Assembly (NCBI GenBank): GCA_030390025.1
Contig: JASTWF010000325.1
Span: 1 to 64,000 of the forward strand
From: Squalus acanthias
Lineage: Eukaryota
Length of the DNA: 64,000 nucleotides
Direction: 5' to 3'
The translations under genes were made by a program, and so were the position numbers. The notes under the pieces are model-generated. The model was not told the origin of the DNA, ran no database searches, and saw only the letters and a list, made by a program, of their open reading frames with translations. Of this stretch, positions 1 to 64,000 are shown one piece after another. How positions within the stretch are numbered: position 1 is the first letter of the stretch; each line of letters opens with the position of its first letter.

Positions 1-3000
1 ACACACACATCACCCAAACACATTGCACCACACTCACTGACACACATCACCCAAACACATTGCACCACACTCACTGACACACTGCACCACACTCACTGAC
101 ACACATCACCCAAACACATTACACCACACTCACTGACACACACATCACCCAAACACATTGCACCACACTCACTGACACACTTCACCCAAACACATTGCAC
201 CACACTCACTGACACACTTCACCCAAACACATTGCACCACACTCACTGACACACTTCACCCAAACACATTGCACCACACTCACTGCCACACTTCACCCAA
301 ACACATTGCACCACACTCACTGACACACTTCACCCAAACACATTGCACCACACTCACTGACACACTTCACCCAAACACATTGCACCACACTCACTGACAC
401 ACTTCACCCAAACGCATTGCACCACACTCACTGACACACTTCACCCAAACACATTGCACCACACTCACTGACACACTTCACCCAAACACATTGCACCACA
501 CTCACTGACACACTTCACCCAAACACATTGCACCACACTCACTGACACACATCACCCAAACACATTGCACCACACTCACTGGCACACACATCGCCCAAAC
601 ACATTGCACCACACTCACTGACACACACATCACCCAAACACATTGCACCACACTCACTGACACACTTCCCCAAAACACATTGCACCACACTCACTGACAC
701 ACTTCACCCAAACACATTGCACCACACTCACTGACACACTTCACCCAAACACATTGCACCACACTCACTGACACACTTCACCCAAACACATTGCACCACA
801 CTCACTGACACACTTCCCCAAACACATTGCACCACACTCACTGACACACACATCACCCAAACACATTGCACCACACTCACTGACACACTTCACCCAAACA
901 CATTGCACCACACTCACTGACACACTTCACCCAAACACATTGCACCACACTCACTGACACACTTCACCCAAACACATTGCACCACACTCACTGACACACA
1001 TCACCCAAACACATTGCACCACACTCACTGACACACTTCACCCAAACACATTGCACCACACTCACTGACACACATCACCCAAACACATTGCACCACACTC
1101 ACTGACACACTTCACCCAAACACATTGCACCACACTCACTGACACACATCACCCAAACACATTGCACCACACTCACTGACACACTTCACCCAAACACATT
1201 GCACCACACTCACTGACACACATCACCCAAACACATTGCACCACACTCACTGACACACATCACCCAAACACATTGCACCACACTCACTGACACACACATC
1301 ACCCAAACACATTGCACCACACTCACTGACACACATCACCCAAACACATTGCACCACACTCACTGACACACATCACCCAAACACATTGCACCACACTCAC
1401 TGACACACATCACCCAAACACATTGCACCACACTCACTGACACACTTCACCCAAACACATTGCACCACACTCACTGACACACACATCACCCAAACACATT
1501 GCACCACACTCACTGACACACTTCACCCAAACACATTGCACCACACTCACTGACACACTTCACCCAAACACATTGCACCACACTCACTGACACACATCAC
1601 CCAAACACATTGCACCACACTCACTGACACACTTCACCCAAACACATTGCACCACACTCACTGACACACACATCACCCAAACACATTGCACCACACTCAC
1701 TGACACACACTTCACCCAAACACATTGCACCACACTCACTGACACACTTCACCCAAACACATTGCACCACACTCACTGACACACATCACCCAAACACATT
1801 GCACCACACTCACTGACACACATCACCCAAACACATTGCACCACACTCACTGACACACATCACCCAAACACATTGCACCACACTCACTGACACACATCAC
1901 CCAAACACATTGCACCACACTCACTGACACACTTCACCCAAACACATTGCACCACACTCACTGACACACTTCACCCAAACACATTGCACCACACTCACTG
2001 ACACACATCACCCAAACACATTGCACCACACTCACTGACACACTTCACCCAAACACATTGCACCACACTCATTGACACACTTCACCCAAACACATTGCAC
2101 CACACTCACTGACACACACATCACCCAAACACATTGCACCACACTCACTGACACACTTCACCCAAACACATTGCACCACACTCACTGACACACTTCACCC
2201 AAACACATTGCACCACACTCACTGACACACTTCACCCAAACACATTGCACCACACTCACTGACACACTTCACCCAAACACATTGCACCACACTCACTGAC
2301 ACACATCACCCAAACACATTGCACCACACTCACTGACACACTTCACCCAAACACATTGCACCACACTCACTGACACACATCACCCAAACACATTGCACCA
2401 CACTCACTGACACACTTCACCCAAACACATTACACCACACTCACTGACACACTTCACCCAAACACATTGCACCACACTCACTGACACACTTCACCCAAAC
2501 ACATTGCACCACACTCACTGACACACTTCCCCAAAACACATTACACCACACTCACTGACACACTTCCCCAAAACACATTACACCACACTCACTGACACAC
2601 ACATCACCCAAGCACATTGCACCACACTCACTGACACACTTCACCCAAACACATTGCATCACACTCACTGATACACTTCACCCAAGCACATTGCACCACA
2701 CTCACTGACACACTTCACCCAAACACATTACACCACACTCACTGACACACACATCACCCAAACACATTGCACCACACTCACTGACACACTTCACCCAGAC
2801 ACATTGCACCACACTCACTGACACACTTCACCCAAACACATTGCACCACACTCACTGACACACTTCACCCAAACACATTGCACCACACTCACTGACACAC
2901 TTCACCCAAACACATTGCACCACACTCACTGACACACTTCACCCAAACACATTGCACCAGACTCATTGACACACTTCACCCAAACACATTGCACCACACT

Positions 3001-5488
3001 CACTGACACACATCACCCAAACACATTACACCACACTCACTGACACACACATCACCCAAACACATTGCACCACACTCACTGACACACTTCACCCAAACAC
3101 ATTGCACCACACTCACTGACACACATCACCCAAGCACATTGCACCACACTCACTGACACACTTCACCCAAACACATTGCATCACACTCACTGATACACTT
3201 CACCCAAACACATTGCACCACACTCACTGACACACACATCACCCAAGCACATTGCACCACACTCACTGACACACTTCCCCCAAACACATTACACCACACT
3301 CACTGACATACTTCCCCAAAACACATTACACAAGACTCATTGACACACTTCACCCAAACACATTGCACCACACTCACTGACACACTTCACCCAAACACAT
3401 TGCACCACACTCACTGACACACACATCACCCAAGCACATTGCACCACACTCACTGACACACACTTCACCCAAACACATTGCACCACACTCACTGACACAC
3501 ATCACCCAAACACATTGCACCACACTCACTGACACACATCACCCAAACACATTGCACCACACTCATTGCCAACATCACCCAAACATATTGCACCACACTC
3601 ACTGACACACATCACCCAAACACATTACACCACACTCACTGACACACTTCACCCAAACACATTGCACCACACTCACTGACACACTTCACCCAAACACATT
3701 GCACCACACTCACTGACACACTTCACCCAAACACATTGCACCACACTCACTGACACACTTCACCCAAACACATTGCACCAGACTCATTGACACACTTCAC
3801 CCAAACACATTGCACCACACTCACTGACACACACGTCACCCAAACATATTGCACCACACTCACTGAAACACATCACCCAAACACATTACACCACACTCAC
3901 TGAAACACTTCACCCAAACACATTGCACCACACTCACTGACACACTTCACCCAAACACATTGCACCACACTCACTGACATACTTCCCCAAAACACATTAC
4001 ACCAGACTCATTGACACACTTCACCCAAACACATTGCACCACACTCACTGACACACTTCACCCAAACACATTGCACCACACTCACTGACACACTTCACCC
4101 AAACACATTGCACCACACTCACTGACACACTTCACCCAAACACATTGCACCACACTCACTGACACACTTCCCCAAAACACATTACACCACAGTCATTGAC
4201 ACACTTCACCCAAACACATTGCACCACACTCACTGACACACATCACCCAAACACATTGCACCACACTCACTGACACACATCACCCAAACACATTGCACCA
4301 CACTCACTGACACACATCACCCAAACACATTGCACCACACTCACTGACACACTTCACCCAAACACATTGCACCACACTCACTGACACACATCACCCAAAC
4401 ACATTGCACCACACTCACTGACACACATCACCCAAACACATTACACCACACTCACTGACACACACATCACCCAAAAACATTGCACCACACTCACTGACAC
4501 ACACATCACCCAAACACATTGCACCACACTCACTGACACACACATCACCCAAACACATTGCACCACACTCACTGACACACACATCACCCAAAAACATTGC
4601 ACCACACTCACTGACACACATCACCCAAACACATTACACCACACTCACTGACACACACATCACCCAAACACATTGCACCACACTCACTGACACACACATC
4701 ACCCAAACACATTGCACCACACTCACTGACACACTTCACCCAAACACATTGCACCACACTCACTGACACACTTCCCCAAAACACATTACACCACACTCAC
4801 TGACACACTTCCCCAAAACACATTACACCACAGTCACTGACACACTTCACCCAAACACATTGCACCACACTCACTGACACACATCACCCAAACACATTGC
4901 ACCACACTCACTGACACACATCACCCAAACACATTGCACCACACTCACTGACACACATCACCCAAACACATTGCACCACACTCACTGACACACACATCAC
5001 ACAAACACATTGCACCACACCCACTGACACACTTCACCCAAACACATTGCACCACACTCACTGACACAATTCACCCATACACATTGCACCACACTCACTG
5101 ACACACATCACCCAAACACATTACACCACACTCACTGACACACACATCACCCAAACACATTGCACCACACTCACTGACACACACATCACCCAAACACATT
5201 GCACCACACTCACTGACACACACATCACCCAAACACATTGCACCACACTCACTGACACACTTCACCCAAACACATTGCACCACACTCACTGACACACACA
5301 TCACCCAAACACATTGCACCACACTCACTGACACACTTCACCCAAACACATTGCACCACACTCACTGACACACATCACCCAAACACATTACACCACACTC
5401 ACTGACACACACTTCACCCAAACACATTGCACCACACTCACTGACACACTTCACCCAAACACATTGCACCACACTCACTGACACACTT
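1..5488. repeat. 37-bp (39-bp variant) minisatellite, unit ACACACTTCACCCAAACACATTGCACCACACTCACTG; lies in the intron before a Harbinger Myb-gene exon
   Basis: Period read directly (TTCACCCAAA at 181 and 218); array runs into the splice acceptor CTTTCTCTTGCAG at 5491-5503. Confidence 0.97.
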
Positions 5489-5503
5489 CCCTTTCTCTTG
5501 CAG

Positions 5504-8500
5504 GAAAAGGTGGCGCATAACGAGCGCCAGCCGAACCCACCTGGCGGGGGACAGACTTGCCAGCATTACCTCACCCCCGTGGAGGAGACGGTGCTGGCCA
5601 TTATTGGGAGGGGTATGACTGAGTCCGTGGCCAGTGGCGGGGCTGAAAGAATACAAGATGCCGGTATCCTTATACATTATCCTCCTTCTCACATCCCACT
5701 TCCCCCTTATCCCACAATCTTCTGGTTTACGATCTGCACATGGTGTAAGCAGCACCTCTTGCTTTCCCCTCTCCGCTCACCACAACCCGATCCTTGTGCC
5801 TTTCTCATTTCAGACATCCAAGAAATCCAACCTGCCCAGCCAGTGGTTGTAGAAGAAGAGGGAGAGGAGAATGATGAAGAAGAAGAAACACCGTCACTCG
5901 ATTTCACACTCGCAGCCAGCAGCTCAGATACTGGCACTGTGCAGAGTTTAGAGGGTAGCTTAGAGGCGGGAACTACACGTGGTGAATCACCGGGCATGAG
6001 TGGCCTGCAGCCAGACCAGGGGAAATGGTAGCTCCAGTGCCAGCTCCCCAGAGGGCGAGGGCGTACATGAGTTCTGCTTCACAGGACTCAGATGAAGACT
6101 CCGATGGGGCGGCCTACAGAAGAAGGCTGATGACACAAATAACCTCCCAGAGATGTTGGGGAACATAGGGTCTGATGAAAGGGAGGAACTGAAAATAATC
6201 AGTATTTGCAGGCAAATGGTGTTAGGGAAATTGACGGGATTGAAGGCCGATAAATCCCCAGGGCCTGATAATCTACATCCTAGGGTACTTAAGGAAGTGG
6301 CCCTAGAAATAGTAGATGCATTGCTGATCATCTTCCAACATTCGATGGAATCTGAAACTGTACCCATGGATTGGAGGGTAGCTAATGTTACCCCACTATT
6401 CAAAAAGGGTGGTAGAGAGAAAGCGGGGAATTACAGACCAGTAAGCCTGACATCGGTAGTGGGGAAAATGCTAGAGTCCATTATAAAGGATGTAATAGCT
6501 GAGCACTTAGAAAACAGTGACAGGATCGGACAAAGTCAACATGGATTTACAAAAGGTAAATCGTGCTTGACTAATCTACTGGAATTTTTTGAGGATGTAA
6601 CTGGTAAAATAGATAAGGGAGAACCAGTAGATGTGGTGTATTTGGACTTTCAAAAGGCTTTCGATAAGGTCCCGCATAAGAGATTAGCGTGTAAAGTTAA
6701 GGCACATGGGATTGGGGGCAAGGTATTGACTTGGATAGAGAACTGGTTGGCGGACAGAAAGCAGAGAGTAGGAATTAATGGGTCTTTTTCCGAGTGGCAG
6801 GCAGTGACTAGTGGGGTACCGCAGGGATTGGTCCTTGGACCCCAGCTATTCACAATATACATTAATGATCTAGATAAGGGAACTAAATGTAATATCTCCA
6901 AGTTTGCAGATGACACAAAGCTGGGTGGTCGTGTGTGCTGTGAGGAGGATACCGAGAAACTCCAGGATGATTTGGACAGGTTGGGTGAGTGGGCAGAAGT
7001 GTGGCAGATGCAATATAACGTGGATAAATGCGAGGTTATCCACTTTGGTGTCAAAAACAGAAAGGCAGACTATTATCTGAATGACAATAGATTGGGAGAA
7101 GGGGAAGTGCAACGAGACCTGGGTGTCCTTGTGCACCAGTTGCTGAAGGTAAGCATGCAGGTGCAGCAGGTGGTGAAGAAGGCAAATGGTATGTTGGCGA
7201 AAGGGTTTGAGTATAGGAACAGGGATGTCCTGCTGCAGTTGTACAGGACCTTGGTGAGACCACACCTTGAGTACTGTGTGCAGTTTTGGTTGCCTTATCT
7301 GAGGAAGGATGTTCTTGCCATGGAAGGAGTTCAGCGAAGATTCACAAGGCTGATACCTGGGATGGCAGGAATGACATATGAGGAGAGATTGGGTCGATTG
7401 GGCTTATACTCGCTGGAGTATAGAAGAATGAGAGGGGATCTCATCGAAACATATAAAATTCTGACAGGTCTGGACAAACTAGATGCAGGAAGAATGTTCC
7501 CGATGGTCGGAGAGTCCAGAACCAGGGGTCATAATCTAAGGATAAGGGGTAAGCCATTTAGGACAGAAATGAGGAAGAATTTCTTCACCCAGAGAGTGGT
7601 GAACCTGTGGAATTCTCTACCACAGAAGGTAGTTGAGGCCAAGTCATTAAATATATTCAAGAAGGAGTTGGATATATTTCTTAAGGCTAAAGGGATCAAG
7701 GGATATGGGGAGAAGGCAGGTACAGGGTACTGAGTTTGGATGATCAGCCATGATCTCATCGAATGGCGGAGCAGGCTCGAGGGGCCGAATGGCCTACTCC
7801 TGCTCCTATCTTCTATGTTTCTATGTTTCTGTGGGTATGCACAATGAAATGCTTGGTTCATTGGCAGGCCCTGCCAGAAAGCCTGAGTGCAATGTCAAGG
7901 AACCTGGAGGAGTCCGGCACCAACCTTGCACAGGGCTTTGCGCAGAGTTTGGAGCCCATCCTTTCCAGTGTGGAAGGGGTGGGCAGATCCATTAGCGCAC
8001 TTGTGGACCCAACCATCATGCCGTGGCTGATGGCCGAAGTCTCCGCTTCCAATGCGACACAAGCACAAGCCACCCAACATCGGAGTGAGGCAATGGAAGC
8101 TCAGACTGCTGCCACGAAAGTTGAGACTGCTGCCATCATGGCTGTGTTTACCAGTGTAGGAAAGGGGTTTGCAGGGTGTCACAGCAGTCCATCAATCTGT
8201 TCTCTAACAGATCAGTAGGATTGCTGAGGTGCCGCCCCGGGGGAGTGTCAGTGGCTCCGTGGAGCACGAACCTGCTGTCCTCTCTCAGGGTGACAGCTTT
8301 CGTCCTCCCACCACTGCCACTCTGCCAGTGCCCTTGCTGTTGCCAGTCAGTCAGTCAGCACAGACTGCAGCCGCCCAGGCCAAGGTGGTGCAATCTGTAG
8401 CCGGGCCTTCTAGGCCCAGTCCTACAAGGCCATCTGCAGTCTCCCCCACTGAAAGTCAGCAGCCTTCCACCAGCCATGCTGCAGCCACTGGGGTAGCACT

Positions 8501-8570
8501 GCGTAGGAGCACTAGAATAGGCAAAGAAACACTGAAGACAGGCACTACGGGAATGCACAAGGGTGATTAG
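5504..8570 (+). pseudogene. Degenerate Harbinger Myb/SANT-like gene (exon 5504-5663; last exon from 5814, split by a CR1 insertion)
   Basis: EKVAHNERQ..GGGQ, GMHNEMLGSL and AGPSRP..QQPSTSHAAATGVALRRSTR match the intact Myb gene at 18044-19866; GT/AG sites at equivalent positions; stops and frameshifts present. Confidence 0.85.
6133..7830 (+). mobile_element. 5'-truncated CR1 LINE; reverse transcriptase ORF 6153-7733
   Basis: KSPGPD, NYRPVSLTS, YLDFQKAFD, GVPQG, KFADD motifs; 3' (ATGTTTCT)n tail. Confidence 0.95.
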
Positions 8571-8600
8571 TTGATTTTGTTAGGTTATGTTCAATTGATT

Positions 8601-9073
8601 CCACGTTCACCCATCACCCCTGTGCTCGCTGACCTACATTGACTCCCGCTTAAGCAACGCCTCGATTTCAAAATTCTCATCCTTGTTTTCAAATCCCTCC
8701 ATGGCCTCGCCCCTCCCTATCTCTGTAATCTCCTTCAGCTCCACAAACCCCTCCGAGATATCTGCGCTCCTCTAATTCTGCCCTCTTGAGCATCCCTGAT
8801 TATAATCGCTCAACTATTGGCGACCGTGCCTTCTGTTGCCTCGGCCCTAAGCTCTGGAATTCCCTGCCAAAACCTCTCTGCCTCTCTACCTCTCTTTCCT
8901 CCTTTAAGACGCTGTTTAAAATTTACCTCATTGATCAAGTTTTTGGTCATCCGCCCTAATTTCTCCTTATGTGGCTCAGCGTCAAATTTTTTTGTCTTTT
9001 AATACGCCTGTGAAGCACCTTGGGACGTTTTACTACGTTAAAGGCGCTATATAAATACAAGTTGTTGTTGTTG
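8601..9073 (+). mobile_element. L2-type LINE 3' fragment
   Basis: Encodes degenerate ITPVLADLH..FKILILVFKSLHGLAPPYL..KLWNSLP; (GTT)n tail; near-copy at 22200-22850. Confidence 0.8.
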
Positions 9074-9109
9074 ATTGATGGATGAAGTTGTATTGGAATA
9101 TGTTCTTAT

Positions 9110-9255
9110 AGATAAGGGAGTGAAGGGTTATGGGGAGCGGGCGGGGGAGTGGCTTTGAGCCCAAGATCAGCCATGATCTTATTGAATGGCGGAGCAGGCT
9201 CGAGGGGCCAAGTGGCCTATTCCTGCTCCTATTTCTTATGTTCTTATGTTCTTAT
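9110..9255 (+). mobile_element. CR1 3'-end fragment
   Basis: Matches 7690-7830; (TTCTTATG)n tail. Confidence 0.8.
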
Positions 9256-9368
9256 TTCTTTTGTGGTGGCTTTTATTTCAGCATTGTGGCCAAGCGGACG
9301 CTTTGATGGTCAGTAACAGAGTGAAGGTAAGGTGTGGGACTATTGTTGAATGGGGAATTGGGGTTTTG

Positions 9369-9455
9369 TTTACTCGTACCGCAGTCGGATGAGTCGATCC
9401 TGGACAGCCAGGGCAGAAAAGGGCTGTCTGGGTTGCCTCCTCCCCTCCGCTTCCA
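9369..9455 (-). pseudogene. Harbinger transposase C-terminal remnant, convergent with the Myb gene at 5504-8570
   Basis: Translates EAEGRRQ..AVQDRLIRLRYE*, compare AVRQRLIASRF* of the intact transposase. Confidence 0.6.
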
Positions 9456-9459
9456 CCAT

Positions 9460-9770
9460 AGAGAGCATTCAGTGTAGCTTGACCAGGATGATATCGGGGA
9501 AGGGAAACTATAGTCATGAGGAGAAACTGGGACTATATCTACTGGAGCAGAAAAGGGTAAGAGGAGGCTGAATAAAGGTTTTTAAAATTAAGAAAGTGTT
9601 TGATTTCCTCTGGTAGGGGAGTTTGTGAGAAGGTCACCAAGAGACTGAGCAAAGAGTAGGAGAGATTTCTTTCCTCTGAGGGTTGTTGGAGCATGGATGC
9701 TTTGCCACAGGGAATAGTTGAGGCAGTGATCAATGCATCTTTTAAAGGAAAATTGGTAAATATTTGAAGC
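9460..9770 (+). mobile_element. Old degenerate CR1 3' fragment (target of the Gypsy insertion; continues after 14112)
   Basis: ESIQCSLTRMI..EEKLGLYLLEQKRVRG resembles the CR1 ORF2 C-terminus. Confidence 0.65.
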
Positions 9771-12700
9771 TGTGACGGATCGCCACCTAAACGGGCATTA
9801 TCCACTTTTCCGTCCGTGGACAATATATCGAGCACCTTCCCTTTAAGGCACCTTACCTTTAAGGCAGGAGTGGGCGGGGCCTCAGGGTTTTTCCAGAGAA
9901 TTCTGGGAGCAGTCTGTTCAGCCATTTTCTACCATGCTGTTGTATTTTAAAAGTCTCTTGTTTTCCACACATGGATTCAGCCTTAATTCGTGTTTCGCGG
10001 CAGCCTCAACATTGGTGACCCCGACGTTCAGAACGTATTCAGAGCACTGCAATGGCGGACACGAACGCAGTTTCCGTGAAACTGCCGGAGTTTTGGGAAA
10101 ACCAGCCTGAAGCCTGGTTTCTCCAAGCTGAATCTCGCTTCCGGCTGCAAAACATCACCACAGATGGAACGAAGTACGACTATCTCGTCACATCACTCGG
10201 TAGCGCCACAGTTTCGAAGGTTTGGACAGCGCTGCAGAACCCACCAGAGGAAGGCAAGTACGCACATCTCAAGACAGCGCTCCTTAAAAAATTTACGGCC
10301 TCGGCATATCAGCGAAACTGCCACCTCCTCGACCTTCCAGGCCTCGGTGATGTCTCACCGTCAGACCTCCTCTCCCTCACCGACGAGAGCCCACCCGGAT
10401 TCTTCTTCCGCACGCTGTTCATCCGTCAGCTCCCTCTCAGCATCCGCCCAGCGATCGTGGCGTCCGGCCTCACGAACCTGGAAGCCCTGGCCGATGAGGC
10501 CGACAAGCTGCTGTCCGCTCACTCCAGCCGCGACGACACTCCGGACCTGGCAGCCATTGCCTGGGCGCGCCCCTCACCGGCCACCACGCGGCCACAAGGG
10601 CCTGCCACCAGGCCCATGGGGCCTTCACGCCCCACTAACCTGGGCCACTGTTACTACCACGCACGGTTCGGCGCCAGGGCACAACGGTGCACACCTCCCT
10701 ACTCTTTCAAGTCCGCCCCCGTACCAGCCCCCGCGATGGCCGTGGGCCACGCGGGCTCCCTGCTGTTCGTCACGAATGACAAAACCAGCCGCCGGTTCCT
10801 GTACGACACTGGGGCTCAGCACAGCATCATCCCGGCCTCCTCCCTCGACATCCAAAAGGGCGAACGAGGACCGGCGCTGGCTGCTGCTAACGGCTCGGAA
10901 ATCTGGACGTATGGCACCCGGACAGTCACCCTCGACCTCGCTGGTCGCCGCTACCGATGGGAGTTCATCACTGCCAAGGTGCTCTCCCCTCTCATCGGCG
11001 CAGATTTCCTGTGCGCCCACGGCCTACTGGTAGACATTCCTTGTCACCGCCTCGTGGACATGAACACCATGTCCCCCATCCTGGGCGCCATGGCCCCCCG
11101 TCAACCCGCCGACATGGCGTCACAGTGCCACGCCCGGGCCACGGATGACTACTCGGCACTCCTGGCCGAATTCCCGGCCCTTACCAATCCGACCTTCTCC
11201 GCGGAGGCCGCCAAACACGGGGTGGAACACTTCATCCCCACCACAGGCCCCCCAGTGTAAGCCCACACCCGCAGGCTGGACCCGGCCAAACTAGAGATCG
11301 CGCGGACCGAGTTTGCCACCATGGAACAGCTCGGCATCATCTGCCGCTCCAACAGTCCCTGGGCCTCCCCACTCCACATCGCCCCCAAACCAGGCGGAGG
11401 TTGGCGCCCCTGCGGGGATTACCGCCACCTCAACGACGCCACCACCCCTGATCGGTACCCCGTGCCGCACATTCAGGACTTCTCGACTAGACTGGCCGGC
11501 CGCTCAGTCTTTTCCAAGGTCGACCTGGTGCGCGGCTACCACCAAGTCCCCGTCCACCCCTCGGACATCCCCAAGATGGCCGTAATCACCCCCTTCGGCC
11601 TGTTGGAGTTCCTGCGGATGCCCTTCGGCCTCAAAAACGCGGCCCAGGCATTCCAACGGCTCATGGACTCGGTGCTTCGGGACCTGAAGTTCCTGTTCGT
11701 CTACCTGGACGACATCCTGGTAGCCAGTTCCTCCAAGCAGGAACACCTCGAACACCTTCGCATCCTGCTCGGGCGCCTCAGCGACCACGGGCTCATCCTC
11801 AGCCCAGCCAAATGCCAGTTCGGCCTGGACAAGATCGACTTCCTCGGTCACCACATCACCCATGCTGGGGCCATTCCCCTGCCCACCAAGGTGCAGGCCG
11901 TCCAACAATTTCCCCGCCCCACCACCATCAAAGGCCTCCAGGAGTTCCTCGGGATGGTGAATTTCTATAACCGCTTCATCCCCAAAGCGGCGTCCCTCAT
12001 GAGGCCCCTGTATGAAGCCCTCCGGGGCAGGAGCGGCAAGATGGCAGTCGAATGGATGGCAGACGCGTCCGCCGCCTTCGATTCCACCAAGACCGCGCTC
12101 GCCAACGCCACCCTGCTCGCGCACCCACGGCCCAATGCCAGGGTAGCGCTCACCACAGACGCCTCCGACCACGCGGTCGGCGCCGTGTATGAGCAGTGGG
12201 TCGACGGCGCCTGGCAACCACTTGCCTTCTTCAGCCGCCAACTACGCCCCCCGGAGGTCAAGTACAGCACCTTCGACCGCGAGCTCCTCGCGCTGTTCCT
12301 GGCGGTCCGCCATTTCCGGTTTTTGCTTGAGGGCCACCCCTTCACTGTGTTTGTCGACCACAAGCCCCTGACATTCGCAATGGCAAAGACAACCGACCCC
12401 TGGTCCGCCAGGCAGCAGCGCCAGCTCACGGCAGTGTCCGAGTTCACCACGGACATCCAACACGTCTCCGGCCGAGACAATGTGGTAGCCGACTGCCTCT
12501 CCCGCCCCGCCATCCACGCCGCACACCTGGCAGTCGACTACGCTCAACTCGCAGCAGACCAGATCACCGACCCTGATCTGCTCTCCGCACCCACCAACCT
12601 ACCAGGGCTACGCCTGGCCGACGTCGCCTGTGGCCCGACCGCAGTCACGGTCAAGTGCGACATATCCCTATGTCAACCTCGGCCCGTTGTCCCAGCGTCC

Positions 12701-14112
12701 TGGCGCCGCCGGGTATTCGACATTCTCCACAACCTCTCCCACCCCGGCGCCCGCGCAGCCATCAAATTGGTAGCCAAGCGGTTCGTCTGGCGCGGCCTTC
12801 GCAAGGATGAGCGTACTTGGGCCAACTCCTGCCTAGCCTGCCAACGGACCAAGGTACAGCAACACAAAAAGCACCCCTCAAGGAGTTTACCGTCCCCTCG
12901 CGGAGATTCGACCACATCCACGTGGACATCGTCGGGCCCCTGCCGCCATCGCAAGGCCACACGCACTTGCTGACCATCGTTGACCGCACCACACGCTGGC
13001 CCGAGGCAATTCCACTGACCTCTACCACCACCGCCGACATCGCCAGAGCCTTCGTCAGCACCTGGGTCGCACGGTTCGGCGTCCCCTCCGACATGACGTC
13101 GGACAGAGGTCCGCAATTTACCTCTGAACTCTAGACCGCCGTCGCACTCAATCTCGGGGTGACCATTCACCGCACCACAGCATACCACCCCCAAGCCAAC
13201 AGACTGTGTGAGCAGTTCCACAGATCCTTGAAGGCATCTCTTCGAGCCAGCCTCCAGGACGGCACCTGGACCGACCGACTTCCGTGGGTCCTCCTCGGCC
13301 TGCGCACTGCGGTTAAAGAAGACCTCCACGCATCAGCAGCAGAGCGCGTGTACGGTCAGCCGCTGCGTGTACCCGGCGAGTTCCTGCCCACCGCCTCGAC
13401 ACCCTGGTCAGCCGACCAGCAACGCCACGACTTCACCTCACCGGCACTGCAGTTCGCCCCGGTGCCCATTGCCCGACACGGCGAATCCACCTCACACGTC
13501 CCACTAAGCCTGCACCAGGCACGGTTCATTTTCGTCCGGCACGACGCCCACCGCGGACCCCTTCAACCCCCGTACGACGGGCCCTACAAGGTGCTACAGG
13601 CTGGGGACAAATTTTTCACCCTGCAAGTGGGCGACAGGACCGAAAAAGTGTCGGTTGACCGACTCAAGCCAGCACACTCGGAGCCCGGTGAGCAGGTCCC
13701 TGTAGCTCGTCCACCTCCACGCAGCCGACCTGCCTTCCAGCCAGTTCACCCGGCTGCTCCACGCCCGGCCGTTCCACGTCCACCGGCGTCCTACAAGAGC
13801 CGCTCCGGCCGGCCCATCAGACCGCCGCACCGTCTCGTCCACACCTCCTAAGTGGATTCTGGGGGGAGCTGTGTGGCGGATCGCCACCTAAACGGGCATT
13901 ATCCACTTTTCCGTCCGTGGACAATATATCGAGCACCTTCCCTTTAAGGCACCTTACCTTTAAGGCAGGAGTGGGCGGGGCCTCAGGCTTTTTCCAGGGA
14001 GTTCTGGGAGCAGTCTGTTCAGCCTTTTTGTACCATGCTGTTGTATTAAACAAGTCTCTTGTTTTCCACACATGGATTCAGCCTTAATTCGTGTTTCGCG
14101 GCAGCATCAACA
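9771..14112 (+). mobile_element. Full-length Ty3/Gypsy LTR retrotransposon, CsRn1-like, inactivated
   Basis: 241-bp TG..CA LTRs 9771-10011 and 13872-14112 (~10 mismatches by eye); AAGC TSD; PBS TGGTGACCCCGACGT (tRNA-Trp) at 10013; polypurine tract GGGGGGAG before the 3' LTR. Confidence 0.97.
10052..13851 (+). pseudogene. Gypsy gag-pol (Gag, protease, RT, RNase H, integrase) with in-frame stops at 11258 and 13132 and a frameshift near 12870
   Basis: CYYH-x9-C motif, FLYDTGA, YLDD, TDASD..DHKPL, HPG..CLAC, HVDIVGP, SDRGPQF, PYDGPY. Confidence 0.95.
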
Positions 14113-16745
14113 AAGCTGTGGAAGATGCAGGGGACAGCCTGGGGCAATGGGGTAAGTTTTGGGATTGATACAGGGCCATGGGGAGAGAGCGGGGCAGTGG
14201 GATTAGTCTGGGATTGATACAGGGCTATGGGGAGAGAGTGGCACAGTGGGATTAGTCTGGGATTGATACAGGGCTATGGGGAGAGAGCAGGTCAGTGGGA
14301 TTAGTCTGGGATTGATACAGGGCTATGGGGAGAGAGTGGGTCAGTGGGATTAGTTTGGGATTGATACAGGGCTATGGGGAGAGAGCAGGACAGTGGGATT
14401 AGTTTGGGATTGATACAGGGCTATGGGGAGAGAGCAGGACAGTGGGATTAGTTTGGGATTGATACAGGGCTATGGGGAGACCGTGGGGCAGTGTATTTAG
14501 TTTGGGATTGATACAAGGCTATGGGGAGAGAGTGGCACAGTGGGATTAGTCTGGGATTGATACAGGGCTATGGGGAGAGAGCAGGACAGTGGGATTAGTC
14601 TGGTATTGATACAGGGCTATGGGGAGAGAGTGGCACAGTGGGATTAGTCTGGGATTGATACAGGGCTATGGGGAGAGAGCAGGTCAGTGGGATTAGTCTG
14701 GGATTGATACAGGGTTATGGGGAGAGAGTGGGGCAGTGGGATTAGTCTGGGATTGATACAGGGCTATGGGGAGAGAGTGGGGCAGTGGGATTAGTCTGGG
14801 ATTGATACAGGGCTATGGGGAGAGCGGGACAGTGGGATTAGTCTGGGATTGATACAGGGCTATGGGGAGAGAGTGACACAGTGGGATTAGTCTGGGATTG
14901 ATACAGGGCCATGGGGAGAGAGCGGGTCAGTGGGATTAGTCTGGGATTGATACAGGGCCATGGGGAGAGAGCGGGTCAGTGGGATTAGTTTGGGATTGAT
15001 ACAGGGCTATGGGGAGAGAGTGGCACAGTGGGATTAGTCTGGGATTGATACAGGGCTATGGGGAGAGAGCAGGTCAGTGGGATTAGTCTGGGATTGATAC
15101 AGGGCTATGGGGAGAGAGTGGGGCAGTGGGATTAGTCTGGGATTGATATAGGGCTATGGGGAGAGCGGGACAGTGGGATTAGTCTGGGATTGATACAGGG
15201 CTATGGGGAGAGAGTGACACAGTGGGATTAGTCTGGGATTGATACAGGGCTATGGGAAGACAGTGAAGGGATAATTACTAGTCCTAGCCCCTTTAGGGCT
15301 ACCCCGGATCAGGCGTATTTCTCAGATGTTCACTTTCAACTAAAGTTTGAGGTAGCCGAATCCTAAAGACGCTTAATTGGGTCTAAAGGTCTGGGCTATC
15401 TCTCCCTAAAGGAAAGGAACAACCTGAGAATGTTACCGTCCTCCAGATAGCACTTTTAATAAGTTTAGCTAGACTGTAATGTTCCGGATATTATGAGGGT
15501 CCGGAAAACTCCCCCAGAATTCTGCAACTCCTCACCAAAGAGTGTAGAGATTGAGTTCGCGAGTTTTTGATACAGAAGTCTTATGTGAGACAGTTCTAAA
15601 AATATATAGATTTATTAAAGAACCGACATGCAATTTACAGTGGGTGAGTCAATCGCAACATTAACAGTTTCCAAAAAGAGAAAACTTACAATCTTATTAT
15701 CAGAGAATCTTACTTTTAAATCTTAACTTCACTACAGTATTACAGTTCTTAAAGTGTTCTACAGGATATCCACCAATATCAAATACCTTTGATCCCCGAG
15801 GTACAAAGAGTTGGAGGCTACAGAGCCGCCTCTGAAGCCGAGAATCACTTTGCCCAATTAAAGCGAGTCTGTTATCCCATTTGAGAGTTCAATATTTATA
15901 CCTTTTTCCAGTGGTATTTCCTTTAATGTTTTCTGCTGATACAAGCTAATTATCTCAGTCATTTTTCTGCCGACCTCTGCAACTCTTATAGCCACCTCAG
16001 CCAGAATCATGTCTCCTCTCTAGGTGTTCTAAGTTTACCATATTAAAAAACGGTGTGACGGCTGGTGCTCCTTACTTGATGTCATCTTTACGAGGGCAGA
16101 TGTTCCTTATCTTATGTGCCTCTTTACAAAGTGTAAATTAGAACACCTTATCCATGGTGAACCATTGTTTTTGTTCCCAAAGGTCAGCCTGTCGGAGCCC
16201 TTCACCTTCTGTTTCAATAAGGTTATTTATTCAGGGTCAACAACTGTCTTATCTCAATAGCCAGAATTCTTTCACAGCTATTTCATAGTTAAGTTTCTAA
16301 ATTTCCAAACCCAGTTTGTCATGTTTTAATAAGGCCAGAATTCTTTCATAAGATAGTGTATTTTTCTGAATTGGTTATATGGCTTATTCCTTCACAACAG
16401 TGGGGCACTGGGATTAGTTTGGGATTGATACAGGGCTATGGGGAGAGAGTGGGGCAGTGGAATTAGTTTGGGATTGATACAGGGCTACAGGGAGAGAGTG
16501 GCACAGTGGGATTAGTCTGGGATTGATACAGGGCTATGGGGAGAGTGCAGGACAGTGGGATTAGTCTGGGATTGATACAGGGCTATGGGGAGAGTGCAGG
16601 ACAGTGGGATTAGTCTGGGATTGATACAGGGCTATGGGGAGAGTGCAGGACAGTGGGATTAGTCTGGGATTGATACAGGGCTGTGGGGAGAGAGTGGGGC
16701 ACTGGGATTAATTTGGGATTGATACAGGGCTATGGGGAGAGTGGA
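14113..16745. repeat. 49-bp minisatellite derived from a CR1 3' end, interrupted by a solo LTR
   Basis: Unit GGGATTGATACAGGGCTATGGGGAGAGAGCGGGGCAGTGGGATTAGTCT (14161 to 14210); encodes IQGYGERAG like the CR1 ORF2 terminus; ends in CR1 3' UTR-like GGGCTGAATGGCCTCCTG. Confidence 0.9.
15264..16396 (-). mobile_element. Solo LTR, 1133 bp
   Basis: TG..CA termini with short inverted repeat (TGAAGG / CCTTCACA); ACAG TSD at 15260-63 and 16397-400; minus-strand TATAAATA at ~15895 and AATAAA at ~15613. Confidence 0.8.
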
Positions 16746-18043
16746 GAAGTGTGATTAATTCTGGATTGCACTAGCAAAGAATTAGCACAAGCACGAAGGG
16801 CTGAATGGCCTCCTGTGCTGTAAGCACCTATGGTTGTCTGATAGTTGGGTGAAGTCCAGTGTTAACAGATGCCTCTGTCTGAGTAAACTCTTCATGCCCT
16901 GTCCTCAGGTAAATCCCAGAGAGGAGATTGCGAGCCCTGTGTAATTATAGCAGGCGGGGCTGACTGGCTGAACAGTTTCACTCTAATCGGTAAACTGATC
17001 TAAGCTCGACATGATTCCGGGAGAAAAGGAAAAACAGAAGCCGTGAGACCGGCACAACAGGTCGGGGTGTGTGTGACGGGGAAATTCCACTGAATGCAGT
17101 GGGTGGGGCTTGTGTCAGAACCTTGCTCAATCCTTGTTTGTAATGTCATTCTGTCTCTCACACTCCATTTGTTTTAATGCGGAGGCTTCCGATCTGGAAT
17201 AAATCTACGCACTAACCTGAGGGCTCCCGAGGTGCGTATAGTTCCGTTCCTGGGCCTCGCCAAACTCCAAGTGCGCAGGGCCCACGTATCCCGGGGGCGC
17301 AGGCGGATTGCAAGCATCCCTGGGATCACGTGGGCCATGGGGAGCCAATCAAAGAAGGGAATCTCCCTTCATACACTTGACAGATAGACCCGTCAAATAT
17401 ATGAATGGAGATCACCCCAAAAACACTTCAAAACATTAAATACATTTTTTTTTAAATCATATTTTTAAAATTAGTTGAAATTACAATAAATTAAATATTT
17501 TAAACAAAAATTTAATTTTTTGAAAAAAATAATTAAAGTTTTTTACGGGGCTAAAAATAAACTTGCCCTTTTTTAAAAGTATTTTTAAATGATAAATGAG
17601 TGAAAAAAATTATTTTTTTATTTTTTTCAACTCTTATCCTGGTAAAAGCAGGCCTTACAGCTTTTACCAGGCGTAAGGATTCTAAGGGGTAGAAATTAGG
17701 TCGCGCCCCATTTGGGGCACAAATATCGTCCGGACGCAAATATTAGCGCCTGGCGCTAATTATCGGCACTGACTGGAAACTTCACTTTTACCGCCCCGGG
17801 AGGTGAGTGGAGCGCTAAAGCAGGCGCTGCACACCTGTCTTAAGGCGCAAAGGCCAAGGAGTGAGGCGCTAACTCAGCGCGCGAGCGCAGCGCAGCTGCT
17901 GCCAGTTAGCGAGGGAACACAGACACACTGGCGCCGGACACTTCTTAAAGCGGGGGGGGCCACTTGCTCCCCAGCCACACCCTGCTCATTGCAGCCTTGA
18001 ATCTCAGCCTGGAGAGACCTGTGAATCCATTTTGCTGCCAAGC

Positions 18044-19866
18044 ATGGAGAGGGTAAGAGAACGCGCTCATCGCTTCACCGAGCGGGCCTTGGATGCTCTG
18101 GTTGGCGCAGTGGAGCGCAGACGATGTATGCTGTTCCCTGAGAGTGGCAGGAGGCCTTTGCCACGCGAGTTCAGAAGAGTGTGGAGGGAGGTGGCTCAGA
18201 GCGTCTCCTCCAGGAGCATGGTGCCCAGGACCCATACTCAATGCCGCAAAAAGTTCAACGACCTCACTCGGGTCGTCAGGGTGAGTGGCTTTTTCTCAAT
18301 ACCTCTCCATCCCTCCATCTCAAACTCACTCTATGGCCAGAGGGTCTTAAAACCCCAATGCACAACACTCATCCAACACCTATGGCCCTTTCATCAAACA
18401 CACACACACATTCCACACTTTGCATTCAGTAAGGGCTATTCACCTATGGGAGGCACATCAGGCAAGACCATGGCTGTATATTGTAAGGGCCATTCACCTA
18501 TGGGAGGCACATCAGGCAAGACCATGGCTGTATATTTACTCAGATGCTGTCCTTTTTCTTGCAGGCTAAGCTGGCTCATAATAGGAGACAGCAGCAACGG
18601 ACAGGTGGAGGGCGGCCTCAGCTGCAACCCCTCAGCGATCTGGAGGAGCGCGTCCACAGGATTGTGGCAAGTCGGGTGATCGGTCCCGTCGCCACTGGAG
18701 ACGCCGACCCCGTTCTGGACAGCAATGGTAAGGTCATCACCTTTTTGTCCTCTGTCCTTCCACTTGTCCCTCACAACACCAGCCTTTGACACTTTCAATA
18801 CAACTTGCTAACTCGCTGCACTTATTCCTCCCTTACTGCCACCCTGTCCTCACGCTAAAGCCACTCTTGTACCTCCCTGCTTTCAGATGGTGATTCACCA
18901 GCTGAGGAGATGGGCCCTGAAGCTGCCACTGGGAGTGATGCTGCAGCTGAGGAGGAAGAGGAAGCCAGAGCATCAGTGCCACCCTCTCCCGAGGAAGCCC
19001 ATGCCCACACTGGGAACACGCCTTCCCCGGAGGGGAGCAGGGGGGAAGGGGCTGATGATGGTGAAGCTCCAGGACCCAGCGGGCTGCAGCAACGCCATGG
19101 GGGGGGTAGGGAATACCGGGGGCCTTCTCCCCAGAGGGAGAGTATGCCAGACACTCCTACTGCAATGGACGCAGAGGAGGAGCGGCTGATTGCAGAAATG
19201 AACACCCAGGCGGTGGGCATGCACACTGAGCTCATGGGTGCAGTGGGAAGGGTGCCCGAATGCATTGAGTCACTGGCAAGGAGTGTGGAGCACTTCGCTG
19301 TAGCACAGGCGGATGCCACACTAACGCTTAGTGCTGCAATTCAGTCACTGGCTGCCGTGATCCCACCTCTGACTGCTCTCATACAGACTCAGATGGAGGC
19401 CACGCGAGCACAGACTGCTGCCAACCTCGATGGTTCGTGCACATGTCCCCGGGGCTGTCACCGCGCCACAGCAGGCCAGCAATCTGTGCTCCAGCAGATT
19501 GCTCCGGATGCTGAAGTGCTGCCCCGTGGGAGTGCCAGTGTGTCGGGCGAGCAGGGAGTTGCTGTCCTCTCGCACAATGACAGCATTCCTGCTGCCAACA
19601 CTGTCACTTCTCCACTGCACTTGCCACCGCCTGTAGGACAGACTGCTGCCGCCCATGCAGAGTTGGTGCAGTCTGCAGCCGGGCCCTCCAGGCCCAGAAG
19701 TGGTCGAGGCCGTCCTTCAGGGGCATCTGCAGTGTCAGGGTCTGACGAGCAGCAGCCTTCCACCAGCCTTGCTGCAGTCACTGAGGTCCCATTACGGAGG
19801 AGCAGTAGGGTTAGAAGGGGGGAAGTGCGCAAGGGAAGGAGATCACCCTCGAAGGGCAAAAAGTAG
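18044..19866 (+). CDS. Harbinger Myb/SANT-like DNA-binding protein, 3 exons (18044-18280, 18565-18727, 18887-19866), 459 aa
   Basis: RFTERALDAL..W..VA..V..RTHTQCRKKFNDL trihelix motif; canonical GT-AG junctions join into one stop-free 1380-nt frame. Confidence 0.9.
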
Positions 19867-20160
19867 GAGGTGTGACAAAATGCTGGTCATTTTTTTATTA
19901 AAGGCCGAGGTTCATGGTCCAACTTTTGTTTAGTGTTTTGGACATTATCTCCAGGTTGTGAGAACCAGTTATGTTATTGACTGTTTTTTTGTGTTTATTT
20001 CTATGAGTTTGTCATGAGGAATTGACACACACAGAGTTTGTAAAATAAATAAGTTTCTGTATTCAAAATATACATGGCTGGTGGTTGGAATTATTGGTGC
20101 CTTGGCCAGCTTAGGGGTTGCGTGCTGGGTTGATTAATGTTGGTAGCAATGGCAGGGGCC

Positions 20161-21312
20161 CTAGAAGCGGCTTGCTATTAGCCGTTGACGGACGGCCCTT
20201 GCAGTTTGACCATTGTGGGCCGCCCTCCCGCCTTGGTGCTGCTGATGATCATCGTCCTCGTCCTCTTCCTCCTCCTCCTCTGGTGGTGCTACAAGGCCTG
20301 GTGGCATTGGCTGGGTCCTGAGGATTGCCATGTTGTGCAACATGCAGCACACGACTACGAAGTTCGAAATTTGCTCAGGCGAGTACTGCAGGGCTCCTCC
20401 GGAATGGTCCAGACAGCGGAACCGTTGTTTCAGCACGCCGATTGTGCGCTCAATAATGTTCCTGGTTGCTTGATGGCTTTCATTGTACCGCAGCTCAGCA
20501 GGGGTGTTTGGCGTACGGAGCGGTGTCATCAGCCAGGTGCTCAATGCGTACCCCTTGTCCCCGAGAAGCCAACCAACTGGCTGATGCGGTGCCTCGAAAA
20601 CTTCTGCCACAGTAGTCTGGCGCAGGATGAAAGCATCGTGGCAGCTGCCAGGATAGTGGGCATTGACAGCGAGTATCACCTGTCTGTGGTCACAGACCAA
20701 CTGGACATTCAAGGAATGGAACCCCTTTCTGTTCCTGAATTCCTCTGCATTCTCTCGCGGAGCACGCAAAGCCACATGCGTGCAGTCAATGGCGCCCTGC
20801 ACCATGGGGAAGCCCGCTACCCTCGCAAAGCCCAGAGCACGGTCACGCTGCTTGTCTGGGGTCATAGGGAAAGAGATGAACTCTCGTCTCCTTCTGAAGA
20901 GGGCATTGGTGACCTGCCGGATGCAGCGATGCACCGCGAACTGGGAGATATTGGCGAGATCCCCAACAGCAGCTTGGAATGAGCCAGTGGCGTAGAAGTT
21001 CAAAGCCACTGTGACCTTCACTGCCACCGACAGAGACGTCCTGGACCTCAGCTGAGGCTGCAGATCTGGCTGCAGCAGGTGGCAGAGCTCAGTGACCACC
21101 TCCTTGCTGAATCGCAGCCTTCGCAAACACAGCTCCTCGGACATATGGATGTAGGAGAGCTGTTCACGATATACCCTGGGAGGGTAAGCTCTCCTGTACA
21201 TGCGCCTGATGGCCCTCCTCCGTCTGGCCATCATTGCCACTCTCTGTCTGCGTCTCTGTATCCTCCGATTCAGCTGGAGCAGGACGACGCCCCCAATCAG
21301 TGCAGCCCCCAT
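20161..21312 (-). CDS. Harbinger DDE transposase (HARBI1-like family), ~383 aa from the probable ATG (MGAAL)
   Basis: GAIDCTH, NRKGFHS, PGSCHD, LLGDKGY, RNIIERTIGVLKQRF motifs; uninterrupted ORF. Confidence 0.95.
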   Translation of the reverse strand: MGAALIGGVVLLQLNRRIQRRRQRVAMMARRRRAIRRMYRRAYPPRVYREQLSYIHMSEELCLRRLRFSKEVVTELCHLLQPDLQPQLRSRTSLSVAVKVTVALNFYATGSFQAAVGDLANISQFAVHRCIRQVTNALFRRRREFISFPMTPDKQRDRALGFARVAGFPMVQGAIDCTHVALRAPRENAEEFRNRKGFHSLNVQLVCDHRQVILAVNAHYPGSCHDAFILRQTTVAEVFEAPHQPVGWLLGDKGYALSTWLMTPLRTPNTPAELRYNESHQATRNIIERTIGVLKQRFRCLDHSGGALQYSPEQISNFVVVCCMLHNMAILRTQPMPPGLVAPPEEEEEEDEDDDHQQHQGGRAAHNGQTARAVRQRLIASRF

Positions 21313-21994
21313 ATTCTCTTTGCCAGAAAAGTAATGAGGGACAGCAACTAAAGTAGCAACAAAGTTAGGATGAATAGGCAAAACTACCTCACAAAGCGTT
21401 GAGTCAATGTAGAAGTCTCTCTCTCTCTCTCTCCGAATCTCTCTCTCTCTCTCAGAACGAGTGGTGCATAAATGTCGACCACAGAAAAAGACAGGAAGAG
21501 GCCCCCTTTAAATAGCGCCCCCCCCAGCCCCACACCGATTGATAGCGTTCCAGTCTTCCGGTCGTTGGAAGCGCCAGGCGGTAAGGCAGGGGGCGCCACT
21601 CAATTTCCGCTCCGGGGCGCCCCAAGGGCGTTGCACCATGGAATGACGTCATAATCTGCGCGCGCAGGTGGTCGCAGCGGTAAGTTTTAGCGCCGCCGCA
21701 CAATCTCAAGTTAAGTTCTCGAGCGGCGCAAACATCGCTGCGCCCGTGCGTTAGCGGCTTTGCGCCCCATTAGCGCCCTCTTAAGGCGCTAACGGGAGGC
21801 GCAACCAAGTGAATTTTTCCCCCTAAGTGTTTTCAGCGGGCGGAGCGTCTCCAGAAAGCGGAACTCTCCCCCCGCAGAGGCCCTTCTCCAGATCAGAAAT
21901 GCCGGTTTTCAGCATATGCGCTGTGCATTTCCGATGTCCCTACGGGTGTGCACACAGCTCGTAGGGATCGGAATATCCGGCCCATTGTCTCACA

Positions 21995-22200
21995 CCTGTC
22001 CCTCTCTCTCTCCCTCTATCTCCCTCTCTCTCCCTCTGTCCCTCTCTCTCTCCCTCTGTCCCTCTCTCTCTCCCTCTGTCCCTCTCTCTCTCCCTCTGTC
22101 TCTCTCTCTCTCCCTCTGTCCCTCTCTCTCTCCCTCTGTCCCTCTCTCTCTCCCTCTGTCTCTCTCTCTCTCCCTCTATCTCCGTTTCTCTCTCCCTCTA
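21995..22200. repeat. 20-bp CT-rich tandem repeat
   Basis: (TCCCTCTGTCCCTCTCTCTC)n. Confidence 0.9.
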
Positions 22201-22850
22201 TTCTTGTCAGGCTGCTTGATTGGATGAGCAGAAATGTTCTCCAATTAAAGCCGTTGTCTTCGGTTCCCACCACAAACTCTGTTCCCTAGCCACAGACTTC
22301 ATAAACTTGAGCTCATCCAAAGCTCGGCTGCCCGTGTCCTAACTCGCACCGAGTCCTGTTCACCCATCACCCCTGTGCTCGCTGAACTCCATTGGCTCTC
22401 GGTTAAACAGCTCTTCGATTTTAAAATTCTCATCCTTGTTTTCAAATCCCTCCATGGCCTCACTCCCCCCTATCTCTGTAACCTCCTTCAGCCCCACAAC
22501 CCCCCACCCCCCTGCCCCCCCCCCCCACCCCACCATGAGATATCTGCGCTCCTCTAATTCTGCCCTCTTGAGTATCCCTGATTATAATCACTCAACCATT
22601 GGTGGCCGTGCCTTCTGTTGCCTAGGCCCTAAACTCTGGAATTCCCTCCCTAAACCTCTCCGCCTCGCTACCTCTTTCCTCCTTTAAGACGCTCCTTAAA
22701 ACCTAACTCTTTGACCAAGCTTTTGATTATCTGCCCTAATTTCTCCTTATGTGGCTCGGTGTCAAATTTTTTCTCTTATAACATTCCTGTGAAGCGTTTT
22801 GGGACATTTTACTACGTTAAAAGCGCCATATAAATACAAGTTGTTGTTGT
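22200..22850 (+). mobile_element. L2-type LINE 3' fragment
   Basis: Near-copy of 8601-9073; (GTT)n tail. Confidence 0.8.
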
Positions 22851-23450
22851 CACTCATTCTGTCTCTCTGTCACACTCTCTCTTCCTGTCTCTCTCTTTCT
22901 CTCATCATTCTCTCTCTGTCACTCTCTCTTTCTCTCTCTCTCACTCTCCGTAATTCTTGCTCTCTCTATCACTCTCTCTCTCCCTGTCATTCTTTCTCAC
23001 TCTTTCTCTCTCCCTGTCATTGTTTGTCTCTCTCCATAACTCTCTCTGCTCTTGTCATTCTCTCTGTCTCTCGCTCTCTTCCCGTCTCTCTCTCTCTCTC
23101 TCTCTCTCCCCTATTACTTTCTCTCTGTCACTCTTCCTCTTCCTGTCTTTTTCTCTCTCTGTCTCTCTCATTCTCTCCCTATCTCTCTCTCATTGTCACT
23201 TTTTCTCTCACCTCTCGCTCTCTCTGTCTCCCTCTCTTTCTCTTCCTGTCTCTCTTTCTCTTCTTATCACTATTTCTCTCTCCCTCTCTCTCTCGGTCAG
23301 TCTTTCTCTCCCTGTCCCTCTCACTCTCCTCCTCTCTCCCTGGCTCTCTCTCTCTCTCTGCCTCTCTCGCTCTCCTCTGGCCTCTCTCTCTCACCCATGT
23401 CTCTGTCTCTCTCTCTCCCCATCTCTGGCTCTCTCTCACTCTCTTCCGTC
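22851..23450. repeat. Degenerate CT-rich low-complexity tract
   Basis: Polypyrimidine composition. Confidence 0.9.
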
Positions 23451-23453
23451 AGT

Positions 23454-26400
23454 CTGGAGACCCAGGCCCAATGTGTACTGGAGACCCAGGCCCAATGTGT
23501 ACTGGAGACCCAGGCCCGGTGTGTACTGGAGACTCAGGCCCAATGTCTACTGGAGACTCAGGCCCGGTGTGTACTGGAGACCCAGGCCCGGTGTGTACAA
23601 AAGGCCCAGGCCCGATGTGTACTGGAGACCCAGGCCCAATGTGTACTGGAGACCCAGGCCCGGTGTGTACTGGAGACCCAGGCTCGGTGTGTACTGGAGA
23701 CCCAGGCTCGGTGTGTACTGGAGACCCAGGCTCGGTGTGTACTGGAGACCCAGGCCCGGTGTGTACTGGAGACCCAGGCCCGGTGTGTACTGAAGGCCCA
23801 GGCCCGGTGTGTACCGAAGGCCCAGGCCCGGTGTGTACCGGAGACCCAGGCCCGGCGTGTACCGGAGACCCAGGCCCGGTGTGTACCGGAGACCCAGGCC
23901 CGGTGTGTACCGGAGACCCAGGCCCGATGTGTACCGGAGACCCAGGCCCGGTGTGTACCGGAGACCCAGGCCCGGTGTGTACCGGAGACCCAGGCCCGGT
24001 GTGTACCGCAGGCCCAGGCCCGGTGTGTACCGCAGGCCCAGGCCCGGTGTGTACTGGAGACCCAGGCCCGGTGTGTACTGGAGACCCAGGCCTGGTGTGT
24101 ACTGGAGACCCAGGCCTGGTGTGTACTGGAGACCCAGGCCCGGTGTGTACTGGAGACCCAGGCCCGGTGTGTACTGGAGACCCAGGCCCGGTGTGTATTG
24201 GAGACCCAGGCCCGGTGTGTACTGGAGACCCAGGCCCGGTGTGTACTGCTGGCCCAGGCCTGGTGTGTACTGGAGACCCAGGCCCGGTGTATACTGCTGG
24301 CCCAGGCCTGGTGTGTACTGGAGACTCAGGCCCAATGTCTACTGGAGACTCAGGCCCGGTGTGTACTGGAGACCCAGGCTCGGTGTGTACTGGAGACCCA
24401 GGCCCAATGTGTACTGGAGACCCAGGCCCAATGTGTACTGGAGACCCAGGCCCGGTGTGTACTGGAGACCCAGGCTCGGTGTGTACTGGAGACCCAGGCT
24501 CGGTGTGTACTGGAGACCCAGGCTCGGTGTGTACTGGAGACCCAGGCTCGGTGTGTACTGGAGACCCAGGCTCGGTGTGTACTGGAGACCCAGGCTCGGT
24601 GTGTACTGGAGACCCAGGCTCGGTGTGTACTGGAGACCCAGGCTCGGTGTGTACTGAAGACCCAGGCCCGGTGTGTACTGAAGGCCCAGGCCCGGTGTGT
24701 ACTGGAGACCCAGGCCCGGTGTGTACTGGAGACCTAGGCTCGGTGTGTACTGGAGACCCAGGCTCGGTGTGTACTGGAGACCCAGGCCCGGTGTGTACTG
24801 GAGACCCAGGCCCGGTGTGTACTGGAGACCCAGGCCCGGTGTGTACTGAAGGCCCAGGCCCGGTGTGTACCGGAGACCCAGGCCCGGTGTGTACCGGAGA
24901 CCCAGGCCCGGTGTGTACCGGAGACCCAGGCCCGGTGTGTACCGCAGGCCCAGGCCCGGTGTGTACCGCAGGCCCAGGCCCGGTGTGTACTGGAGACCCA
25001 GGCCCGGTGTGTACTGGAGACCCAGGCCTGGTGTGTACTGGAGACCCAGGCCCGGTGTGTACTGGAGACCCAGGCCCGGTGTGTATTGGAGACCCAGGCC
25101 CGGTGTGTACTGGAGACCCAGGCCCGGTGTGTACTGCTGGCCCAGGCCCGGTGTGTACTGGAGACCCAGGCCCGGTGTATACTGGAGACCCAGGCTCGGT
25201 GTGTACTGAAGGCCCAGGCCCGATGTGTACTGGAGACCCAGGCCCGGTGTGTACTGGAGACCCAGGCCCGGTGTGTACCGGAGACCCAGGCCCGGTGTGT
25301 ACCGGAGACCCAGGCCCGGTGTGTACTGGAGACCCAGGCCCGGTGTGTACAGAAGGCCCAGGCCCGGTGTGTACCGGAGACCCAGGCCCGGCGTGTACCG
25401 GAGACCCAGGCCCGGCGTGTACCGGAGACCCAGGCCCGGTGTGTACCGGAGACCCAGGCCCGGTGTGTACCGGAGACCCAGGCCCGGTGTGTACCGGAGA
25501 CCCAGGCCCGGTGTGTACCGGAGACCCAGGCCCGGTGTGTACCGGAGACCCAGGCCCGGTGTGTACCGCAGGCCCAGGCCCGGTGTGTACCGCAGGCCCA
25601 GGCCCGGTGTGTACCGGAGACCCAGGCCCGGTGTGTACTGGAGACCCAGGCCTGGTGTGTACTGGAGACCCAGGCCGGGTGTGTACTGGAGACCCAGGCC
25701 CGGTGTGTACTGGAGACCCAGGCCCGGTGTGTACTGGAGACCCAGGCCCGGTGTGTATTGGAGACCCAGGCCCGGTGTGTACTGGAGACCCAGGCCCGGT
25801 GTGTACTGCTGGCCCAGGCCTGGTGTGTACTGGAGACCCAGGCCCAGTGTATACTGCTGGCCCAGGCCTGGTGTGTACTGGAGACTCAGGCCCAATGTCT
25901 ACTGGAGACTCAGGCCCGGTGTGTACCGGAGACCCAGGCTCGGTGTGTACCGGAGACCCAGGCCCGGTGTGTACCGCAGGCCCAGGCCCGGTGTGTACCG
26001 CAGGCCCAGGCCCGGTGTGTACTGGAGACCCAGGCCCGGTGTGTACTGGAGACCCAGGCCTGGTGTGTACTGGAGACCCAGGCCTGGTGTGTACTGGAGA
26101 CCCAGGCCCGGTGTGTACTGGAGACCCAGGCCCGGTGTGTACTGGAGACCCAGGCCCGGTGTGTATTGGAGACCCAGGCCCGGTGTGTACTGGAGACCCA
26201 GGCCCGGTGTGTACTGCTGGCCCAGGCCTGGTGTGTACTGGAGACCCAGGCCCAGTGTATACTGCTGGCCCAGGCCTGGTGTGTACTGGAGACTCAGGCC
26301 CAATGTCTACTGGAGACTCAGGCCCGGTGTGTACTGGAGACCCAGGCTCGGTGTGTACTGGAGACCCAGGCCCAATGTGTACTGGAGACCCAGGCCCAAT

Positions 26401-27116
26401 GTGTACTGGAGACCCAGGCCCGGTGTGTACTGGAGACCCAGGCTCGGTGTGTACTGGAGACCCAGGCTCGGTGTGTACTGGAGACCCAGGCTCGGTGTGT
26501 ACTGGAGACCCAGGCTCGGTGTGTACTGGAGACCCAGGCTCGGTGTGTACTGGAGACCCAGGCTCGGTGTGTACTGGAGACCCAGGCTCGGTGTGTACTG
26601 GAGACCCAGGCTCGGTGTGTACTGGAGACCCAGGCTCGGTGTGTACTGGAGACCCAGGCTCGGTGTGTACTGGAGACCCAGGCTCGGTGTGTACTGAAGA
26701 CCCAGGCCCGGTGTGTACTGAAGGCCCAGGCCCGGTGTGTACTGGAGACCCAGGCCCGGTGTGTACTGGAGACCTAGGCTCGGTGTGTACTGGAGACCCA
26801 GGCTCGGTGTGTACTGGAGACCCAGGCCCGGTGTGTACTGGAGACCCAGGCCCGGTGTGTACTGGAGACCCAGGCCCGGTGTGTACTGAAGGCCCAGGCC
26901 CGGTGTGTACCGGAGACCCAGGCCCGGTGTGTACCGGAGACCCAGGCCCGGTGTGTACCGGAGACCCAGGCCCGGTGTGTACCGCAGGCCCAGGCCCGGT
27001 GTGTACCGCAGGCCCAGGCCCGGTGTGTACTGGAGACCCAGGCCCGGTGTGTACTGGAGACCCAGGCGTGGTGTGTACTGCAGGCCCAGGCCTGGTGTGT
27101 ACTGCAGGCCCAGGCA
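23454..27116. repeat. 24-bp minisatellite (CTGGAGACCCAGGCCCGGTGTGTA)n, ~150 units, with higher-order duplications
   Basis: 8-aa periodicity in the ORF track; diagnostic variants recur at fixed spacings. Confidence 0.97.
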
Positions 27117-27117
27117 C

Positions 27118-27695
27118 GGAGGTTTGGGGGGCTCTGTGGATCTCGGGGGTTTGGGGGGCTCTGTGGATCTCGGGGGTTTGGGGGGCTCTGTGGATCTCGG
27201 GGGTTTGGGGATACTGTGGATCTCGGGGGTTTGGGGGGCTCTGTGGATCTCGGGGGTTTGGGGGCTCTGTGGATCTCGGGCGTTTGGGGGGCTCTGTGGC
27301 TCTCGGGGGTTTGGGGGGCTCTGTGGATCTCGGGGGTTTGGGGGGCTCTGTGGATCTCGGGGGTTTGGGAGGCTCTGTGGATCTCGGGGGTTTGGGGGGC
27401 TCTGTGGATCTCGGGGGTTTGGGGGGCTCTGTGGATCTTGGGGGTTTGAGGGGCTTTGTGGATCTTGGGGGTTTGGGGGGCTCTGTGGATCTCGGGGGTT
27501 TGGGGGCTCTGTGGATCTCGGGGGTTTGGGGGCTCTGTGGATTTCGGGGGTTTGGGGGCTCTGTGGATCTCGGGGGTTTGGGGGCTCTGTGGATTTTGGG
27601 GGTTTGGGGCTCTGTGGATCTCAGGGGTTTGGGGGCTCTGTGGATTTCGGGGGTTTGGGGGGCTCTGTGGATCTCGGGGGTTTGGGGGCACTGTG
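27118..27695. repeat. 28-29-bp G-rich minisatellite (GGGGGTTTGGGGGGCTCTGTGGATCTC-like)
   Basis: Direct inspection. Confidence 0.93.
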
Positions 27696-28167
27696 GAAAC
27701 CCCACCCCTCAATGACGGGCAGGTCCCTGGGTGTCCAGCTCCATGGGGTATGTGGGCACCGGGGATGAGCCAATGGCTCCATGCAAATGAGGTGTCTGCC
27801 TTCAATCTCTGCAAACTCAGGCAGGGGTCGGGCTGTGGGTCATGAGCAGACCCAGCCCCCGTATAACCGGCAGGATTGCGGGCTGCTGATTCGTGGGGAC
27901 TCTGATATGGATCAGACCAAGCAGAGAGCTGTCAGTGAACATTGTAATCTGGACAGGGGAAGGGAGGAATATGGGGCCCAATCCCTTTCCACCCAGTTTC
28001 CGATCCTGCCTGGCCTCACTGAGCAATTCCCAAGGAGGACTGGTGGCATGCTGGGCTCCCCTGGGAATCCTGCCATTTCCACCCCGCGCATGTCCCGCTT
28101 TAAGTACACCTGCATGAAGCAGTTTAAAGTGGGCCCCACATGTTGTGTCTCAATGGTCATTACTGGT

Positions 28168-28452
28168 CTAAACATTCACTCCCTCCACCACCTAGCAGGA
28201 CATGGGCAGCAGGCGCATGGGAACACCACCACCTCCAAGTTTACCCTCCAAATCACACACCATCCTGACTTGGAAATATATCGTCACTGGGTCTAAATCC
28301 TGGAACTCCCTCCCTAACAGCACTGTGGGAGCACCTTCACCACACGGACTGCAGCGGTTCAAGAAGGCGGCTCACCACCACCTTCTCAAGGGCAATTAGG
28401 GACGGGCAATAAATGCTGGCCTTGCTACATCCCAAGAGTGAATAAATAAAAA
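28168..28452 (+). mobile_element. Poly(A)-tailed LINE 3' fragment (same family as 37106-38372)
   Basis: Shares AAATCCTGGAACTCCCTCCCTAACAGCACTGTGGG..AATAAATGCTGG. Confidence 0.8.
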
Positions 28453-28967
28453 AGATTAATTTTAAGGAAAGAATGTGGCAAGACAGTGAGAAGATAAAGT
28501 GGTAGGAGTGAGTGAAGCTGGTGGAGTGAGGTGAGGGCGGAGGGTTGGAGATCAGTACTGGAACAGGCACCTTGACACTGGGAGACTGGCAGGTGGGGAG
28601 TGAGTGATGTTAGATGCCCCTCCCTTAGCTCAGGTTGTTGATGTCAGTGTAGTGCCGAATCCCGTAAACCAATAGCATTTGTATTTTGCTTTTTCCTCTA
28701 AGTCACTGACTTAATGCCCTGTAGCTGGATAGAACTGGGCCACCTTCCCAAAACTGACAACCAGGCTGGTCCCTGCAGCATGAAATACTAGAAACTTGTA
28801 CAGCCTGAGGCAACCACAGCTAATCTGAGGCTGCTCCAGTCTCTCACGCTATCAGCCTGCGTGTGTTGACGAATGTGATGATGGAAATAGAGCCCCTCTC
28901 AGATATTAACACAACCTTCCCAGGCAACTTGCTGATCCGATGCTGTCAGTTTCAAGCCAGGCGGGGT

Positions 28968-29165
28968 GGGTTCCTGGGATGGGGGCATTGTCCTATGAGG
29001 AGAGATTGAGTAGACTAGGCCTACATTCCCCAGAGTTCAGCAGAATGAGAGGTGATCTCATTGAAACATATAAGATTCTGAGAGGGATTGACAGGGTAGA
29101 TGCTGAGAGGATGTTTCCCCTGGCTGGAGAGTCTAGAACCAGGGAGCATAGTCTCAGGATAAGGG
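28968..29165 (+). mobile_element. CR1 ORF2 fragment
   Basis: LSYEERLSRLGL..RMRGDLIETYKIL. Confidence 0.85.
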
Positions 29166-29249
29166 CTCCCCCCAGTGACCTAGACAATATTTATCAATAT
29201 GAGAGCTTGCGGGAGACCCGAGGATCATAAATACGGCGCAGGAACGCAA

Positions 29250-30046
29250 AGTCTGAGTCCCAGTACAGGGAAATGTCAGACTGTCACTCTGAGTCTCAGT
29301 ACAGGGAGATGTCAGACTGTCACTCTGAGTCCCAGTACAGGGAAATGTCAGACTGTCACTCTGAGTCTCAGTACAGGGAGATGTCAGACTGTCACTCTGA
29401 GTCTCAGTACAGGGAGATGTCAGACTGTCACTCTGAGTCCCAGTACAGGGAGATGTCAGACTGTCACTCTGAGTCTCAGTACAGGGAGATGTCAGACTGT
29501 CACTCTGAGTCTCAGTACAGGGAGATGTCAGACTGTCACTCTGAGTCTCAGTACAGGGAGATGTCAGACTGTCACTCTGAGTGTCAGTACAGGGAGATGT
29601 CAGACTGTCACTCTGAGTGTCAGTACAGGGAGATGTCAGACTGTCACTCTGAGTCTCAGTACAGGGAGATGTCAGACTGTCACTCTGAGTGTCAGTACAG
29701 GGAGATGTCAGACTGTCACTCTGAGTGTCAGTACAGGGAGATGTCAGACTGTCACTCTGAGTCTCAGTCCAGGGAGATGTCAGACTGTCACTCTGAGTCT
29801 CAGTCCAGGGAGATGTCAGACTGTCACTCTGAGTCTCAGTACAGGGAGATGTCAGACTGTCACTCTGAGTGTCAGTACAGGGAGATGTCAGACTGTCACT
29901 CTGAGTCCCAGTACAGGGAGATGTCAGACTGTCACTCTGAGTCTCAGTACAGGGAGATGTCAGACTGTCACTCTGAGTCCCAGTACAGGGAGATGTCAGA
30001 CTGTCACTCTGAGTCCCAGTACAGGGAGATGTCAGACTGTCACTTT
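29250..30046. repeat. 36-bp minisatellite (AGTACAGGGAGATGTCAGACTGTCACTCTGAGTCTC)n
   Basis: 12-aa periodicity in the ORF track. Confidence 0.95.
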
Positions 30047-30474
30047 AAATATCACATGGACGAGGTCATTCTTAATTGGAGGACTGGTATTTCCCACTGT
30101 TTAATGGTTTTGTCGATTTCATTCATGTTTTGGACAAAGGGAAAGTACAGGAAAAAAATTAGAAGAAAGAATCGGGATGATATCAGAATTAAGAGCTCTA
30201 AGTTACACAACAGCATTGAATGCCGATTAATGAGCAGTTTACAGTGTCTGGCCTTATTTAAATGAAAGAAGGAAATGAGGGACGTTTGATAGTTTAGGGA
30301 GGAAAATCTGTGATGAGATGGGCAGAGCTCGAGATTAACTCCCTCCCTCCTGCTGATTTACAGAACTGTTGGAGACTATCCGTGTGTAACAATGGTTCAT
30401 GGCCCTCCCTGGACAAGCACTCTCACTATACATTCACTAGAGGAGTCAGTGAACACCAAGGGTTAAAGAGCATA

Positions 30475-31100
30475 GGGTCTCTCTCAGAGTGGAGTCCCTC
30501 AGAGTGAGGGGTCTCTCAGAGTGAGGGGTCTCTCTCAGTGGGGGGTTTCTCAGTGGGGGGTCTCTCAGTGGGGGGTCTCTCAGTGAGGGGTTTCTCAGTA
30601 GGGGGTCTCTCAGTGGGGGTCTCTCAGTGGGGGTCTCTCAGTGAGGGGTCTCTCAGTGGGGGGTCTCTCAGTGGGGGGTCTCTCAGTGAGGGGTCTCTCA
30701 GTGGCGGGTCTCTCAGTGGGGGGTCTCTCAGTGGCGGGTCTCTCAGAGTGGGGGGTCTCTCAGAGTGAGGGGTCTCTCAGTGGGGGTCTCTCAGAGTGAG
30801 GAGTCTCTCAGTGGGGGGTCTCTCAGTGGGGGGTCTCTCAGTGGGGGGTCTCTCTCAGTGGGGGGTCTCTCAGTGAGGGGTCTCTCAGTGGGGGGTCTCT
30901 CAGTGGGGGGTCTCTCAGTGGGGGGTCTCTCAGTGGGGGGTCTCTCAGAGTGGGGGGTCTCTCAGAGTGAGGAGTCTCTCAGTGGGGGGTCTCTCAGTGG
31001 GGGGTCTCTCAGTGGGGGGTCTCTCTCAGTGGGGGGTCTCTCAATGGGGGGTCTCTCAGTGGGGGGTCTCTCAGTGGGGGGTCTCTCTCAGTGGGGGGTC
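30475..31100. repeat. ~15-bp G-rich minisatellite (TCTCTCAGTGGGGGG)n
   Basis: Direct inspection. Confidence 0.93.
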
Positions 31101-31407
31101 CTATTAGATAGAATCATAGAATAGTACAGCACAAAGGGAGGCCACTCGGCCCATCGAGTCTGCGCCGGCTCTTTCAAAGAGCGATCCAGTTAGTTCCACT
31201 TCCCCTTCTTTCCCCATGACCCAGCATTTTTTTCTTCTTGAAGTATTTATCCAATTCCCTTTTGAAAGCTACTATTGAATCTGTTTCCGAGCAGGCAGTG
31301 CATTCTAAATCCTAACCACTCATTGCATAAAAAAGTTTTTCCTCAATAACAACAGAAAACGCTGGAAAAACTCAGCAGGCCAGGCAGCATCCGTGGAGAG
31401 AGAAACA

Positions 31408-31447
31408 GAGTTAACGTTTCAGGTCGATGACCTTTCATCAGAACTGG
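31408..31447 (-). ncRNA. Minimal type I hammerhead ribozyme in the Penelope terminal repeat
   Basis: Minus strand reads AGTT-CTGATGA-A-AGGTC-ATC-GACCT-GAAAC-GTTA-ACT. Confidence 0.8.
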
Positions 31448-31632
31448 AAAAAAGCAGAAAATGGAACAGATTTTAAAGCAGGTTTAGGGGCTGGGAAATG
31501 GGGGAGGGGATGAAAGAACAAAAGGGAAGGTCATTGATAGGATAGAAAGCAGGAGAGATTGAGAGACATTGAGAGACAGTAAGAGATATTCAAGACAAGA
31601 GGAGGTGGTAATGTGACAGGTTAAGGAACAAA

Positions 31633-32527
31633 GGGGGAAAAATTCAGTTGGTTGCGCCTCCCGTTAGTGCCTTAAGAGGGCGCTAATGGGGCGCAAAGCA
31701 ACTAGTGCCCGGGCGCGGCGATGTTTGCGCCACTCGCGAAATTAACTAGACATTTTGCGGTAGCGCTAAACACTACCGCCACGATCTCCTGCGCCGGCAG
31801 ATCGTGACGTCAGTCGAGTGCGCAACGCCCCGGTAGCGCCCCGGAGCGGATATTGAGTGGCGCCCCCTGCCTTACCGCCTGCCGCTAGCAACGACAGGTT
31901 GAGGGGAGCGTTTTGCAGTCAGGAACCGACTGGGGGAGCGTTATTTAAAGGCGACCGCTTCCTGCCTTTTTTTGTTGGTGACATTTTTGAACCACGTAAT
32001 CTGAGAGAGAGAGAGAGAGAGACTTCTGGAGAGATTCAACGCTGTGTGAAGGAGTTTTGGGTACTGAGCAGCACTTTGCAGATTCATTTTGATTTGCCCT
32101 TCCTTGTATCGATTTAGAAGAGACTGTGGGGGCTACACTCTGAGCTCTTTCCCTGGGCCGCTCCATTGTTCTTTCCAGCAGATTTGATGTACAGGTCTCT
32201 CCAGGCCGAGATTCAAGGCTGCAATGAGCAGGATGTGGATGGAAAGCAAGATCAACCCTCCCCTTTAAGAACTGGCTGGCGTCATTGTGTCTGTGTTTCA
32301 TTGCTGACTGACATCACATGAGCTTCGCCAGCGGTCTGAGTTAGCGCCTCGCTCCTCGGCATTTGCGCCTTAAGACAGATGTGTAGCGCCTGATTTAGAG
32401 CTCCAATCACCTCCAGGGGCGATAAAAGTCAAGTTTGCAGTCGGTGGCGATAATTAGCGCCAGACGCTAATCTTTGCGACCGACCGATAATTGTGCCCCA
32501 AACGGGGCGATACTGAATTTCTCCCCC
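31633..32527. mobile_element. 895-bp non-autonomous Harbinger internal-deletion derivative
   Basis: TIRs GGGGGAAAAATTCAG / CTGAATTTCTCCCCC; both ends homologous to copies A, B and C; AAA TSD. Confidence 0.9.
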
Positions 32528-32704
32528 AAAGGATGGCTCTAGATGAAGTGTGAAATGCGCTGGCAGAATGAAGGACAGCTGCCATGTGTGAGGAAAGAAA
32601 AAAAGGCCAAACAAACAGTGTGGATGAAAAATATATATATATAAATGTGATAGGGGCCGAGGTTATGATCTGAAATTGTTGAACTCGATGTTGAGTCCAG
32701 AGGG

Positions 32705-34282
32705 CTATAGAGTGCCTAATCGAAAGATGAGGTGCTGTTCCTCGAGCTTACGCTGCGCTTCCGTGGAACAGTGTAAGAGGCCGAGGACGGTGAGGTCAGA
32801 GTGGGAGTGAAGCGGTGAATTAAAGTGACAGGCCACCGGGAGCTCGGGGTCTCCCTTACGGACTGAACGGAGGTGTTCCGCAAAGCAGTCACCCAATCTG
32901 CGTTTGGTCTCCCCAGTGTAGAGGAGATCACATCGTGAGCAGCGAATACAGTATACTAGATTGCAAGAAGTACAAGTAATTCGCTGTTTCACCTGGAAGG
33001 GGTGTTTGGGGCCCTGGACAGTGGGAAGGGGGGAGGTATAAGGGCATGTGTTGCATCTCCTGCGCTTGCACGGGAAGGTGCCGGGCGAAGGGGAAGGGGT
33101 GCTGGGGGTGGTAGAGGAGTGGACTAGGGTGTCGTGGAGGGAGCAGTCCCTACGGAATGCTGAAAGAGGAGGTGAGGGGAAGATGCGTTTGGTGGTGGGA
33201 TCACGCTGGAGGTGGCGGAAATGGCGGAGGATAATCCGTTGAATGTGGAGGCTGGTGGGGTGAAAGGTGAGGACAAGGGGAACCCTATCGTGGTTCCGGG
33301 AGGGAAGGGCAGGGGTGAGGGCAGAAGTGCGGGAGATAGAACGGACACGGTCGAGGGCCGTGTCAACCACAGTAGAGGGGAATCCTCGGTTGAGGAAAAA
33401 GGAAGACATGTCGGAAGCATTGGTATGGAAGGTGGCATTGTCAGAGCAGATGCGGTGGAGACAGAGAAACTGGGAGAATGGAATAGAGTCCTTACAGGAG
33501 GCGGGGTGGGAGGAAGTGTAGTCCAGGTAGCTGTGGGAGTCAGTGGGCTTGTAGTGAATGTTTGTCAATAACCTATCCCCAGAGATGGAGACGAAGAAGT
33601 CGAGGAAGGGAAGGGAAGAGTCGGAGATGGACCATGTGAAGGTGAGGGAAGGGTGGAAATTGGAAGCAAAGTGAATGACATTTTCTAGTTCAGGGCGAGA
33701 GCAGGAAACGGCACCGATACAGTCATCAATGTACCGGAAAAAGAGGTGAGGGAGGGGACCCGAGTAGGACTGGAACAAAGAGTGTTCCACATATCCCACG
33801 AAAAGGCAGGCATAGCTATGACCCATGCGAGTACCCATAGCAACACCTTTGATTTGGAGGAAATGAGTGGAGTCAAAGGAGAAGTTGTTCAATGTGAGAA
33901 CAAGTTCAGCCAGGCGGAGGAGGGTGGTGGTGGATGGGGACTGGTTGGGCCTCTGTTCAAGGAAGAAGCGGAGCGCCCTCAGGCCATCCTGGTGGGGGAT
34001 GGAGGTGTAGAGGGATTGTACGTCCATAGTGAAAAGGAGGTGGTTGGGGCCGGGAAACTGGAAACTGTTAAAGTGGCGGAGGGCGTCGGAAGAGTCGCGG
34101 ATGTAGGTGGGAAGAGACTGGCCAAGGGGAGAAAAAATAGAGTCGAGATAGGAAGAGATAAGTTCCGTGGGGCAAGAACAGGCTGAAACGATGGGTCTAC
34201 CAGGGCAGTCCTGTTTGTGGATCTTGGGAAGGAGGTAGAAGCGGGCTGTGTGGGGTTGGGGAACTATGAGGTTGGCGGCCAT
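32705..34282 (-). CDS. Penelope RT / GIY-YIG endonuclease (5' part frameshifted, extends to ~34670)
   Basis: 525-aa ORF with the motifs above; IKPADKGG lies in the upstream frame. Confidence 0.85.
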   Translation of the reverse strand: MAANLIVPQPHTARFYLLPKIHKQDCPGRPIVSACSCPTELISSYLDSIFSPLGQSLPTYIRDSSDALRHFNSFQFPGPNHLLFTMDVQSLYTSIPHQDGLRALRFFLEQRPNQSPSTTTLLRLAELVLTLNNFSFDSTHFLQIKGVAMGTRMGHSYACLFVGYVEHSLFQSYSGPLPHLFFRYIDDCIGAVSCSRPELENVIHFASNFHPSLTFTWSISDSSLPFLDFFVSISGDRLLTNIHYKPTDSHSYLDYTSSHPASCKDSIPFSQFLCLHRICSDNATFHTNASDMSSFFLNRGFPSTVVDTALDRVRSISRTSALTPALPSRNHDRVPLVLTFHPTSLHIQRIILRHFRHLQRDPTTKRIFPSPPLSAFRRDCSLHDTLVHSSTTPSTPSPSPGTFPCKRRRCNTCPYTSPLPTVQGPKHPFQVKQRITCTSCNLVYCIRCSRCDLLYTGETKRRLGDCFAEHLRSVRKGDPELPVACHFNSPLHSHSDLTVLGLLHCSTEAQRKLEEQHLIFRLGTL

Positions 34283-35513
34283 GGGGGAAAGATCTCCAGA
34301 GGAGATGAGGTCAGTGACAGTCTTGGAAACGGTGGCTTGATGTTTGGTAGTGGGGTCATGGTCCAGGTGGAGGTACGAGGAGGTGCGGAGAGTTGGCGTT
34401 CAGCTTCCGCTAGTTAGAGGTCGGTTCGCCAAACAACAACAGCACCACCCTTGTCAGCAGGTTTAATGACAATGTCGGGGTTGGATCTGAGAGAATGGAG
34501 TGCTGCAAGTTCAGAGGGAGGTAGGTTGGAGTGAGTGAGGGGAGAAGAGAAATGGAGACGGCCGATGTCACGATGGCAGTTTGCAATGAAAAGATCTAGA
34601 GAGGGTAAGAGGCCAGAGGGAGGGGTCCAGGTAGAACGAGAATTCTGAAAGCGGGAGAAAGGGTCAGCCGTGCGGGCTGAACTTCCGTGGAACAATGCAA
34701 GAGGCCGAGGACGGTGAGGTCAGAGTGGGAATGGAGCGGAGAATTAAAGTGACAGGCCACCGGGAGCTCGGGGTCCCCCTTACGGACTGAACGGAGGTGT
34801 TCCGCAAAGCGGTCACCCAATCTGCGTTTGGTCTCCCCAGTGTAGAGGAGACCGCATCGTGAGCAGCAAATACAGTATACTAAATTGCAAGAAGTACAAG
34901 TAAATCGCTGTTTCACCTGGAAGAGGTGTTTGGGGCCCTGGACAGTGGGAAGGGGGGAGGTATAAGGGCATGTGTTGCATCTCCTGCGCTTGCCTGGGAA
35001 GGTGCCAGGCGAAGGGGAAGGGGAGCTGGGGGTGGTAGAGGAGTAGACTAGGGTGTTGCGGAGGGAGCGGTCCCTGCGGAATGCTGAAAGAGGAGGTAAG
35101 AGGAGCGTAAGCTCGAGGAACAGTACCTCATCTTTCGATTAGGCACCCGACAGCCCTCTGGACTCAACATAGAGTTCAACAATTTCAGATCATAACCTCG
35201 GCCCCTATCACATATATATTTTTTATCCACACTTTTTGTTTGGCCTTTTTTCTTCCCTCCCACATGGCAGCTGTCCTTCATTCTGCCAGCGCAATTCACA
35301 CTTCATCTAGAGCCATCCTTTGTTCCTTAACCTGTCCCATTACCACCTCCTCTTGTCTTGAATATCTCTTAATATCTCTTAATGTCTCTCAATGTCTCTC
35401 AATCTCTCCTGCCTTCCATCCTATCACAGACCTTCCCTTTTGTTCTTTCATCCCCTCCCCCATTTCCCAGCCCCTAAACCTGCTTTAAAATCTGTTCCAT
35501 TTCCTGCTTTTTT

Positions 35514-35553
35514 CCAGTTCTGACGAAAGGTCTTCGACCTGAAACGTTAACTC
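35514..35553 (+). ncRNA. Minimal type I hammerhead ribozyme in the inverted Penelope repeat
   Basis: AGTT-CTGACGA-A-AGGTC-TTC-GACCT-GAAAC-GTTA-ACT. Confidence 0.8.
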
Positions 35554-37105
35554 TGTTTCTCTCTCCACGGATGCTGCCTGGCCTGTTGAGTTTCTCCAGC
35601 GTTTTCTGTTGTTATTTCGGATTTCCAGCATCCGCAGTATTTTGCTATTGTAAAAGTTTTTCCTCATGTCGCCTCTGGTTCTTTTGCCAATCACCTTAAA
35701 TCTGTGCCCTCTGATTATCGACCCTTCAGCCATTGGAAACAGTTTCTCTTTATTTACTCTATCTAAATCCGTCATGATTTTGAACACCTCTATCAGATGT
35801 GCTCTTAGCCATCTCTGCTCTTATGAGAACAACCCCAGCTTCTCCAGTCTATCCATGTAACTGAAGTCCCTCATCCCTGGAACCATTCGAGTAAATCTCT
35901 TCTGTACCCTTCACGTCCTTCCTAAAGTGCGGTGCCCAGAATTGGACACAATACTCCAGCTGGGGCCGAACTAGTGTTTTATAAAGGTTTAGCACAACTT
36001 CCTGGCTTTTGTACTCTCTGCCTCTATTTATAAAGCCCAGGATCCAATTTGCTTTATTAACGGCTTTGTTAACCTGTCCTGCCACCTTCTAACACCCCCA
36101 GGTCTCTCTGTTCTTGCACCCCCTTTATAATTGTGCCAATTACCTTGTATTGTCTCTCCTTATTCTTCCTACCAAAATGTATCACCTCACACTTTTCTGC
36201 GTTGAATTTCATCTGCCATGTGTCTGCCCATTCCACCAGCCTGTCTATGTCCTCTTGAAATCTATTACTGTCTTCCTCACTGTTTATGACACTTCCAAGT
36301 TTCATGTCGTCTGTAAATTTCAAAAGTGTGCCCTGTATCTCCAAGTTCAAGTCATTAATGTATATCAAAACCAGCAGTGGTCCCAGTACTGAACCTTGGG
36401 GAACTCCACTGTATACCTTCCTCCAGTCCAAAAAACAGCCATTCACCACCACTCTCTGTTTTCTATCTCTTAGCCAAGTTTGTATCCGTGCTGCTACTGC
36501 CCCTTTTATCCCATGGGCTTCAATTTTGCCAACAAGCCAAATATATGGTACTTTATCAAACACCTTTTGAAAGTCCAGATACACAACGTCAACTGCACTG
36601 CCCTCATCCATCCTCTCTGTTACCTCATCAAAAAACTCAATCAAGTTAGTCAAACATGATTTGCCCTTAACAAATCCGTGCTGGCTCTCCTTTATTAGTC
36701 CATGCTTGTCCAAGTGGCTGTTCATTTTTGCCCAGATTATGGTTTCTAAAAGTTTCCCCACCATCGACATTAAATGGACTAACCTGTAATTGCCGGGTTT
36801 ATCCTGCTCCCCTTTTTTGAACAAGGGTGTAACATTTGCAATCCTCCAGTCCTCTGGCCCTGTATCTAAGGAGGATTGGAAGATTGTGGCCAGCACCTCT
36901 GCAATTTCTACCCTTGCTTCCCTCAGCAACCTAGGATGCATCCCATCCGGACCGGGTGACTTATCCACTTTAAGTACTGCCAGTCTTTCTAGTACCTCCT
37001 CTTTATTCATTTTTATCTCGCCCATTATCCCGGCAGCCTCCTCGTTTACCGTAGCTTTGGCAAAGTCATCTTCCTTGGTCAACACTGATGCAAAGTACTC
37101 ATTTA

Positions 37106-38372
37106 CTCAGTTTGGGTTCTGCCAGGACCACTCGGCTCCAGACCTCATTACAGCCTTGATCCAAACATGGACAAAAGAGCTGAATCCTGGAGGTGAGGTG
37201 AGAGTGACTGCCCTTGACATCAAGGCAGCATTTGACTGAGTGTGGCATCAAGGAGCCCTAGTTAAATTGAAGTCAATGGGAATCAGGGGGAAAACTCTCC
37301 ACTGACTGGAGTCATACCTAGCACAATGGAAGATGGTTGTGGTTGTTGGAGGCCAATCATCTCAGCTCCAGGACATCACTGCAGGAGTTCCTCAGGGCAG
37401 TGTCCTAGGCCCAACCATCTTCAGCTGCTTCATCAATGACCATCTCTCCATCATAAAGTCAGAAATGGGGATGTTCGCTGATGATTGCACAGTGGTTAGT
37501 TCCATTCACAACTCCTCAGATAATGAAGCAGTCCATGCCCACAAACAGCAAGACCTGGACAACATTCAGGCTTGTGCTGATAAGTGGCAAGTAACATTCG
37601 CAGTGCCAGGCAATGAACATCTCCAACAAAAGAGAGTCTAACCATCAACCCTTGACATTCAATGGCAATACTGTCGTCGAATCCCCCACCATCAACATCT
37701 TGGGGGGTCACCATTGACCAGAACCTTAACTGGACCAGCCACATAAATACTATGGCAACAAGAGCAGGTCAGAGGCTGGGTATTCTGCGACGAAACACTC
37801 ACCTCCTGACTCCCCAAAGCCTTTCCACCATCTACAAGGCACAAGTCAGGAGTGTGATGGAATACTCTCCACTTGCTAGGATGAGAGCAGCTCCAACAAC
37901 ACTCAAGAAGCTTGACACCATCCAGGACAAAGTAGCCCGCTTGATTGGCATCCCATCCACCACCTGAAACATTCACTCCCTCCACCACTGGTGCACCGTG
38001 GCTGCAGTGTGTACCATCTACAAGATGCACTGCAGCAACTCGCCAAGGCTTCTTCGGCAGCACATCTCAAATCTGTGACCTCTACCACCTAGAAGGACAA
38101 GGGCAGCAGGCACACGGGAACACCACCACCTCCAAGTACCCCTCCAAGTCACACACCATCCTGACTTGGAAATATATCGCCATTCCTTCATCGTCGCTGG
38201 GTCAAAATCCTGGAACTCCCTCCCTAACAGCACTGTGGGAGTACCTTCACCTCACGGACTGCAGCGGTTCAAGTAGGCAGCTCACCAGCACCTTCTCAAG
38301 GGCAACTAGGGATGGGCAATAAATGCTGGCTTTGCCAGCGATGGCCAGATCCCATGAACGAATAAAAAAAAT
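37106..38372 (+). mobile_element. 5'-truncated poly(A)-tailed LINE (CR1/L2/Jockey-group RT)
   Basis: ALDIKAAFD, GVPQGSVLGP, MFADD, YKAQVRSVMEY; AATAAAAAAAA tail. Confidence 0.85.
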
Positions 38373-39480
38373 GTTGTACCTCAGCCATGCCTTCTGCCTC
38401 CACCAATAGATCTCTATTTTGGTCCCTAATCGGCCCTATCACTGTTCTGACAAACCTTTTACTATTATTAATCCTATAGAAGACCTTTGAACTCCCTTTT
38501 ATGTTAGCCGCCACCAATCTATTCTGGTACTGTCTCTTTGTCCCTCTTATTTCCTTTTTCACTTCCCCTCTGTACTTTTTATATCCAGCCTGATTCTCCC
38601 TTGTATTATCAAGCTGGCATCTGTCATACACCCTTTTTTTCGGCTTCATCCTACTCTCTAACTCCTTCGTCATCCAGGGAGCTCTGACTTTGGTTGCCCT
38701 CCCTTTCCTCCTTGTGGGAATGTACCTAGACTGTACCCGCACCATCTCCTCTTTAAAGACTGTCCATGGCTCCATTACATTTCTGCCTGCCAGTCTTTGA
38801 CTCCAATTTACCCGGGCCAGATCCCTCATCAATTCACTGAAAGTAGCCCTCCCCCACTTATGTATTTTTATTCTAGATTTCTCCTTATTCTTCTCCATAA
38901 CTAATCTAAACCTTATGATACTATGATCACTATTCCCGAGATGCTCCCCGACTATAACATTCTCCACTTGACCCACTTCATTCCCAAGATTATTTCCAGC
39001 AATGCCTCCTTCCTCGTTGGGCAGGAAACATACTGATCAAGAAAATTCTGCTGAACACACTTCAGAAATTCCTGTCCTTTTCTGCCCTTAACACAATCAC
39101 TGCTGCATTCAATATTGGGGTAAAGTCTCCCATTATCACTACTCTATAGTACTTGCACCTCTCAGTGATTTCCCTGCAAATCTGCTCCGCTATCTCCTGC
39201 CCACTAGTTGGTGGCCTATAGAATACACCAAGTAGCGTAATAGCTCCTTTATTGTTTCTTAACTCCAATCAAATAGATTCTGTCTTTGACCCCTCCAGGA
39301 CATTCTCTCTTTCTAGCACTGTAATATTTTCCTTAATAAAACTGCTACCCCTCCTCCTGTTTTTCCTTCTCTATCTTTCCTGAATACCTTGTACCCAGGG
39401 ACATTAAGCATCCAATCCTCCTCTTTTTTGAGTCAGGTCTCTGTTATCGCCACTACATCATATTCCCACGTGGCTATTTG

Positions 39481-40003
39481 CGCCCTTGAGAAGGTGGTGG
39501 TGAGCCGCCTTCTTGAACCGCTGCAGTCTGTGTGGTGAAGGTACTCCCACAGTGCTGTTAGTGAGGGAGTTCCAGGATTTTGACCCAGCGACGATGAAGG
39601 AACAGCCCGATATATTTCCAAGTGTGTGACTCGGAGGGATACTTGCAGGTGATGGTGTTCCCATGCACCTGCTGTCCTTGCCTTTCTAGGTGGTAGAGGT
39701 CACAGATTTGGGAGGTGCTGTCGAAGAAGCCTTGGCGAGTTGCTGCGGTGCATCTTGTAGATGGTACACACTGCAGCCACGGTACGCCGGTGGTGGAGAG
39801 AGTGAATGTTTAAGGTGGTGGATGGGGAAAACCTCCCGGATGTAACGATGGATGGCGAATTGGGAGATGTTCGCAATATCCCCTGTTGAAGCCTGGAAGG
39901 AGCCACTGGCATAGAAATTGAGAGCCACCGTCACCAATCAAGCGGGCTGCTTTGTCCTGGATGGTGTCGAGCTTCTTGAGTGTTGATGGAGCTGCACTCA
40001 CCA
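39481..40003 (-). mobile_element. Fragment of the same LINE family, containing a 105-bp Harbinger-templated insert
   Basis: Reverse complement matches ~37885-38302. Confidence 0.85.
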
Positions 40004-40575
40004 ACCTTATCAATCACACTTTGTACATTTACCCACATGCATTCCAAACCTAACTTAGACCTCTTTGTATTTTCTATGATCCCACCTAATTCTGTATTAT
40101 TTCTAACTCTAAGCAGGAAAAATTCGGTTGGGTAGTGCCTCTTGTTAGCGCCTCCGGGGGCGCTAACGGGACTCTAACGACTTACCGCCCGAGCGCGGCA
40201 ATTTTAGCGCCGCCCGCAAAATTGACCTGACGGTTTGCTGTGGCGCGAAACACTACCACCACGATCTCCTGCGCCCGGAGATCGTGACGTCATCGAAGCG
40301 TGCCCCAGACTGGAAATTGATTCTCGCCCCCTGCCGCTAGGAACGACAGGTAGAGGGGGAGGTTTTGCAGTCGACTGGGAGCTGGGGGTGCGCTATTTAA
40401 AGGCGGCGCTTCCTGCTTTTTCCAGTCGGCAAAATATTCTGCATACGCAGGTTGAGAGAGGGAGAGAGGCGTCTGGAGACACTTAACGCTGTCCTACAAG
40501 GAGTTTTGTTCCTCACCAACACTTTTCAGGTTCCCATTTCTGTCAGCTTTATCACTACCATATTTAGAAGATTAA

Positions 40576-41631
40576 ATGGGAGCTGTACTAGCACGGGGCC
40601 TTCGGAGGCAGCACAGGCGCAGAGAGAGAGTGGCAAATGTCAGAGGGCCAACTGGGCTCTGCACAGGAGACCTTACCCTCCCAGGGTATTCCGGGAGCAA
40701 TTCTCCCACATTCATCTGTCCGAGGAGCAGTGTTTTAGAAGGCTGCGCTTCAGCAAGGAGGGGGTCACTGAGCTTTGCCACCCCCTGCAGCCAGGGCTGC
40801 AGCCTCAGCTCAGGACCAGGATGTCTCTGTCGGTGGCAGTGAAGGTGACGGTGGCTCTCAATTTCTATGCCAGCGGCTCCTTCCAGGCTTCAACAGGGGA
40901 TATTGCGAACATCTCCCAATTCGCCATCCATCGTTACATCCGGGAGGTGACAAACGCTCTATACCAAAGGAGAAGGCAGTACATCTCTTTCCCCATGACC
41001 CGAGACAAACAGCGTGAACGCACATGTGGCTTTGCTAGGATAGCGGGCTTCCCCATGGTTCAGGGCGCCATTGACTGCACGCATGTGGCATTGCAAGCTC
41101 CTAATGAAAATGCAGAGGTTTTCCGCAACCGCAAAGGCTTCCACTCTCTGAACGTCCAGTTGGTTTGCAACCACAGACAGCGCATCCTCGCCTCAATGCC
41201 CGCTATCCTGGCAGCAGCCACAGTGCTTTCATCCTGTGCCAGACTGGTGTTCCAGACCTCTTCCAACCACTGCATCAACCTCGTGGCTGGCTCCTCGGGG
41301 ACAAGGGTTATCCACTCTTCACCTGGCTGATGACACCGCTCCGTAACCCCAACACTCCTGCTGAGCTCGCATACAATGAGAGCCATAGCGCCACTAGGAA
41401 CCTCACTGAACAGACGATCGGTGTGCTGAAGCAACGGTTCCGGTGTCTTGACCGCTCTGGAGGAGCCCTGCAGTACTCCCCCAATCGAGTCTCGGTTTTT
41501 ATTGTTGTGCGCTGCATGCTGCACAACTTCGTCATTCTGAGGACACAGCCATTGCCACCAGGGACTGGTGCACCACCTCAGGAGGAGGGAGAGGAGGGGG
41601 AGGAGGCGGAGGAGGAGGAGGATGAAGAGGA
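40576..41631 (+). pseudogene. Harbinger C transposase, frameshifted; C-terminus resumes at 51023-51112
   Basis: GAIDCTH, LLGDKGY; acidic tail split by the ERV insertion. Confidence 0.9.
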
Positions 41632-43253
41632 TGTAAGGGTTTGCGTGCGTGTCTCTCAGCCTGTGAGATTCACGCGGCTCTATGCAGCCTGTATGTCAGT
41701 GCGGGTTTAGGCCTTGTTGCCTGTTCTGGTCTCCAGCCAGTCTGGGAGCACTAGACACACCTGTGAGTGGTTCGAATCACTCGCCCTTACGGTTCTAGAC
41801 ACTGGACTTAGATGCGAGAGCAGTAATGGAGATGAAACTCATGTAGACTCGGTTGAATGGTACGAAATGGAAAAATCTTTATTGCATGATATTCAAGATT
41901 ACGAAATACATGTCATACAATCTTACACGCAGTTGTATAGCTAATTCTAGGGAAACGAGGAACGAACGACACACCGTAAATAGGGGCACACATTACAAGT
42001 ATCCTTAATACTTAAACCCTCCCCTATCAATATCTGTCCTAGCTAGATTCGTAGGATTCGAGACTCATGCTCACCACTCGTGATAACTCGGAGAAATTCC
42101 GAATAGCTGATCGGATGTTTTCACCACAGCACCCACGTGTCGATCAGGGGGTCTCCTGGTCCCACTTGTTTACTTGCTTCTGCTCCGGCTAGCAGGCTGG
42201 AACGTCTGCTGTGATGAAGATCTGTGTTGGTTGGTTTAACAGGCACTGTCCGGATGGGTTTCACAGACCAGTCAATATCATCTTGGAGGATCTTCCGAGG
42301 TCCGTTCTTGCAAGTTCAAAGAAGTCTCCCTGGCAAGGAAACTTGGCTATTCGACCTACAGGCGCGGTCGGGGCTTACTGACCATGGCGATGAGTATGGT
42401 CTTCCTCTCTTCTCATCTCATCTCATCTCATCTCATCTCATCTCGGGCCTTTGGTTCCGATGCCAGTTACCAACATAGGTCTTCGTTACGCGACACGAGG
42501 TAGATCCGAACGGATCATAAAGTTCAACAGTCTTTTTCAAAGAGGCACCAGGCAAGCAGGAACAAGACTACGAGTCAAAACACAGGAGCAGCCACGAGGA
42601 TACGAGTCGATCGGATAAGAGAAAGATGGACGGTTGGAGCTTGTAATTATAGTACAAAATCTTCCGTTTCCCGCCCAACCTTAATGCCCTTTCTTTTGTT
42701 TGGGTTTGGCGCTCAAATGTCTTGTATGGGTGATCTCCGTTCTTAATGGGTTTCGGGGCTACTCGTAAATGCCTGAGTACCTGTTAATATTTCTCCCATT
42801 GTTAAATCGGTCGGTGTTCTCCCTGGAGGGGTTTTGGGGCTTCCAAGTGTTTTGTATAACTACCCGCTAACGGCTCTCTCATCGTAGAGTCGTTGGGATT
42901 TTACATATTAATGTCTTTGGATGGGCCCTTGATTACTTGGTACAATAGCTTTCATTCGTACCTGGGAGACCGATTTCAGTATTTATGTGTATACTGCAAA
43001 CCCATAATGTCTCGTGTATTATCTTCAATGTGCTGAATCTTAATCGATCTTGCACAAATGTTTATTGGAACGCCATCTTGTCTGCCTGTCGAAGAGTCTA
43101 GAATGTTCTGTCACGAGGTGCGGCGGCCATTTTACAGGCTGCTTGTGTCCACTTTGAAAACCCTGACAGCATTCTGCTGAAATAAAAGCTGTTTGAACGA
43201 AACTCTGTGTTTTCTCCTTATTAATAAAATCGCGATATATTGCGAATTCTACA
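41632..43253 (-). repeat. 3' LTR
   Basis: Near-identical to 49376-51018; minus-strand AATAAA at 41878-83; TATA-like at ~42646; internal (CATCT)n. Confidence 0.97.
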
Positions 43254-43702
43254 GTCCCTCCTGTTGATGCGAATAACTCCGCTTATCGTATCAAAAATAA
43301 TAGTGGTGAGCAATATTATCTCGATTTTCTCCGAATCCAGAAAATTAATCCCATAACTTTAACCTAGCTAGGGTCTCTGTGTCGTCCTTATTTCCCAAGA
43401 AAATTACATTTTATATCACCGTAGGCATTATTTGCCTTTAAACTTACACCACTTGTTTTCCTTCCCGGCGTAACCAGGCCGATGCCTCTCGTATCACCTG
43501 TATATTCATCTTTTATTCAGGGAAAGGAAAAACAAAACCCAAAACCAAACAATCAATTTTAACTATCACACCATCACCAAAATAATTAACACCAACTCTT
43601 AAAACATGTCGAGTTCCCAACTTATTTACAATCTTTGAAAATCATGATCGAGTACAAACTTCCGCGGCGCACGTGGCGAGCGGGAGTGACGCCATTTTCC
43701 GA

Positions 43703-46054
43703 TCACACGGTGCTTTCATCGTGCACGCGCACGTAACGTTCTCGCCACTCTCCCGTGTTTTCATGCTTAGTGAGGCGTTTGTCTCTTTTACAATGTACGA
43801 CCAATAGGTACACTACAATAAAAACTTGACATACGACTAAAATGTGGGAGGCTATTCTGATCCATGAAGGCACTTCAATATTGGTGAACAGATTCCACCA
43901 CGGTGGAACTACTATATCCAGAATGTCTGTCCCTATTTCGACAGTTTTCTGTTCTAATGTGTAAAAATGTTTCTGTGACACCGCGACGGCTTTTAAAAGC
44001 TTGGTGAGGTGTTCAGGGAGAGGGGGAATGAGGTATCCGAAATGCGCGACGAATCGCTGCAAGTCGGTGAAATTCTCTTTTACTGTGAGATGAACAGTGG
44101 ATGGTTCAGGGATTGGGATAATTCGCTGTTGTGCTACTTGAACTTCCGCCCTGGGTTTGAAACAGAAACTGCTGTCACTCACCGGACACCGGCTACGGTT
44201 TCCATGCTGGTAGTGTTGCGCTGCAGTGGTAACACAATATGTTCCACCCCCGATGTATGCTACCTGCGGAGGCACATGATCTTGTGCCATTGCCTCCATG
44301 GTGCAATTCATGGACTTGGCGCCAGCCGTTCTGAACCCGCACTGTGGTGTTAAAAAGGCATTCAAGTGCTGGGGACACAGTATTATGTGTGCTCCCCTGC
44401 CACGAAAACCAGCGAGATCTGTACCTGTCATCGTTTGCTCCCAGCGGATGACGTAGGGTGGAACCGCTGCATAGCGAATGTGGGCTCCCCCCTGAATGAC
44501 ACCAATGTTCTCTACCCGATACACCGGGGCGGGCTTTGCTGTGTCGCCCAGAACCGGCATACGTAGTACTATACCCATAATGGTATGGTTTGATCGTCCG
44601 CAGTCCACGGGGACTGGGTAAGCTTCTGAAGCTAGCCTGAGCTGGCACGGGCTTAATGCGTTCTGAAAAGGGTGGAGCGCCCGCAGGTGTTTGTTACTTA
44701 TCCAGGACGGGACCAAACCTTGTTTTAAATCCTCCAAATTACTGCGGCCCTCGCCCAGTAACCACGCCCCGTAAAGCACGCACACCTCGTTCTGTGCAGC
44801 TTGATCGGATGCATTCCGATCTTCCCTAATCAGGGCATTTACCGTCTTTGCATGTTTCTCCAGCTCTGCTATAATTTCCTTTAAATGGAGAGTCATGGCT
44901 TGGTCCTCGTGTAGACCCGACCCTACCACTTTATTCTCATCTGTTAGAATGTCTTTTAATTGTGTCTTTAAACCATTAATCTGGGTCTGCAGCTCCACAC
45001 TGTCTAGAGCGTTGACCACAGATGTACCCGTGTTAAAAGCAGTGAACGCATCGTTCACTAAACCCCTTCTTTGCCTTCCTACTTGATCCAAAACTTCATG
45101 TGGTGCGGTGTACAAACTTGTTTTATCAATTTCCGCGAAATCGAATTCGTAAAATTGTCTGAACATCTTGGTCAACAGGACCTGATACAACTGTTCCGTC
45201 TTTTTGGGGCACCACTCTGGTAACCGCACCTCGGTGAGATTTAAAATCACCGAGGCCACCGCGTAATGTACCCCCTGAAATAGTATCTGGTCTGTGGGGA
45301 CCAGTACCAAACCATTCCCGGGTCCTTTACTAGTTTTAGGGCACCCTTCCTCTTCAGCTAGAACCACCGGAATCGTGGGCGGGGCTTTGCGTGGGCGCGT
45401 AATGAGCTCAGTGGCATTTACCGGGATCGAAGAGTATGGGGCTCCGCACCCCCTGGTGCTCGCATCCCACCTCATCCCCTGTCCGTTATCCTGCCACTGA
45501 TTAATGAAAAATATGGATATGCCTTTGGGGCAAGGGTATTTTGACCCCCACATGCATACATAAATTCCCTCGTCCGGTTCCCACCATTTGTCCCAACAGA
45601 CTCTCACTTGTCCGTTTGTCCCCGTAATTGTCCGATGGGTATTATTACCCAGTCGTTCCCACTCGACCGAAGAGTTCCTCATGTTTTTGCTCAGCTTTCG
45701 CAGCCACCACCATCGGCTCAATGGGACATTCCCACTACAAGTCAAACAAATCCGTTTGCCGACGGTGACGCTGATCCTGGGTGCGATGATCCTTACTTTG
45801 GGGCACATTAAAGAAGTCTCTTGGTAGGCAAACCCCGATGTGCTAGAATACTCCGTTGAGTTCGTTCCCAGCCATCCTGGCCACCTTCCCTTGTGGAAAT
45901 AGGTGGTGGTCTCCTCAGCCTCCCGTCTTCCGGTCCCATCCACCGCGATGGGGGCCGTGTCCCCGGAGCATCCGAACACCACGACATCCTTGGTGCGGCC
46001 TCGATAGGCCAATCCACATCCGATTGCCGCGAGCAATACTAGAATTCGTTCCAT
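43703..46054 (-). CDS. env: Envelope glycoprotein: signal peptide, Ig-like domain, class I F-like fusogen, TM segment, short tail (783 aa from Met54 of the ORF)
   Basis: MERILVLLAAIGCGLA signal; splice acceptor TCTATCTGATCACAG 13 nt upstream; RQRR|GLVNDAFTAF furin site and fusion peptide; heptad repeat; Cys-rich region; TM ILVVCQVFIVVYLLVV; multiple NxS/T sites. Confidence 0.88.
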   Translation of the reverse strand: MERILVLLAAIGCGLAYRGRTKDVVVFGCSGDTAPIAVDGTGRREAEETTTYFHKGRWPGWLGTNSTEYSSTSGFAYQETSLMCPKVRIIAPRISVTVGKRICLTCSGNVPLSRWWWLRKLSKNMRNSSVEWERLGNNTHRTITGTNGQVRVCWDKWWEPDEGIYVCMWGSKYPCPKGISIFFINQWQDNGQGMRWDASTRGCGAPYSSIPVNATELITRPRKAPPTIPVVLAEEEGCPKTSKGPGNGLVLVPTDQILFQGVHYAVASVILNLTEVRLPEWCPKKTEQLYQVLLTKMFRQFYEFDFAEIDKTSLYTAPHEVLDQVGRQRRGLVNDAFTAFNTGTSVVNALDSVELQTQINGLKTQLKDILTDENKVVGSGLHEDQAMTLHLKEIIAELEKHAKTVNALIREDRNASDQAAQNEVCVLYGAWLLGEGRSNLEDLKQGLVPSWISNKHLRALHPFQNALSPCQLRLASEAYPVPVDCGRSNHTIMGIVLRMPVLGDTAKPAPVYRVENIGVIQGGAHIRYAAVPPYVIRWEQTMTGTDLAGFRGRGAHIILCPQHLNAFLTPQCGFRTAGAKSMNCTMEAMAQDHVPPQVAYIGGGTYCVTTAAQHYQHGNRSRCPVSDSSFCFKPRAEVQVAQQRIIPIPEPSTVHLTVKENFTDLQRFVAHFGYLIPPLPEHLTKLLKAVAVSQKHFYTLEQKTVEIGTDILDIVVPPWWNLFTNIEVPSWIRIASHILVVCQVFIVVYLLVVHCKRDKRLTKHENTGEWRERYVRVHDESTV

Positions 46055-46365
46055 CCTTCCTTGGTTCCTGTGATCAGATAGAATGAGGTAGCCAGCCTCG
46101 CAAGAGTCTCTGGCTTTTGTGAAGGGTGAGCGGGTCCCCTGACCTCGCCTCACGTAAACTTCAACGTTCGCTGAATAAACTTTAACTAAACCTATCTCTA
46201 AAGCTCCCATCATTTTATCATTTTCTGTTAAAATTAAAACTACAAACTTAACCTGATTAAAACTATAAACTTATAACCTTAAACTATAAACTTAAACTTA
46301 AACTATGAACTTAAAACTTAAAACTTATTACTGTACAGCGCCGCCCGTTCTCAGGGCGGCCCCCT

Positions 46366-47562
46366 TTAAATTCTGAGAAGGCTGCTGCGAGCTCTTACCG
46401 ACTTTGGGAGGGCTCTGACCTTTTCCTCTGATCTGCCGCAGCCTGTTTCTGTACTGACCCCTCCCTCTGATCTGCCGCAGCCTGTTTCTGCACTGACCCC
46501 TTCCTCTGATCTGCCGCAGCCTGTTGCTGCTGCGATGGGGCCGGGCTGTATCTGGGCTGCCTTAACCTTGAGTCTGCGCCTTGGGACAGACTGGGGCCAT
46601 ACCCATATCTTCTTGGGCTGGGGTTCTCTACTTGACCTACGGGGAGTTGTCAGGGGCGGGGATCCCATGACCGACGGACCGGGTTCCGAGACTTCCATCG
46701 GGACGACCTGTGGTTCCACCACAGTCGCTGGCTCCGCCTCCGCTGACTCCGCCTCCCTAACCTCGGGGCTCGCAGTTTGTGGCTCCGCCCTGCTCGGCCC
46801 AGCAGGCGGCCCTTCACTCGCGATCTCTGCCTCCCCCGAGGGCGGGACGTTCAAAGCGGGCGGCTCGGGCTCGGAGGTTCTCACCGTCACTCCCTGTGGT
46901 CCCACAGCGGCTGGCTCCGCCTCCCCTAGCTCCTCCCTCCTGTGTTCGGGACCTGCAGCTTGTGGCTCCGCCCTGTGCGGATCTCCATCTGCAGTCCGTG
47001 TCCTCCCTATACCTAAAATGGGAACGCTCCTTACGTTCCCCAAAACCCACTCGTCTTCATCACTATCCTCATCTGACTCCCAACCCCACAAAAATGCTTC
47101 ATGATCTTCCAGGATGTCCCCTCCCCTGATGCAAGCTGCTTTGCCTGCCTGTGTGCCCTGTGGTCCTACCTGGGGCTGCGAGTCCCCACTCGCAGGTCTG
47201 GCCCCTCCCCTAAGACAGGCCACCGCCCCTGCTTGTTTCTGTGAAATCTCACCTGCTGGAGGCTGCAGATTTCTATCCTGTTTTAAATCCTCATACTCCC
47301 TGCTCCTGGCTACCCTGTAGGCTGCTTTTATCTCTCTAAGCTGCGCTTCTAGCCTGAGCACGTCTAACTTTCCCATTGAGCAGGCGTTCTCCTCCCGCAG
47401 GGCCTGCTCTCTAAGCTGCCCTTCCAGCCCATCTATTTTCCCTATTAAGCGGGCGTTCTCCTCCCGCAAGGCCTGCTCTTTTAACCTGGCCTCCTCACCG
47501 CAGACCCCCTCCTGTGCGTGTCTTTTAAAAGGACACAGGTAGGCAGGCTGCGTGGGCTCTAG
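46366..47562 (-). CDS. ORF X: 398 codons open in frame after the gag UGA; coiled-coil plus acidic/Pro-rich repeats, no enzyme motifs
   Basis: Frame continues CAA TGA CTA GAG CCC ACG.. without a stop to TAA at 46368-66; no early ATG. Confidence 0.7.
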   Translation of the reverse strand, partial: LEPTQPAYLCPFKRHAQEGVCGEEARLKEQALREENARLIGKIDGLEGQLREQALREENACSMGKLDVLRLEAQLREIKAAYRVARSREYEDLKQDRNLQPPAGEISQKQAGAVACLRGGARPASGDSQPQVGPQGTQAGKAACIRGGDILEDHEAFLWGWESDEDSDEDEWVLGNVRSVPILGIGRTRTADGDPHRAEPQAAGPEHRREELGEAEPAAVGPQGVTVRTSEPEPPALNVPPSGEAEIASEGPPAGPSRAEPQTASPEVREAESAEAEPATVVEPQVVPMEVSEPGPSVMGSPPLTTPRRSSREPQPKKIWVWPQSVPRRRLKVKAAQIQPGPIAAATGCGRSEEGVSAETGCGRSEGGVSTETGCGRSEEKVRALPKSVRARSSLLRI

Positions 47563-49371
47563 TCATTGGGGACTATTAGACGGTCCTGCGGCACCTACGG
47601 GGCCGGTAGCAACCGCCACCTTTCCATGTGCACTCAATAAACTGCGCATGGCTCCTAACACTACTTCGAGGTCGTCGGGAGGGGTGGGTGCACCAGCTTC
47701 CCTAGCCGGGACAGGCGCCTGGGCTCGGGCTGCGGGATTTTTATCCTTGGAATCCTTCCAAGGGTTCCTGCAATGCTTGCGCCAGTGCCCTGTCTTCCCA
47801 CACCCGTAACAAGCATTACTTGCCTGTGGGGCGCGATTACCCTCCTGATGCCACTCTCTTTGATACGGGGCTGCGGGTCGTACCTCATGTACTTTTCCCT
47901 TAAGGGGACGTGTTGCCATACCCCTTATATTGCGATATCCTAACGTGAGTCGATTCAAGACCGACTCTTCCGTAATGTTGGGGTCATTGGGATCAAACCA
48001 TGCTTTTGCCTGCTCTCTGACGGCTGGTAAACTGTTGGCTATTATGCACCTAAGCCAATGAGCTAAACCGGCGCCTTCCACATCTTCGCGCTCTGGCGCA
48101 CCTAGACAGCTGCGCTGATATACTGGCCACAGCCTGTCGGCAAAAACCTTCGGGGGTTCTCCCTCCATCTGCACTGTCTGTCCCACTCTAGCAAACGGAC
48201 CTTCATCGTCCGCCCCCAACACTTCCAGGACCTCATTCTTTAATGCCTCATAAGTCTTGGTTCCCCTCTTGCTCTCGCCCGAGAGACACTGAAGGATTGT
48301 ACTGCCTAACGAAAACAACAGCATTTTTGCTGTTTCCCCATCATCGCAGCCGTTAATGGCTGCGGTTTGCTCAACTTCCCTGAAATGTACGGAAGGGTCG
48401 TCTGACTCGGTCAGCTTCCGTACGTGATTTATCATAACTCTCAGCTGGTGTGAGCTGTGAGGCAACACAAGCTGGCCGAGGAGATCCCCTGGTTCCTCCC
48501 CACCGTTTCTGTTTGGGCCCCTTTTTATACCCGTTACTGGATACAACGGTCCCTTTTCCATTTCTTTCTCCATGGGCTCTTTCGTTTCTTCCATTGCTTC
48601 CTCCCTTACCCAGGTTTCCGAATAGCTGGGTGGCGCGGAGGGCGCAGTGGCTAATACTTCCTCTGCTTTACTTGGTGGGGATTTCTCAAACTCCTCACTT
48701 ACTAGCGGCTGGTGTGCTGACGGACTGATAAGGCACACCATGCCGTGCGCTTTGTTCACGGCCCTTTTGAGGTGCTCTATCTCCCTTTTGCAGGCGCTAT
48801 GATCGGCTCCCTGAAACTTATCCTCAAGGGCCAACTTATATGCCGCCCTAACCCCCGTTAAGCTCTCTTCCTGAGTTCTTATCTGGGCAGCTTGGCGGGC
48901 ACATCGTTCCTTTAACCTGCTCTCATTTAACTTTGCCTCAGTGACCTGGCACTCGAGGTAATCTATCCTTGTTTTATGGTGACTGGAGATTTCCTGGCGT
49001 TCTTGGTGCAGCGCACTTAAATTCCTAATGAGCAATTCCCCTCCAGAAACCTTCTCATCCATTTCTCCCTCTAAATGACTGATTCGAGCTGTTAGTGCTG
49101 TAATGGTCTGGTTTGAAATCTGGACCTGCCTTTTGTAACACATTAGCCAGACTGCTTTCTCGAGTGTCTTTTTATGTTCTTTACTATCTGTCCACCTTTC
49201 GGCTGCCTCTAGTGGGCTTTTATCCGCTAACAATTCACTTATCCATTTCTTAGTTAGATTAACCTTTCCGAACACATAATCTGCTATCTTTTCCTGCATA
49301 ACATTTCGTACAGTCATTCCAAAGTCTAACACACTACCCTCTCGCTGCCAGTGTCCTGCCGCGGTCGCCAT
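47563..49371 (-). CDS. gag: Gag (602 aa): coiled-coil N-terminus, PSAP/PPSY late motifs, capsid-like region, CCHC zinc knuckle
   Basis: CYGCGKTGHWRKHC; TAPSAPPSY; directly follows the 5' LTR. Confidence 0.9.
   Translation of the reverse strand: MATAAGHWQREGSVLDFGMTVRNVMQEKIADYVFGKVNLTKKWISELLADKSPLEAAERWTDSKEHKKTLEKAVWLMCYKRQVQISNQTITALTARISHLEGEMDEKVSGGELLIRNLSALHQERQEISSHHKTRIDYLECQVTEAKLNESRLKERCARQAAQIRTQEESLTGVRAAYKLALEDKFQGADHSACKREIEHLKRAVNKAHGMVCLISPSAHQPLVSEEFEKSPPSKAEEVLATAPSAPPSYSETWVREEAMEETKEPMEKEMEKGPLYPVTGIKRGPNRNGGEEPGDLLGQLVLPHSSHQLRVMINHVRKLTESDDPSVHFREVEQTAAINGCDDGETAKMLLFSLGSTILQCLSGESKRGTKTYEALKNEVLEVLGADDEGPFARVGQTVQMEGEPPKVFADRLWPVYQRSCLGAPEREDVEGAGLAHWLRCIIANSLPAVREQAKAWFDPNDPNITEESVLNRLTLGYRNIRGMATRPLKGKVHEVRPAAPYQREWHQEGNRAPQASNACYGCGKTGHWRKHCRNPWKDSKDKNPAARAQAPVPAREAGAPTPPDDLEVVLGAMRSLLSAHGKVAVATGPVGAAGPSNSPQ
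49353..49370 (-). promoter_or_regulatory. Primer-binding site, tRNA-Arg (TCG-type)
   Basis: TGGCGACCGCGGCAGGAC is complementary to the 3' end ..GTCCTGCCGCGGTCG-CCA of vertebrate tRNA-Arg (tRNA sequence from memory). Confidence 0.8.
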
Positions 49372-49375
49372 TTTC

Positions 49376-51018
49376 TGTAAGGGATTTGACGTGCGTGTCT
49401 CTCAGCCTGTGAGATTCACGCGGCTCTGTGCAGCCTGTATGTCAGTGCGGGTTTAGGCCTTGTTGCCTGTTCTGGTCTCCAGCCAGTCTGGGAGCACTAG
49501 ACACACCTGTGAGTGGTTCGAATCACTCGCCCTTACGGTTCTAGACACTGGACTTAGATGCGAGAGCAGTAATGGAGATGAAACTCATGTAGACTCGGTT
49601 GAATGGTACGAAATGGAAAAATCTTTATTGCATGATATTCAAGATTACGAATACATGTCATAAGCACAGATTAATGACAGTACAATCTTACACGCAGTTG
49701 TATAGCTAATTCTAGGGAAACGAGGAACGAACGACACACCGTAAATAGGGGCACACATTACAAGTATCCTTAATACTTAAACCCTCCCCTATCAATATCT
49801 GTCCTAGCTAGATTCGTAGGATTCGAGACTCATGCTCACCACTCGTGATAACTCGGAGAAATTCCGAATAGCTGATCGGATGTTTTCACCACAGCACCCA
49901 CGTGTCGATCAGGGGGTCTCCTGGTCCCACTTGTTTACTTGCTTCTGCTCCGGCTAGCAGGCTGGAACGTCTGCTGTGATGAAGATCTGTGTTGGTTGGT
50001 TTAACAGGCACTGTCCGGATGGGTTTCACAGACCAGTCAATATCATCTTGGAGGATCTTCCGAGGTCCGTTCTTGCAAGTTCAAAGAAGTCTCCCTGGCA
50101 AGGAAACTTGGCTATTCGACCTACAGGCGCGGTCGGGGCTTACTGACCGTGGCGATGAGTATGGTCTTCCTCTCTTCTCATCTCATCTCATCTCATCTCA
50201 TCTCATCTCGGGCCTTTGGTTCCGATGCCAGTTACCAACATAGGTCTTCGTTACGCGACACGAGGTAGATCCGAACGGATCATAAAGTTCAACAGTCTTT
50301 TTCAAAGAGGCACCAGGCAAGCAGGAACAAGACTACGAGTCAAAACACAGGAGCAGCCACGAGGATACGAGTCGATCGGATAAGAGAAAGATGGACGGTT
50401 GGAGCTTGTAATTATAGTACAAAATCTTCCGTTTCCCGCCCAACCTTAATGCCCTTTCTTTTGTTTGGGTTTGGCGCTCAAATGTCTTGTATGGGTGATC
50501 TCCGTTCTTAATGGGTTTCGGGGCTACTCGTAAATGCCTGAGTACCTGTTAATATTTCTCCCATTGTTAAATCGGTCGGTGTTCTCCCTGGAGGGGTTTT
50601 GGGGCTTCCAAGTGTTTTGTATAACTACCCGCTAACGGCTCTCTCATCGTAGAGTCGTTGGGATTTTACATATTAATGTCTTTGGATGGGCCCTTGATTA
50701 CTTGGTACAATAGCTTTCATTCGTACCTGGGAGACCGATTTCAGTATTTATGTGTATACTGCAAACCCATAATGTCTCGTGTATTATCTTCAATGTGCTG
50801 AATCTTAATCGATCTTGCACAAATGTTTATTGGAACGCCATCTTGTCTGCCTGTCGAAGAGTCTAGAATGTTCTGTCACGAGGTGCGGCGGCCATTTTAC
50901 AGGCTGCTTGTGTCCACTTTGAAAACCCTGACAGCATTCTGCTGAAATAAAAGCTGTTTGAACGAAACTCTGTGTTTTCTCCTTATTAATAAAATCGCGA
51001 TATATTGCGAATTCTACA
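49376..51018 (-). repeat. 5' LTR
   Basis: Differs from the 3' LTR by ~2 substitutions, three 1-bp indels and one 20-bp indel (by eye). Confidence 0.97.
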
Positions 51019-51415
51019 AGGAGAATCAGCAGCAGCAACGTGGGAGGGAGGCGCTCAATGTTGCCTCTTCAAGGGCCGTCTGGGAACGCCTGATAAGACA
51101 CCGCTTCAGATGAATGACAGAGAAGATGGCTTTTGGGATGAAGAAGCACATCATCGCAACCATCCCGTAGCCCCTATTACCAAGCAAAGCTCCAATGAGT
51201 AAAATGAGCAAAGTTGTCAATTTTCAATTAAAAAAATTATTTTTCTGACAAACTGTGTCTTATTAAGCACAACCAATACCAAACAAACACAGTTCATTAA
51301 CAAACACAACTGGTTCTTACCACATCGAGATAAGCGTTAACAGAGTGAACAAGATATTAACATAAACATCCAACTTTGGGACAAACATTCCCCCCATTTG
51401 TTTGAGAATTTTTAG

Positions 51416-53307
51416 TTATTCGCCCTTCGAGGGTGATCTCCATCCCTTGCGCACTTCCCCCCTTCCCACCCTACTGCTCCTCCGTAATGGGGCCCCAGTG
51501 GCTGCAGCAAGGCTGGTGGAAGGCTGCTGAATGTCAGTTCCAGAGACTACAGATGCCCTTGAAGGACGCCCTCGACCAGCTCTGGGCCTGGAGGGCCCGG
51601 CTGCAGACTGCACCAACTCTGCATGGGCGGCAACAGTCTGGGCTACAGGCGGTGGCAAGTGCAATGGCGGAGTGGCAGTGGTGGGAGCAGGAATGTTGAT
51701 ATCCTGAGAGAGGACAGCACCTTCCTGCTCGACCAACACACTGTCACTCCCCCAGGACAGTACCTCAGCATCCGGAGCAATCTGCTCGAGCACAGATTGT
51801 TGGCCTGCTGCGGCACCGTGAGATCCCCGGTGGACTGTGGGTGACCCAGCGACGATGGCAGCAGTCAGCGCTTGTGTGGCATCAATCTGAGACTGCATCA
51901 GAACAGTCTGAGACTGGATGGCACCAACCAATGACTCGATTCCAGCACTAAGCCGTTGCATTGCCTCGGCCTGTGCTACAATAGATCCTGCCACCTCACC
52001 CATTACACGCGGCATGGGGTCTGGGTCCCCACGGTCTCCCTGCAATTCAACCATCCTCTGCAACGAGGCAAGGATGGGTTCAAGGGTTTACGCACAGATG
52101 GCACCAGTGCTAGCGGCGGACTCCTCCACGCTCCTAGCCAGTGCACCCATGCTGTCGGGCACCCTTGCCCTTGCACCCATGAGCTCTGAATGCATGCTCA
52201 TTGCCTGAGTATTCATGGCCGCTATATCGAGGTCCTCATCCGAGTCCTGTGCAGCAGAACTTGTGCGCGCACTCACCCTCCGGGGAGATGGCCCCCAAGC
52301 TTCCTCTCCCCCATGACGTTGCTGCAGCCCGCTGGGTCCCGGACCTTCATCCAGATCAGATCCAAATCCCCTGCTCCACTCCAGCGACCGTGTGGCCCCA
52401 GTATCCGATGTGTCACCCTCGGGAGACGCAGGCAGTGAGGCTCCGGCTTGCTGTTCCTCCTCCTCTCCCACGTCGCTGCCACTGGGAGGCTGAGGGACAG
52501 GTGGTCAGCTGGTGGTTCACTATCTGAAAGCAGGAATGTTCAAGAGTGGCTTTAACGTGAGGGCAGGAAGGGAGCAAGGAATGGAAACAGTACAGTTAGA
52601 TGGAAAGTGGGAAAGGCTGGTGTTGTGAGGGTCAGGTGGTATGAGAGAGGAGATAAAGCTGATGAACTTACTGTTGCTTCCCCAAGGGGGTCGACCTCTC
52701 CAACGGCCACAGCACTGACTACATGACTGGCGATGAGTCTGTGGACTCACTCCTCTAGCTGTGTGAGGAGGTGCAGCTCCGCCTGTCCTCCTCCCGTCTA
52801 TTGTTGCTCCCTCCTGTTATGTGAAAGCTTGGCCTGCAAGAAAAGGGACAGCGTCTGAGTGAGTGTGCAGCCATGTGCTTGGCAGATGTGCCTACCATAG
52901 TTGAATAGCCGTTAATGTCTGCAAGGTGTGGGATGTGGATGTGACTTTTATCAGATGGGCATAGTTGTTGGGTGAGTGTTGGGAATTTGGCAGTTTACAC
53001 CGTCAGTGCACCGAGTGAGGTTGAGATGATGGGATGTAGAAGTTTTTCAAGCATGTACGCACCTTGACCACCCGAGTGAGGTCGTTGAACTTCTTGCGGC
53101 ACTGCGTATGCGTCCTGTGGACCAGGCTCCTGAATAAACCTGCTGAGCTACCTCCCTTCACACCCTTGTAAACTCCCGGGGCAATGGCTTCCTGCCAGTC
53201 CATGGAAACAGCACTGCCCGGCGGCGTTTCACAGCGCCAACCAGAGCCACCAATGTCTGGTCGCTAAACCAGCGAGCTCTCTCCCTGGGCCTCTGAATAG
53301 CCATCAT
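51416..53307 (-). pseudogene. Harbinger C Myb/SANT-like gene, degenerate
   Basis: RPRERARWFS.., RTHTQCRKKFNDLTRVVK, AGPSRPRAGRGRPS; frameshifts and stops. Confidence 0.88.
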
Positions 53308-54822
53308 GAATCTTTGCTGAAGATTTTTACCTGCTTGCAGGCCGAGGTCAAACGCTGCAATGAGCAGGGTGTGACTGTGCAGCAAGATGGACCCTCCCCT
53401 TTAAGAACTGGACAGCGCCAGTCTGCCTGAGTACAAGGTGATTGACATCGCCTGAGCTTCAGTAGCGCTCTGAGGTAACGCTTCGTTCCCCGATGTTAGC
53501 GCCCTCAGAGAGGTGTGTAGCGCTTGATTTAGCGCTCCAATCACCTCCAGGGGTGCTGGAGACGAATTTCACGGTTGGCGGTGACAATTTGCGCCGGGCA
53601 CTAAAATTTGCGCCCGGCTGATATTAGAGCCCCAAAATGGGCGATACCGAATTTTTCCCCCTAACTGTCTCTCCCAGTCCTTGGTGCACCTTGTTTCTAC
53701 TTTTTAGTACTACATCTTGGTGCCAAACCCCCTGCCAAATGAGTTTAAACCCTCCCTCACAGCACGAGTTAACCTGCCCGCAAGGATATTGGTCCCAGCT
53801 CTGGTCAGGAGCAACCAGATAGTGAACCACCAGTCGCAATGCCCCAGGAATCTGAAACCCTCTCTCCTGCACCATGCCTCTAGCCACGTATTAACCTGCC
53901 ATATCCTCCTATTTCTACTCTCACTAGCGCGTGGCACTGGGAGTAATCCAGAGATTACTACCTCTGAGGTTCTGCTTTTTAACTTCCTCCCTAGTTCCTT
54001 AAACACTGACTGCATGACCTCAACCCTCTTCCTCCCTATGTCGTTGGTTCCGACATGGACCACGACTTCTGGCTCTTCCCTTTCCCCCCACAGAACGTTC
54101 TACACCCTCTCCGTGATGTCCCTTACCCTGGCACCAGGGAGGCAACATACCATATGGGACTCACACTGGCGGTCGCTGATCTGCCTGTTCTGTCCCCCTA
54201 TCGAATCTCAAATCACTACTGCACTCCTACACTTTGCTGTACCCCTCTGTGCAGTCTTTGCCTCACGGTGCCAGGCTCGGGACTGCACTCCTTCAAGGTG
54301 TTGTCACCCTCACCGGTATTCAATGCTGAATATCGGTTTGAGAGTGTCACACTTCCTGCATTACCTGCCTCTTACTCCCCTTCCAGGTGGTCATACAGTT
54401 TGTATTCTGAATTTTCTCTGGCTGTGGGGTGACCACATCATGGAACCTGCGATCCAGGAAACATTCAGCTGCCCGTATGCCCTGCAATGATATCAGCTGC
54501 CCCTCAAGCTCAGAAACCCTGAGCTCGAGTTCGAGCAGCTGGAGGCACTTCCTGCACACATGGGCCTCTGGTACACATGAAGTGTCCTGAGGTTCCCACA
54601 TGGCGCAGGAATTGCAGGCTATGGGTCGCAGCTGTCCCTCCATTCTAATTAGAAACTTTAAAAAGCTCCTTAGATATAAGGTGATTATTTATATAATTAC
54701 TGTTAACTAGGTCTAAACTATTTATATGTATTAAATTACACTGTTATTTTTCTATTCATCCTCAAAGTGAACTAACCAAAGACTCAAGCTTAACAAGAAC
54801 CACTGAGATCACTAAACACAAA

Positions 54823-55898
54823 GGGCCAGAAATTCGTTATAGCCAAGGAATGGGCGGTGTTGAGACTAAAAATGGTTAAGTAGCGCCAGTTGAAAAATCA
54901 TCTAGACTGCACACAAAATTCGTCCTCACGCCTCATTAAAATGATTGCAGTCCTGATTCTCATCTAAAAACCCAAGCTCATTGGTGTTACACTGAAAAGA
55001 TGGGCCAATATCAGGTGTAGTCTAAAGGTAAGTAGTGATTGCCACAGGCTTTTTTCACTACTTAAAGGGGAGGCCCATTGATGCTGAAGCACCTCATTCT
55101 CAGCATTGTTGGGTGTGCAGCTGCCTCAACAACCATAAGAAGAAGGACAAGGATAAGGAGCAATTATTTACAAATGCTGATGGCAGATCGCTGCCCCAGG
55201 GAGAGAGCCTGGAGGTTTTCCAAAGAAGCTTTGGAAGCATTGGTTTTAGGGAGAGAAGGTGGGCAGTCCTGTACCAACTGGCAGGAGGCCCTCGCCACAA
55301 GTCTGCTGGACTATGTGGAGGGAGGTGGCACACCACGTCATGGGCAGCACTGTGGTCTCCAGTTCCCACACCCAGTGCAGGAGGAAGTTTCATGAGCTCA
55401 CACAGGTAGTCAGGGTGAGTGAAGGCTTCAACAAATGCTAATTACCACCATCTGTACCACAAGCTTCACACACTGCTCAATGTACCACACCCCCAGCACT
55501 CACCCACCAACAATCTCTACCTAGCAACACTCACACCCACATCTCACACCTTGCACACAATGACAGCTATTCAACTTTGGCAGGCACAAGGGTCATTAGT
55601 TATTAGAATTCATGTGCTATGTGTGATATGTTTATAGATAAATTTATTAATGGTGTTTGGAATATTTTGTGGTCTCTCTCATTTCACCTTTGCGCCCAGG
55701 AGCATGCTGTGATATGGCGTGAGACAGGGGTGGTATGATGGGGATGTGGTGAGCAATGGGGATCTGGGGTTTCATTCATGCGAATCGGAGTCTGATGAGC
55801 CGATCACGGACAGCCCATCCGGAAGGCCGATTGACTCGCTGCCTCCGCCCTCCCTCCTGTTCCTCCTCCTCCTCGTTCTCTTCCTCCTCGTCCTCCTC
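54823..55898. mobile_element. Old Harbinger remnant: TIR-like GGGCCAGAAATTCG, Myb exon 1 (+), transposase C-terminus (-, ~55775-55898)
   Basis: PRERAWRFS..HTQCRRKFHELTQVVR|GTGAGT; minus-strand acidic tail then AVRDRLIRLRF. Confidence 0.75.
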
Positions 55899-56492
55899 CT
55901 AATTGGAGGCGGTATCAGCGGCAGCGGTATTTAAACAGCGGGAGACCGGGCAGCGCGGTCCTAATTGGAGGCGGTATCAGCGGCGGTATTTAAACAGCGG
56001 GAGACCGGGCAGCGCGGGCCTAATTGGAGGCGGTATCAGCGACGGTATTTAAACAGCGGGAGACCAGGCAGCGCGGTTCTAATTGGAGGCGGTATCAGCG
56101 ACGGTATTTAAACAGCGGGAGACCAGGCAGCGCGGTCCTAATTGGAGGCGGTATCAGCGACGGTATTTAAACAGCGGGAGACCAGGCAGCGTGGTCCTAA
56201 TTGGAGGCGGTATTAGCGGCGGTATTTAAACAGTGGGAGACCGGGCAGCGCGGACCTAATTGGAGGCGGTATTAGCGGCGGTATTTAAACAGCGGGAGAC
56301 CGGGCAGCGCGGTTCTAATTGGAGGCGGTATTAGCGGCGGTATTTAAACAGCGGGAGACCAGGCAGCGCGGTTCTAATTGGAGGCGGTATTAGCGGCGGT
56401 ATTTAAACAGTGGGAGACCGGGCAGCGCGGTTCTAATTGGAGGCGGTATTAGCGGCGGTATTTAAACAGCGGGAGACCGGGCAGCGCGGACC
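55899..56492 (+). repeat. 10 x 59-bp tandem monomers at the 5' end of a CR1
   Basis: Unit CTAATTGGAGGCGGTATCAGCGGCGGTATTTAAACAGCGGGAGACCGGGCAGCGCGGTC; starts at 55899, 55961, 56020 ... 56433. Confidence 0.93.
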
Positions 56493-57227
56493 GGTGAGTG
56501 TAAAGAAGTAAAAAGTAATCAAAATGTGACGTCACCAGAAAGCAGGTAAGTGATTGGTTGGTGAGTATTTCTCTATTACTCGCTTTCTTCCAAACTTGGG
56601 CTTCTAAATTTAAGTGCCTTGGTGTAGATTAAAAGATATACGTGTTCCAAATTTTAAAAAATGAATGAATTAATTAATTGAGATGAGAGACCAGGCAATG
56701 TGTTGTTGTTGTTGCATGTGGGAGCTGGTGGACACCATTGAGGTCCAAGGCGACCACATCTGCAGCAAATGTTGGCTGCTCGAGGAACTTCGGCTCACAG
56801 TTGATGAGCTGGAGTCCGAGCTTCAGACACTGCGACACATTAGGGAGGGGGAGCGTTACCTGGACACTAAGGGGTAGAAATTAGGTCGCGCCCCATTTGG
56901 GGCGCAAATATCGTCCGCGCGCAAATATTAGCGCCTGGCGCTAATTATCGGCACTGACAGGAAACTTCACTTTTACCGCCCCGGGAGGTGAGTGGAGCGC
57001 TAAATTAGGCGCTGCACACCTCTCTTAAGGCGCAAAGGCCTAGGAGTGAGGCGCTACCTCAGCGCACGAGCGCAGCGCAGCTGCTGCCAGTTAGCGAGGG
57101 AACACAGACACACTGGCGCCGGACACTTCTTAAAGCGGGAGGGGCCACTTGCTCCCCAGCCACACCCTGCTCATTGCAGCCTTGAATCTCAGCCTGGAGA
57201 GACCTGTAATCCATTTTGCTGCCAAGC

Positions 57228-59246
57228 ATGGAGAGGGTGAGAGAACGCGCTCATCGCTTCACCGAGCGGGCCTTGGATGCTCTGGTTGATGCAGTGGAGC
57301 GCAGACGATGCATGCTGTTCCCGGAGAGTGGCAGGAGGCCTTTGCCACGCGAGTTCAGAAGAGTGTGGAGGGAGGTGGCTCAGAGCGTCTCCTCCAGGAG
57401 CATGGTGCCCAGGACCCATGTCCAGTGCCGCAAAAAGTTCAACGACCTCACTCGGGTCGTCAGGGTGAGTGGCTTTTTCTCAATACCTCTCCATCCCTCC
57501 ATCTCAACCTCACTCTATGGCCAGAGGGTCTTAAAACCCCAATGCACAACACTCATGCAACACCTATGGCCCTTTCATCAAACACACACACACATTCCAC
57601 ACTTTGCATACAGTAAGGGCTATTCACCTATGGGAGGCACATCAGGCAAGACCATGGCTGCATACAGTAAGGGCTATTCACCTATGGGAGGCACATCAGG
57701 CAAGACCATGGCTGCATACAGTAAGGGCTATTCACCTATGGGAGGCACATCAGGCAAGACCATGGCTGTATATTGTAAGGGCTATTCACCTATGGGAGGC
57801 ACATCAGGCAAGACCATGGCTGTATATTGACTCAGATGCTGTCCTTTTTCCTGCAGGCTAAGCTGGCTCATAATCGGAGACAGCAGCAACGGACGGGTGG
57901 AGGGCGGCTTCAGCTGCAACCCCTCAGCGATCTGGAGGAGCGCGTCCACAGGATTGTGGCAAGCCGGGTGATCGGTCCCGTCGCCACTGGAGACGCCGAC
58001 CCCGTTGTGGACAGCAATGGTAAGGTCATCACCTTTTTGTCCTCTGTCCTTCCACTTGTCCCTCACAATACCAGCCTTTGACACTTTCAATCCAACTTGC
58101 TAACTCGCTGCACTTATTCCTCCCTTACTGCCACCCTGTCCTCACGCTAAAGCCACTCTTGTACCTCCCTGCTTTCAGATGGTGATTCACCAGCTGAGGA
58201 GATGGTCCCTGAAGCTGCCACTGGGAGTGATGCTGCAGCTGAGGAGGAAGAGGAAGCCGGAGCATCAGTGCCACCCTCTCCCGAGGAAGCCCATGGCCAC
58301 ACTGGGAACACGCCTTCCCCGGAGGGGAGCAGGGGGGAAGGGGCTGATGATGGTGAAGTTCCAGGACCCAGCGGGCTGCAGCAACGCCATTGGGGGGGGA
58401 GGGAAGAACGGGGGAGCAGGGGGGAAGGGGCTGATGATGGTGAAGTTCCAGGACCCAGCGGGCTGCAGCAACGCCATGGGGGGGGGGAGGGAAGAACGGG
58501 AGCCTTCTCCCCAGAGGGAGAGTATGCCAGACACTCCTAATGCAAGGGACGCAGAGGAGGAGCGGCTGATTGCAGAAATGAACAGCCAGGCGGTGGGCAT
58601 GCACACTGAGCTCATGGGTGCAGTGGGAAGGGTGCCCGAATGCATTGAGGCACTGGCAAGGAGTGTGGAGCACTTCGCTGTAGCACAGGCGGATGCCACA
58701 CTAAAGCTTACTGCTGCAATTCAGTCACTGGCTGCCAGGAACCCATCTGAGACTGCTCTCATGCAGACTCAGATTGAGGCCACGCGAGCACTGACTGCTG
58801 CCATCCTCGATGGTTCGTGCACATGTCCCCGGGGCTGTCACCGCGCCGCAGCAGGCCAGCAATCTGTTCTCCGGCAAATTGCTCCGGATGCTGAAGTGCT
58901 GCCCCGTGGGAGTGCCAGTGTGTCGGGCGAGCAGGGAGTTGCTGTCCTCTCTCACGATGACAGCATTCCTGCTGCCAACACTGTCACTTCTCCACTGCAC
59001 TTGCCACCGCCTGTAGGACAGACTGCTGCCGCCCATGCAGAGTTGGTGCAGTCTGCAGCCGGGCCCTCCAGGCCCAGAAGTGGTCGAGGCCGTCCTTCAG
59101 GGGCATCTGCAGTGTCAGGGTCTGACAAGCAGCAGCCTTCCACCAGCCTTGCTGCAGCCACTGAGGTCCCATTACGGAGGAGCAGTAGGGTTAGAAGGGG
59201 GGAAGTGCGCAAGGGAAGGAGATCACCCTCGAAGGGCAAAAAGTAG
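57228..59246 (+). pseudogene. Harbinger B Myb-like gene with an 87-bp duplication and a +1 frameshift in a G-run (~58480)
   Basis: Alignment by eye to 18044-19866. Confidence 0.85.
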
Positions 59247-59540
59247 GAGGTGTGCCAAAATGCTGGTCATTTTTTTATTAAAGGCCGAGGTTCATGGCCC
59301 AACTTTTGTTTAGTGTTTTGGACATTATCTCCAGGTTGTGAGAACCAGTTATGTTATTGACTGTTTTTTTGTGTTTATTTCTATGAGTTTGTCATGAGGA
59401 ATTGACACACACAGAGTTTGTACAATAAATAAGTTTCTGTATTCAAAATATACATGGCTGGTGGTTGGAATTATTGGTGCCTTGGCCGGCTTAGGGGTTG
59501 CGTGCTGGGTTGATTCGTGTTTGTAGCACTGGCAGGGGCC

Positions 59541-60697
59541 CTAGAAGCGGCTTGCTATTAGTCGTTGACGGACGGCCCTTGCAGTTTGACCATTGTGGGC
59601 CGCCCTCCTGCCTTGGTGCTGCTGCTGATCATCGTCCTCGGCCTGTTCCTCCTCTTCCTCCTCCTCCTCTTGTGGTGCTGCAAGGCCTGGTGGCATTGGC
59701 TGCGTCCTGAGGATTGCCATGTTGTGCAACATGCAGCACACCACTACGAATTTGGAAACTTGCTCAGGCGAGTACTGCAGGGCTCCTCCGGAATGGTCCA
59801 GACAGCGGAATCGTTGTTTGAGCACGCCGATTGTGCGCTCAATAATGTTCCTCGTTGCTTGTTGGCTTTCCTGGTACTGCAGCTCAGCAGGGGTGTTTGG
59901 CGCACGGAGCGGTGTCATCAGCCAGGTGCTCAATGCGTACCCCTTGTCCCCCAGAAGCCAACCAACTGGCTGATGCGGTGCCTCGAAAATTTCTGCCACA
60001 GTACTCTGGCGCAGGATGAAAGCATCGTGGCAGCTGCCCGGATAGTGGGCATTGACAGCGAGAATCACCTGTCTGTGGTCACAGACCAACTGCACATTCA
60101 AGGAATGGAACCCCTTTCTGTTCCGGAACTCCTCTGCATTCTCTCGCGGAGCACGCAAAGCCACATGCGTGCAGTCAATGGCGCCCTGCACCATGGGGAA
60201 GCCCGCTACCCTCGCAAAGCCCATAGCACGGTCATGCTGCTTGTCTGGGGTCATAGGGAAGGAGATGAAGTCTCGTCTCCTTGTGAAGAGGGCATTGGTA
60301 ACCTGCCGGATGCAGCGATGCACCGCAAACTGGGAGATATTGGCGAGGTCCCCAACAGCAGCTTGGAATGAGCCAGTGGCGTAGAAGTTCAAAGCCACTG
60401 TGACCTTCACTGCCACCGACAGAGACGTCCTGGACCTCAGCTGAGGCTGCAGATCTGGCTGCAGCAGGTGGCAGAGCTCAGTGACCACCTCCTTGCTGAA
60501 TCGCAGCCTTCGCAAACACAGCTCCTCGGACATGTGGATGTAGGAGAGCTGTTCACGATATACCCTGGGAGGGTAAGCTCTCCTGTACATGCGCCTGATG
60601 GCCCTCCTCCGTCTGGCCATCATTGCCACTCTCTGTCTGCGTCTCTCCTCCGATTGAGCTGGAGCAGGACGACGCCCCCAATCATTGCAGCCCCCAT
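59541..60697 (-). pseudogene. Harbinger B transposase; 4-bp deletion near 60645 frameshifts the N-terminus, catalytic core still open (362 aa)
   Basis: Copy A GTCTCTGTATCCTCCG versus copy B GTCTCTCCTCCG. Confidence 0.85.
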
Positions 60698-63065
60698 ATT
60701 CTCTTTGGCAGAAAAGTAATGAGGTACAGCAACGAAAGTAGCAGCAAAGTTAGGATGAACTAGGCCAAACTACCTCACAAAGCGTTGAGTCAATGTAGAA
60801 GTCTCTCTCTCTCTCTCTCCGAATCTCTCTCTCTCTCTCAGAACGAGCGGTGCATAAATGTCGACCACAGAAAAAGACAGGAAGAGGCCCCCTTTAAATA
60901 GCGCCCCCCCCAGCCCCACACCGATTGATAACGTTCCAGTCTTCCGGTCGTTGGAAGCGCCAGGCTGTAAGGCAGGGGGCGCCACTCAATTTCCGCTCCG
61001 GGGCGCCCCAAGGGCATTGCACCACGGAATGACGTCACAATCTGCGCGCGCAGGTGGTCGCAGCGGTAAGTTTTAGCGCCGCCGCACAATCTCAAGTTAA
61101 GTTCTCGAGCGGCGCAAACAGCGCTGCGCCCGGGCGTTAGCGCCTTAACGCCCCATTAGCGCCCATTTAAGGCGCTAACGGGAGGCGCAACCAACTGAAT
61201 TTTTACCCCTAAGTTCCAGGAGGCAGTCACACCCACTAGAGTAATTACTTCCAATTTGGCCCATGGTCAGGGACAGGAGGGTGTGACTACAAGTGAGGCA
61301 GGTATTGGGATCCAGGAGGTAGTGATGGAGGAGCCTCAGCCCTTGGCCTTCTCTAACAGGTACGAGATTCTTGCTCCCTGTGTGGACGAGAGCAGGGACT
61401 GCAGGGAGGATGAGCAATCTGACCACAGCACCATGGTACAGGGAGCCATTCAAGTGGGGGGAGTAAAAAGAAATGTTGTAGTGATAGGGGATAGTATAGT
61501 TAGGGGGATAGACACTGTTCTCTGCAGCCGAGAACGTGAGTCCCGAAGGCTGTGTTGCCTGCCCGGTGCCAGGGTTAAGGACATCTCCTCTGGGCTGGAG
61601 AGAAACTTGGAGTGGGAGGGGGAAGATCCAGTTGTCATGGTCCACGTAGGTACCAATGACATAGGTAGGACAAAGAAAGAGGTTCTGCTGAGAGAGTATG
61701 AGCAGCTAGGGGCTAAATTAAAAAGCAGAACCACAAAGGTAATAATCTCTGGATTACTACCTGAGCCACGAGCGAATTTGCATAGGGTAAATAAGATCAC
61801 AGAAATGAACGAGTGGCTCAAAGACTGGTGTGGGAGAAATGGGTTTTGATTTGTGGGGCACTGGCACCAGTACTGGGATAAGAGGGGAGCTGTTCCATTT
61901 GGACAGGCTTCACTTGAACCATGCTGGAGCTAGAGTCCTGGCGAATCGAATAACTAGGGCTGTAGAGAGGGCTTTAACTGAAGTAGTGAGGGGGAGGATC
62001 CAGGTGAGCGGGAATTTAAAATGTCAATGAGAAATGAGAAAACAATAGAGCAGGATAGAGATGGGGGAAATAATAACCAGAGTGTGACAGGAAGGGACAG
62101 AATGTTTAAAAATAAGAGTGCAACAGAAAATGGGGCCAAAACAAGGAGAAATGGTAAAAAGACAAAGTTAAAAGCTCTATATCTGAATGCACGCAGCATT
62201 CGTAACAAGATAGATGAGTTGATGGCACAAATAGATACAAATGGGTATGATCTGATCGCCATTACAGAGACGTGGTTGCAAGGTGACCAGGCTGGGAACT
62301 GAATATTCCAGGGTTTTTGACAATTCGGAATGATAGACAGAAAGGAAAGGGAGGTGGGGTGGCTTTGTTGGTAAAGGATGGGATTAGTGCAGTGGTAAGA
62401 AGTGATATTGGCTCAGAAGATCAAGATGTAGAATCAATTTGGGTGGAGATAAAAAATAATAAGGGGAAAAAGTCTCTGGTGGGTATAGTCTACAGGCCCC
62501 CGAACAGTAGCAATACTGTTGGACAGAGTATAAATCAACAAATAATGGAGGCCTGTAAAAAAGGTACGGTAATACTCATGGGTGATTTTAATCTCCATAT
62601 TGATTGGACAAATCAAATTGGCCATGGTAGCCTTGAGGAGGAGTTCATAGAGTGCATCCGGGATGGTTTCCTAGAACAGTATGTAATGGAACCAACCAGG
62701 GAGCAGGCTATCTTGGATCTGGTACTGTGTAATGAGACAGAATTAATAAATGATATCATAGTAAAGGATCCTCTAGGTAAGAGTGATCATAACAAGGTTG
62801 AATTTCAAATTCAGTTGGAGGGTGAGAAAGTTGTATCTCAAACCAGTGTCCTGTTCTTAAACAAAGTCAATTACAATGGCATGAGGCAAGAACTGGCTAA
62901 AGTAGACTGGAAAAATAAATTAAAAGGTAAGACAGTTGAAATGCAGTGGCGGACATTTAAGGAGATATTTCATAACTCTCAACAGAAATATATACCAGTG
63001 AGAAAGAAAGATTTTAAGAGAAGGGAACACCATCCGTGGCTAACTAAGGAAGTAAAGGATGGTAT

Positions 63066-64000
63066 TGTTGAGGCTGCCGCGAAACACGAATTAAGGCTGA
63101 ATCCATGTTTGTAAAACAAGAGACTTCTTTAATGCAACTGCATGGCACAAAATGGCTGAACAGACTGCTCCCAGAATTCTCTGGAAAAATCCTGAGGACC
63201 CGCCCACTCCTGCCTTAAAGGTAAGGTGCCTTAAAGGGAAGGCGCATCGATATGTTGTCCACGGACGGAAAAGTGGGTTATGCCCATTTAGGTGGCGATC
63301 CACCACACAGCTCCCCCCAGAATCCGCTCAGGAGGTGTGGACGAGACGGTGCGGCGGTCTGATGGGCCGGCCGGAGCGGCTCTTGTAGGACACCGGTGGA
63401 CGTGGAACGGCCGGGCGTGGAGCAGCTGGGTGAGCCGCCTTGAGGGCAGGTCGGCCGCGTGGAGGTGGACGAGCTACAGGGACCTGCTCCCTGGGCTCCG
63501 AGTGTGCTGGCTTGAGTCGGTCAACCAACACTTTTTCGGTCCTGTCGCCCACTTGCAGGGTGAAAAATTTGTCCCCAGCCTGTAGCACCTTGTAGGGCCC
63601 GTCGTACGGGGGTTGAAGGGGTCCGCGGTGGGCATCGTGCCGGACGAAAACAAAACGTGCCTGGTGCAGGCTTAGTGGGATGTGTGAGGTGGATTCGCCG
63701 TGTCGGGCAATGGGCACCGGGGCGAACTGCAGCGCCGGTGAGGCGAAGTCGTGGAGTTGCTGGTCGGCTGACCAGGGTGTCGTGGCGGTGGGCAGGAACT
63801 CGCCGGGTACGTGCAGCGGCTGACCGTACACAAGCTCTGCTGCCGATGCGTGGAGGTCTTCTTTAACCGCAGTGCGCAGGCCGAGGAGGACCCACGGAAG
63901 TCGGGCGGTCCAGGCGCCGTCCTGGAGGATGGCTCGAAGAGATGCCTTCAAGGATCTGTGGAACCGCTCACACAGTCCGTTGGCTTGGGGGTGGTACGCT
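63066..64000 (-). mobile_element. Second copy of the CsRn1-like Gypsy (3' LTR 63066-63307 plus integrase C-terminus); runs off the window
   Basis: Reverse complement matches ~13185-14112. Confidence 0.95.

Follow-up and report, generated by a model that had tools for sequence, protein, structure and literature searches.

An intact env in a Squalus acanthias retroviral element, predicted to join an N-terminal Ig-like module to a paramyxovirus-F-like fusogen

The window analyzed here, 64,000 nucleotides of Squalus acanthias DNA (GCA_030390025.1, contig JASTWF010000325.1, positions 1 to 64,000), holds a pol-deleted copy, with gag and env, from an LTR retrovirus family that was recently active in a cartilaginous fish. 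Its features are the following, in the order in which the element reads.

51019-51022 (upstream copy) and 41628-41631 (downstream copy): target-site duplication TCCT, 4 bp
49376-51018, minus strand: 5' LTR, 1,643 bp, with TG...CA ends, from blastn of the two arms
49353-49370, minus strand: primer-binding-site-like 18-mer starting TGG, 5 nt past the LTR and overlapping the first ATG of the gag ORF
47563-49371, minus strand: gag ORF, 602 aa; its N-terminal third is rich in coiled coil, and it has a single C-x2-C-x4-H-x4-C zinc knuckle
47196-47531, minus strand: pol-deletion junction, at which pol-bearing copies hold ~3.6-3.7 kb extra
46366-47469, minus strand: composite ORF2, 367 aa, made of 88 coiled-coil residues, an integrase tail and a repeat-bearing pre-env frame
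43703-46213, minus strand: env ORF, 836 codons plus stop, intact, with the start probably at M54 (nt 46054)
43254-43265, minus strand: polypurine-tract-like AACAGGAGGGAC, adjoining the 3' LTR
41632-43253, minus strand: 3' LTR, 1,622 bp, from blastn, with ends read from the sequence

The two LTRs, aligned with MAFFT, differ by 10 mismatches over 1,621 aligned columns plus one 20-bp and one 1-bp indel. The zinc knuckle of gag is visible as a motif, but the Pfam zf-CCHC family matches with just E 0.28; this gag is 98.8% identical to that of a pol-bearing copy. According to Pfam, the extra DNA of pol-bearing copies encodes PR-RT-tether-RNase H-IN between gag and env. It is present in six of the eight other copies examined, while the deletion is common to two of the eight, and the pol of the family lies in frame with gag, after its stop codon. 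ORF2 is probably a by-product of the pol deletion: in tblastn against a pol-bearing copy, its aa 89-182 hit one frame and its aa 176-367 another, and its 88 coiled-coil residues are unmatched in the pol-bearing copy compared. The family also forms tandem LTR-int-LTR-int arrays, and the pol-less variant occurs at three sites at least. No second glycoprotein gene was seen in the element, nor any HN/H/G-type partner gene.

The env product is organized as listed below, with residues numbered from the first ATG, at nt 46213.

45998-46054, minus strand: signal peptide, aa 54-~72, hydrophobic MERILVLLAAIGCGLA, starting MERILV, read from the sequence
45803-45997, minus strand: N-terminal segment, aa 73-137, conserved in the alignment solely among cartilaginous-fish relatives, with an RWPGWLG.NST motif
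45509-45802, minus strand: Ig-like (V/I-set-like) domain, aa ~138-235, with CxxC at 156-159, W170 and DEGIYVC at 214-220
45344-45508, minus strand: linker, aa 236-290, with a Pro-rich stretch (aa 269-291), running to the conserved CP...GP.nG motif at which the F2-like core begins
45065-45343, minus strand: F2-like segment, aa 291-383, made of beta-hairpin strands plus a helix and closing with RQRR
45065-45076, minus strand: polybasic site RQRR, aa 380-383, followed by GLV (sequence motif)
44723-45064, minus strand: F1-like N terminus, with a fusion-peptide-like segment (aa 384-~404) and long HRA helices (aa ~405-497, AF2)
44120-44626, minus strand: beta-rich DI/DII-like core, aa ~530-698, with AF2 pLDDT 79-96 and fold matches
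43910-44014, minus strand: HRB-like helix, aa 734-768, an AF2 helix at model residues 450-484
43706-43861, minus strand: TM anchor, aa ~785-808, and 28-aa cytoplasmic tail with YVRV (YxxPhi), from hydropathy and motif scans

The signal peptide, Ig signature, Pro-rich stretch, RQRR, GLV and TM segment all lie where an earlier note on this DNA had placed them, although the origins used in that note differ: its start is 46054, which is M54, whereas it numbers residues from 46213. A type I topology is indicated by MERILVLLAAIGCGLA from aa 54 and by the sole Kyte-Doolittle window above 1.5, at aa 781-811. The segment VTVGKRICLTC corresponds to aa 149-159 (nt 45769-45737) and DEGIYVC to aa 214-220 (nt 45574-45554). 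A CxxC, CLTC at 156-159, sits inside the Ig-like domain; it is conserved, and unusual for an Ig B strand. A motif scan of the whole of env found no CX6CC, in agreement with the earlier note, and no CC pair either. Five cysteines are invariant alignment columns of the env family within the DI/DII-like core (C613, C625, C637, C660 and C684). The part after the cleavage site is 453 aa long and starts with a fusion-peptide-like segment that is only mildly hydrophobic and drew no flag in the hydropathy scan. R-x-K/R-R is also present at the aligned position in the env relatives P0001, P0011, P0012 and P0019. N-x-S/T sites number 10, five of them in the N-terminal subunit.

The genome contains at least 54 near-identical env copies: all 54 scored matches are 98-100% identical, 51 of these 54 have no internal stop, and nucleotide divergence among copies is only ~1-2%. 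The 30 copies that we aligned are all ungapped and free of internal stops, and each keeps C159, W170, C220 and RQRR. Over these 30 copies pN/pS is 0.07 for aa 54-836 (pS 0.059, pN 0.004, ~15-fold per site); by part, it is 0.18 in the Ig-like domain, 0.04-0.06 in the F parts and 0.76 in aa 1-53. The substitution pattern shows purifying selection acting on env among the copies, and the value of 0.07 implies that selection acted on env during the spread of the family, with the caveat that a low pN/pS among copies could partly come from the copying of a few master elements. Because aa 1-53 give 0.76 against 0.07 for aa 54-836, we favor M54, at nt 46054, as the probable start of translation.

The earlier proposal of a paramyxovirus-F-like fusogen is well supported by structural comparison. 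For aa 285-790, an AF2 model computed on an alignment of 38 rows has a mean pLDDT of 71.2, reaching 79-96 in the beta core and 85-94 in the F2-like strands at model residues 10-41; it predicts HRA helices at aa ~405-497, after the fusion peptide, and HRB at 734-768, before the TM. Foldseek against the PDB gave 244 matches at E<=1e-3, and all among the matches listed are paramyxo/pneumovirus F entries: hPIV3 F (E 5.6e-11), RSV F (3.8e-10), and Langya, NDV and PIV5 F, over ~500 columns; for many F entries E is 5.6e-11 to 1e-6. VIA against 48,161 chains ranked NDV F (Z 11.8), PIV5 (11.3), hMPV (11.0), RSV (10.8) and measles (10.3); its F-protein matches span Z 9.9-11.8 with 279-346 residues aligned, and unrelated chains score ~5.3. 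Both programs superposed the model on the DI-DII-DIII architecture of solved F proteins and aligned the F2-like segment with their F2 parts. Matches to predicted viral structures in BFVD include lispi/arlivirus G (1.2e-13), baculovirus F (1.5e-12) and hPIV1 F (2.1e-10). Sequence searches behaved differently. Pfam PF00523 (Fusion_gly) gave no match to env at E<=1 and was absent from 34 env relatives (32 scanned at E<=0.1; two more, and seven of the 32 again, at E<=10), and an F-part profile had no significant match in the PDB sequences, where a coronavirus spike HR2/TM region came first (E 0.014). On the predicted structure, the env core almost certainly has the paramyxo/pneumovirus-F fold, and the model together with the missing CX6CC supports a class I fusogen that is not of the gamma type of TM.

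The N-terminal module has to be judged mainly from sequence comparison. C156/C159, W170 and DEGIYVC have the canonical spacing of the Ig B-strand Cys, C-strand Trp and F strand; shuffling the env protein 200,000 times gave the full C-x(9-15)-W-x(35-65)-D.G.Y.C pattern in 33 cases and D.G.Y.C alone in 371. A profile of the domain gave 40 matches to PDB sequences at E<=1, led by an scFv (E 0.002), CRTAM (0.014) and CD8a (0.021), and all of Ig type judged by titles alone except one G-protein alpha chain (E 0.9). Including this one, four separate PDB searches with four divergent domains returned 40, 11, 28 and 58 rows, again Ig type by titles (one of the 40 a G-protein alpha). For aa 138-235, all PDB sequence matches are weaker than E 1e-3, and single-sequence matches reach only E ~0.7. 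In ESM-Atlas, the nearest clusters having a Pfam family all belong to Ig families (score 0.91), and UniRef names a bamboo-shark env relative 'Ig-like domain-containing protein'. No Pfam Ig family reaches its threshold in env or the relatives scanned: Ig_3 scores 11.9 bits here (E 0.34; cut-off 30) and best in P0009, 50% identical to our env, at 17 bits (E 0.0085), and V-set scores 14.4 bits in P0035 (cut-off 26). An AF2 model of aa 54-300 has a mean pLDDT of 38, with <50 in aa 73-137 and 50-59 in the Ig part, where seven strands are predicted in the expected order. The matches that Foldseek listed for this model are antibody chains by title, but the best E is 0.012, the model is of low confidence and the PDB is rich in antibodies, which makes this structural check weak. 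The claim of an Ig-like domain ahead of the fusogen is supported by the profile matches, ESM-Atlas and the shuffles, and it is the fold itself that the pLDDT of 50-59 leaves less secure. Sequence comparison lends the Ig fold weak support; taking all lines together, residues ~138-235 very likely adopt an Ig-like fold, presumably a beta-sandwich.

The earlier idea that a host Ig domain had been captured is not supported. An exhaustive phmmer search of 1.84 billion representatives returned 49 matches at E<=1e-3, each of them either a relative of env or a gene model fused to parts of env, with no host Ig protein matching aa 138-235 and hence no host donor among them. An Ig-like domain followed by an F-like core is also found, with the Ig assignment by weak matches, in distant shark and frog relatives, including a frog Env that begins with an Ig-like domain downstream of a 41%-identical Pol, and such N-terminal modules occur in two main branches of the env tree. 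This distribution implies that any capture was old or recurrent. A single origin of the module is unproven, because hhalign left the domain of the window unlinked to the N-terminal domains of distant relatives (probabilities 0.1-0.9%). The F core can evidently stand alone, since relatives in eel and coelacanth, and P0037, keep it and have no N-terminal extension. In the literature searched, we found no description of an Ig-like domain and an F-type fusogen in one Env.

How does this protein compare with known fusion systems? Like paramyxo/pneumovirus F, it has a type I topology, a polybasic site for cleavage into F2-like and F1-like subunits, and the order HRA, beta-rich DI/DII core, HRB and TM; the predicted fold aligns over ~280-350 residues, and no sequence-level similarity was found (PF00523, PDB profile). 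It differs from F in having ~220 extra residues, including the Ig-like domain, between the signal peptide and the F2-like strands, a far less hydrophobic fusion-peptide region, and a retroviral genome without an HN/H/G-type partner gene. The SU receptor-binding domain of gammaretroviruses and gD of herpes simplex virus are Ig-like beta-sandwich attachment modules that lie N-terminal to, or cooperate with, the fusion machine; their known partners, however, are a gamma-type TM or gB/gH-gL, not an F-fold fusogen in the same polypeptide. Among retroviral Envs, that of foamy viruses (gp130) likewise combines a long TM subunit with a fusion core of F-like type. Its chains 8rm0 (prefusion) and 8rm1 (postfusion) match our model with VIA Z 8.4, below the F proteins (279 aligned residues, rmsd 5.5 for 8rm0), feline foamy Env is found in BFVD (E 3.5e-4), and Pfam foamy Env gave no match to env at E<=1. 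Pol matches MLV RT (1.2e-69), foamy PR-RT (3.3e-64), Ty3 (2e-52) and HIV (~1e-15), and PFV integrase is the sole integrase among the best 60 matches of its integrase part. The element departs from foamy viruses in its gag Cys-His knuckle and in its in-frame pol after the gag stop, neither of which foamy viruses are known to have; nor is the foamy receptor-binding domain known to be an N-terminal Ig-like module. Having gag, stop and pol in one frame and a 4-bp duplication are gamma/epsilon-like traits. Predicted epsilonretrovirus Env structures match the F-like model (WEHV-1, E 6e-8; WDSV, E 2.6e-4), although no named epsilonretrovirus Env appeared among the 49 phmmer matches, 20 of which were looked up by name, and gamma-like Pols (with Gag_p30 or MLV-IN domains) are only ~29-31% identical to this one. 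The best viral-library fold matches (1.2e-13 to 1.5e-12) include baculovirus F (Ld130), insect errantivirus Env and lispi/arlivirus glycoproteins, and the relative P0038 has a sub-threshold Baculo_F match (E 0.0011). Invertebrate LTR retroelements with F-type Envs are documented (10.1101/2023.10.26.564294); the authors state that they found no vertebrate ERVs homologous to these elements, and neither 'Immunoglobulin' nor 'Ig-like' occurs in their text.

We consider it probable that the locus carries the env of a young retrovirus, encoding a class I fusogen of F fold with an N-terminal Ig-like module that we propose serves in attachment. Alternatively, aa 138-235 might be a lineage-specific Cys-containing domain with a short Ig-resembling motif, as the low-confidence AF2 model, the sub-threshold Pfam scores, the PDB sequence matches all weaker than E 1e-3 and the atypical CxxC at 156-159 would allow. 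We find this quite improbable in view of the rarity of the correctly spaced motif in shuffles (33/200,000), the Ig-type titles obtained with four divergent domains (40, 11, 28 and 58 rows, one a G-protein alpha), the Ig families of the ESM-Atlas neighbors, the independent UniRef label of the bamboo-shark relative and the seven predicted strands in the expected order. A real Ig-like domain might still not bind a receptor, but shield the protein with glycans, serve as an immune decoy or clamp the fusogen and so regulate its triggering, leaving attachment to the F-like core. In some pneumoviruses F can by itself mediate attachment, and a role other than binding fits the eel, coelacanth and P0037 relatives that keep the core without the extension, the five of 10 N-x-S/T sites in the N-terminal subunit, and a pN/pS threefold higher in the Ig part than in the F parts, which an exposed surface facing the immune system should show. 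However, purifying selection on the Ig part is clear (0.18), none of the 30 copies has lost the Ig signature residues, and N-terminal modules that are Ig-like by weak matches are present in two main branches of the tree of Envs; we regard such a role as unlikely. Finally, the env ORFs could be passengers of intracellular retrotransposition or segmental duplication, their open frames reflecting nothing but youth. Copies ~1-2% apart in nucleotides, tandem arrays and a pol-less variant at no fewer than three sites are what such spread might leave, but youth alone would give a ratio of ~1 everywhere, whereas pS is 0.059 against pN 0.004 in aa 54-836 and only the 53 upstream codons drift almost freely (0.76), which makes passengers a very remote prospect.

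A different question is whether the element is a lokiretrovirus, with the Ig-like domain a lineage-specific insertion into an ordinary loki Env. Published loki Envs are reported to resemble F and to have a signal peptide, an RXKR site, a fusion peptide, a coiled coil and a TM (Wang & Han 2020, PMC7947760, as far as its text and supplement were available to us, which holds for all that we draw from it below). Their common layout of signal peptide, P-G-P..G-type motif (which opens the mature protein in loki Env) and polybasic site has a counterpart in the shark env, our Pol carries a tether plus RNase H and Integrase_H2C2, and eel, coelacanth and Xenopus tropicalis, hosts of env relatives, are loki-positive in the supplement. 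However, in the five consensus Envs whose N termini were compared (Bsp, Aro, Pma, Xla and Xtr), the F2-like core comes right after the signal peptide with no Ig-like extension, whereas the shark env has ~220 aa ahead of its CP..GP motif. Loki and shark env sequences differ as compared by eye, and, by the same comparison, the X. tropicalis relatives of our env (P0051) and Pol (P0062) are plainly unlike the Loki-Xtr consensus Env and integrase. PF00523 is unmatched here, against E 2.2e-7 published for Loki-Str; the nearest Pols, at 43-45% identity, are frog and coelacanth 'NYNRIN-like' models; and in the supplement (PMC7947760) none of the six cartilaginous-fish genomes checked is marked positive, one row reading 'Orectolobiformes, Chondrichthyes, 3, 0'. 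'Immunoglobulin' has no occurrence in the main texts of the 2020 (PMC7947760) and 2022 papers. The 'loki env' framing of the earlier note is therefore doubtful, given the missing PF00523 match, the extension absent from five loki consensus Envs and the unmarked cartilaginous-fish genomes, and we think an insertion into a loki Env unlikely.

On the reading that we prefer, a retroviral F-fold Env with an N-terminal attachment module, the product would be a type I membrane glycoprotein and class I fusogen from which the signal peptide is removed before a furin-type protease cuts at RQRR383|G384. The N-terminal subunit (aa ~73-383) would comprise the lineage-specific segment, the Ig-like domain, the Pro-rich linker and the F2-like strands, and the F1-like subunit (aa 384-836) the fusion-peptide-like start, HRA, beta-rich core, HRB, TM and short YxxPhi tail. 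With no separate attachment protein, the fusogen may rely on its Ig-like domain for receptor binding, a role for which we see the chances as about even, and receptor engagement would then set off the refolding of HRA and HRB that F proteins are known to undergo.

Accounts of F-type fusogens usually have them either depend on a second protein for attachment or bind by way of the F core itself. F-like retroviral Envs are themselves already known, and the feature new to the literature searched is the Ig-like domain on an F-fold Env. A single-chain 'Ig-like module plus F core' that is under selection and present in high copy offers a system in which to study how receptor binding is coupled to F-type triggering, and it extends F-fold Envs to retroviruses of cartilaginous fish. 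For shark spuma-like ERVs, two studies report, in the parts available to us, no env gene or Env domain (PMC5512871, PMC10699275), and we tentatively raise the possibility that this env is the unrecognized Env of a shark-frog branch of basal 'foamy-like' (class III-like) retroviruses. If true, an F-fold fusogen with a swappable N-terminal Ig-like attachment module would be an old and widespread retroviral entry machine, and loki, foamy and perhaps epsilon Envs would be linked to the F proteins of negative-strand RNA viruses. The shark env is one more data point on the origin of retroviral env genes. With its very low pN/pS over dozens of intact copies, the family is a candidate for an invasion of the germline that is recent or still under way, in a host group that has been little studied, and in this genome it may still be spreading by reinfection.

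The envelope protein (Env) encoded by the window's retroviral family combines two dissimilar parts, whose features are listed here with residues counted from the first ATG at nt 46213; all motifs from the signal peptide to RQRR were read from the sequence.

43703..46213, minus strand: env ORF, 836 residues
From M54 (nt 46054), minus strand: signal-peptide-like MERILVLLAAIGCGLA
VTVGKRICLTC ending at C159, W170, and DEGIYVC ending at C220: immunoglobulin (Ig) signature
aa 269-291: Pro-rich stretch
aa 380-383: polybasic RQRR, then GLV
aa ~785-808: anchor, the sole strongly hydrophobic stretch
C-terminal to the anchor: tail of 28 residues with YVRV

Every Env motif listed in the earlier note was found at the residue number given there, and the absence of CX6CC that it had claimed was borne out by a motif scan, which detected neither CX6CC nor a CC pair in the whole Env. 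Gamma-type Envs pair a CxxC in SU with a CX6CC in TM, whereas the window Env has a CxxC (CLTC) but lacks CX6CC. This CLTC (window 45737-45748, aa 156-159) lies within the predicted B strand of the Ig-like domain, and cartilaginous-fish relatives have CLVC, CLSC, KCTC or CFTC as their versions of it. Chance is not the explanation for the Ig signature: among 200,000 shuffles of the Env protein, D.G.Y.C occurred in 371 and the full C..W..D.G.Y.C with Ig-like spacing in 33.

Sequence searches do not identify the fusogen portion: Env has no significant Pfam match, which leaves its assignment to the Pfam F family unsupported at sequence level, and a profile of the F part has no significant match to PDB sequences. 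Structure prediction strongly supports the proposal that it is paramyxovirus-F-like. An AF2 model of aa 285-790, built from 38 sequences (pLDDT 71.2 overall, 79-96 in the β core), gave 244 Foldseek matches in the PDB at E<=1e-3, and all those among the matches listed are paramyxovirus or pneumovirus F entries (hPIV3 5.6e-11, RSV 3.8e-10, Langya 4.1e-9, NDV 5.5e-8). With VIA-align against 48,161 representative chains, nine F proteins scored Z 9.9-11.8, followed by foamy virus Env at 8.4, with unrelated coiled coils at ~5.3. The best matches in a library of predicted viral structures (BFVD) were lispi/arlivirus glycoproteins, baculovirus F, fish filovirus GP and hPIV1 F, and lower-scoring ones included the Envs of WEHV-1 (E 6e-8), WDSV (E 2.6e-4) and feline foamy virus (E 3.5e-4). 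An F fold for the modeled fusogen is therefore well supported.

The N-terminal domain is probably an Ig-like sandwich. In the sequence, the evidence consists of matches that are each weak but all point in one direction. Pfam Ig_3 gives E 0.34 in the window Env and 0.0085 in a 50%-identical relative, and a five-sequence domain profile has 40 matches to PDB sequences at E<=1 (best: scFv 0.002, CRTAM 0.014, CD8a 0.021), all Ig-type by title except one G-protein alpha chain at E 0.9. The ESM-Atlas clusters that lie nearest to the domain and have a Pfam family all have Ig families (0.91). The earlier note's Ig-like domain is thus probably right as regards the signature and these matches, but no confident fold was obtained: a model of aa 54-300 from a 12-row alignment has pLDDT 38 overall, with seven strands over aa ~152-222 at 50-59, and its Foldseek matches, antibody chains judged by title, are all weaker than E 1e-3.

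When 1.84 billion representatives were searched exhaustively with phmmer, 49 proteins were found at E<=1e-3; the hosts named among the 20 looked up are six sharks, a skate, coelacanth, eel and two frogs. A profile search of a 5.8-billion protein set with seven full-length relatives contributed just two further fragments. Among the 49, no host Ig protein matches aa 138-235 alone, so no donor gene is detectable among them and the notion of a captured host Ig domain is unsupported as it was put. A CP...GP.nG motif marks the start of the conserved F2-like core; it directly follows the signal peptide in the proteins from eel and coelacanth and in the database relative P0037, and is preceded by 150-240 extra residues in the window Env and in five other relatives (P0012, P0019, P0035, P0011 and P0021). 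Against PDB sequences, the extra domain of P0012, a bamboo shark protein named "Ig-like domain-containing protein" in UniRef, has 58 rows reading as Ig-type (best E 0.004), that of P0019, from a frog, has 28 (best E 0.0033), and that of P0035 has 11 (best E 0.19). An alignment profile of the window's domain (A5), made without the N-terminal domains of the frog and some other relatives, which MAFFT misaligned, showed no significant hhalign link to P0035, P0019 or P0011. A tree of the F core, computed from 10 near-full-length rows drawn from the 49 matches and cluster members with fragments left out, separates a cartilaginous-fish clade from a second clade with eel, coelacanth, frogs and the P0035/P0037 pair. 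Both clades contain proteins that carry the N-terminal module and proteins that lack it, and therefore the module is either old, with frequent loss or replacement, or has been gained repeatedly at the same site.

The family is already in databases but mis-annotated. Public gene models P0002, P0007, P0010, P0038 and P0058 have env or pol pieces fused to host genes (Niban-like, a C2H2 zinc-finger protein, cadherin, fbxo15) or a Pol called "NYNRIN-like".

In the genome itself, a six-frame search of the 3.7-Gb assembly flagged 13,990 candidates, and the 54 that were scored all matched the full Env at 98-100% identity, 51 of them with no internal stop. In an ungapped alignment of 30 copies (that of the window plus 29 more), internal stops are absent, C159, W170, C220 and RQRR are intact in every copy, and pairwise pN/pS is 0.07 over aa 54-836, with 0.18 in the Ig-like part and 0.04-0.06 in the F-like parts. 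This pattern argues that env was under constraint during the family's multiplication. Since pN/pS is 0.76 in the 53 codons preceding M54, against 0.07 after it, translation of Env likely starts at M54. Such a selection pattern is said, from the work of Belshaw and colleagues on HERV-K, to be the usual argument for spread by reinfection. Domestication of env as a host gene is rejected in view of at least 54 LTR-flanked copies. Some copies form tandem LTR-internal-LTR-internal arrays; at one locus (L013), two internal regions have a common LTR with env copies 7.7 kb apart, and another env pair lies 12 kb apart. Across 14 sequencing runs from six studies (X1-X14), about half of env's sampled 31-mers were found in runs under each of five organism labels, so that near-identical env sequence is present under several labels. 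None of these 14 runs, whose kind was only guessed, is recorded as RNA. Four runs yielded only short repeat-fragmented contigs with no env splice joint among them, an outcome that counts neither for nor against env transcription.

The env gene belongs to an element that has lost pol.

41632-51018, minus strand: LTR element holding env

Its two LTRs, 1.62 and 1.64 kb long, differ by 10 mismatches in 1,621 aligned sites plus one 20-bp and one 1-bp indel, and the element shows TG...CA termini, a TCCT duplication, a primer-binding-like 18-mer starting TGG and a purine tract. The LTRs enclose gag (602 aa, with a single Cys-His knuckle), a composite ORF2 and env; pol is absent. The upstream 10 kb of eight other genomic copies was inspected. 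Six carry ~3.6-3.7 kb extra at window 47531/47196, encoding protease, RT, a degenerate RNase H "tether", RNase H and integrase; pol stays open in a single frame for at least 1,075 codons in four of these and is split in the other two, and in the one pol-bearing copy examined it lies in the gag frame behind a stop codon. The other two (loci L011 and L013) have the window's pol-less structure with an identical junction (47196-47531), which argues that a non-autonomous variant with intact gag and env has itself spread. ORF2, which joins an unmatched coiled-coil start, an integrase tail and the pre-env frame, is read as a by-product of the pol deletion. The 18-mer resembling a primer-binding site, which lies 5 nt past the 5' LTR, contains the first ATG of the gag ORF (window 49353-49371), and the actual gag start may be a downstream Met. 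Between the end of pol and env, window 46366-46700 holds tandem repeats (77-nt matches that overlap with a 39-nt offset). They encode the peptide G-C-G-R-S-E-E-G-V-S repeatedly, in a frame that is open both in the window copy and in the one pol-bearing copy examined.

The remainder of the window holds other repeats.

40452-41710, plus strand: PIF/Harbinger-type DDE_Tnp_4 transposase gene, adjoining the 3' LTR, split over two frames
59541-60629, minus strand: PIF/Harbinger-type DDE_Tnp_4 transposase gene, single 362-aa ORF
55803-56610: 59-bp tandem array, ten overlapping copies at 59-nt spacing, ~800 bp
57605-57874: 54-bp tandem array, encoding a repeated peptide in a 204-aa ORF

The strands are extremely asymmetric in composition over positions 1-6000 (GC skew about -0.78, AT skew about +0.4), which suggests a long simple or satellite-like tract. 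Fragments of other elements, judged by eye, lie at 63328-63999 (-), 38296-38976 (-), 61256-61849 (+) and 62317-63114 (+); they include the C-terminal part of an integrase from another LTR element, running off the window end, and several ORFs resembling LINE endonuclease or ORF fragments.

The family Pol is 89% identical to one database protein, 43-45% to frog and coelacanth gene models, ~29-31% to gamma-like Pols and ~30% to Ty3/gypsy. Its best scores against PDB sequences are close together (MLV RT 1.2e-69, foamy PR-RT 3.3e-64, Ty3 2e-52), and among the 60 matches listed the sole integrase is that of PFV. The frog model P0058 has a Pol 41% identical to the family's over 1,004 residues and ends in a signal peptide and a V-set-like domain 48% identical to the start of P0035, so this Pol type goes together with an Ig-like-first, F-like Env in a frog too. 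One study groups a frog foamy-like ERV with shark ones, pol being the only gene it detected in either (Aiewsakun & Katzourakis 2017, PMC5512871). The shark-frog foamy-like clade is thus a candidate lineage for the window family.

An F-like retroviral Env as such is already known, as lokiretrovirus Envs resemble F proteins (PF00523, E 2.2e-7), and the text reporting this never mentions immunoglobulin (Wang & Han 2020, PMC7947760). The "loki" label given to the window Env is nevertheless unsupported as written, because the five lokiretrovirus Env consensus N-termini inspected lack the N-terminal extension that the window Env has, and none of the six cartilaginous-fish genomes looked up in the supplement is marked positive (PMC7947760). 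The same supplement marks eel, coelacanth and X. tropicalis as positive and has a table row reading "Orectolobiformes, Chondrichthyes, 3, 0"; compared by eye, the Env and integrase of Loki-Xtr are plainly different from the X. tropicalis relatives of the window family. In the sections available, XtERV-S is described with a gamma-type env with CX6CC, not a window-type Env (PMC8278194), and no window-type Env is described for Troyka (PMC12440569), in an EVE survey (PMC11521997), in a review of ERV structure (PMC13709493) or in a preprint on SU modeling (10.1101/2021.11.05.467493). This preprint reports that epsilon SU modeling failed and sets epsilon Envs outside the beta/gamma Env classes. A full-text search of literature outside subscription journals found no paper linking lokiretrovirus with immunoglobulin, and none joining an endogenous retrovirus envelope with F-like and Ig-like domains. 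What appears to be new is therefore an N-terminal Ig-like module on an F-like Env, in a very young, high-copy family of a cartilaginous fish, and the most likely putative role of this module is receptor binding, for which we consider the chances roughly balanced.

Follow-up and report, generated by a model that had tools for sequence, protein, structure and literature searches.

A candidate pol remnant behind the gag stop codon of a non-autonomous endogenous retrovirus in Squalus acanthias

Architecture of the element

The analysed window, 64,000 nucleotides of contig JASTWF010000325.1 (Squalus acanthias, assembly GCA_030390025.1), contains a provirus with complete LTRs on the minus strand. 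It carries gag, a second frame referred to here as X, and env, without protease, reverse transcriptase (RT), RNase H or integrase; a Pfam scan of gag, X and env returned zero enzyme domains. The 5’ LTR (49376–51018, minus strand) is 1643 bp long and runs from TG to CA, as read from its ends and flanks, and the 3’ LTR (41632–43253, minus strand), located by self-BLAST and by reading its ends, is preceded by a purine-rich tract. The two ~1.64 kb LTRs share 98.5% identity over 1643 columns of the self-BLAST alignment, and a TCCT target-site duplication lies at 51019–51022 and 41628–41631. With a primer-binding-site-like 18-mer beginning TGG (49353–49370, minus strand), which lies 5 nt past the LTR and overlaps the gag ATG, the cis parts of the element are all present: two LTRs, 18-mer, purine tract and target duplication.

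The gag ORF (47566–49371, minus strand) comprises 602 codons from its first ATG (49371), with a coiled-coil-rich N-terminal half and one CCHC zinc knuckle close to the C-terminus. It has zero matches in Pfam, and its nucleocapsid matches are weak (E about 0.1). The env-like ORF (43703–46213, minus strand) exhibits a signal-peptide-like start, an RQRR cleavage motif with a fusion-peptide-like stretch behind it, and a C-terminal membrane anchor. Relatives at 75%, 58% and 52% identity are found in a skate and a sawshark. A comparison of env with PDB sequences gave zero matches, and a Pfam search at E up to 0.1 identified only DUF6360 (E = 0.035, below its cut-off), leaving env with no Pfam family and PF00523 unmatched. 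Between X and env lies an AT-rich non-coding spacer (46214–46365, minus strand) that ends in a splice-acceptor-like T-rich tract and CAG just before the env ATG.

The minus-strand junction of gag and X reads ...CCC CAA TGA CTA GAG CCC..., with the TGA at 47565–47563 and CTAG at 47562–47559; the seven bases (47559–47565, minus strand) form the putative leaky-stop context UGA-CUAG. A reading made earlier from the sequence only had held that gag ends in CAA-TGA-CTAG and that the same frame then stays open for 398 more codons (46369–47562), and both the bases and the ORFs bear this out: the stop-to-stop ORFs 47563–49401 (gag frame) and 46366–47562 (398 aa) adjoin in one frame. Its proposed Gag-X product of 1001 aa follows if the stop is read through (602 + 1 + 398), and X does lack an early ATG, its first Met being codon 63. 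The openness of X exceeds chance. The other five frames of the 1194 nt (60% GC) hold 3–20 stops each, 398 open codons at that stop density have a probability of about 5e-7, and none of 20000 mononucleotide shuffles was free of stops.

Autonomous siblings and the composition of X

The sequence-only reading also regarded TGA-CTAG as an ancestral gag-pol recoding site and proposed looking in autonomous relatives for TGACTAG followed by protease. Both are present, in the same frame, in autonomous copies from the same genome, where gag-TGA-CTAG precedes an in-frame protease (DTGA), RT, RNase H and integrase. Copies L021, L023 and L024 each contain a gag ORF, one TGA and a pol ORF in the same frame, and TGA-CTAG is found in all three autonomous copies that hold the junction. 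The CCHC knuckle lies ~70 codons upstream of the stop and the protease DTGA ~35 codons downstream. Autonomous pol comprises 1500 codons in the order PR-RT-RH-IN-tail, with RVP (pol residues 17–112), RVT_1, RNase_H and rve domains, and its nearest named relatives are frog and coelacanth ERV pols (42–44% identity). Judged by this gene arrangement, pol in the parent family is made by reading through the UGA of gag-UGA-CUAG in frame.

The non-autonomous copies read likewise keep TGA-CTAG in 48 of 48 cases (41 of 41 with the window’s counted in, plus 7 of 7 others). A sense codon stands at the junction in none of them, and X, far from being broken throughout, is open over 372–406 codons in 35 of 41 copies, the window’s included. 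Four sequencing runs, labelled as four coded organisms and stemming from as many studies, were also compared; contigs from three of them span the gag-TGA-insert junction with TGA-CTAG unaltered (X1 record 7, X9 record 29 and X10 record 14); the RNA status of these runs is a guess, and the contigs attest to presence, not expression.

Alignment with the autonomous copies divides X into three parts. First, codons 1–11 (47530–47562, minus strand) correspond to the first pol codons, upstream of protease. From the LTR to window position 47531 the element and the autonomous copies are 98–99% identical, and a contig loose end at 47531 continues into autonomous protease sequence. Second, codons 12–122 (47197–47529, minus strand) are an insert of 111 codons (333 nt) that is absent from the autonomous copies and exclusive to the non-autonomous family; its codons 20–97 are predicted to form one long helix (pLDDT 78–90). 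Third, codons 123–398 (46369–47196, minus strand; stop at 46366–46368) correspond to pol’s C-terminal tail, the part that follows integrase, with 96–97% DNA identity to autonomous copies from window position 47196 onward. The tail runs on from integrase without a break in copies L019 and L020. It is predicted to be disordered (pLDDT 30–45), as are ~300 of the 398 X residues, and contains a 39-nt (13-codon) tandem repeat (46415–46530, minus strand; 3.0 copies, 92% matches in Tandem Repeats Finder), with three units in the window copy and a unit number that varies among copies, always by whole units. The distant relative P0001 (41% identity) has a tail of similar build behind integrase, which suggests that the tail is an old part of pol. 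A second subtype, in which X codons about 98–122 are swapped for the last integrase residues, accounts for 8 of 35 compared copies.

The comparison shows that the derivative has, judging by these homologies, lost protease, RT, RNase H and integrase, with the break 32 nt past the stop and the 333-nt insert bridging in frame to the last 276 pol codons. By the same alignment X is pol minus about 1213 codons, consisting of the first 11 codons, the 111-codon insert and the last 276. X had been described as a non-enzymatic protein carried as a different cargo in place of Pol. The first half of that description agrees with the Pfam scan and structure prediction, which give zero enzymatic domains; the second fails, as ~72% of X is pol’s own ends (11 + 276 codons) and 111 codons are foreign. 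Domain searches with X produced zero domain matches; the sole Pfam match, Rab11-FIP3 (E = 0.0083, 16.9 bits vs a cut-off of 31.9), was rejected as coiled-coil noise.

The family is large. All 150 scored insert matches are 95–100% identical (2428 first-look candidates), and an X-type frame of at least 373 aa is present in 136 of them; all 40 scored autonomous junction matches have 98–100% identity (1890 candidates). Of 145 scored tail matches, 53 lie in a pol frame of 1500 aa and 62 in one of 386 aa (X-type). The copy number of the insert-bearing derivative is apparently very high, perhaps thousands of copies. A pure passenger reading poorly explains a full in-frame tail in what may be thousands of copies. 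The identical insert precedes different tail types, each 96–100% like the tails of autonomous copies, and this match to contemporary helpers points to recombination with them.

Searches for the source of the insert gave little. With X as query, phmmer searched 1.84 billion representatives and recovered nothing homologous to the insert, its single match falling in the tail, and a word-indexed search had zero matches among proteins of 218–697 aa. A protein atlas search with X residues 1–125 reached best scores of 0.87, to unnamed clusters that provided no lead. Compared by BLASTN and TBLASTX with the remainder of the element, with the full window and with four autonomous loci, the insert gave matches at chance level only. 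Comparison with gag yielded E = 0.43 in BLASTP and E = 0.075 in hhalign, and a collinear alignment with the gag coiled coil scored 61, equalled by 5 of 2000 shuffles; shuffling is a lenient control where coiled coils are concerned, with scores of 43 for reversed gag and 48 for env. The insert thus bears a weak resemblance to gag’s own coiled coil.

Defective and acutely transforming transducing retroviruses carry, in place of pol, a foreign, host-derived block fused in frame to gag, and need a helper. The shark element shares the foreign in-frame sequence in pol’s place and the need for a helper, and its 333-nt insert could by analogy be a captured piece of host mRNA, making X a Gag-host fusion. 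This origin is very improbable, given that neither phmmer nor the word-indexed search found a homolog of the insert, that atlas scores were at most 0.87, and that the best likeness, though weak, is to the element’s own gag. Protein searches identified no host gene homologous to the insert, and the host-genome search was saturated by family copies. Unlike the transducing viruses, the element contains a bare predicted helix for which no host homolog was found, and it is a germline repeat of apparently very high copy number.

Selection on gag, X and env

Nonsynonymous and synonymous changes (N/S) were counted per codon in the window copy and 35 others, in the real frame and in two shifted frames. 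Gag has an N/S of 1.20 vs 4.22 and 3.90 in the shifted frames and is under purifying selection. Env is also kept under purifying selection, with a shared-variant N/S of 1.43 vs 3.0–3.3. X has an N/S of 3.22 vs 3.15 and 3.52, the tail alone is likewise equal to its shifted frames, and the insert is not enriched in synonymous change. Purifying selection is not seen on the residues of X. That they evolve like a non-coding frame argues against a finely adapted cargo.

The frame of X is nevertheless kept open. Its single new stop, a singleton, compares with 13 and 9 in the shifted frames and with 10.6 expected from random placement. Every shared indel in X nets a multiple of three, and private frameshifts number only 3; in the 95 nt of the spacer adjoining X, the 36 indel events include 27 whose length is no multiple of three, and 12 of these are shared. 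Only in the tail and in X taken whole does the avoidance of stops and frameshifts reach significance, and codons 1–122 alone (1 stop vs 3 and 2 in shifted frames) give counts without power. This depletion suggests that being translated matters somewhere in the family. Tail variation is shared with helper pol, and any selection may therefore be at work in the helper rather than in the non-autonomous element. Frameshifts in X are common to the small copy groups L056/L057, L058/L059 and L060/L061; a broken X may thus be no bar to spread, or else haplotigs, duplications or assembly errors in homopolymers may account for some of the groups. The copies are also young, so the openness of X may be largely simple inheritance, where youth is gauged from many copies being 95–100% alike and from the 98.5% identity of one LTR pair, that of the window element.

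One candidate aid to readthrough is a predicted stem-loop (47493–47557, minus strand) that begins 9 nt past the UGA. Its 5’ arm is retained pol sequence and its 3’ arm the first bases of the insert. The predicted fold has an energy of -28 kcal/mol (z = -2.57; 2 of 200 shuffles fold equally well), stronger than the -15.3 kcal/mol (z = +0.32) of the equivalent stretch in an autonomous copy. Pseudoknot-free fold prediction found no strong downstream fold in the autonomous copies.

Two readings of X bear on these results. On one of them, UGA would terminate efficiently and X would never be made; the deletion derivative would be young, would have inherited its open frame only recently, and would have its tail renewed from helpers. 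The close likeness of the copies, the match of their tails to helper tails, the unconstrained residues and the existence of groups with frameshifted X are all consistent with such a silent relic. It is improbable, however: expression of pol in the autonomous siblings depends on the identical heptamer, and their replication on readthrough, the context is unaltered in 48 of 48 non-autonomous copies, the predicted stem-loop is stronger than the helper’s, and 1 new stop is seen where about 10 are expected.

On the other, Gag-X may itself be a selected product, its helix serving as a linker or multimerisation piece that brings the post-integrase tail into particles without enzymes, or acting in cis on the element’s own RNA as in the mouse element IAP 1-delta-1, and so giving the element its edge. 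The tail is complete and in frame across all observed subtypes, 136 of the 150 scored copies keep X open, stops and frameshifts are depleted, and the groups with broken X are small. P0001 retains a similar tail behind integrase, the insert is collinear with the gag coiled coil (score 61, 5 of 2000 shuffles; hhalign E = 0.075), and a cis-acting IAP 1-delta-1 fusion protein is reported in the portion of PMC6466679 available. An N/S near 1 could moreover be the mean of constraint and an arms race. Against these points, the N/S of X is no different from its shifted frames, whether across all of X or within the tail, synonymous change in the insert is not in excess, ~300 of 398 residues are predicted to be disordered, and domain matches are lacking. 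An adapted Gag-X is possible but doubtful.

Proposed readthrough into a gutted Pol

The reading that best accommodates the evidence, and that has slightly better than an even chance of being right, is that X is a pol remnant in a helper-dependent endogenous retrovirus in which gag reads through into a gutted Pol. The UGA-CUAG context, unchanged from the parent and followed by the predicted stem-loop created across the 5’ junction of the insert, would pass a few percent of ribosomes, and reading on would yield a 1001-aa Gag-deltaPol. This protein would enter particles through its Gag part, beside the Gag and Gag-Pol of autonomous siblings, which would provide the enzymes. Production and particle loading of Gag-X, as the sequence-only reading had envisaged, are plausible from the stop context. 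X residues are free of purifying selection and yet the frame is kept open. Presumably recombination with helper pol brings in the tail anew time and again, and reading on as far as pol’s native stop is favoured. The X product would then be a long helix followed by a disordered tail and no finely adapted cargo. As excerpted, PMC7566565 indicates that readthrough elements shield viral RNAs from nonsense-mediated decay, low efficiency sufficing.

A further, rather unlikely view treats the post-integrase tail as a separate, fast-evolving virion accessory module, disordered and bearing acidic-tryptophan and repeat motifs, that is translated but free to change as in a host arms race. The non-autonomous element would keep only this module, hung on Gag by the gag-like helix, with its dose raised by the junction-born stem-loop behind UGA-CUAG. 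If so, the helper’s parasite would deliver an accessory protein of its own by readthrough, and no retroviral lineage before it would have been shown to employ the alphavirus-type UGA-CUAG for gag-pol.

Returning to the pol-remnant reading, the closest analogue of the element appears to be IAP 1-delta-1. According to the available portion of PMC6466679, that mouse element has an internal deletion that leaves an in-frame gag-pol fusion ORF, and it is non-autonomous, dependent on full-length relatives and very successful. The shark element similarly lacks the enzymes, has an autonomous relative with full pol that is 98–99% identical in LTR and gag, and retains an in-frame fusion ORF after deletion. 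Unlike the IAP element as described there, it has a whole gag and would form its fusion through stop readthrough; it carries a foreign helix of 111 codons, retains no more of pol than the post-integrase tail, and keeps an env that is under purifying selection, and its host is not a mammal.

The junction itself resembles Gag-Pro-Pol readthrough of gamma- and epsilon-type retroviruses (PMC13517186, in part) in its one frame and single stop, placed behind the zinc knuckle and ahead of the protease DTGA. The contexts given in the accessible sections of that source are UAGGGA, UAGGGC, UGAAGA, UGACGA and UGAAGU for retroviruses, with UGACUA only for alphaviruses and a triatovirus; MoMSV is named there as helper-dependent. 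The shark junction differs from the gamma- and epsilon-type contexts of those sections in being UGA-CUAG and in having no strong pseudoknot-free fold in autonomous copies. The same seven bases occur in OPRL1, OPRK1, AQP4, MAPK10 and alphaviruses, and the excerpted text of PMC4132726 reports efficient readthrough at UGA-CUAG in four mammalian genes, with 1.5% for UGA-CUA alone and about 31% in the best case. Those cases, as that text presents them, involve short extensions or a viral polymerase, unlike the putative extension described here, 398 codons of degraded pol. A literature search for shark or ERV readthrough papers gave nothing relevant. Lokiretroviruses, described in the consulted part of PMC7947760 as a fish and amphibian ERV lineage, have an Env with a furin-type site, fusion peptide and coiled coil, and some carry an extra coiled-coil (‘smc’) gene. 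By nearest-match names the shark element has its pol relatives in frog and coelacanth, and it is at most a candidate member of this lineage; unlike the lokiretroviruses of that source, its Env has no PF00523 match.

For annotation, ORF callers split gag from X and overlook the pol origin of X. The junction would add UGA-CUAG to the contexts at retroviral gag-pro junctions, for which the accessible sections of PMC13517186 give it only in alphaviruses and a triatovirus. The pattern of X, a strictly kept frame whose residues drift freely, is unusual. If X is indeed a pol remnant, a recoding signal has outlived its gene, and the heptamer of the helper’s Gag-Pol would now lead ribosomes into the gutted pol of a derivative. 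With its pattern of X, the family may provide a natural test of whether readthrough acts in protecting RNA or in delivering a disordered tail rather than an enzyme.

A minus-strand provirus with an open frame behind gag

The window element is bounded by two direct repeats that are 98.5% identical in self-comparison, a 1643 bp 5’ LTR at 49376–51018 and a 3’ LTR at 41632–43253, both on the minus strand. The LTRs start with TG and finish with CA, a TCCT duplication is present on both flanks, and a purine tract lies just ahead of the 3’ repeat. A TGG... primer-binding-site-like 18-mer follows the 5’ repeat (49353–49371, minus strand) and starts within the gag ATG, 5 nt past the LTR; the LTR and gag thus have no leader between them, and any packaging signal must sit within gag or elsewhere. 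Three ORFs occupy the interior: gag, with one CCHC knuckle; X; and an env-like ORF of 855 codons with an RQRR site, a fusion-peptide-like stretch and a membrane anchor. The domain scan found no protease, RT, RNase H or integrase domain in gag, X or the env-like ORF, and no PF00523 match in Env, so the family is not placed in the lokiretroviruses. The host genome assembly is 3.7 Gb, and the window is CpG depleted (observed-to-expected ratio 0.51).

The minus-strand gag frame ends ...CCC CAA TGA (TGA at 47565–47563), followed at once by CTAG. The gag stop-to-stop ORF (47563–49401, minus strand) adjoins that of X (46366–47562, minus strand) in the same frame. Counted from its first ATG (49371), gag is 602 codons long; together with the 398 codons of X, readthrough would give a product of 1001 residues. 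X has its first Met at codon 63. X is 60% GC, and its openness is not explained by base composition: the remaining five frames of the stretch contain 3–20 stops each, 398 open codons at that stop density have a probability of about 5e-7, and 0 of 20000 shuffles were stop-free. The sequence-only reading had described this TGA-CTAG and same-frame ORF, and inspection of the junction and of other copies establishes them as real and family-wide. TGA-CTAG occurs in every copy examined, including all 18 of a first set, all 41 of a larger set (the window copy, 17 of the first 18 and 23 more), seven of seven further copies chosen for a short X frame, and the three autonomous copies that hold the junction; variants in X average about 0.27 per site, a rate at which invariance across seven bases carries no significance of its own. 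X is open for 372–406 codons in 35 of the 41 copies, and for at least 373 aa in 136 of 150 scored places. Short-frame copies occur in small groups (L056/L057, L058/L059 and L060/L061) that share 1-nt indels, for the most part within homopolymer stretches; such groups could represent genuine propagating lineages or else duplications, haplotigs or errors of assembly.

Elsewhere in the window, another retroelement (10019–12970, plus strand) carries a DUF7041 gag-like ORF of 413 aa, a single in-frame TAA (11258–11260) and an RT-RNaseH-integrase ORF of 570 aa; this may reflect a nonsense mutation of recent date or another arrangement of the readthrough type. The window also holds three DDE_Tnp_4 (PIF/Harbinger-type) transposase ORFs that are related to one another, 79–94% alike, at 20164–21507 (minus), 59544–60749 (minus) and 40401–41330 (plus). 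About 5 kb of repeat at 22793–27715 has several open frames across the two strands, the longest ORF being 1640 aa, and resembles low-complexity tandem-repeat DNA, not a gene.

X and the pol gene of autonomous copies

A genome search with the junction region returned two kinds of match, full-length ones and many covering the last 830 nt only. In L019 and L020, copies of the latter kind, a long ORF ends in integrase and this stretch continues it at the C-terminus. Four such copies were examined over larger pieces, and three read gag, a single TGA with CTAG, a same-frame short peptide, protease (DTGA), RT, RNase H, integrase and the tail. The site had thus been correctly named as a recoding signal, as autonomous copies carry TGA-CTAG and then an in-frame protease. 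The fourth copy (L022, G000:C3630:831100–841050) belongs to this family but represents another deletion form, with gag joined straight to mid-RT and no gag-pol junction.

Compared with autonomous copies, the window element is 98–99% identical from the 5’ LTR start to 32 nt past the stop (47531), has no counterpart over the next 334 nt, and is 96–97% identical from 47196 to the pol stop. Protease sequence on a contig loose end at 47531 places the breakpoint at the same position. Given an intact autonomous pol frame of 1500 codons, these breakpoints resolve X into pol codons 1–11, 111 inserted codons and the last 276 pol codons, and about 1213 enzyme codons are absent. X is, judged by these alignments, what is left of pol; as pol makes up most of it, the earlier proposal that the signal loads a new cargo goes too far. 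In the tail, at about 47040–47090 (minus strand; X codons about 158–173), an acidic stretch lies between tryptophans, with a longer, duplicated version in other subtypes; we take it to be reminiscent of acidic-tryptophan short linear motifs.

In a second subtype (8 of 35 compared copies), insert codons about 98–122 are swapped for the last integrase residues, a net 33-nt difference, which leaves codons 12–97 as the insert core that all copies have. AlphaFold2, given an alignment of natural X copies, predicts one long helix at residues 20–97 (pLDDT 78–90) and disorder throughout past residue 99. No source of the insert was found elsewhere in the element, in four autonomous loci or in the window, by word-indexed protein search, or in the protein atlas, and phmmer found no insert homolog among 1.84 billion representatives; its single match, P0001, comprises an integrase C-terminus and tail and aligns to the tail. 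All 150 scored matches of the insert in the host genome are family copies, behind which a single-copy source may be hidden. The insert shows collinear likeness to gag’s own coiled coil (gag residues 105–187; hhalign E = 0.075). Its Smith-Waterman score against gag is 61, versus a shuffle mean of 36.1 (SD 5.9; at least 61 in 5 of 2000 shuffles), 43 for reversed gag and 48 for env. This likeness is suggestive, and is the single, weak lead to the insert’s origin.

First-look candidates, whose counts are not equal to copy numbers, totaled 2428 for the insert protein (150 of 150 scored at 95–100% identity), 1890 for the autonomous gag-protease junction (40 of 40 at 98–100%) and 6493 for the tail of another subtype (145 scored: 62 X-type of 386 aa, 53 pol of 1500 aa and 30 other). 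Derivative and autonomous forms are clearly both abundant and young. One and the same insert precedes at least three tail types, every one near-identical to tails of contemporary autonomous copies, a pattern for which recombination between helper and derivative RNAs packaged together is the best explanation. Four scored tail places have a 375-aa frame (e.g. G000:C4:13667792), a recurrent length suggesting another X subtype or deletion form. Head-to-tail arrays of the element occur at G000:C11:61698193, 61705977 and 61713737, on C430 (3267, 11051, 18835) and on C3671; the spacing of 7,760–7,784 bp roughly matches one element less a single LTR, which suggests that neighbors share LTRs. One C11 copy matches the window’s 1335-nt junction stretch at 100% identity. 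In pol, the closest named relatives come from frog and coelacanth ERVs (42–44% identity), and Env relatives are found in skate (75%) and sawshark (52–58%). The sawshark relatives P0123 and P0124 are annotated within host proteins (‘Niban 1-like’, ‘ZFP2-like’) and are probably gene-model fusions with ERV env fragments.

Probable readthrough and maintenance of the X frame

UGA-CUAG is a leaky context, reported to give efficient readthrough in four mammalian genes, with about 31% in the best case, about 3.5% in the lowest CUAG case and 1.5% for UGA-CUA alone (PMC4132726). Since the autonomous siblings depend on it for pol, we infer that the site must be read through in the host. The derivative has inherited the site along with the first 32 bases downstream of it; a few percent of ribosomes would be expected to yield Gag-deltaPol, which would co-assemble through Gag. 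The insert’s 5’ junction also creates a predicted stem-loop from 9 nt past the UGA (-28 kcal/mol, z = -2.57; equalled by 2 of 200 shuffles), versus -15.3 kcal/mol and z = +0.32 for the same stretch in the helper. Its 3’ arm resembles an imperfect inverted copy of retained pol bases and may be a trace of junction formation or selected; no covariation to decide between these was found among the copies.

Selection was assessed from codon-level counts between the window copy and 35 others, after dropping L002–L004 (near-identical array or duplicate copies of the window’s), L017 and L018 (3’ parts non-homologous) and seven loci duplicating sampled places. N/S is 1.20 in the last 545 codons of gag (4.22 and 3.90 in shifted frames; no new stops) and 1.43 for shared variants in the first 190 codons of env (3.27 and 3.00), versus 3.22 across all 398 codons of X (3.15 and 3.52). 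Gag and env are therefore under purifying selection, and X residues are not. X has one new stop, private to L015, versus 13 and 9 in shifted frames and 10.6 expected from random placement of the observed base changes. The tail (codons 123–398) has N/S 3.38 (2.95 and 3.13) and no new stops versus 10 and 7; codons 1–122 have N/S 2.71 (4.00 and 6.43) and one versus 3 and 2, these being small numbers for which neutrality is the prediction of random placement. X indels common to at least two copies are all net multiples of three (eight in-frame events, and a 3+8+22 composite in the same eight copies), and three frameshifts are private. In 95 nt of the spacer behind X, by comparison, 27 of 36 indel events are not multiples of three, 12 of those 27 being shared. 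The frame is kept while the residues are free.

Three explanations are ranked for this pattern. First is re-import of tails from helpers together with an advantage of translating to the native pol stop; shielding of viral RNAs against nonsense-mediated decay is reported for readthrough elements, even inefficient ones (PMC7566565). Because tail variation is shared with helper pol, selection for openness may act there; codons 1–122 are unique to the derivative, and stop counts there lack statistical power. Second is a selected protein role of the helix-plus-tail product, and third is that the frame persists merely through the youth of the copies.

Comparison with known retroelements

The closest analogue is the mouse IAP 1-delta-1 form. 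This non-autonomous deletion derivative is described as carrying an in-frame gag-pol fusion that works in cis and as outcompeting full-length elements (PMC6466679). Unlike it, the window element has an intact gag, carries an inserted (predicted) helix, keeps only the post-integrase tail of pol and retains an env under selection, and its fusion would arise by readthrough. A review of readthrough in animal viruses gives UAGGGA, UAGGGC, UGAAGA, UGACGA and UGAAGU as retroviral contexts, and names UGACUA only for alphaviruses and a triatovirus (PMC13517186). A literature search returned no report of a UGACUA or UGA-CUAG context in retroviruses or shark ERVs. The family is notable for a leaky stop of the alphavirus type at the gag-pol junction of a retrovirus, for an abundant env-bearing derivative that retains the pol tail in frame, for a frame guarded while residues drift, and for a predicted stem-loop born at the insert junction.
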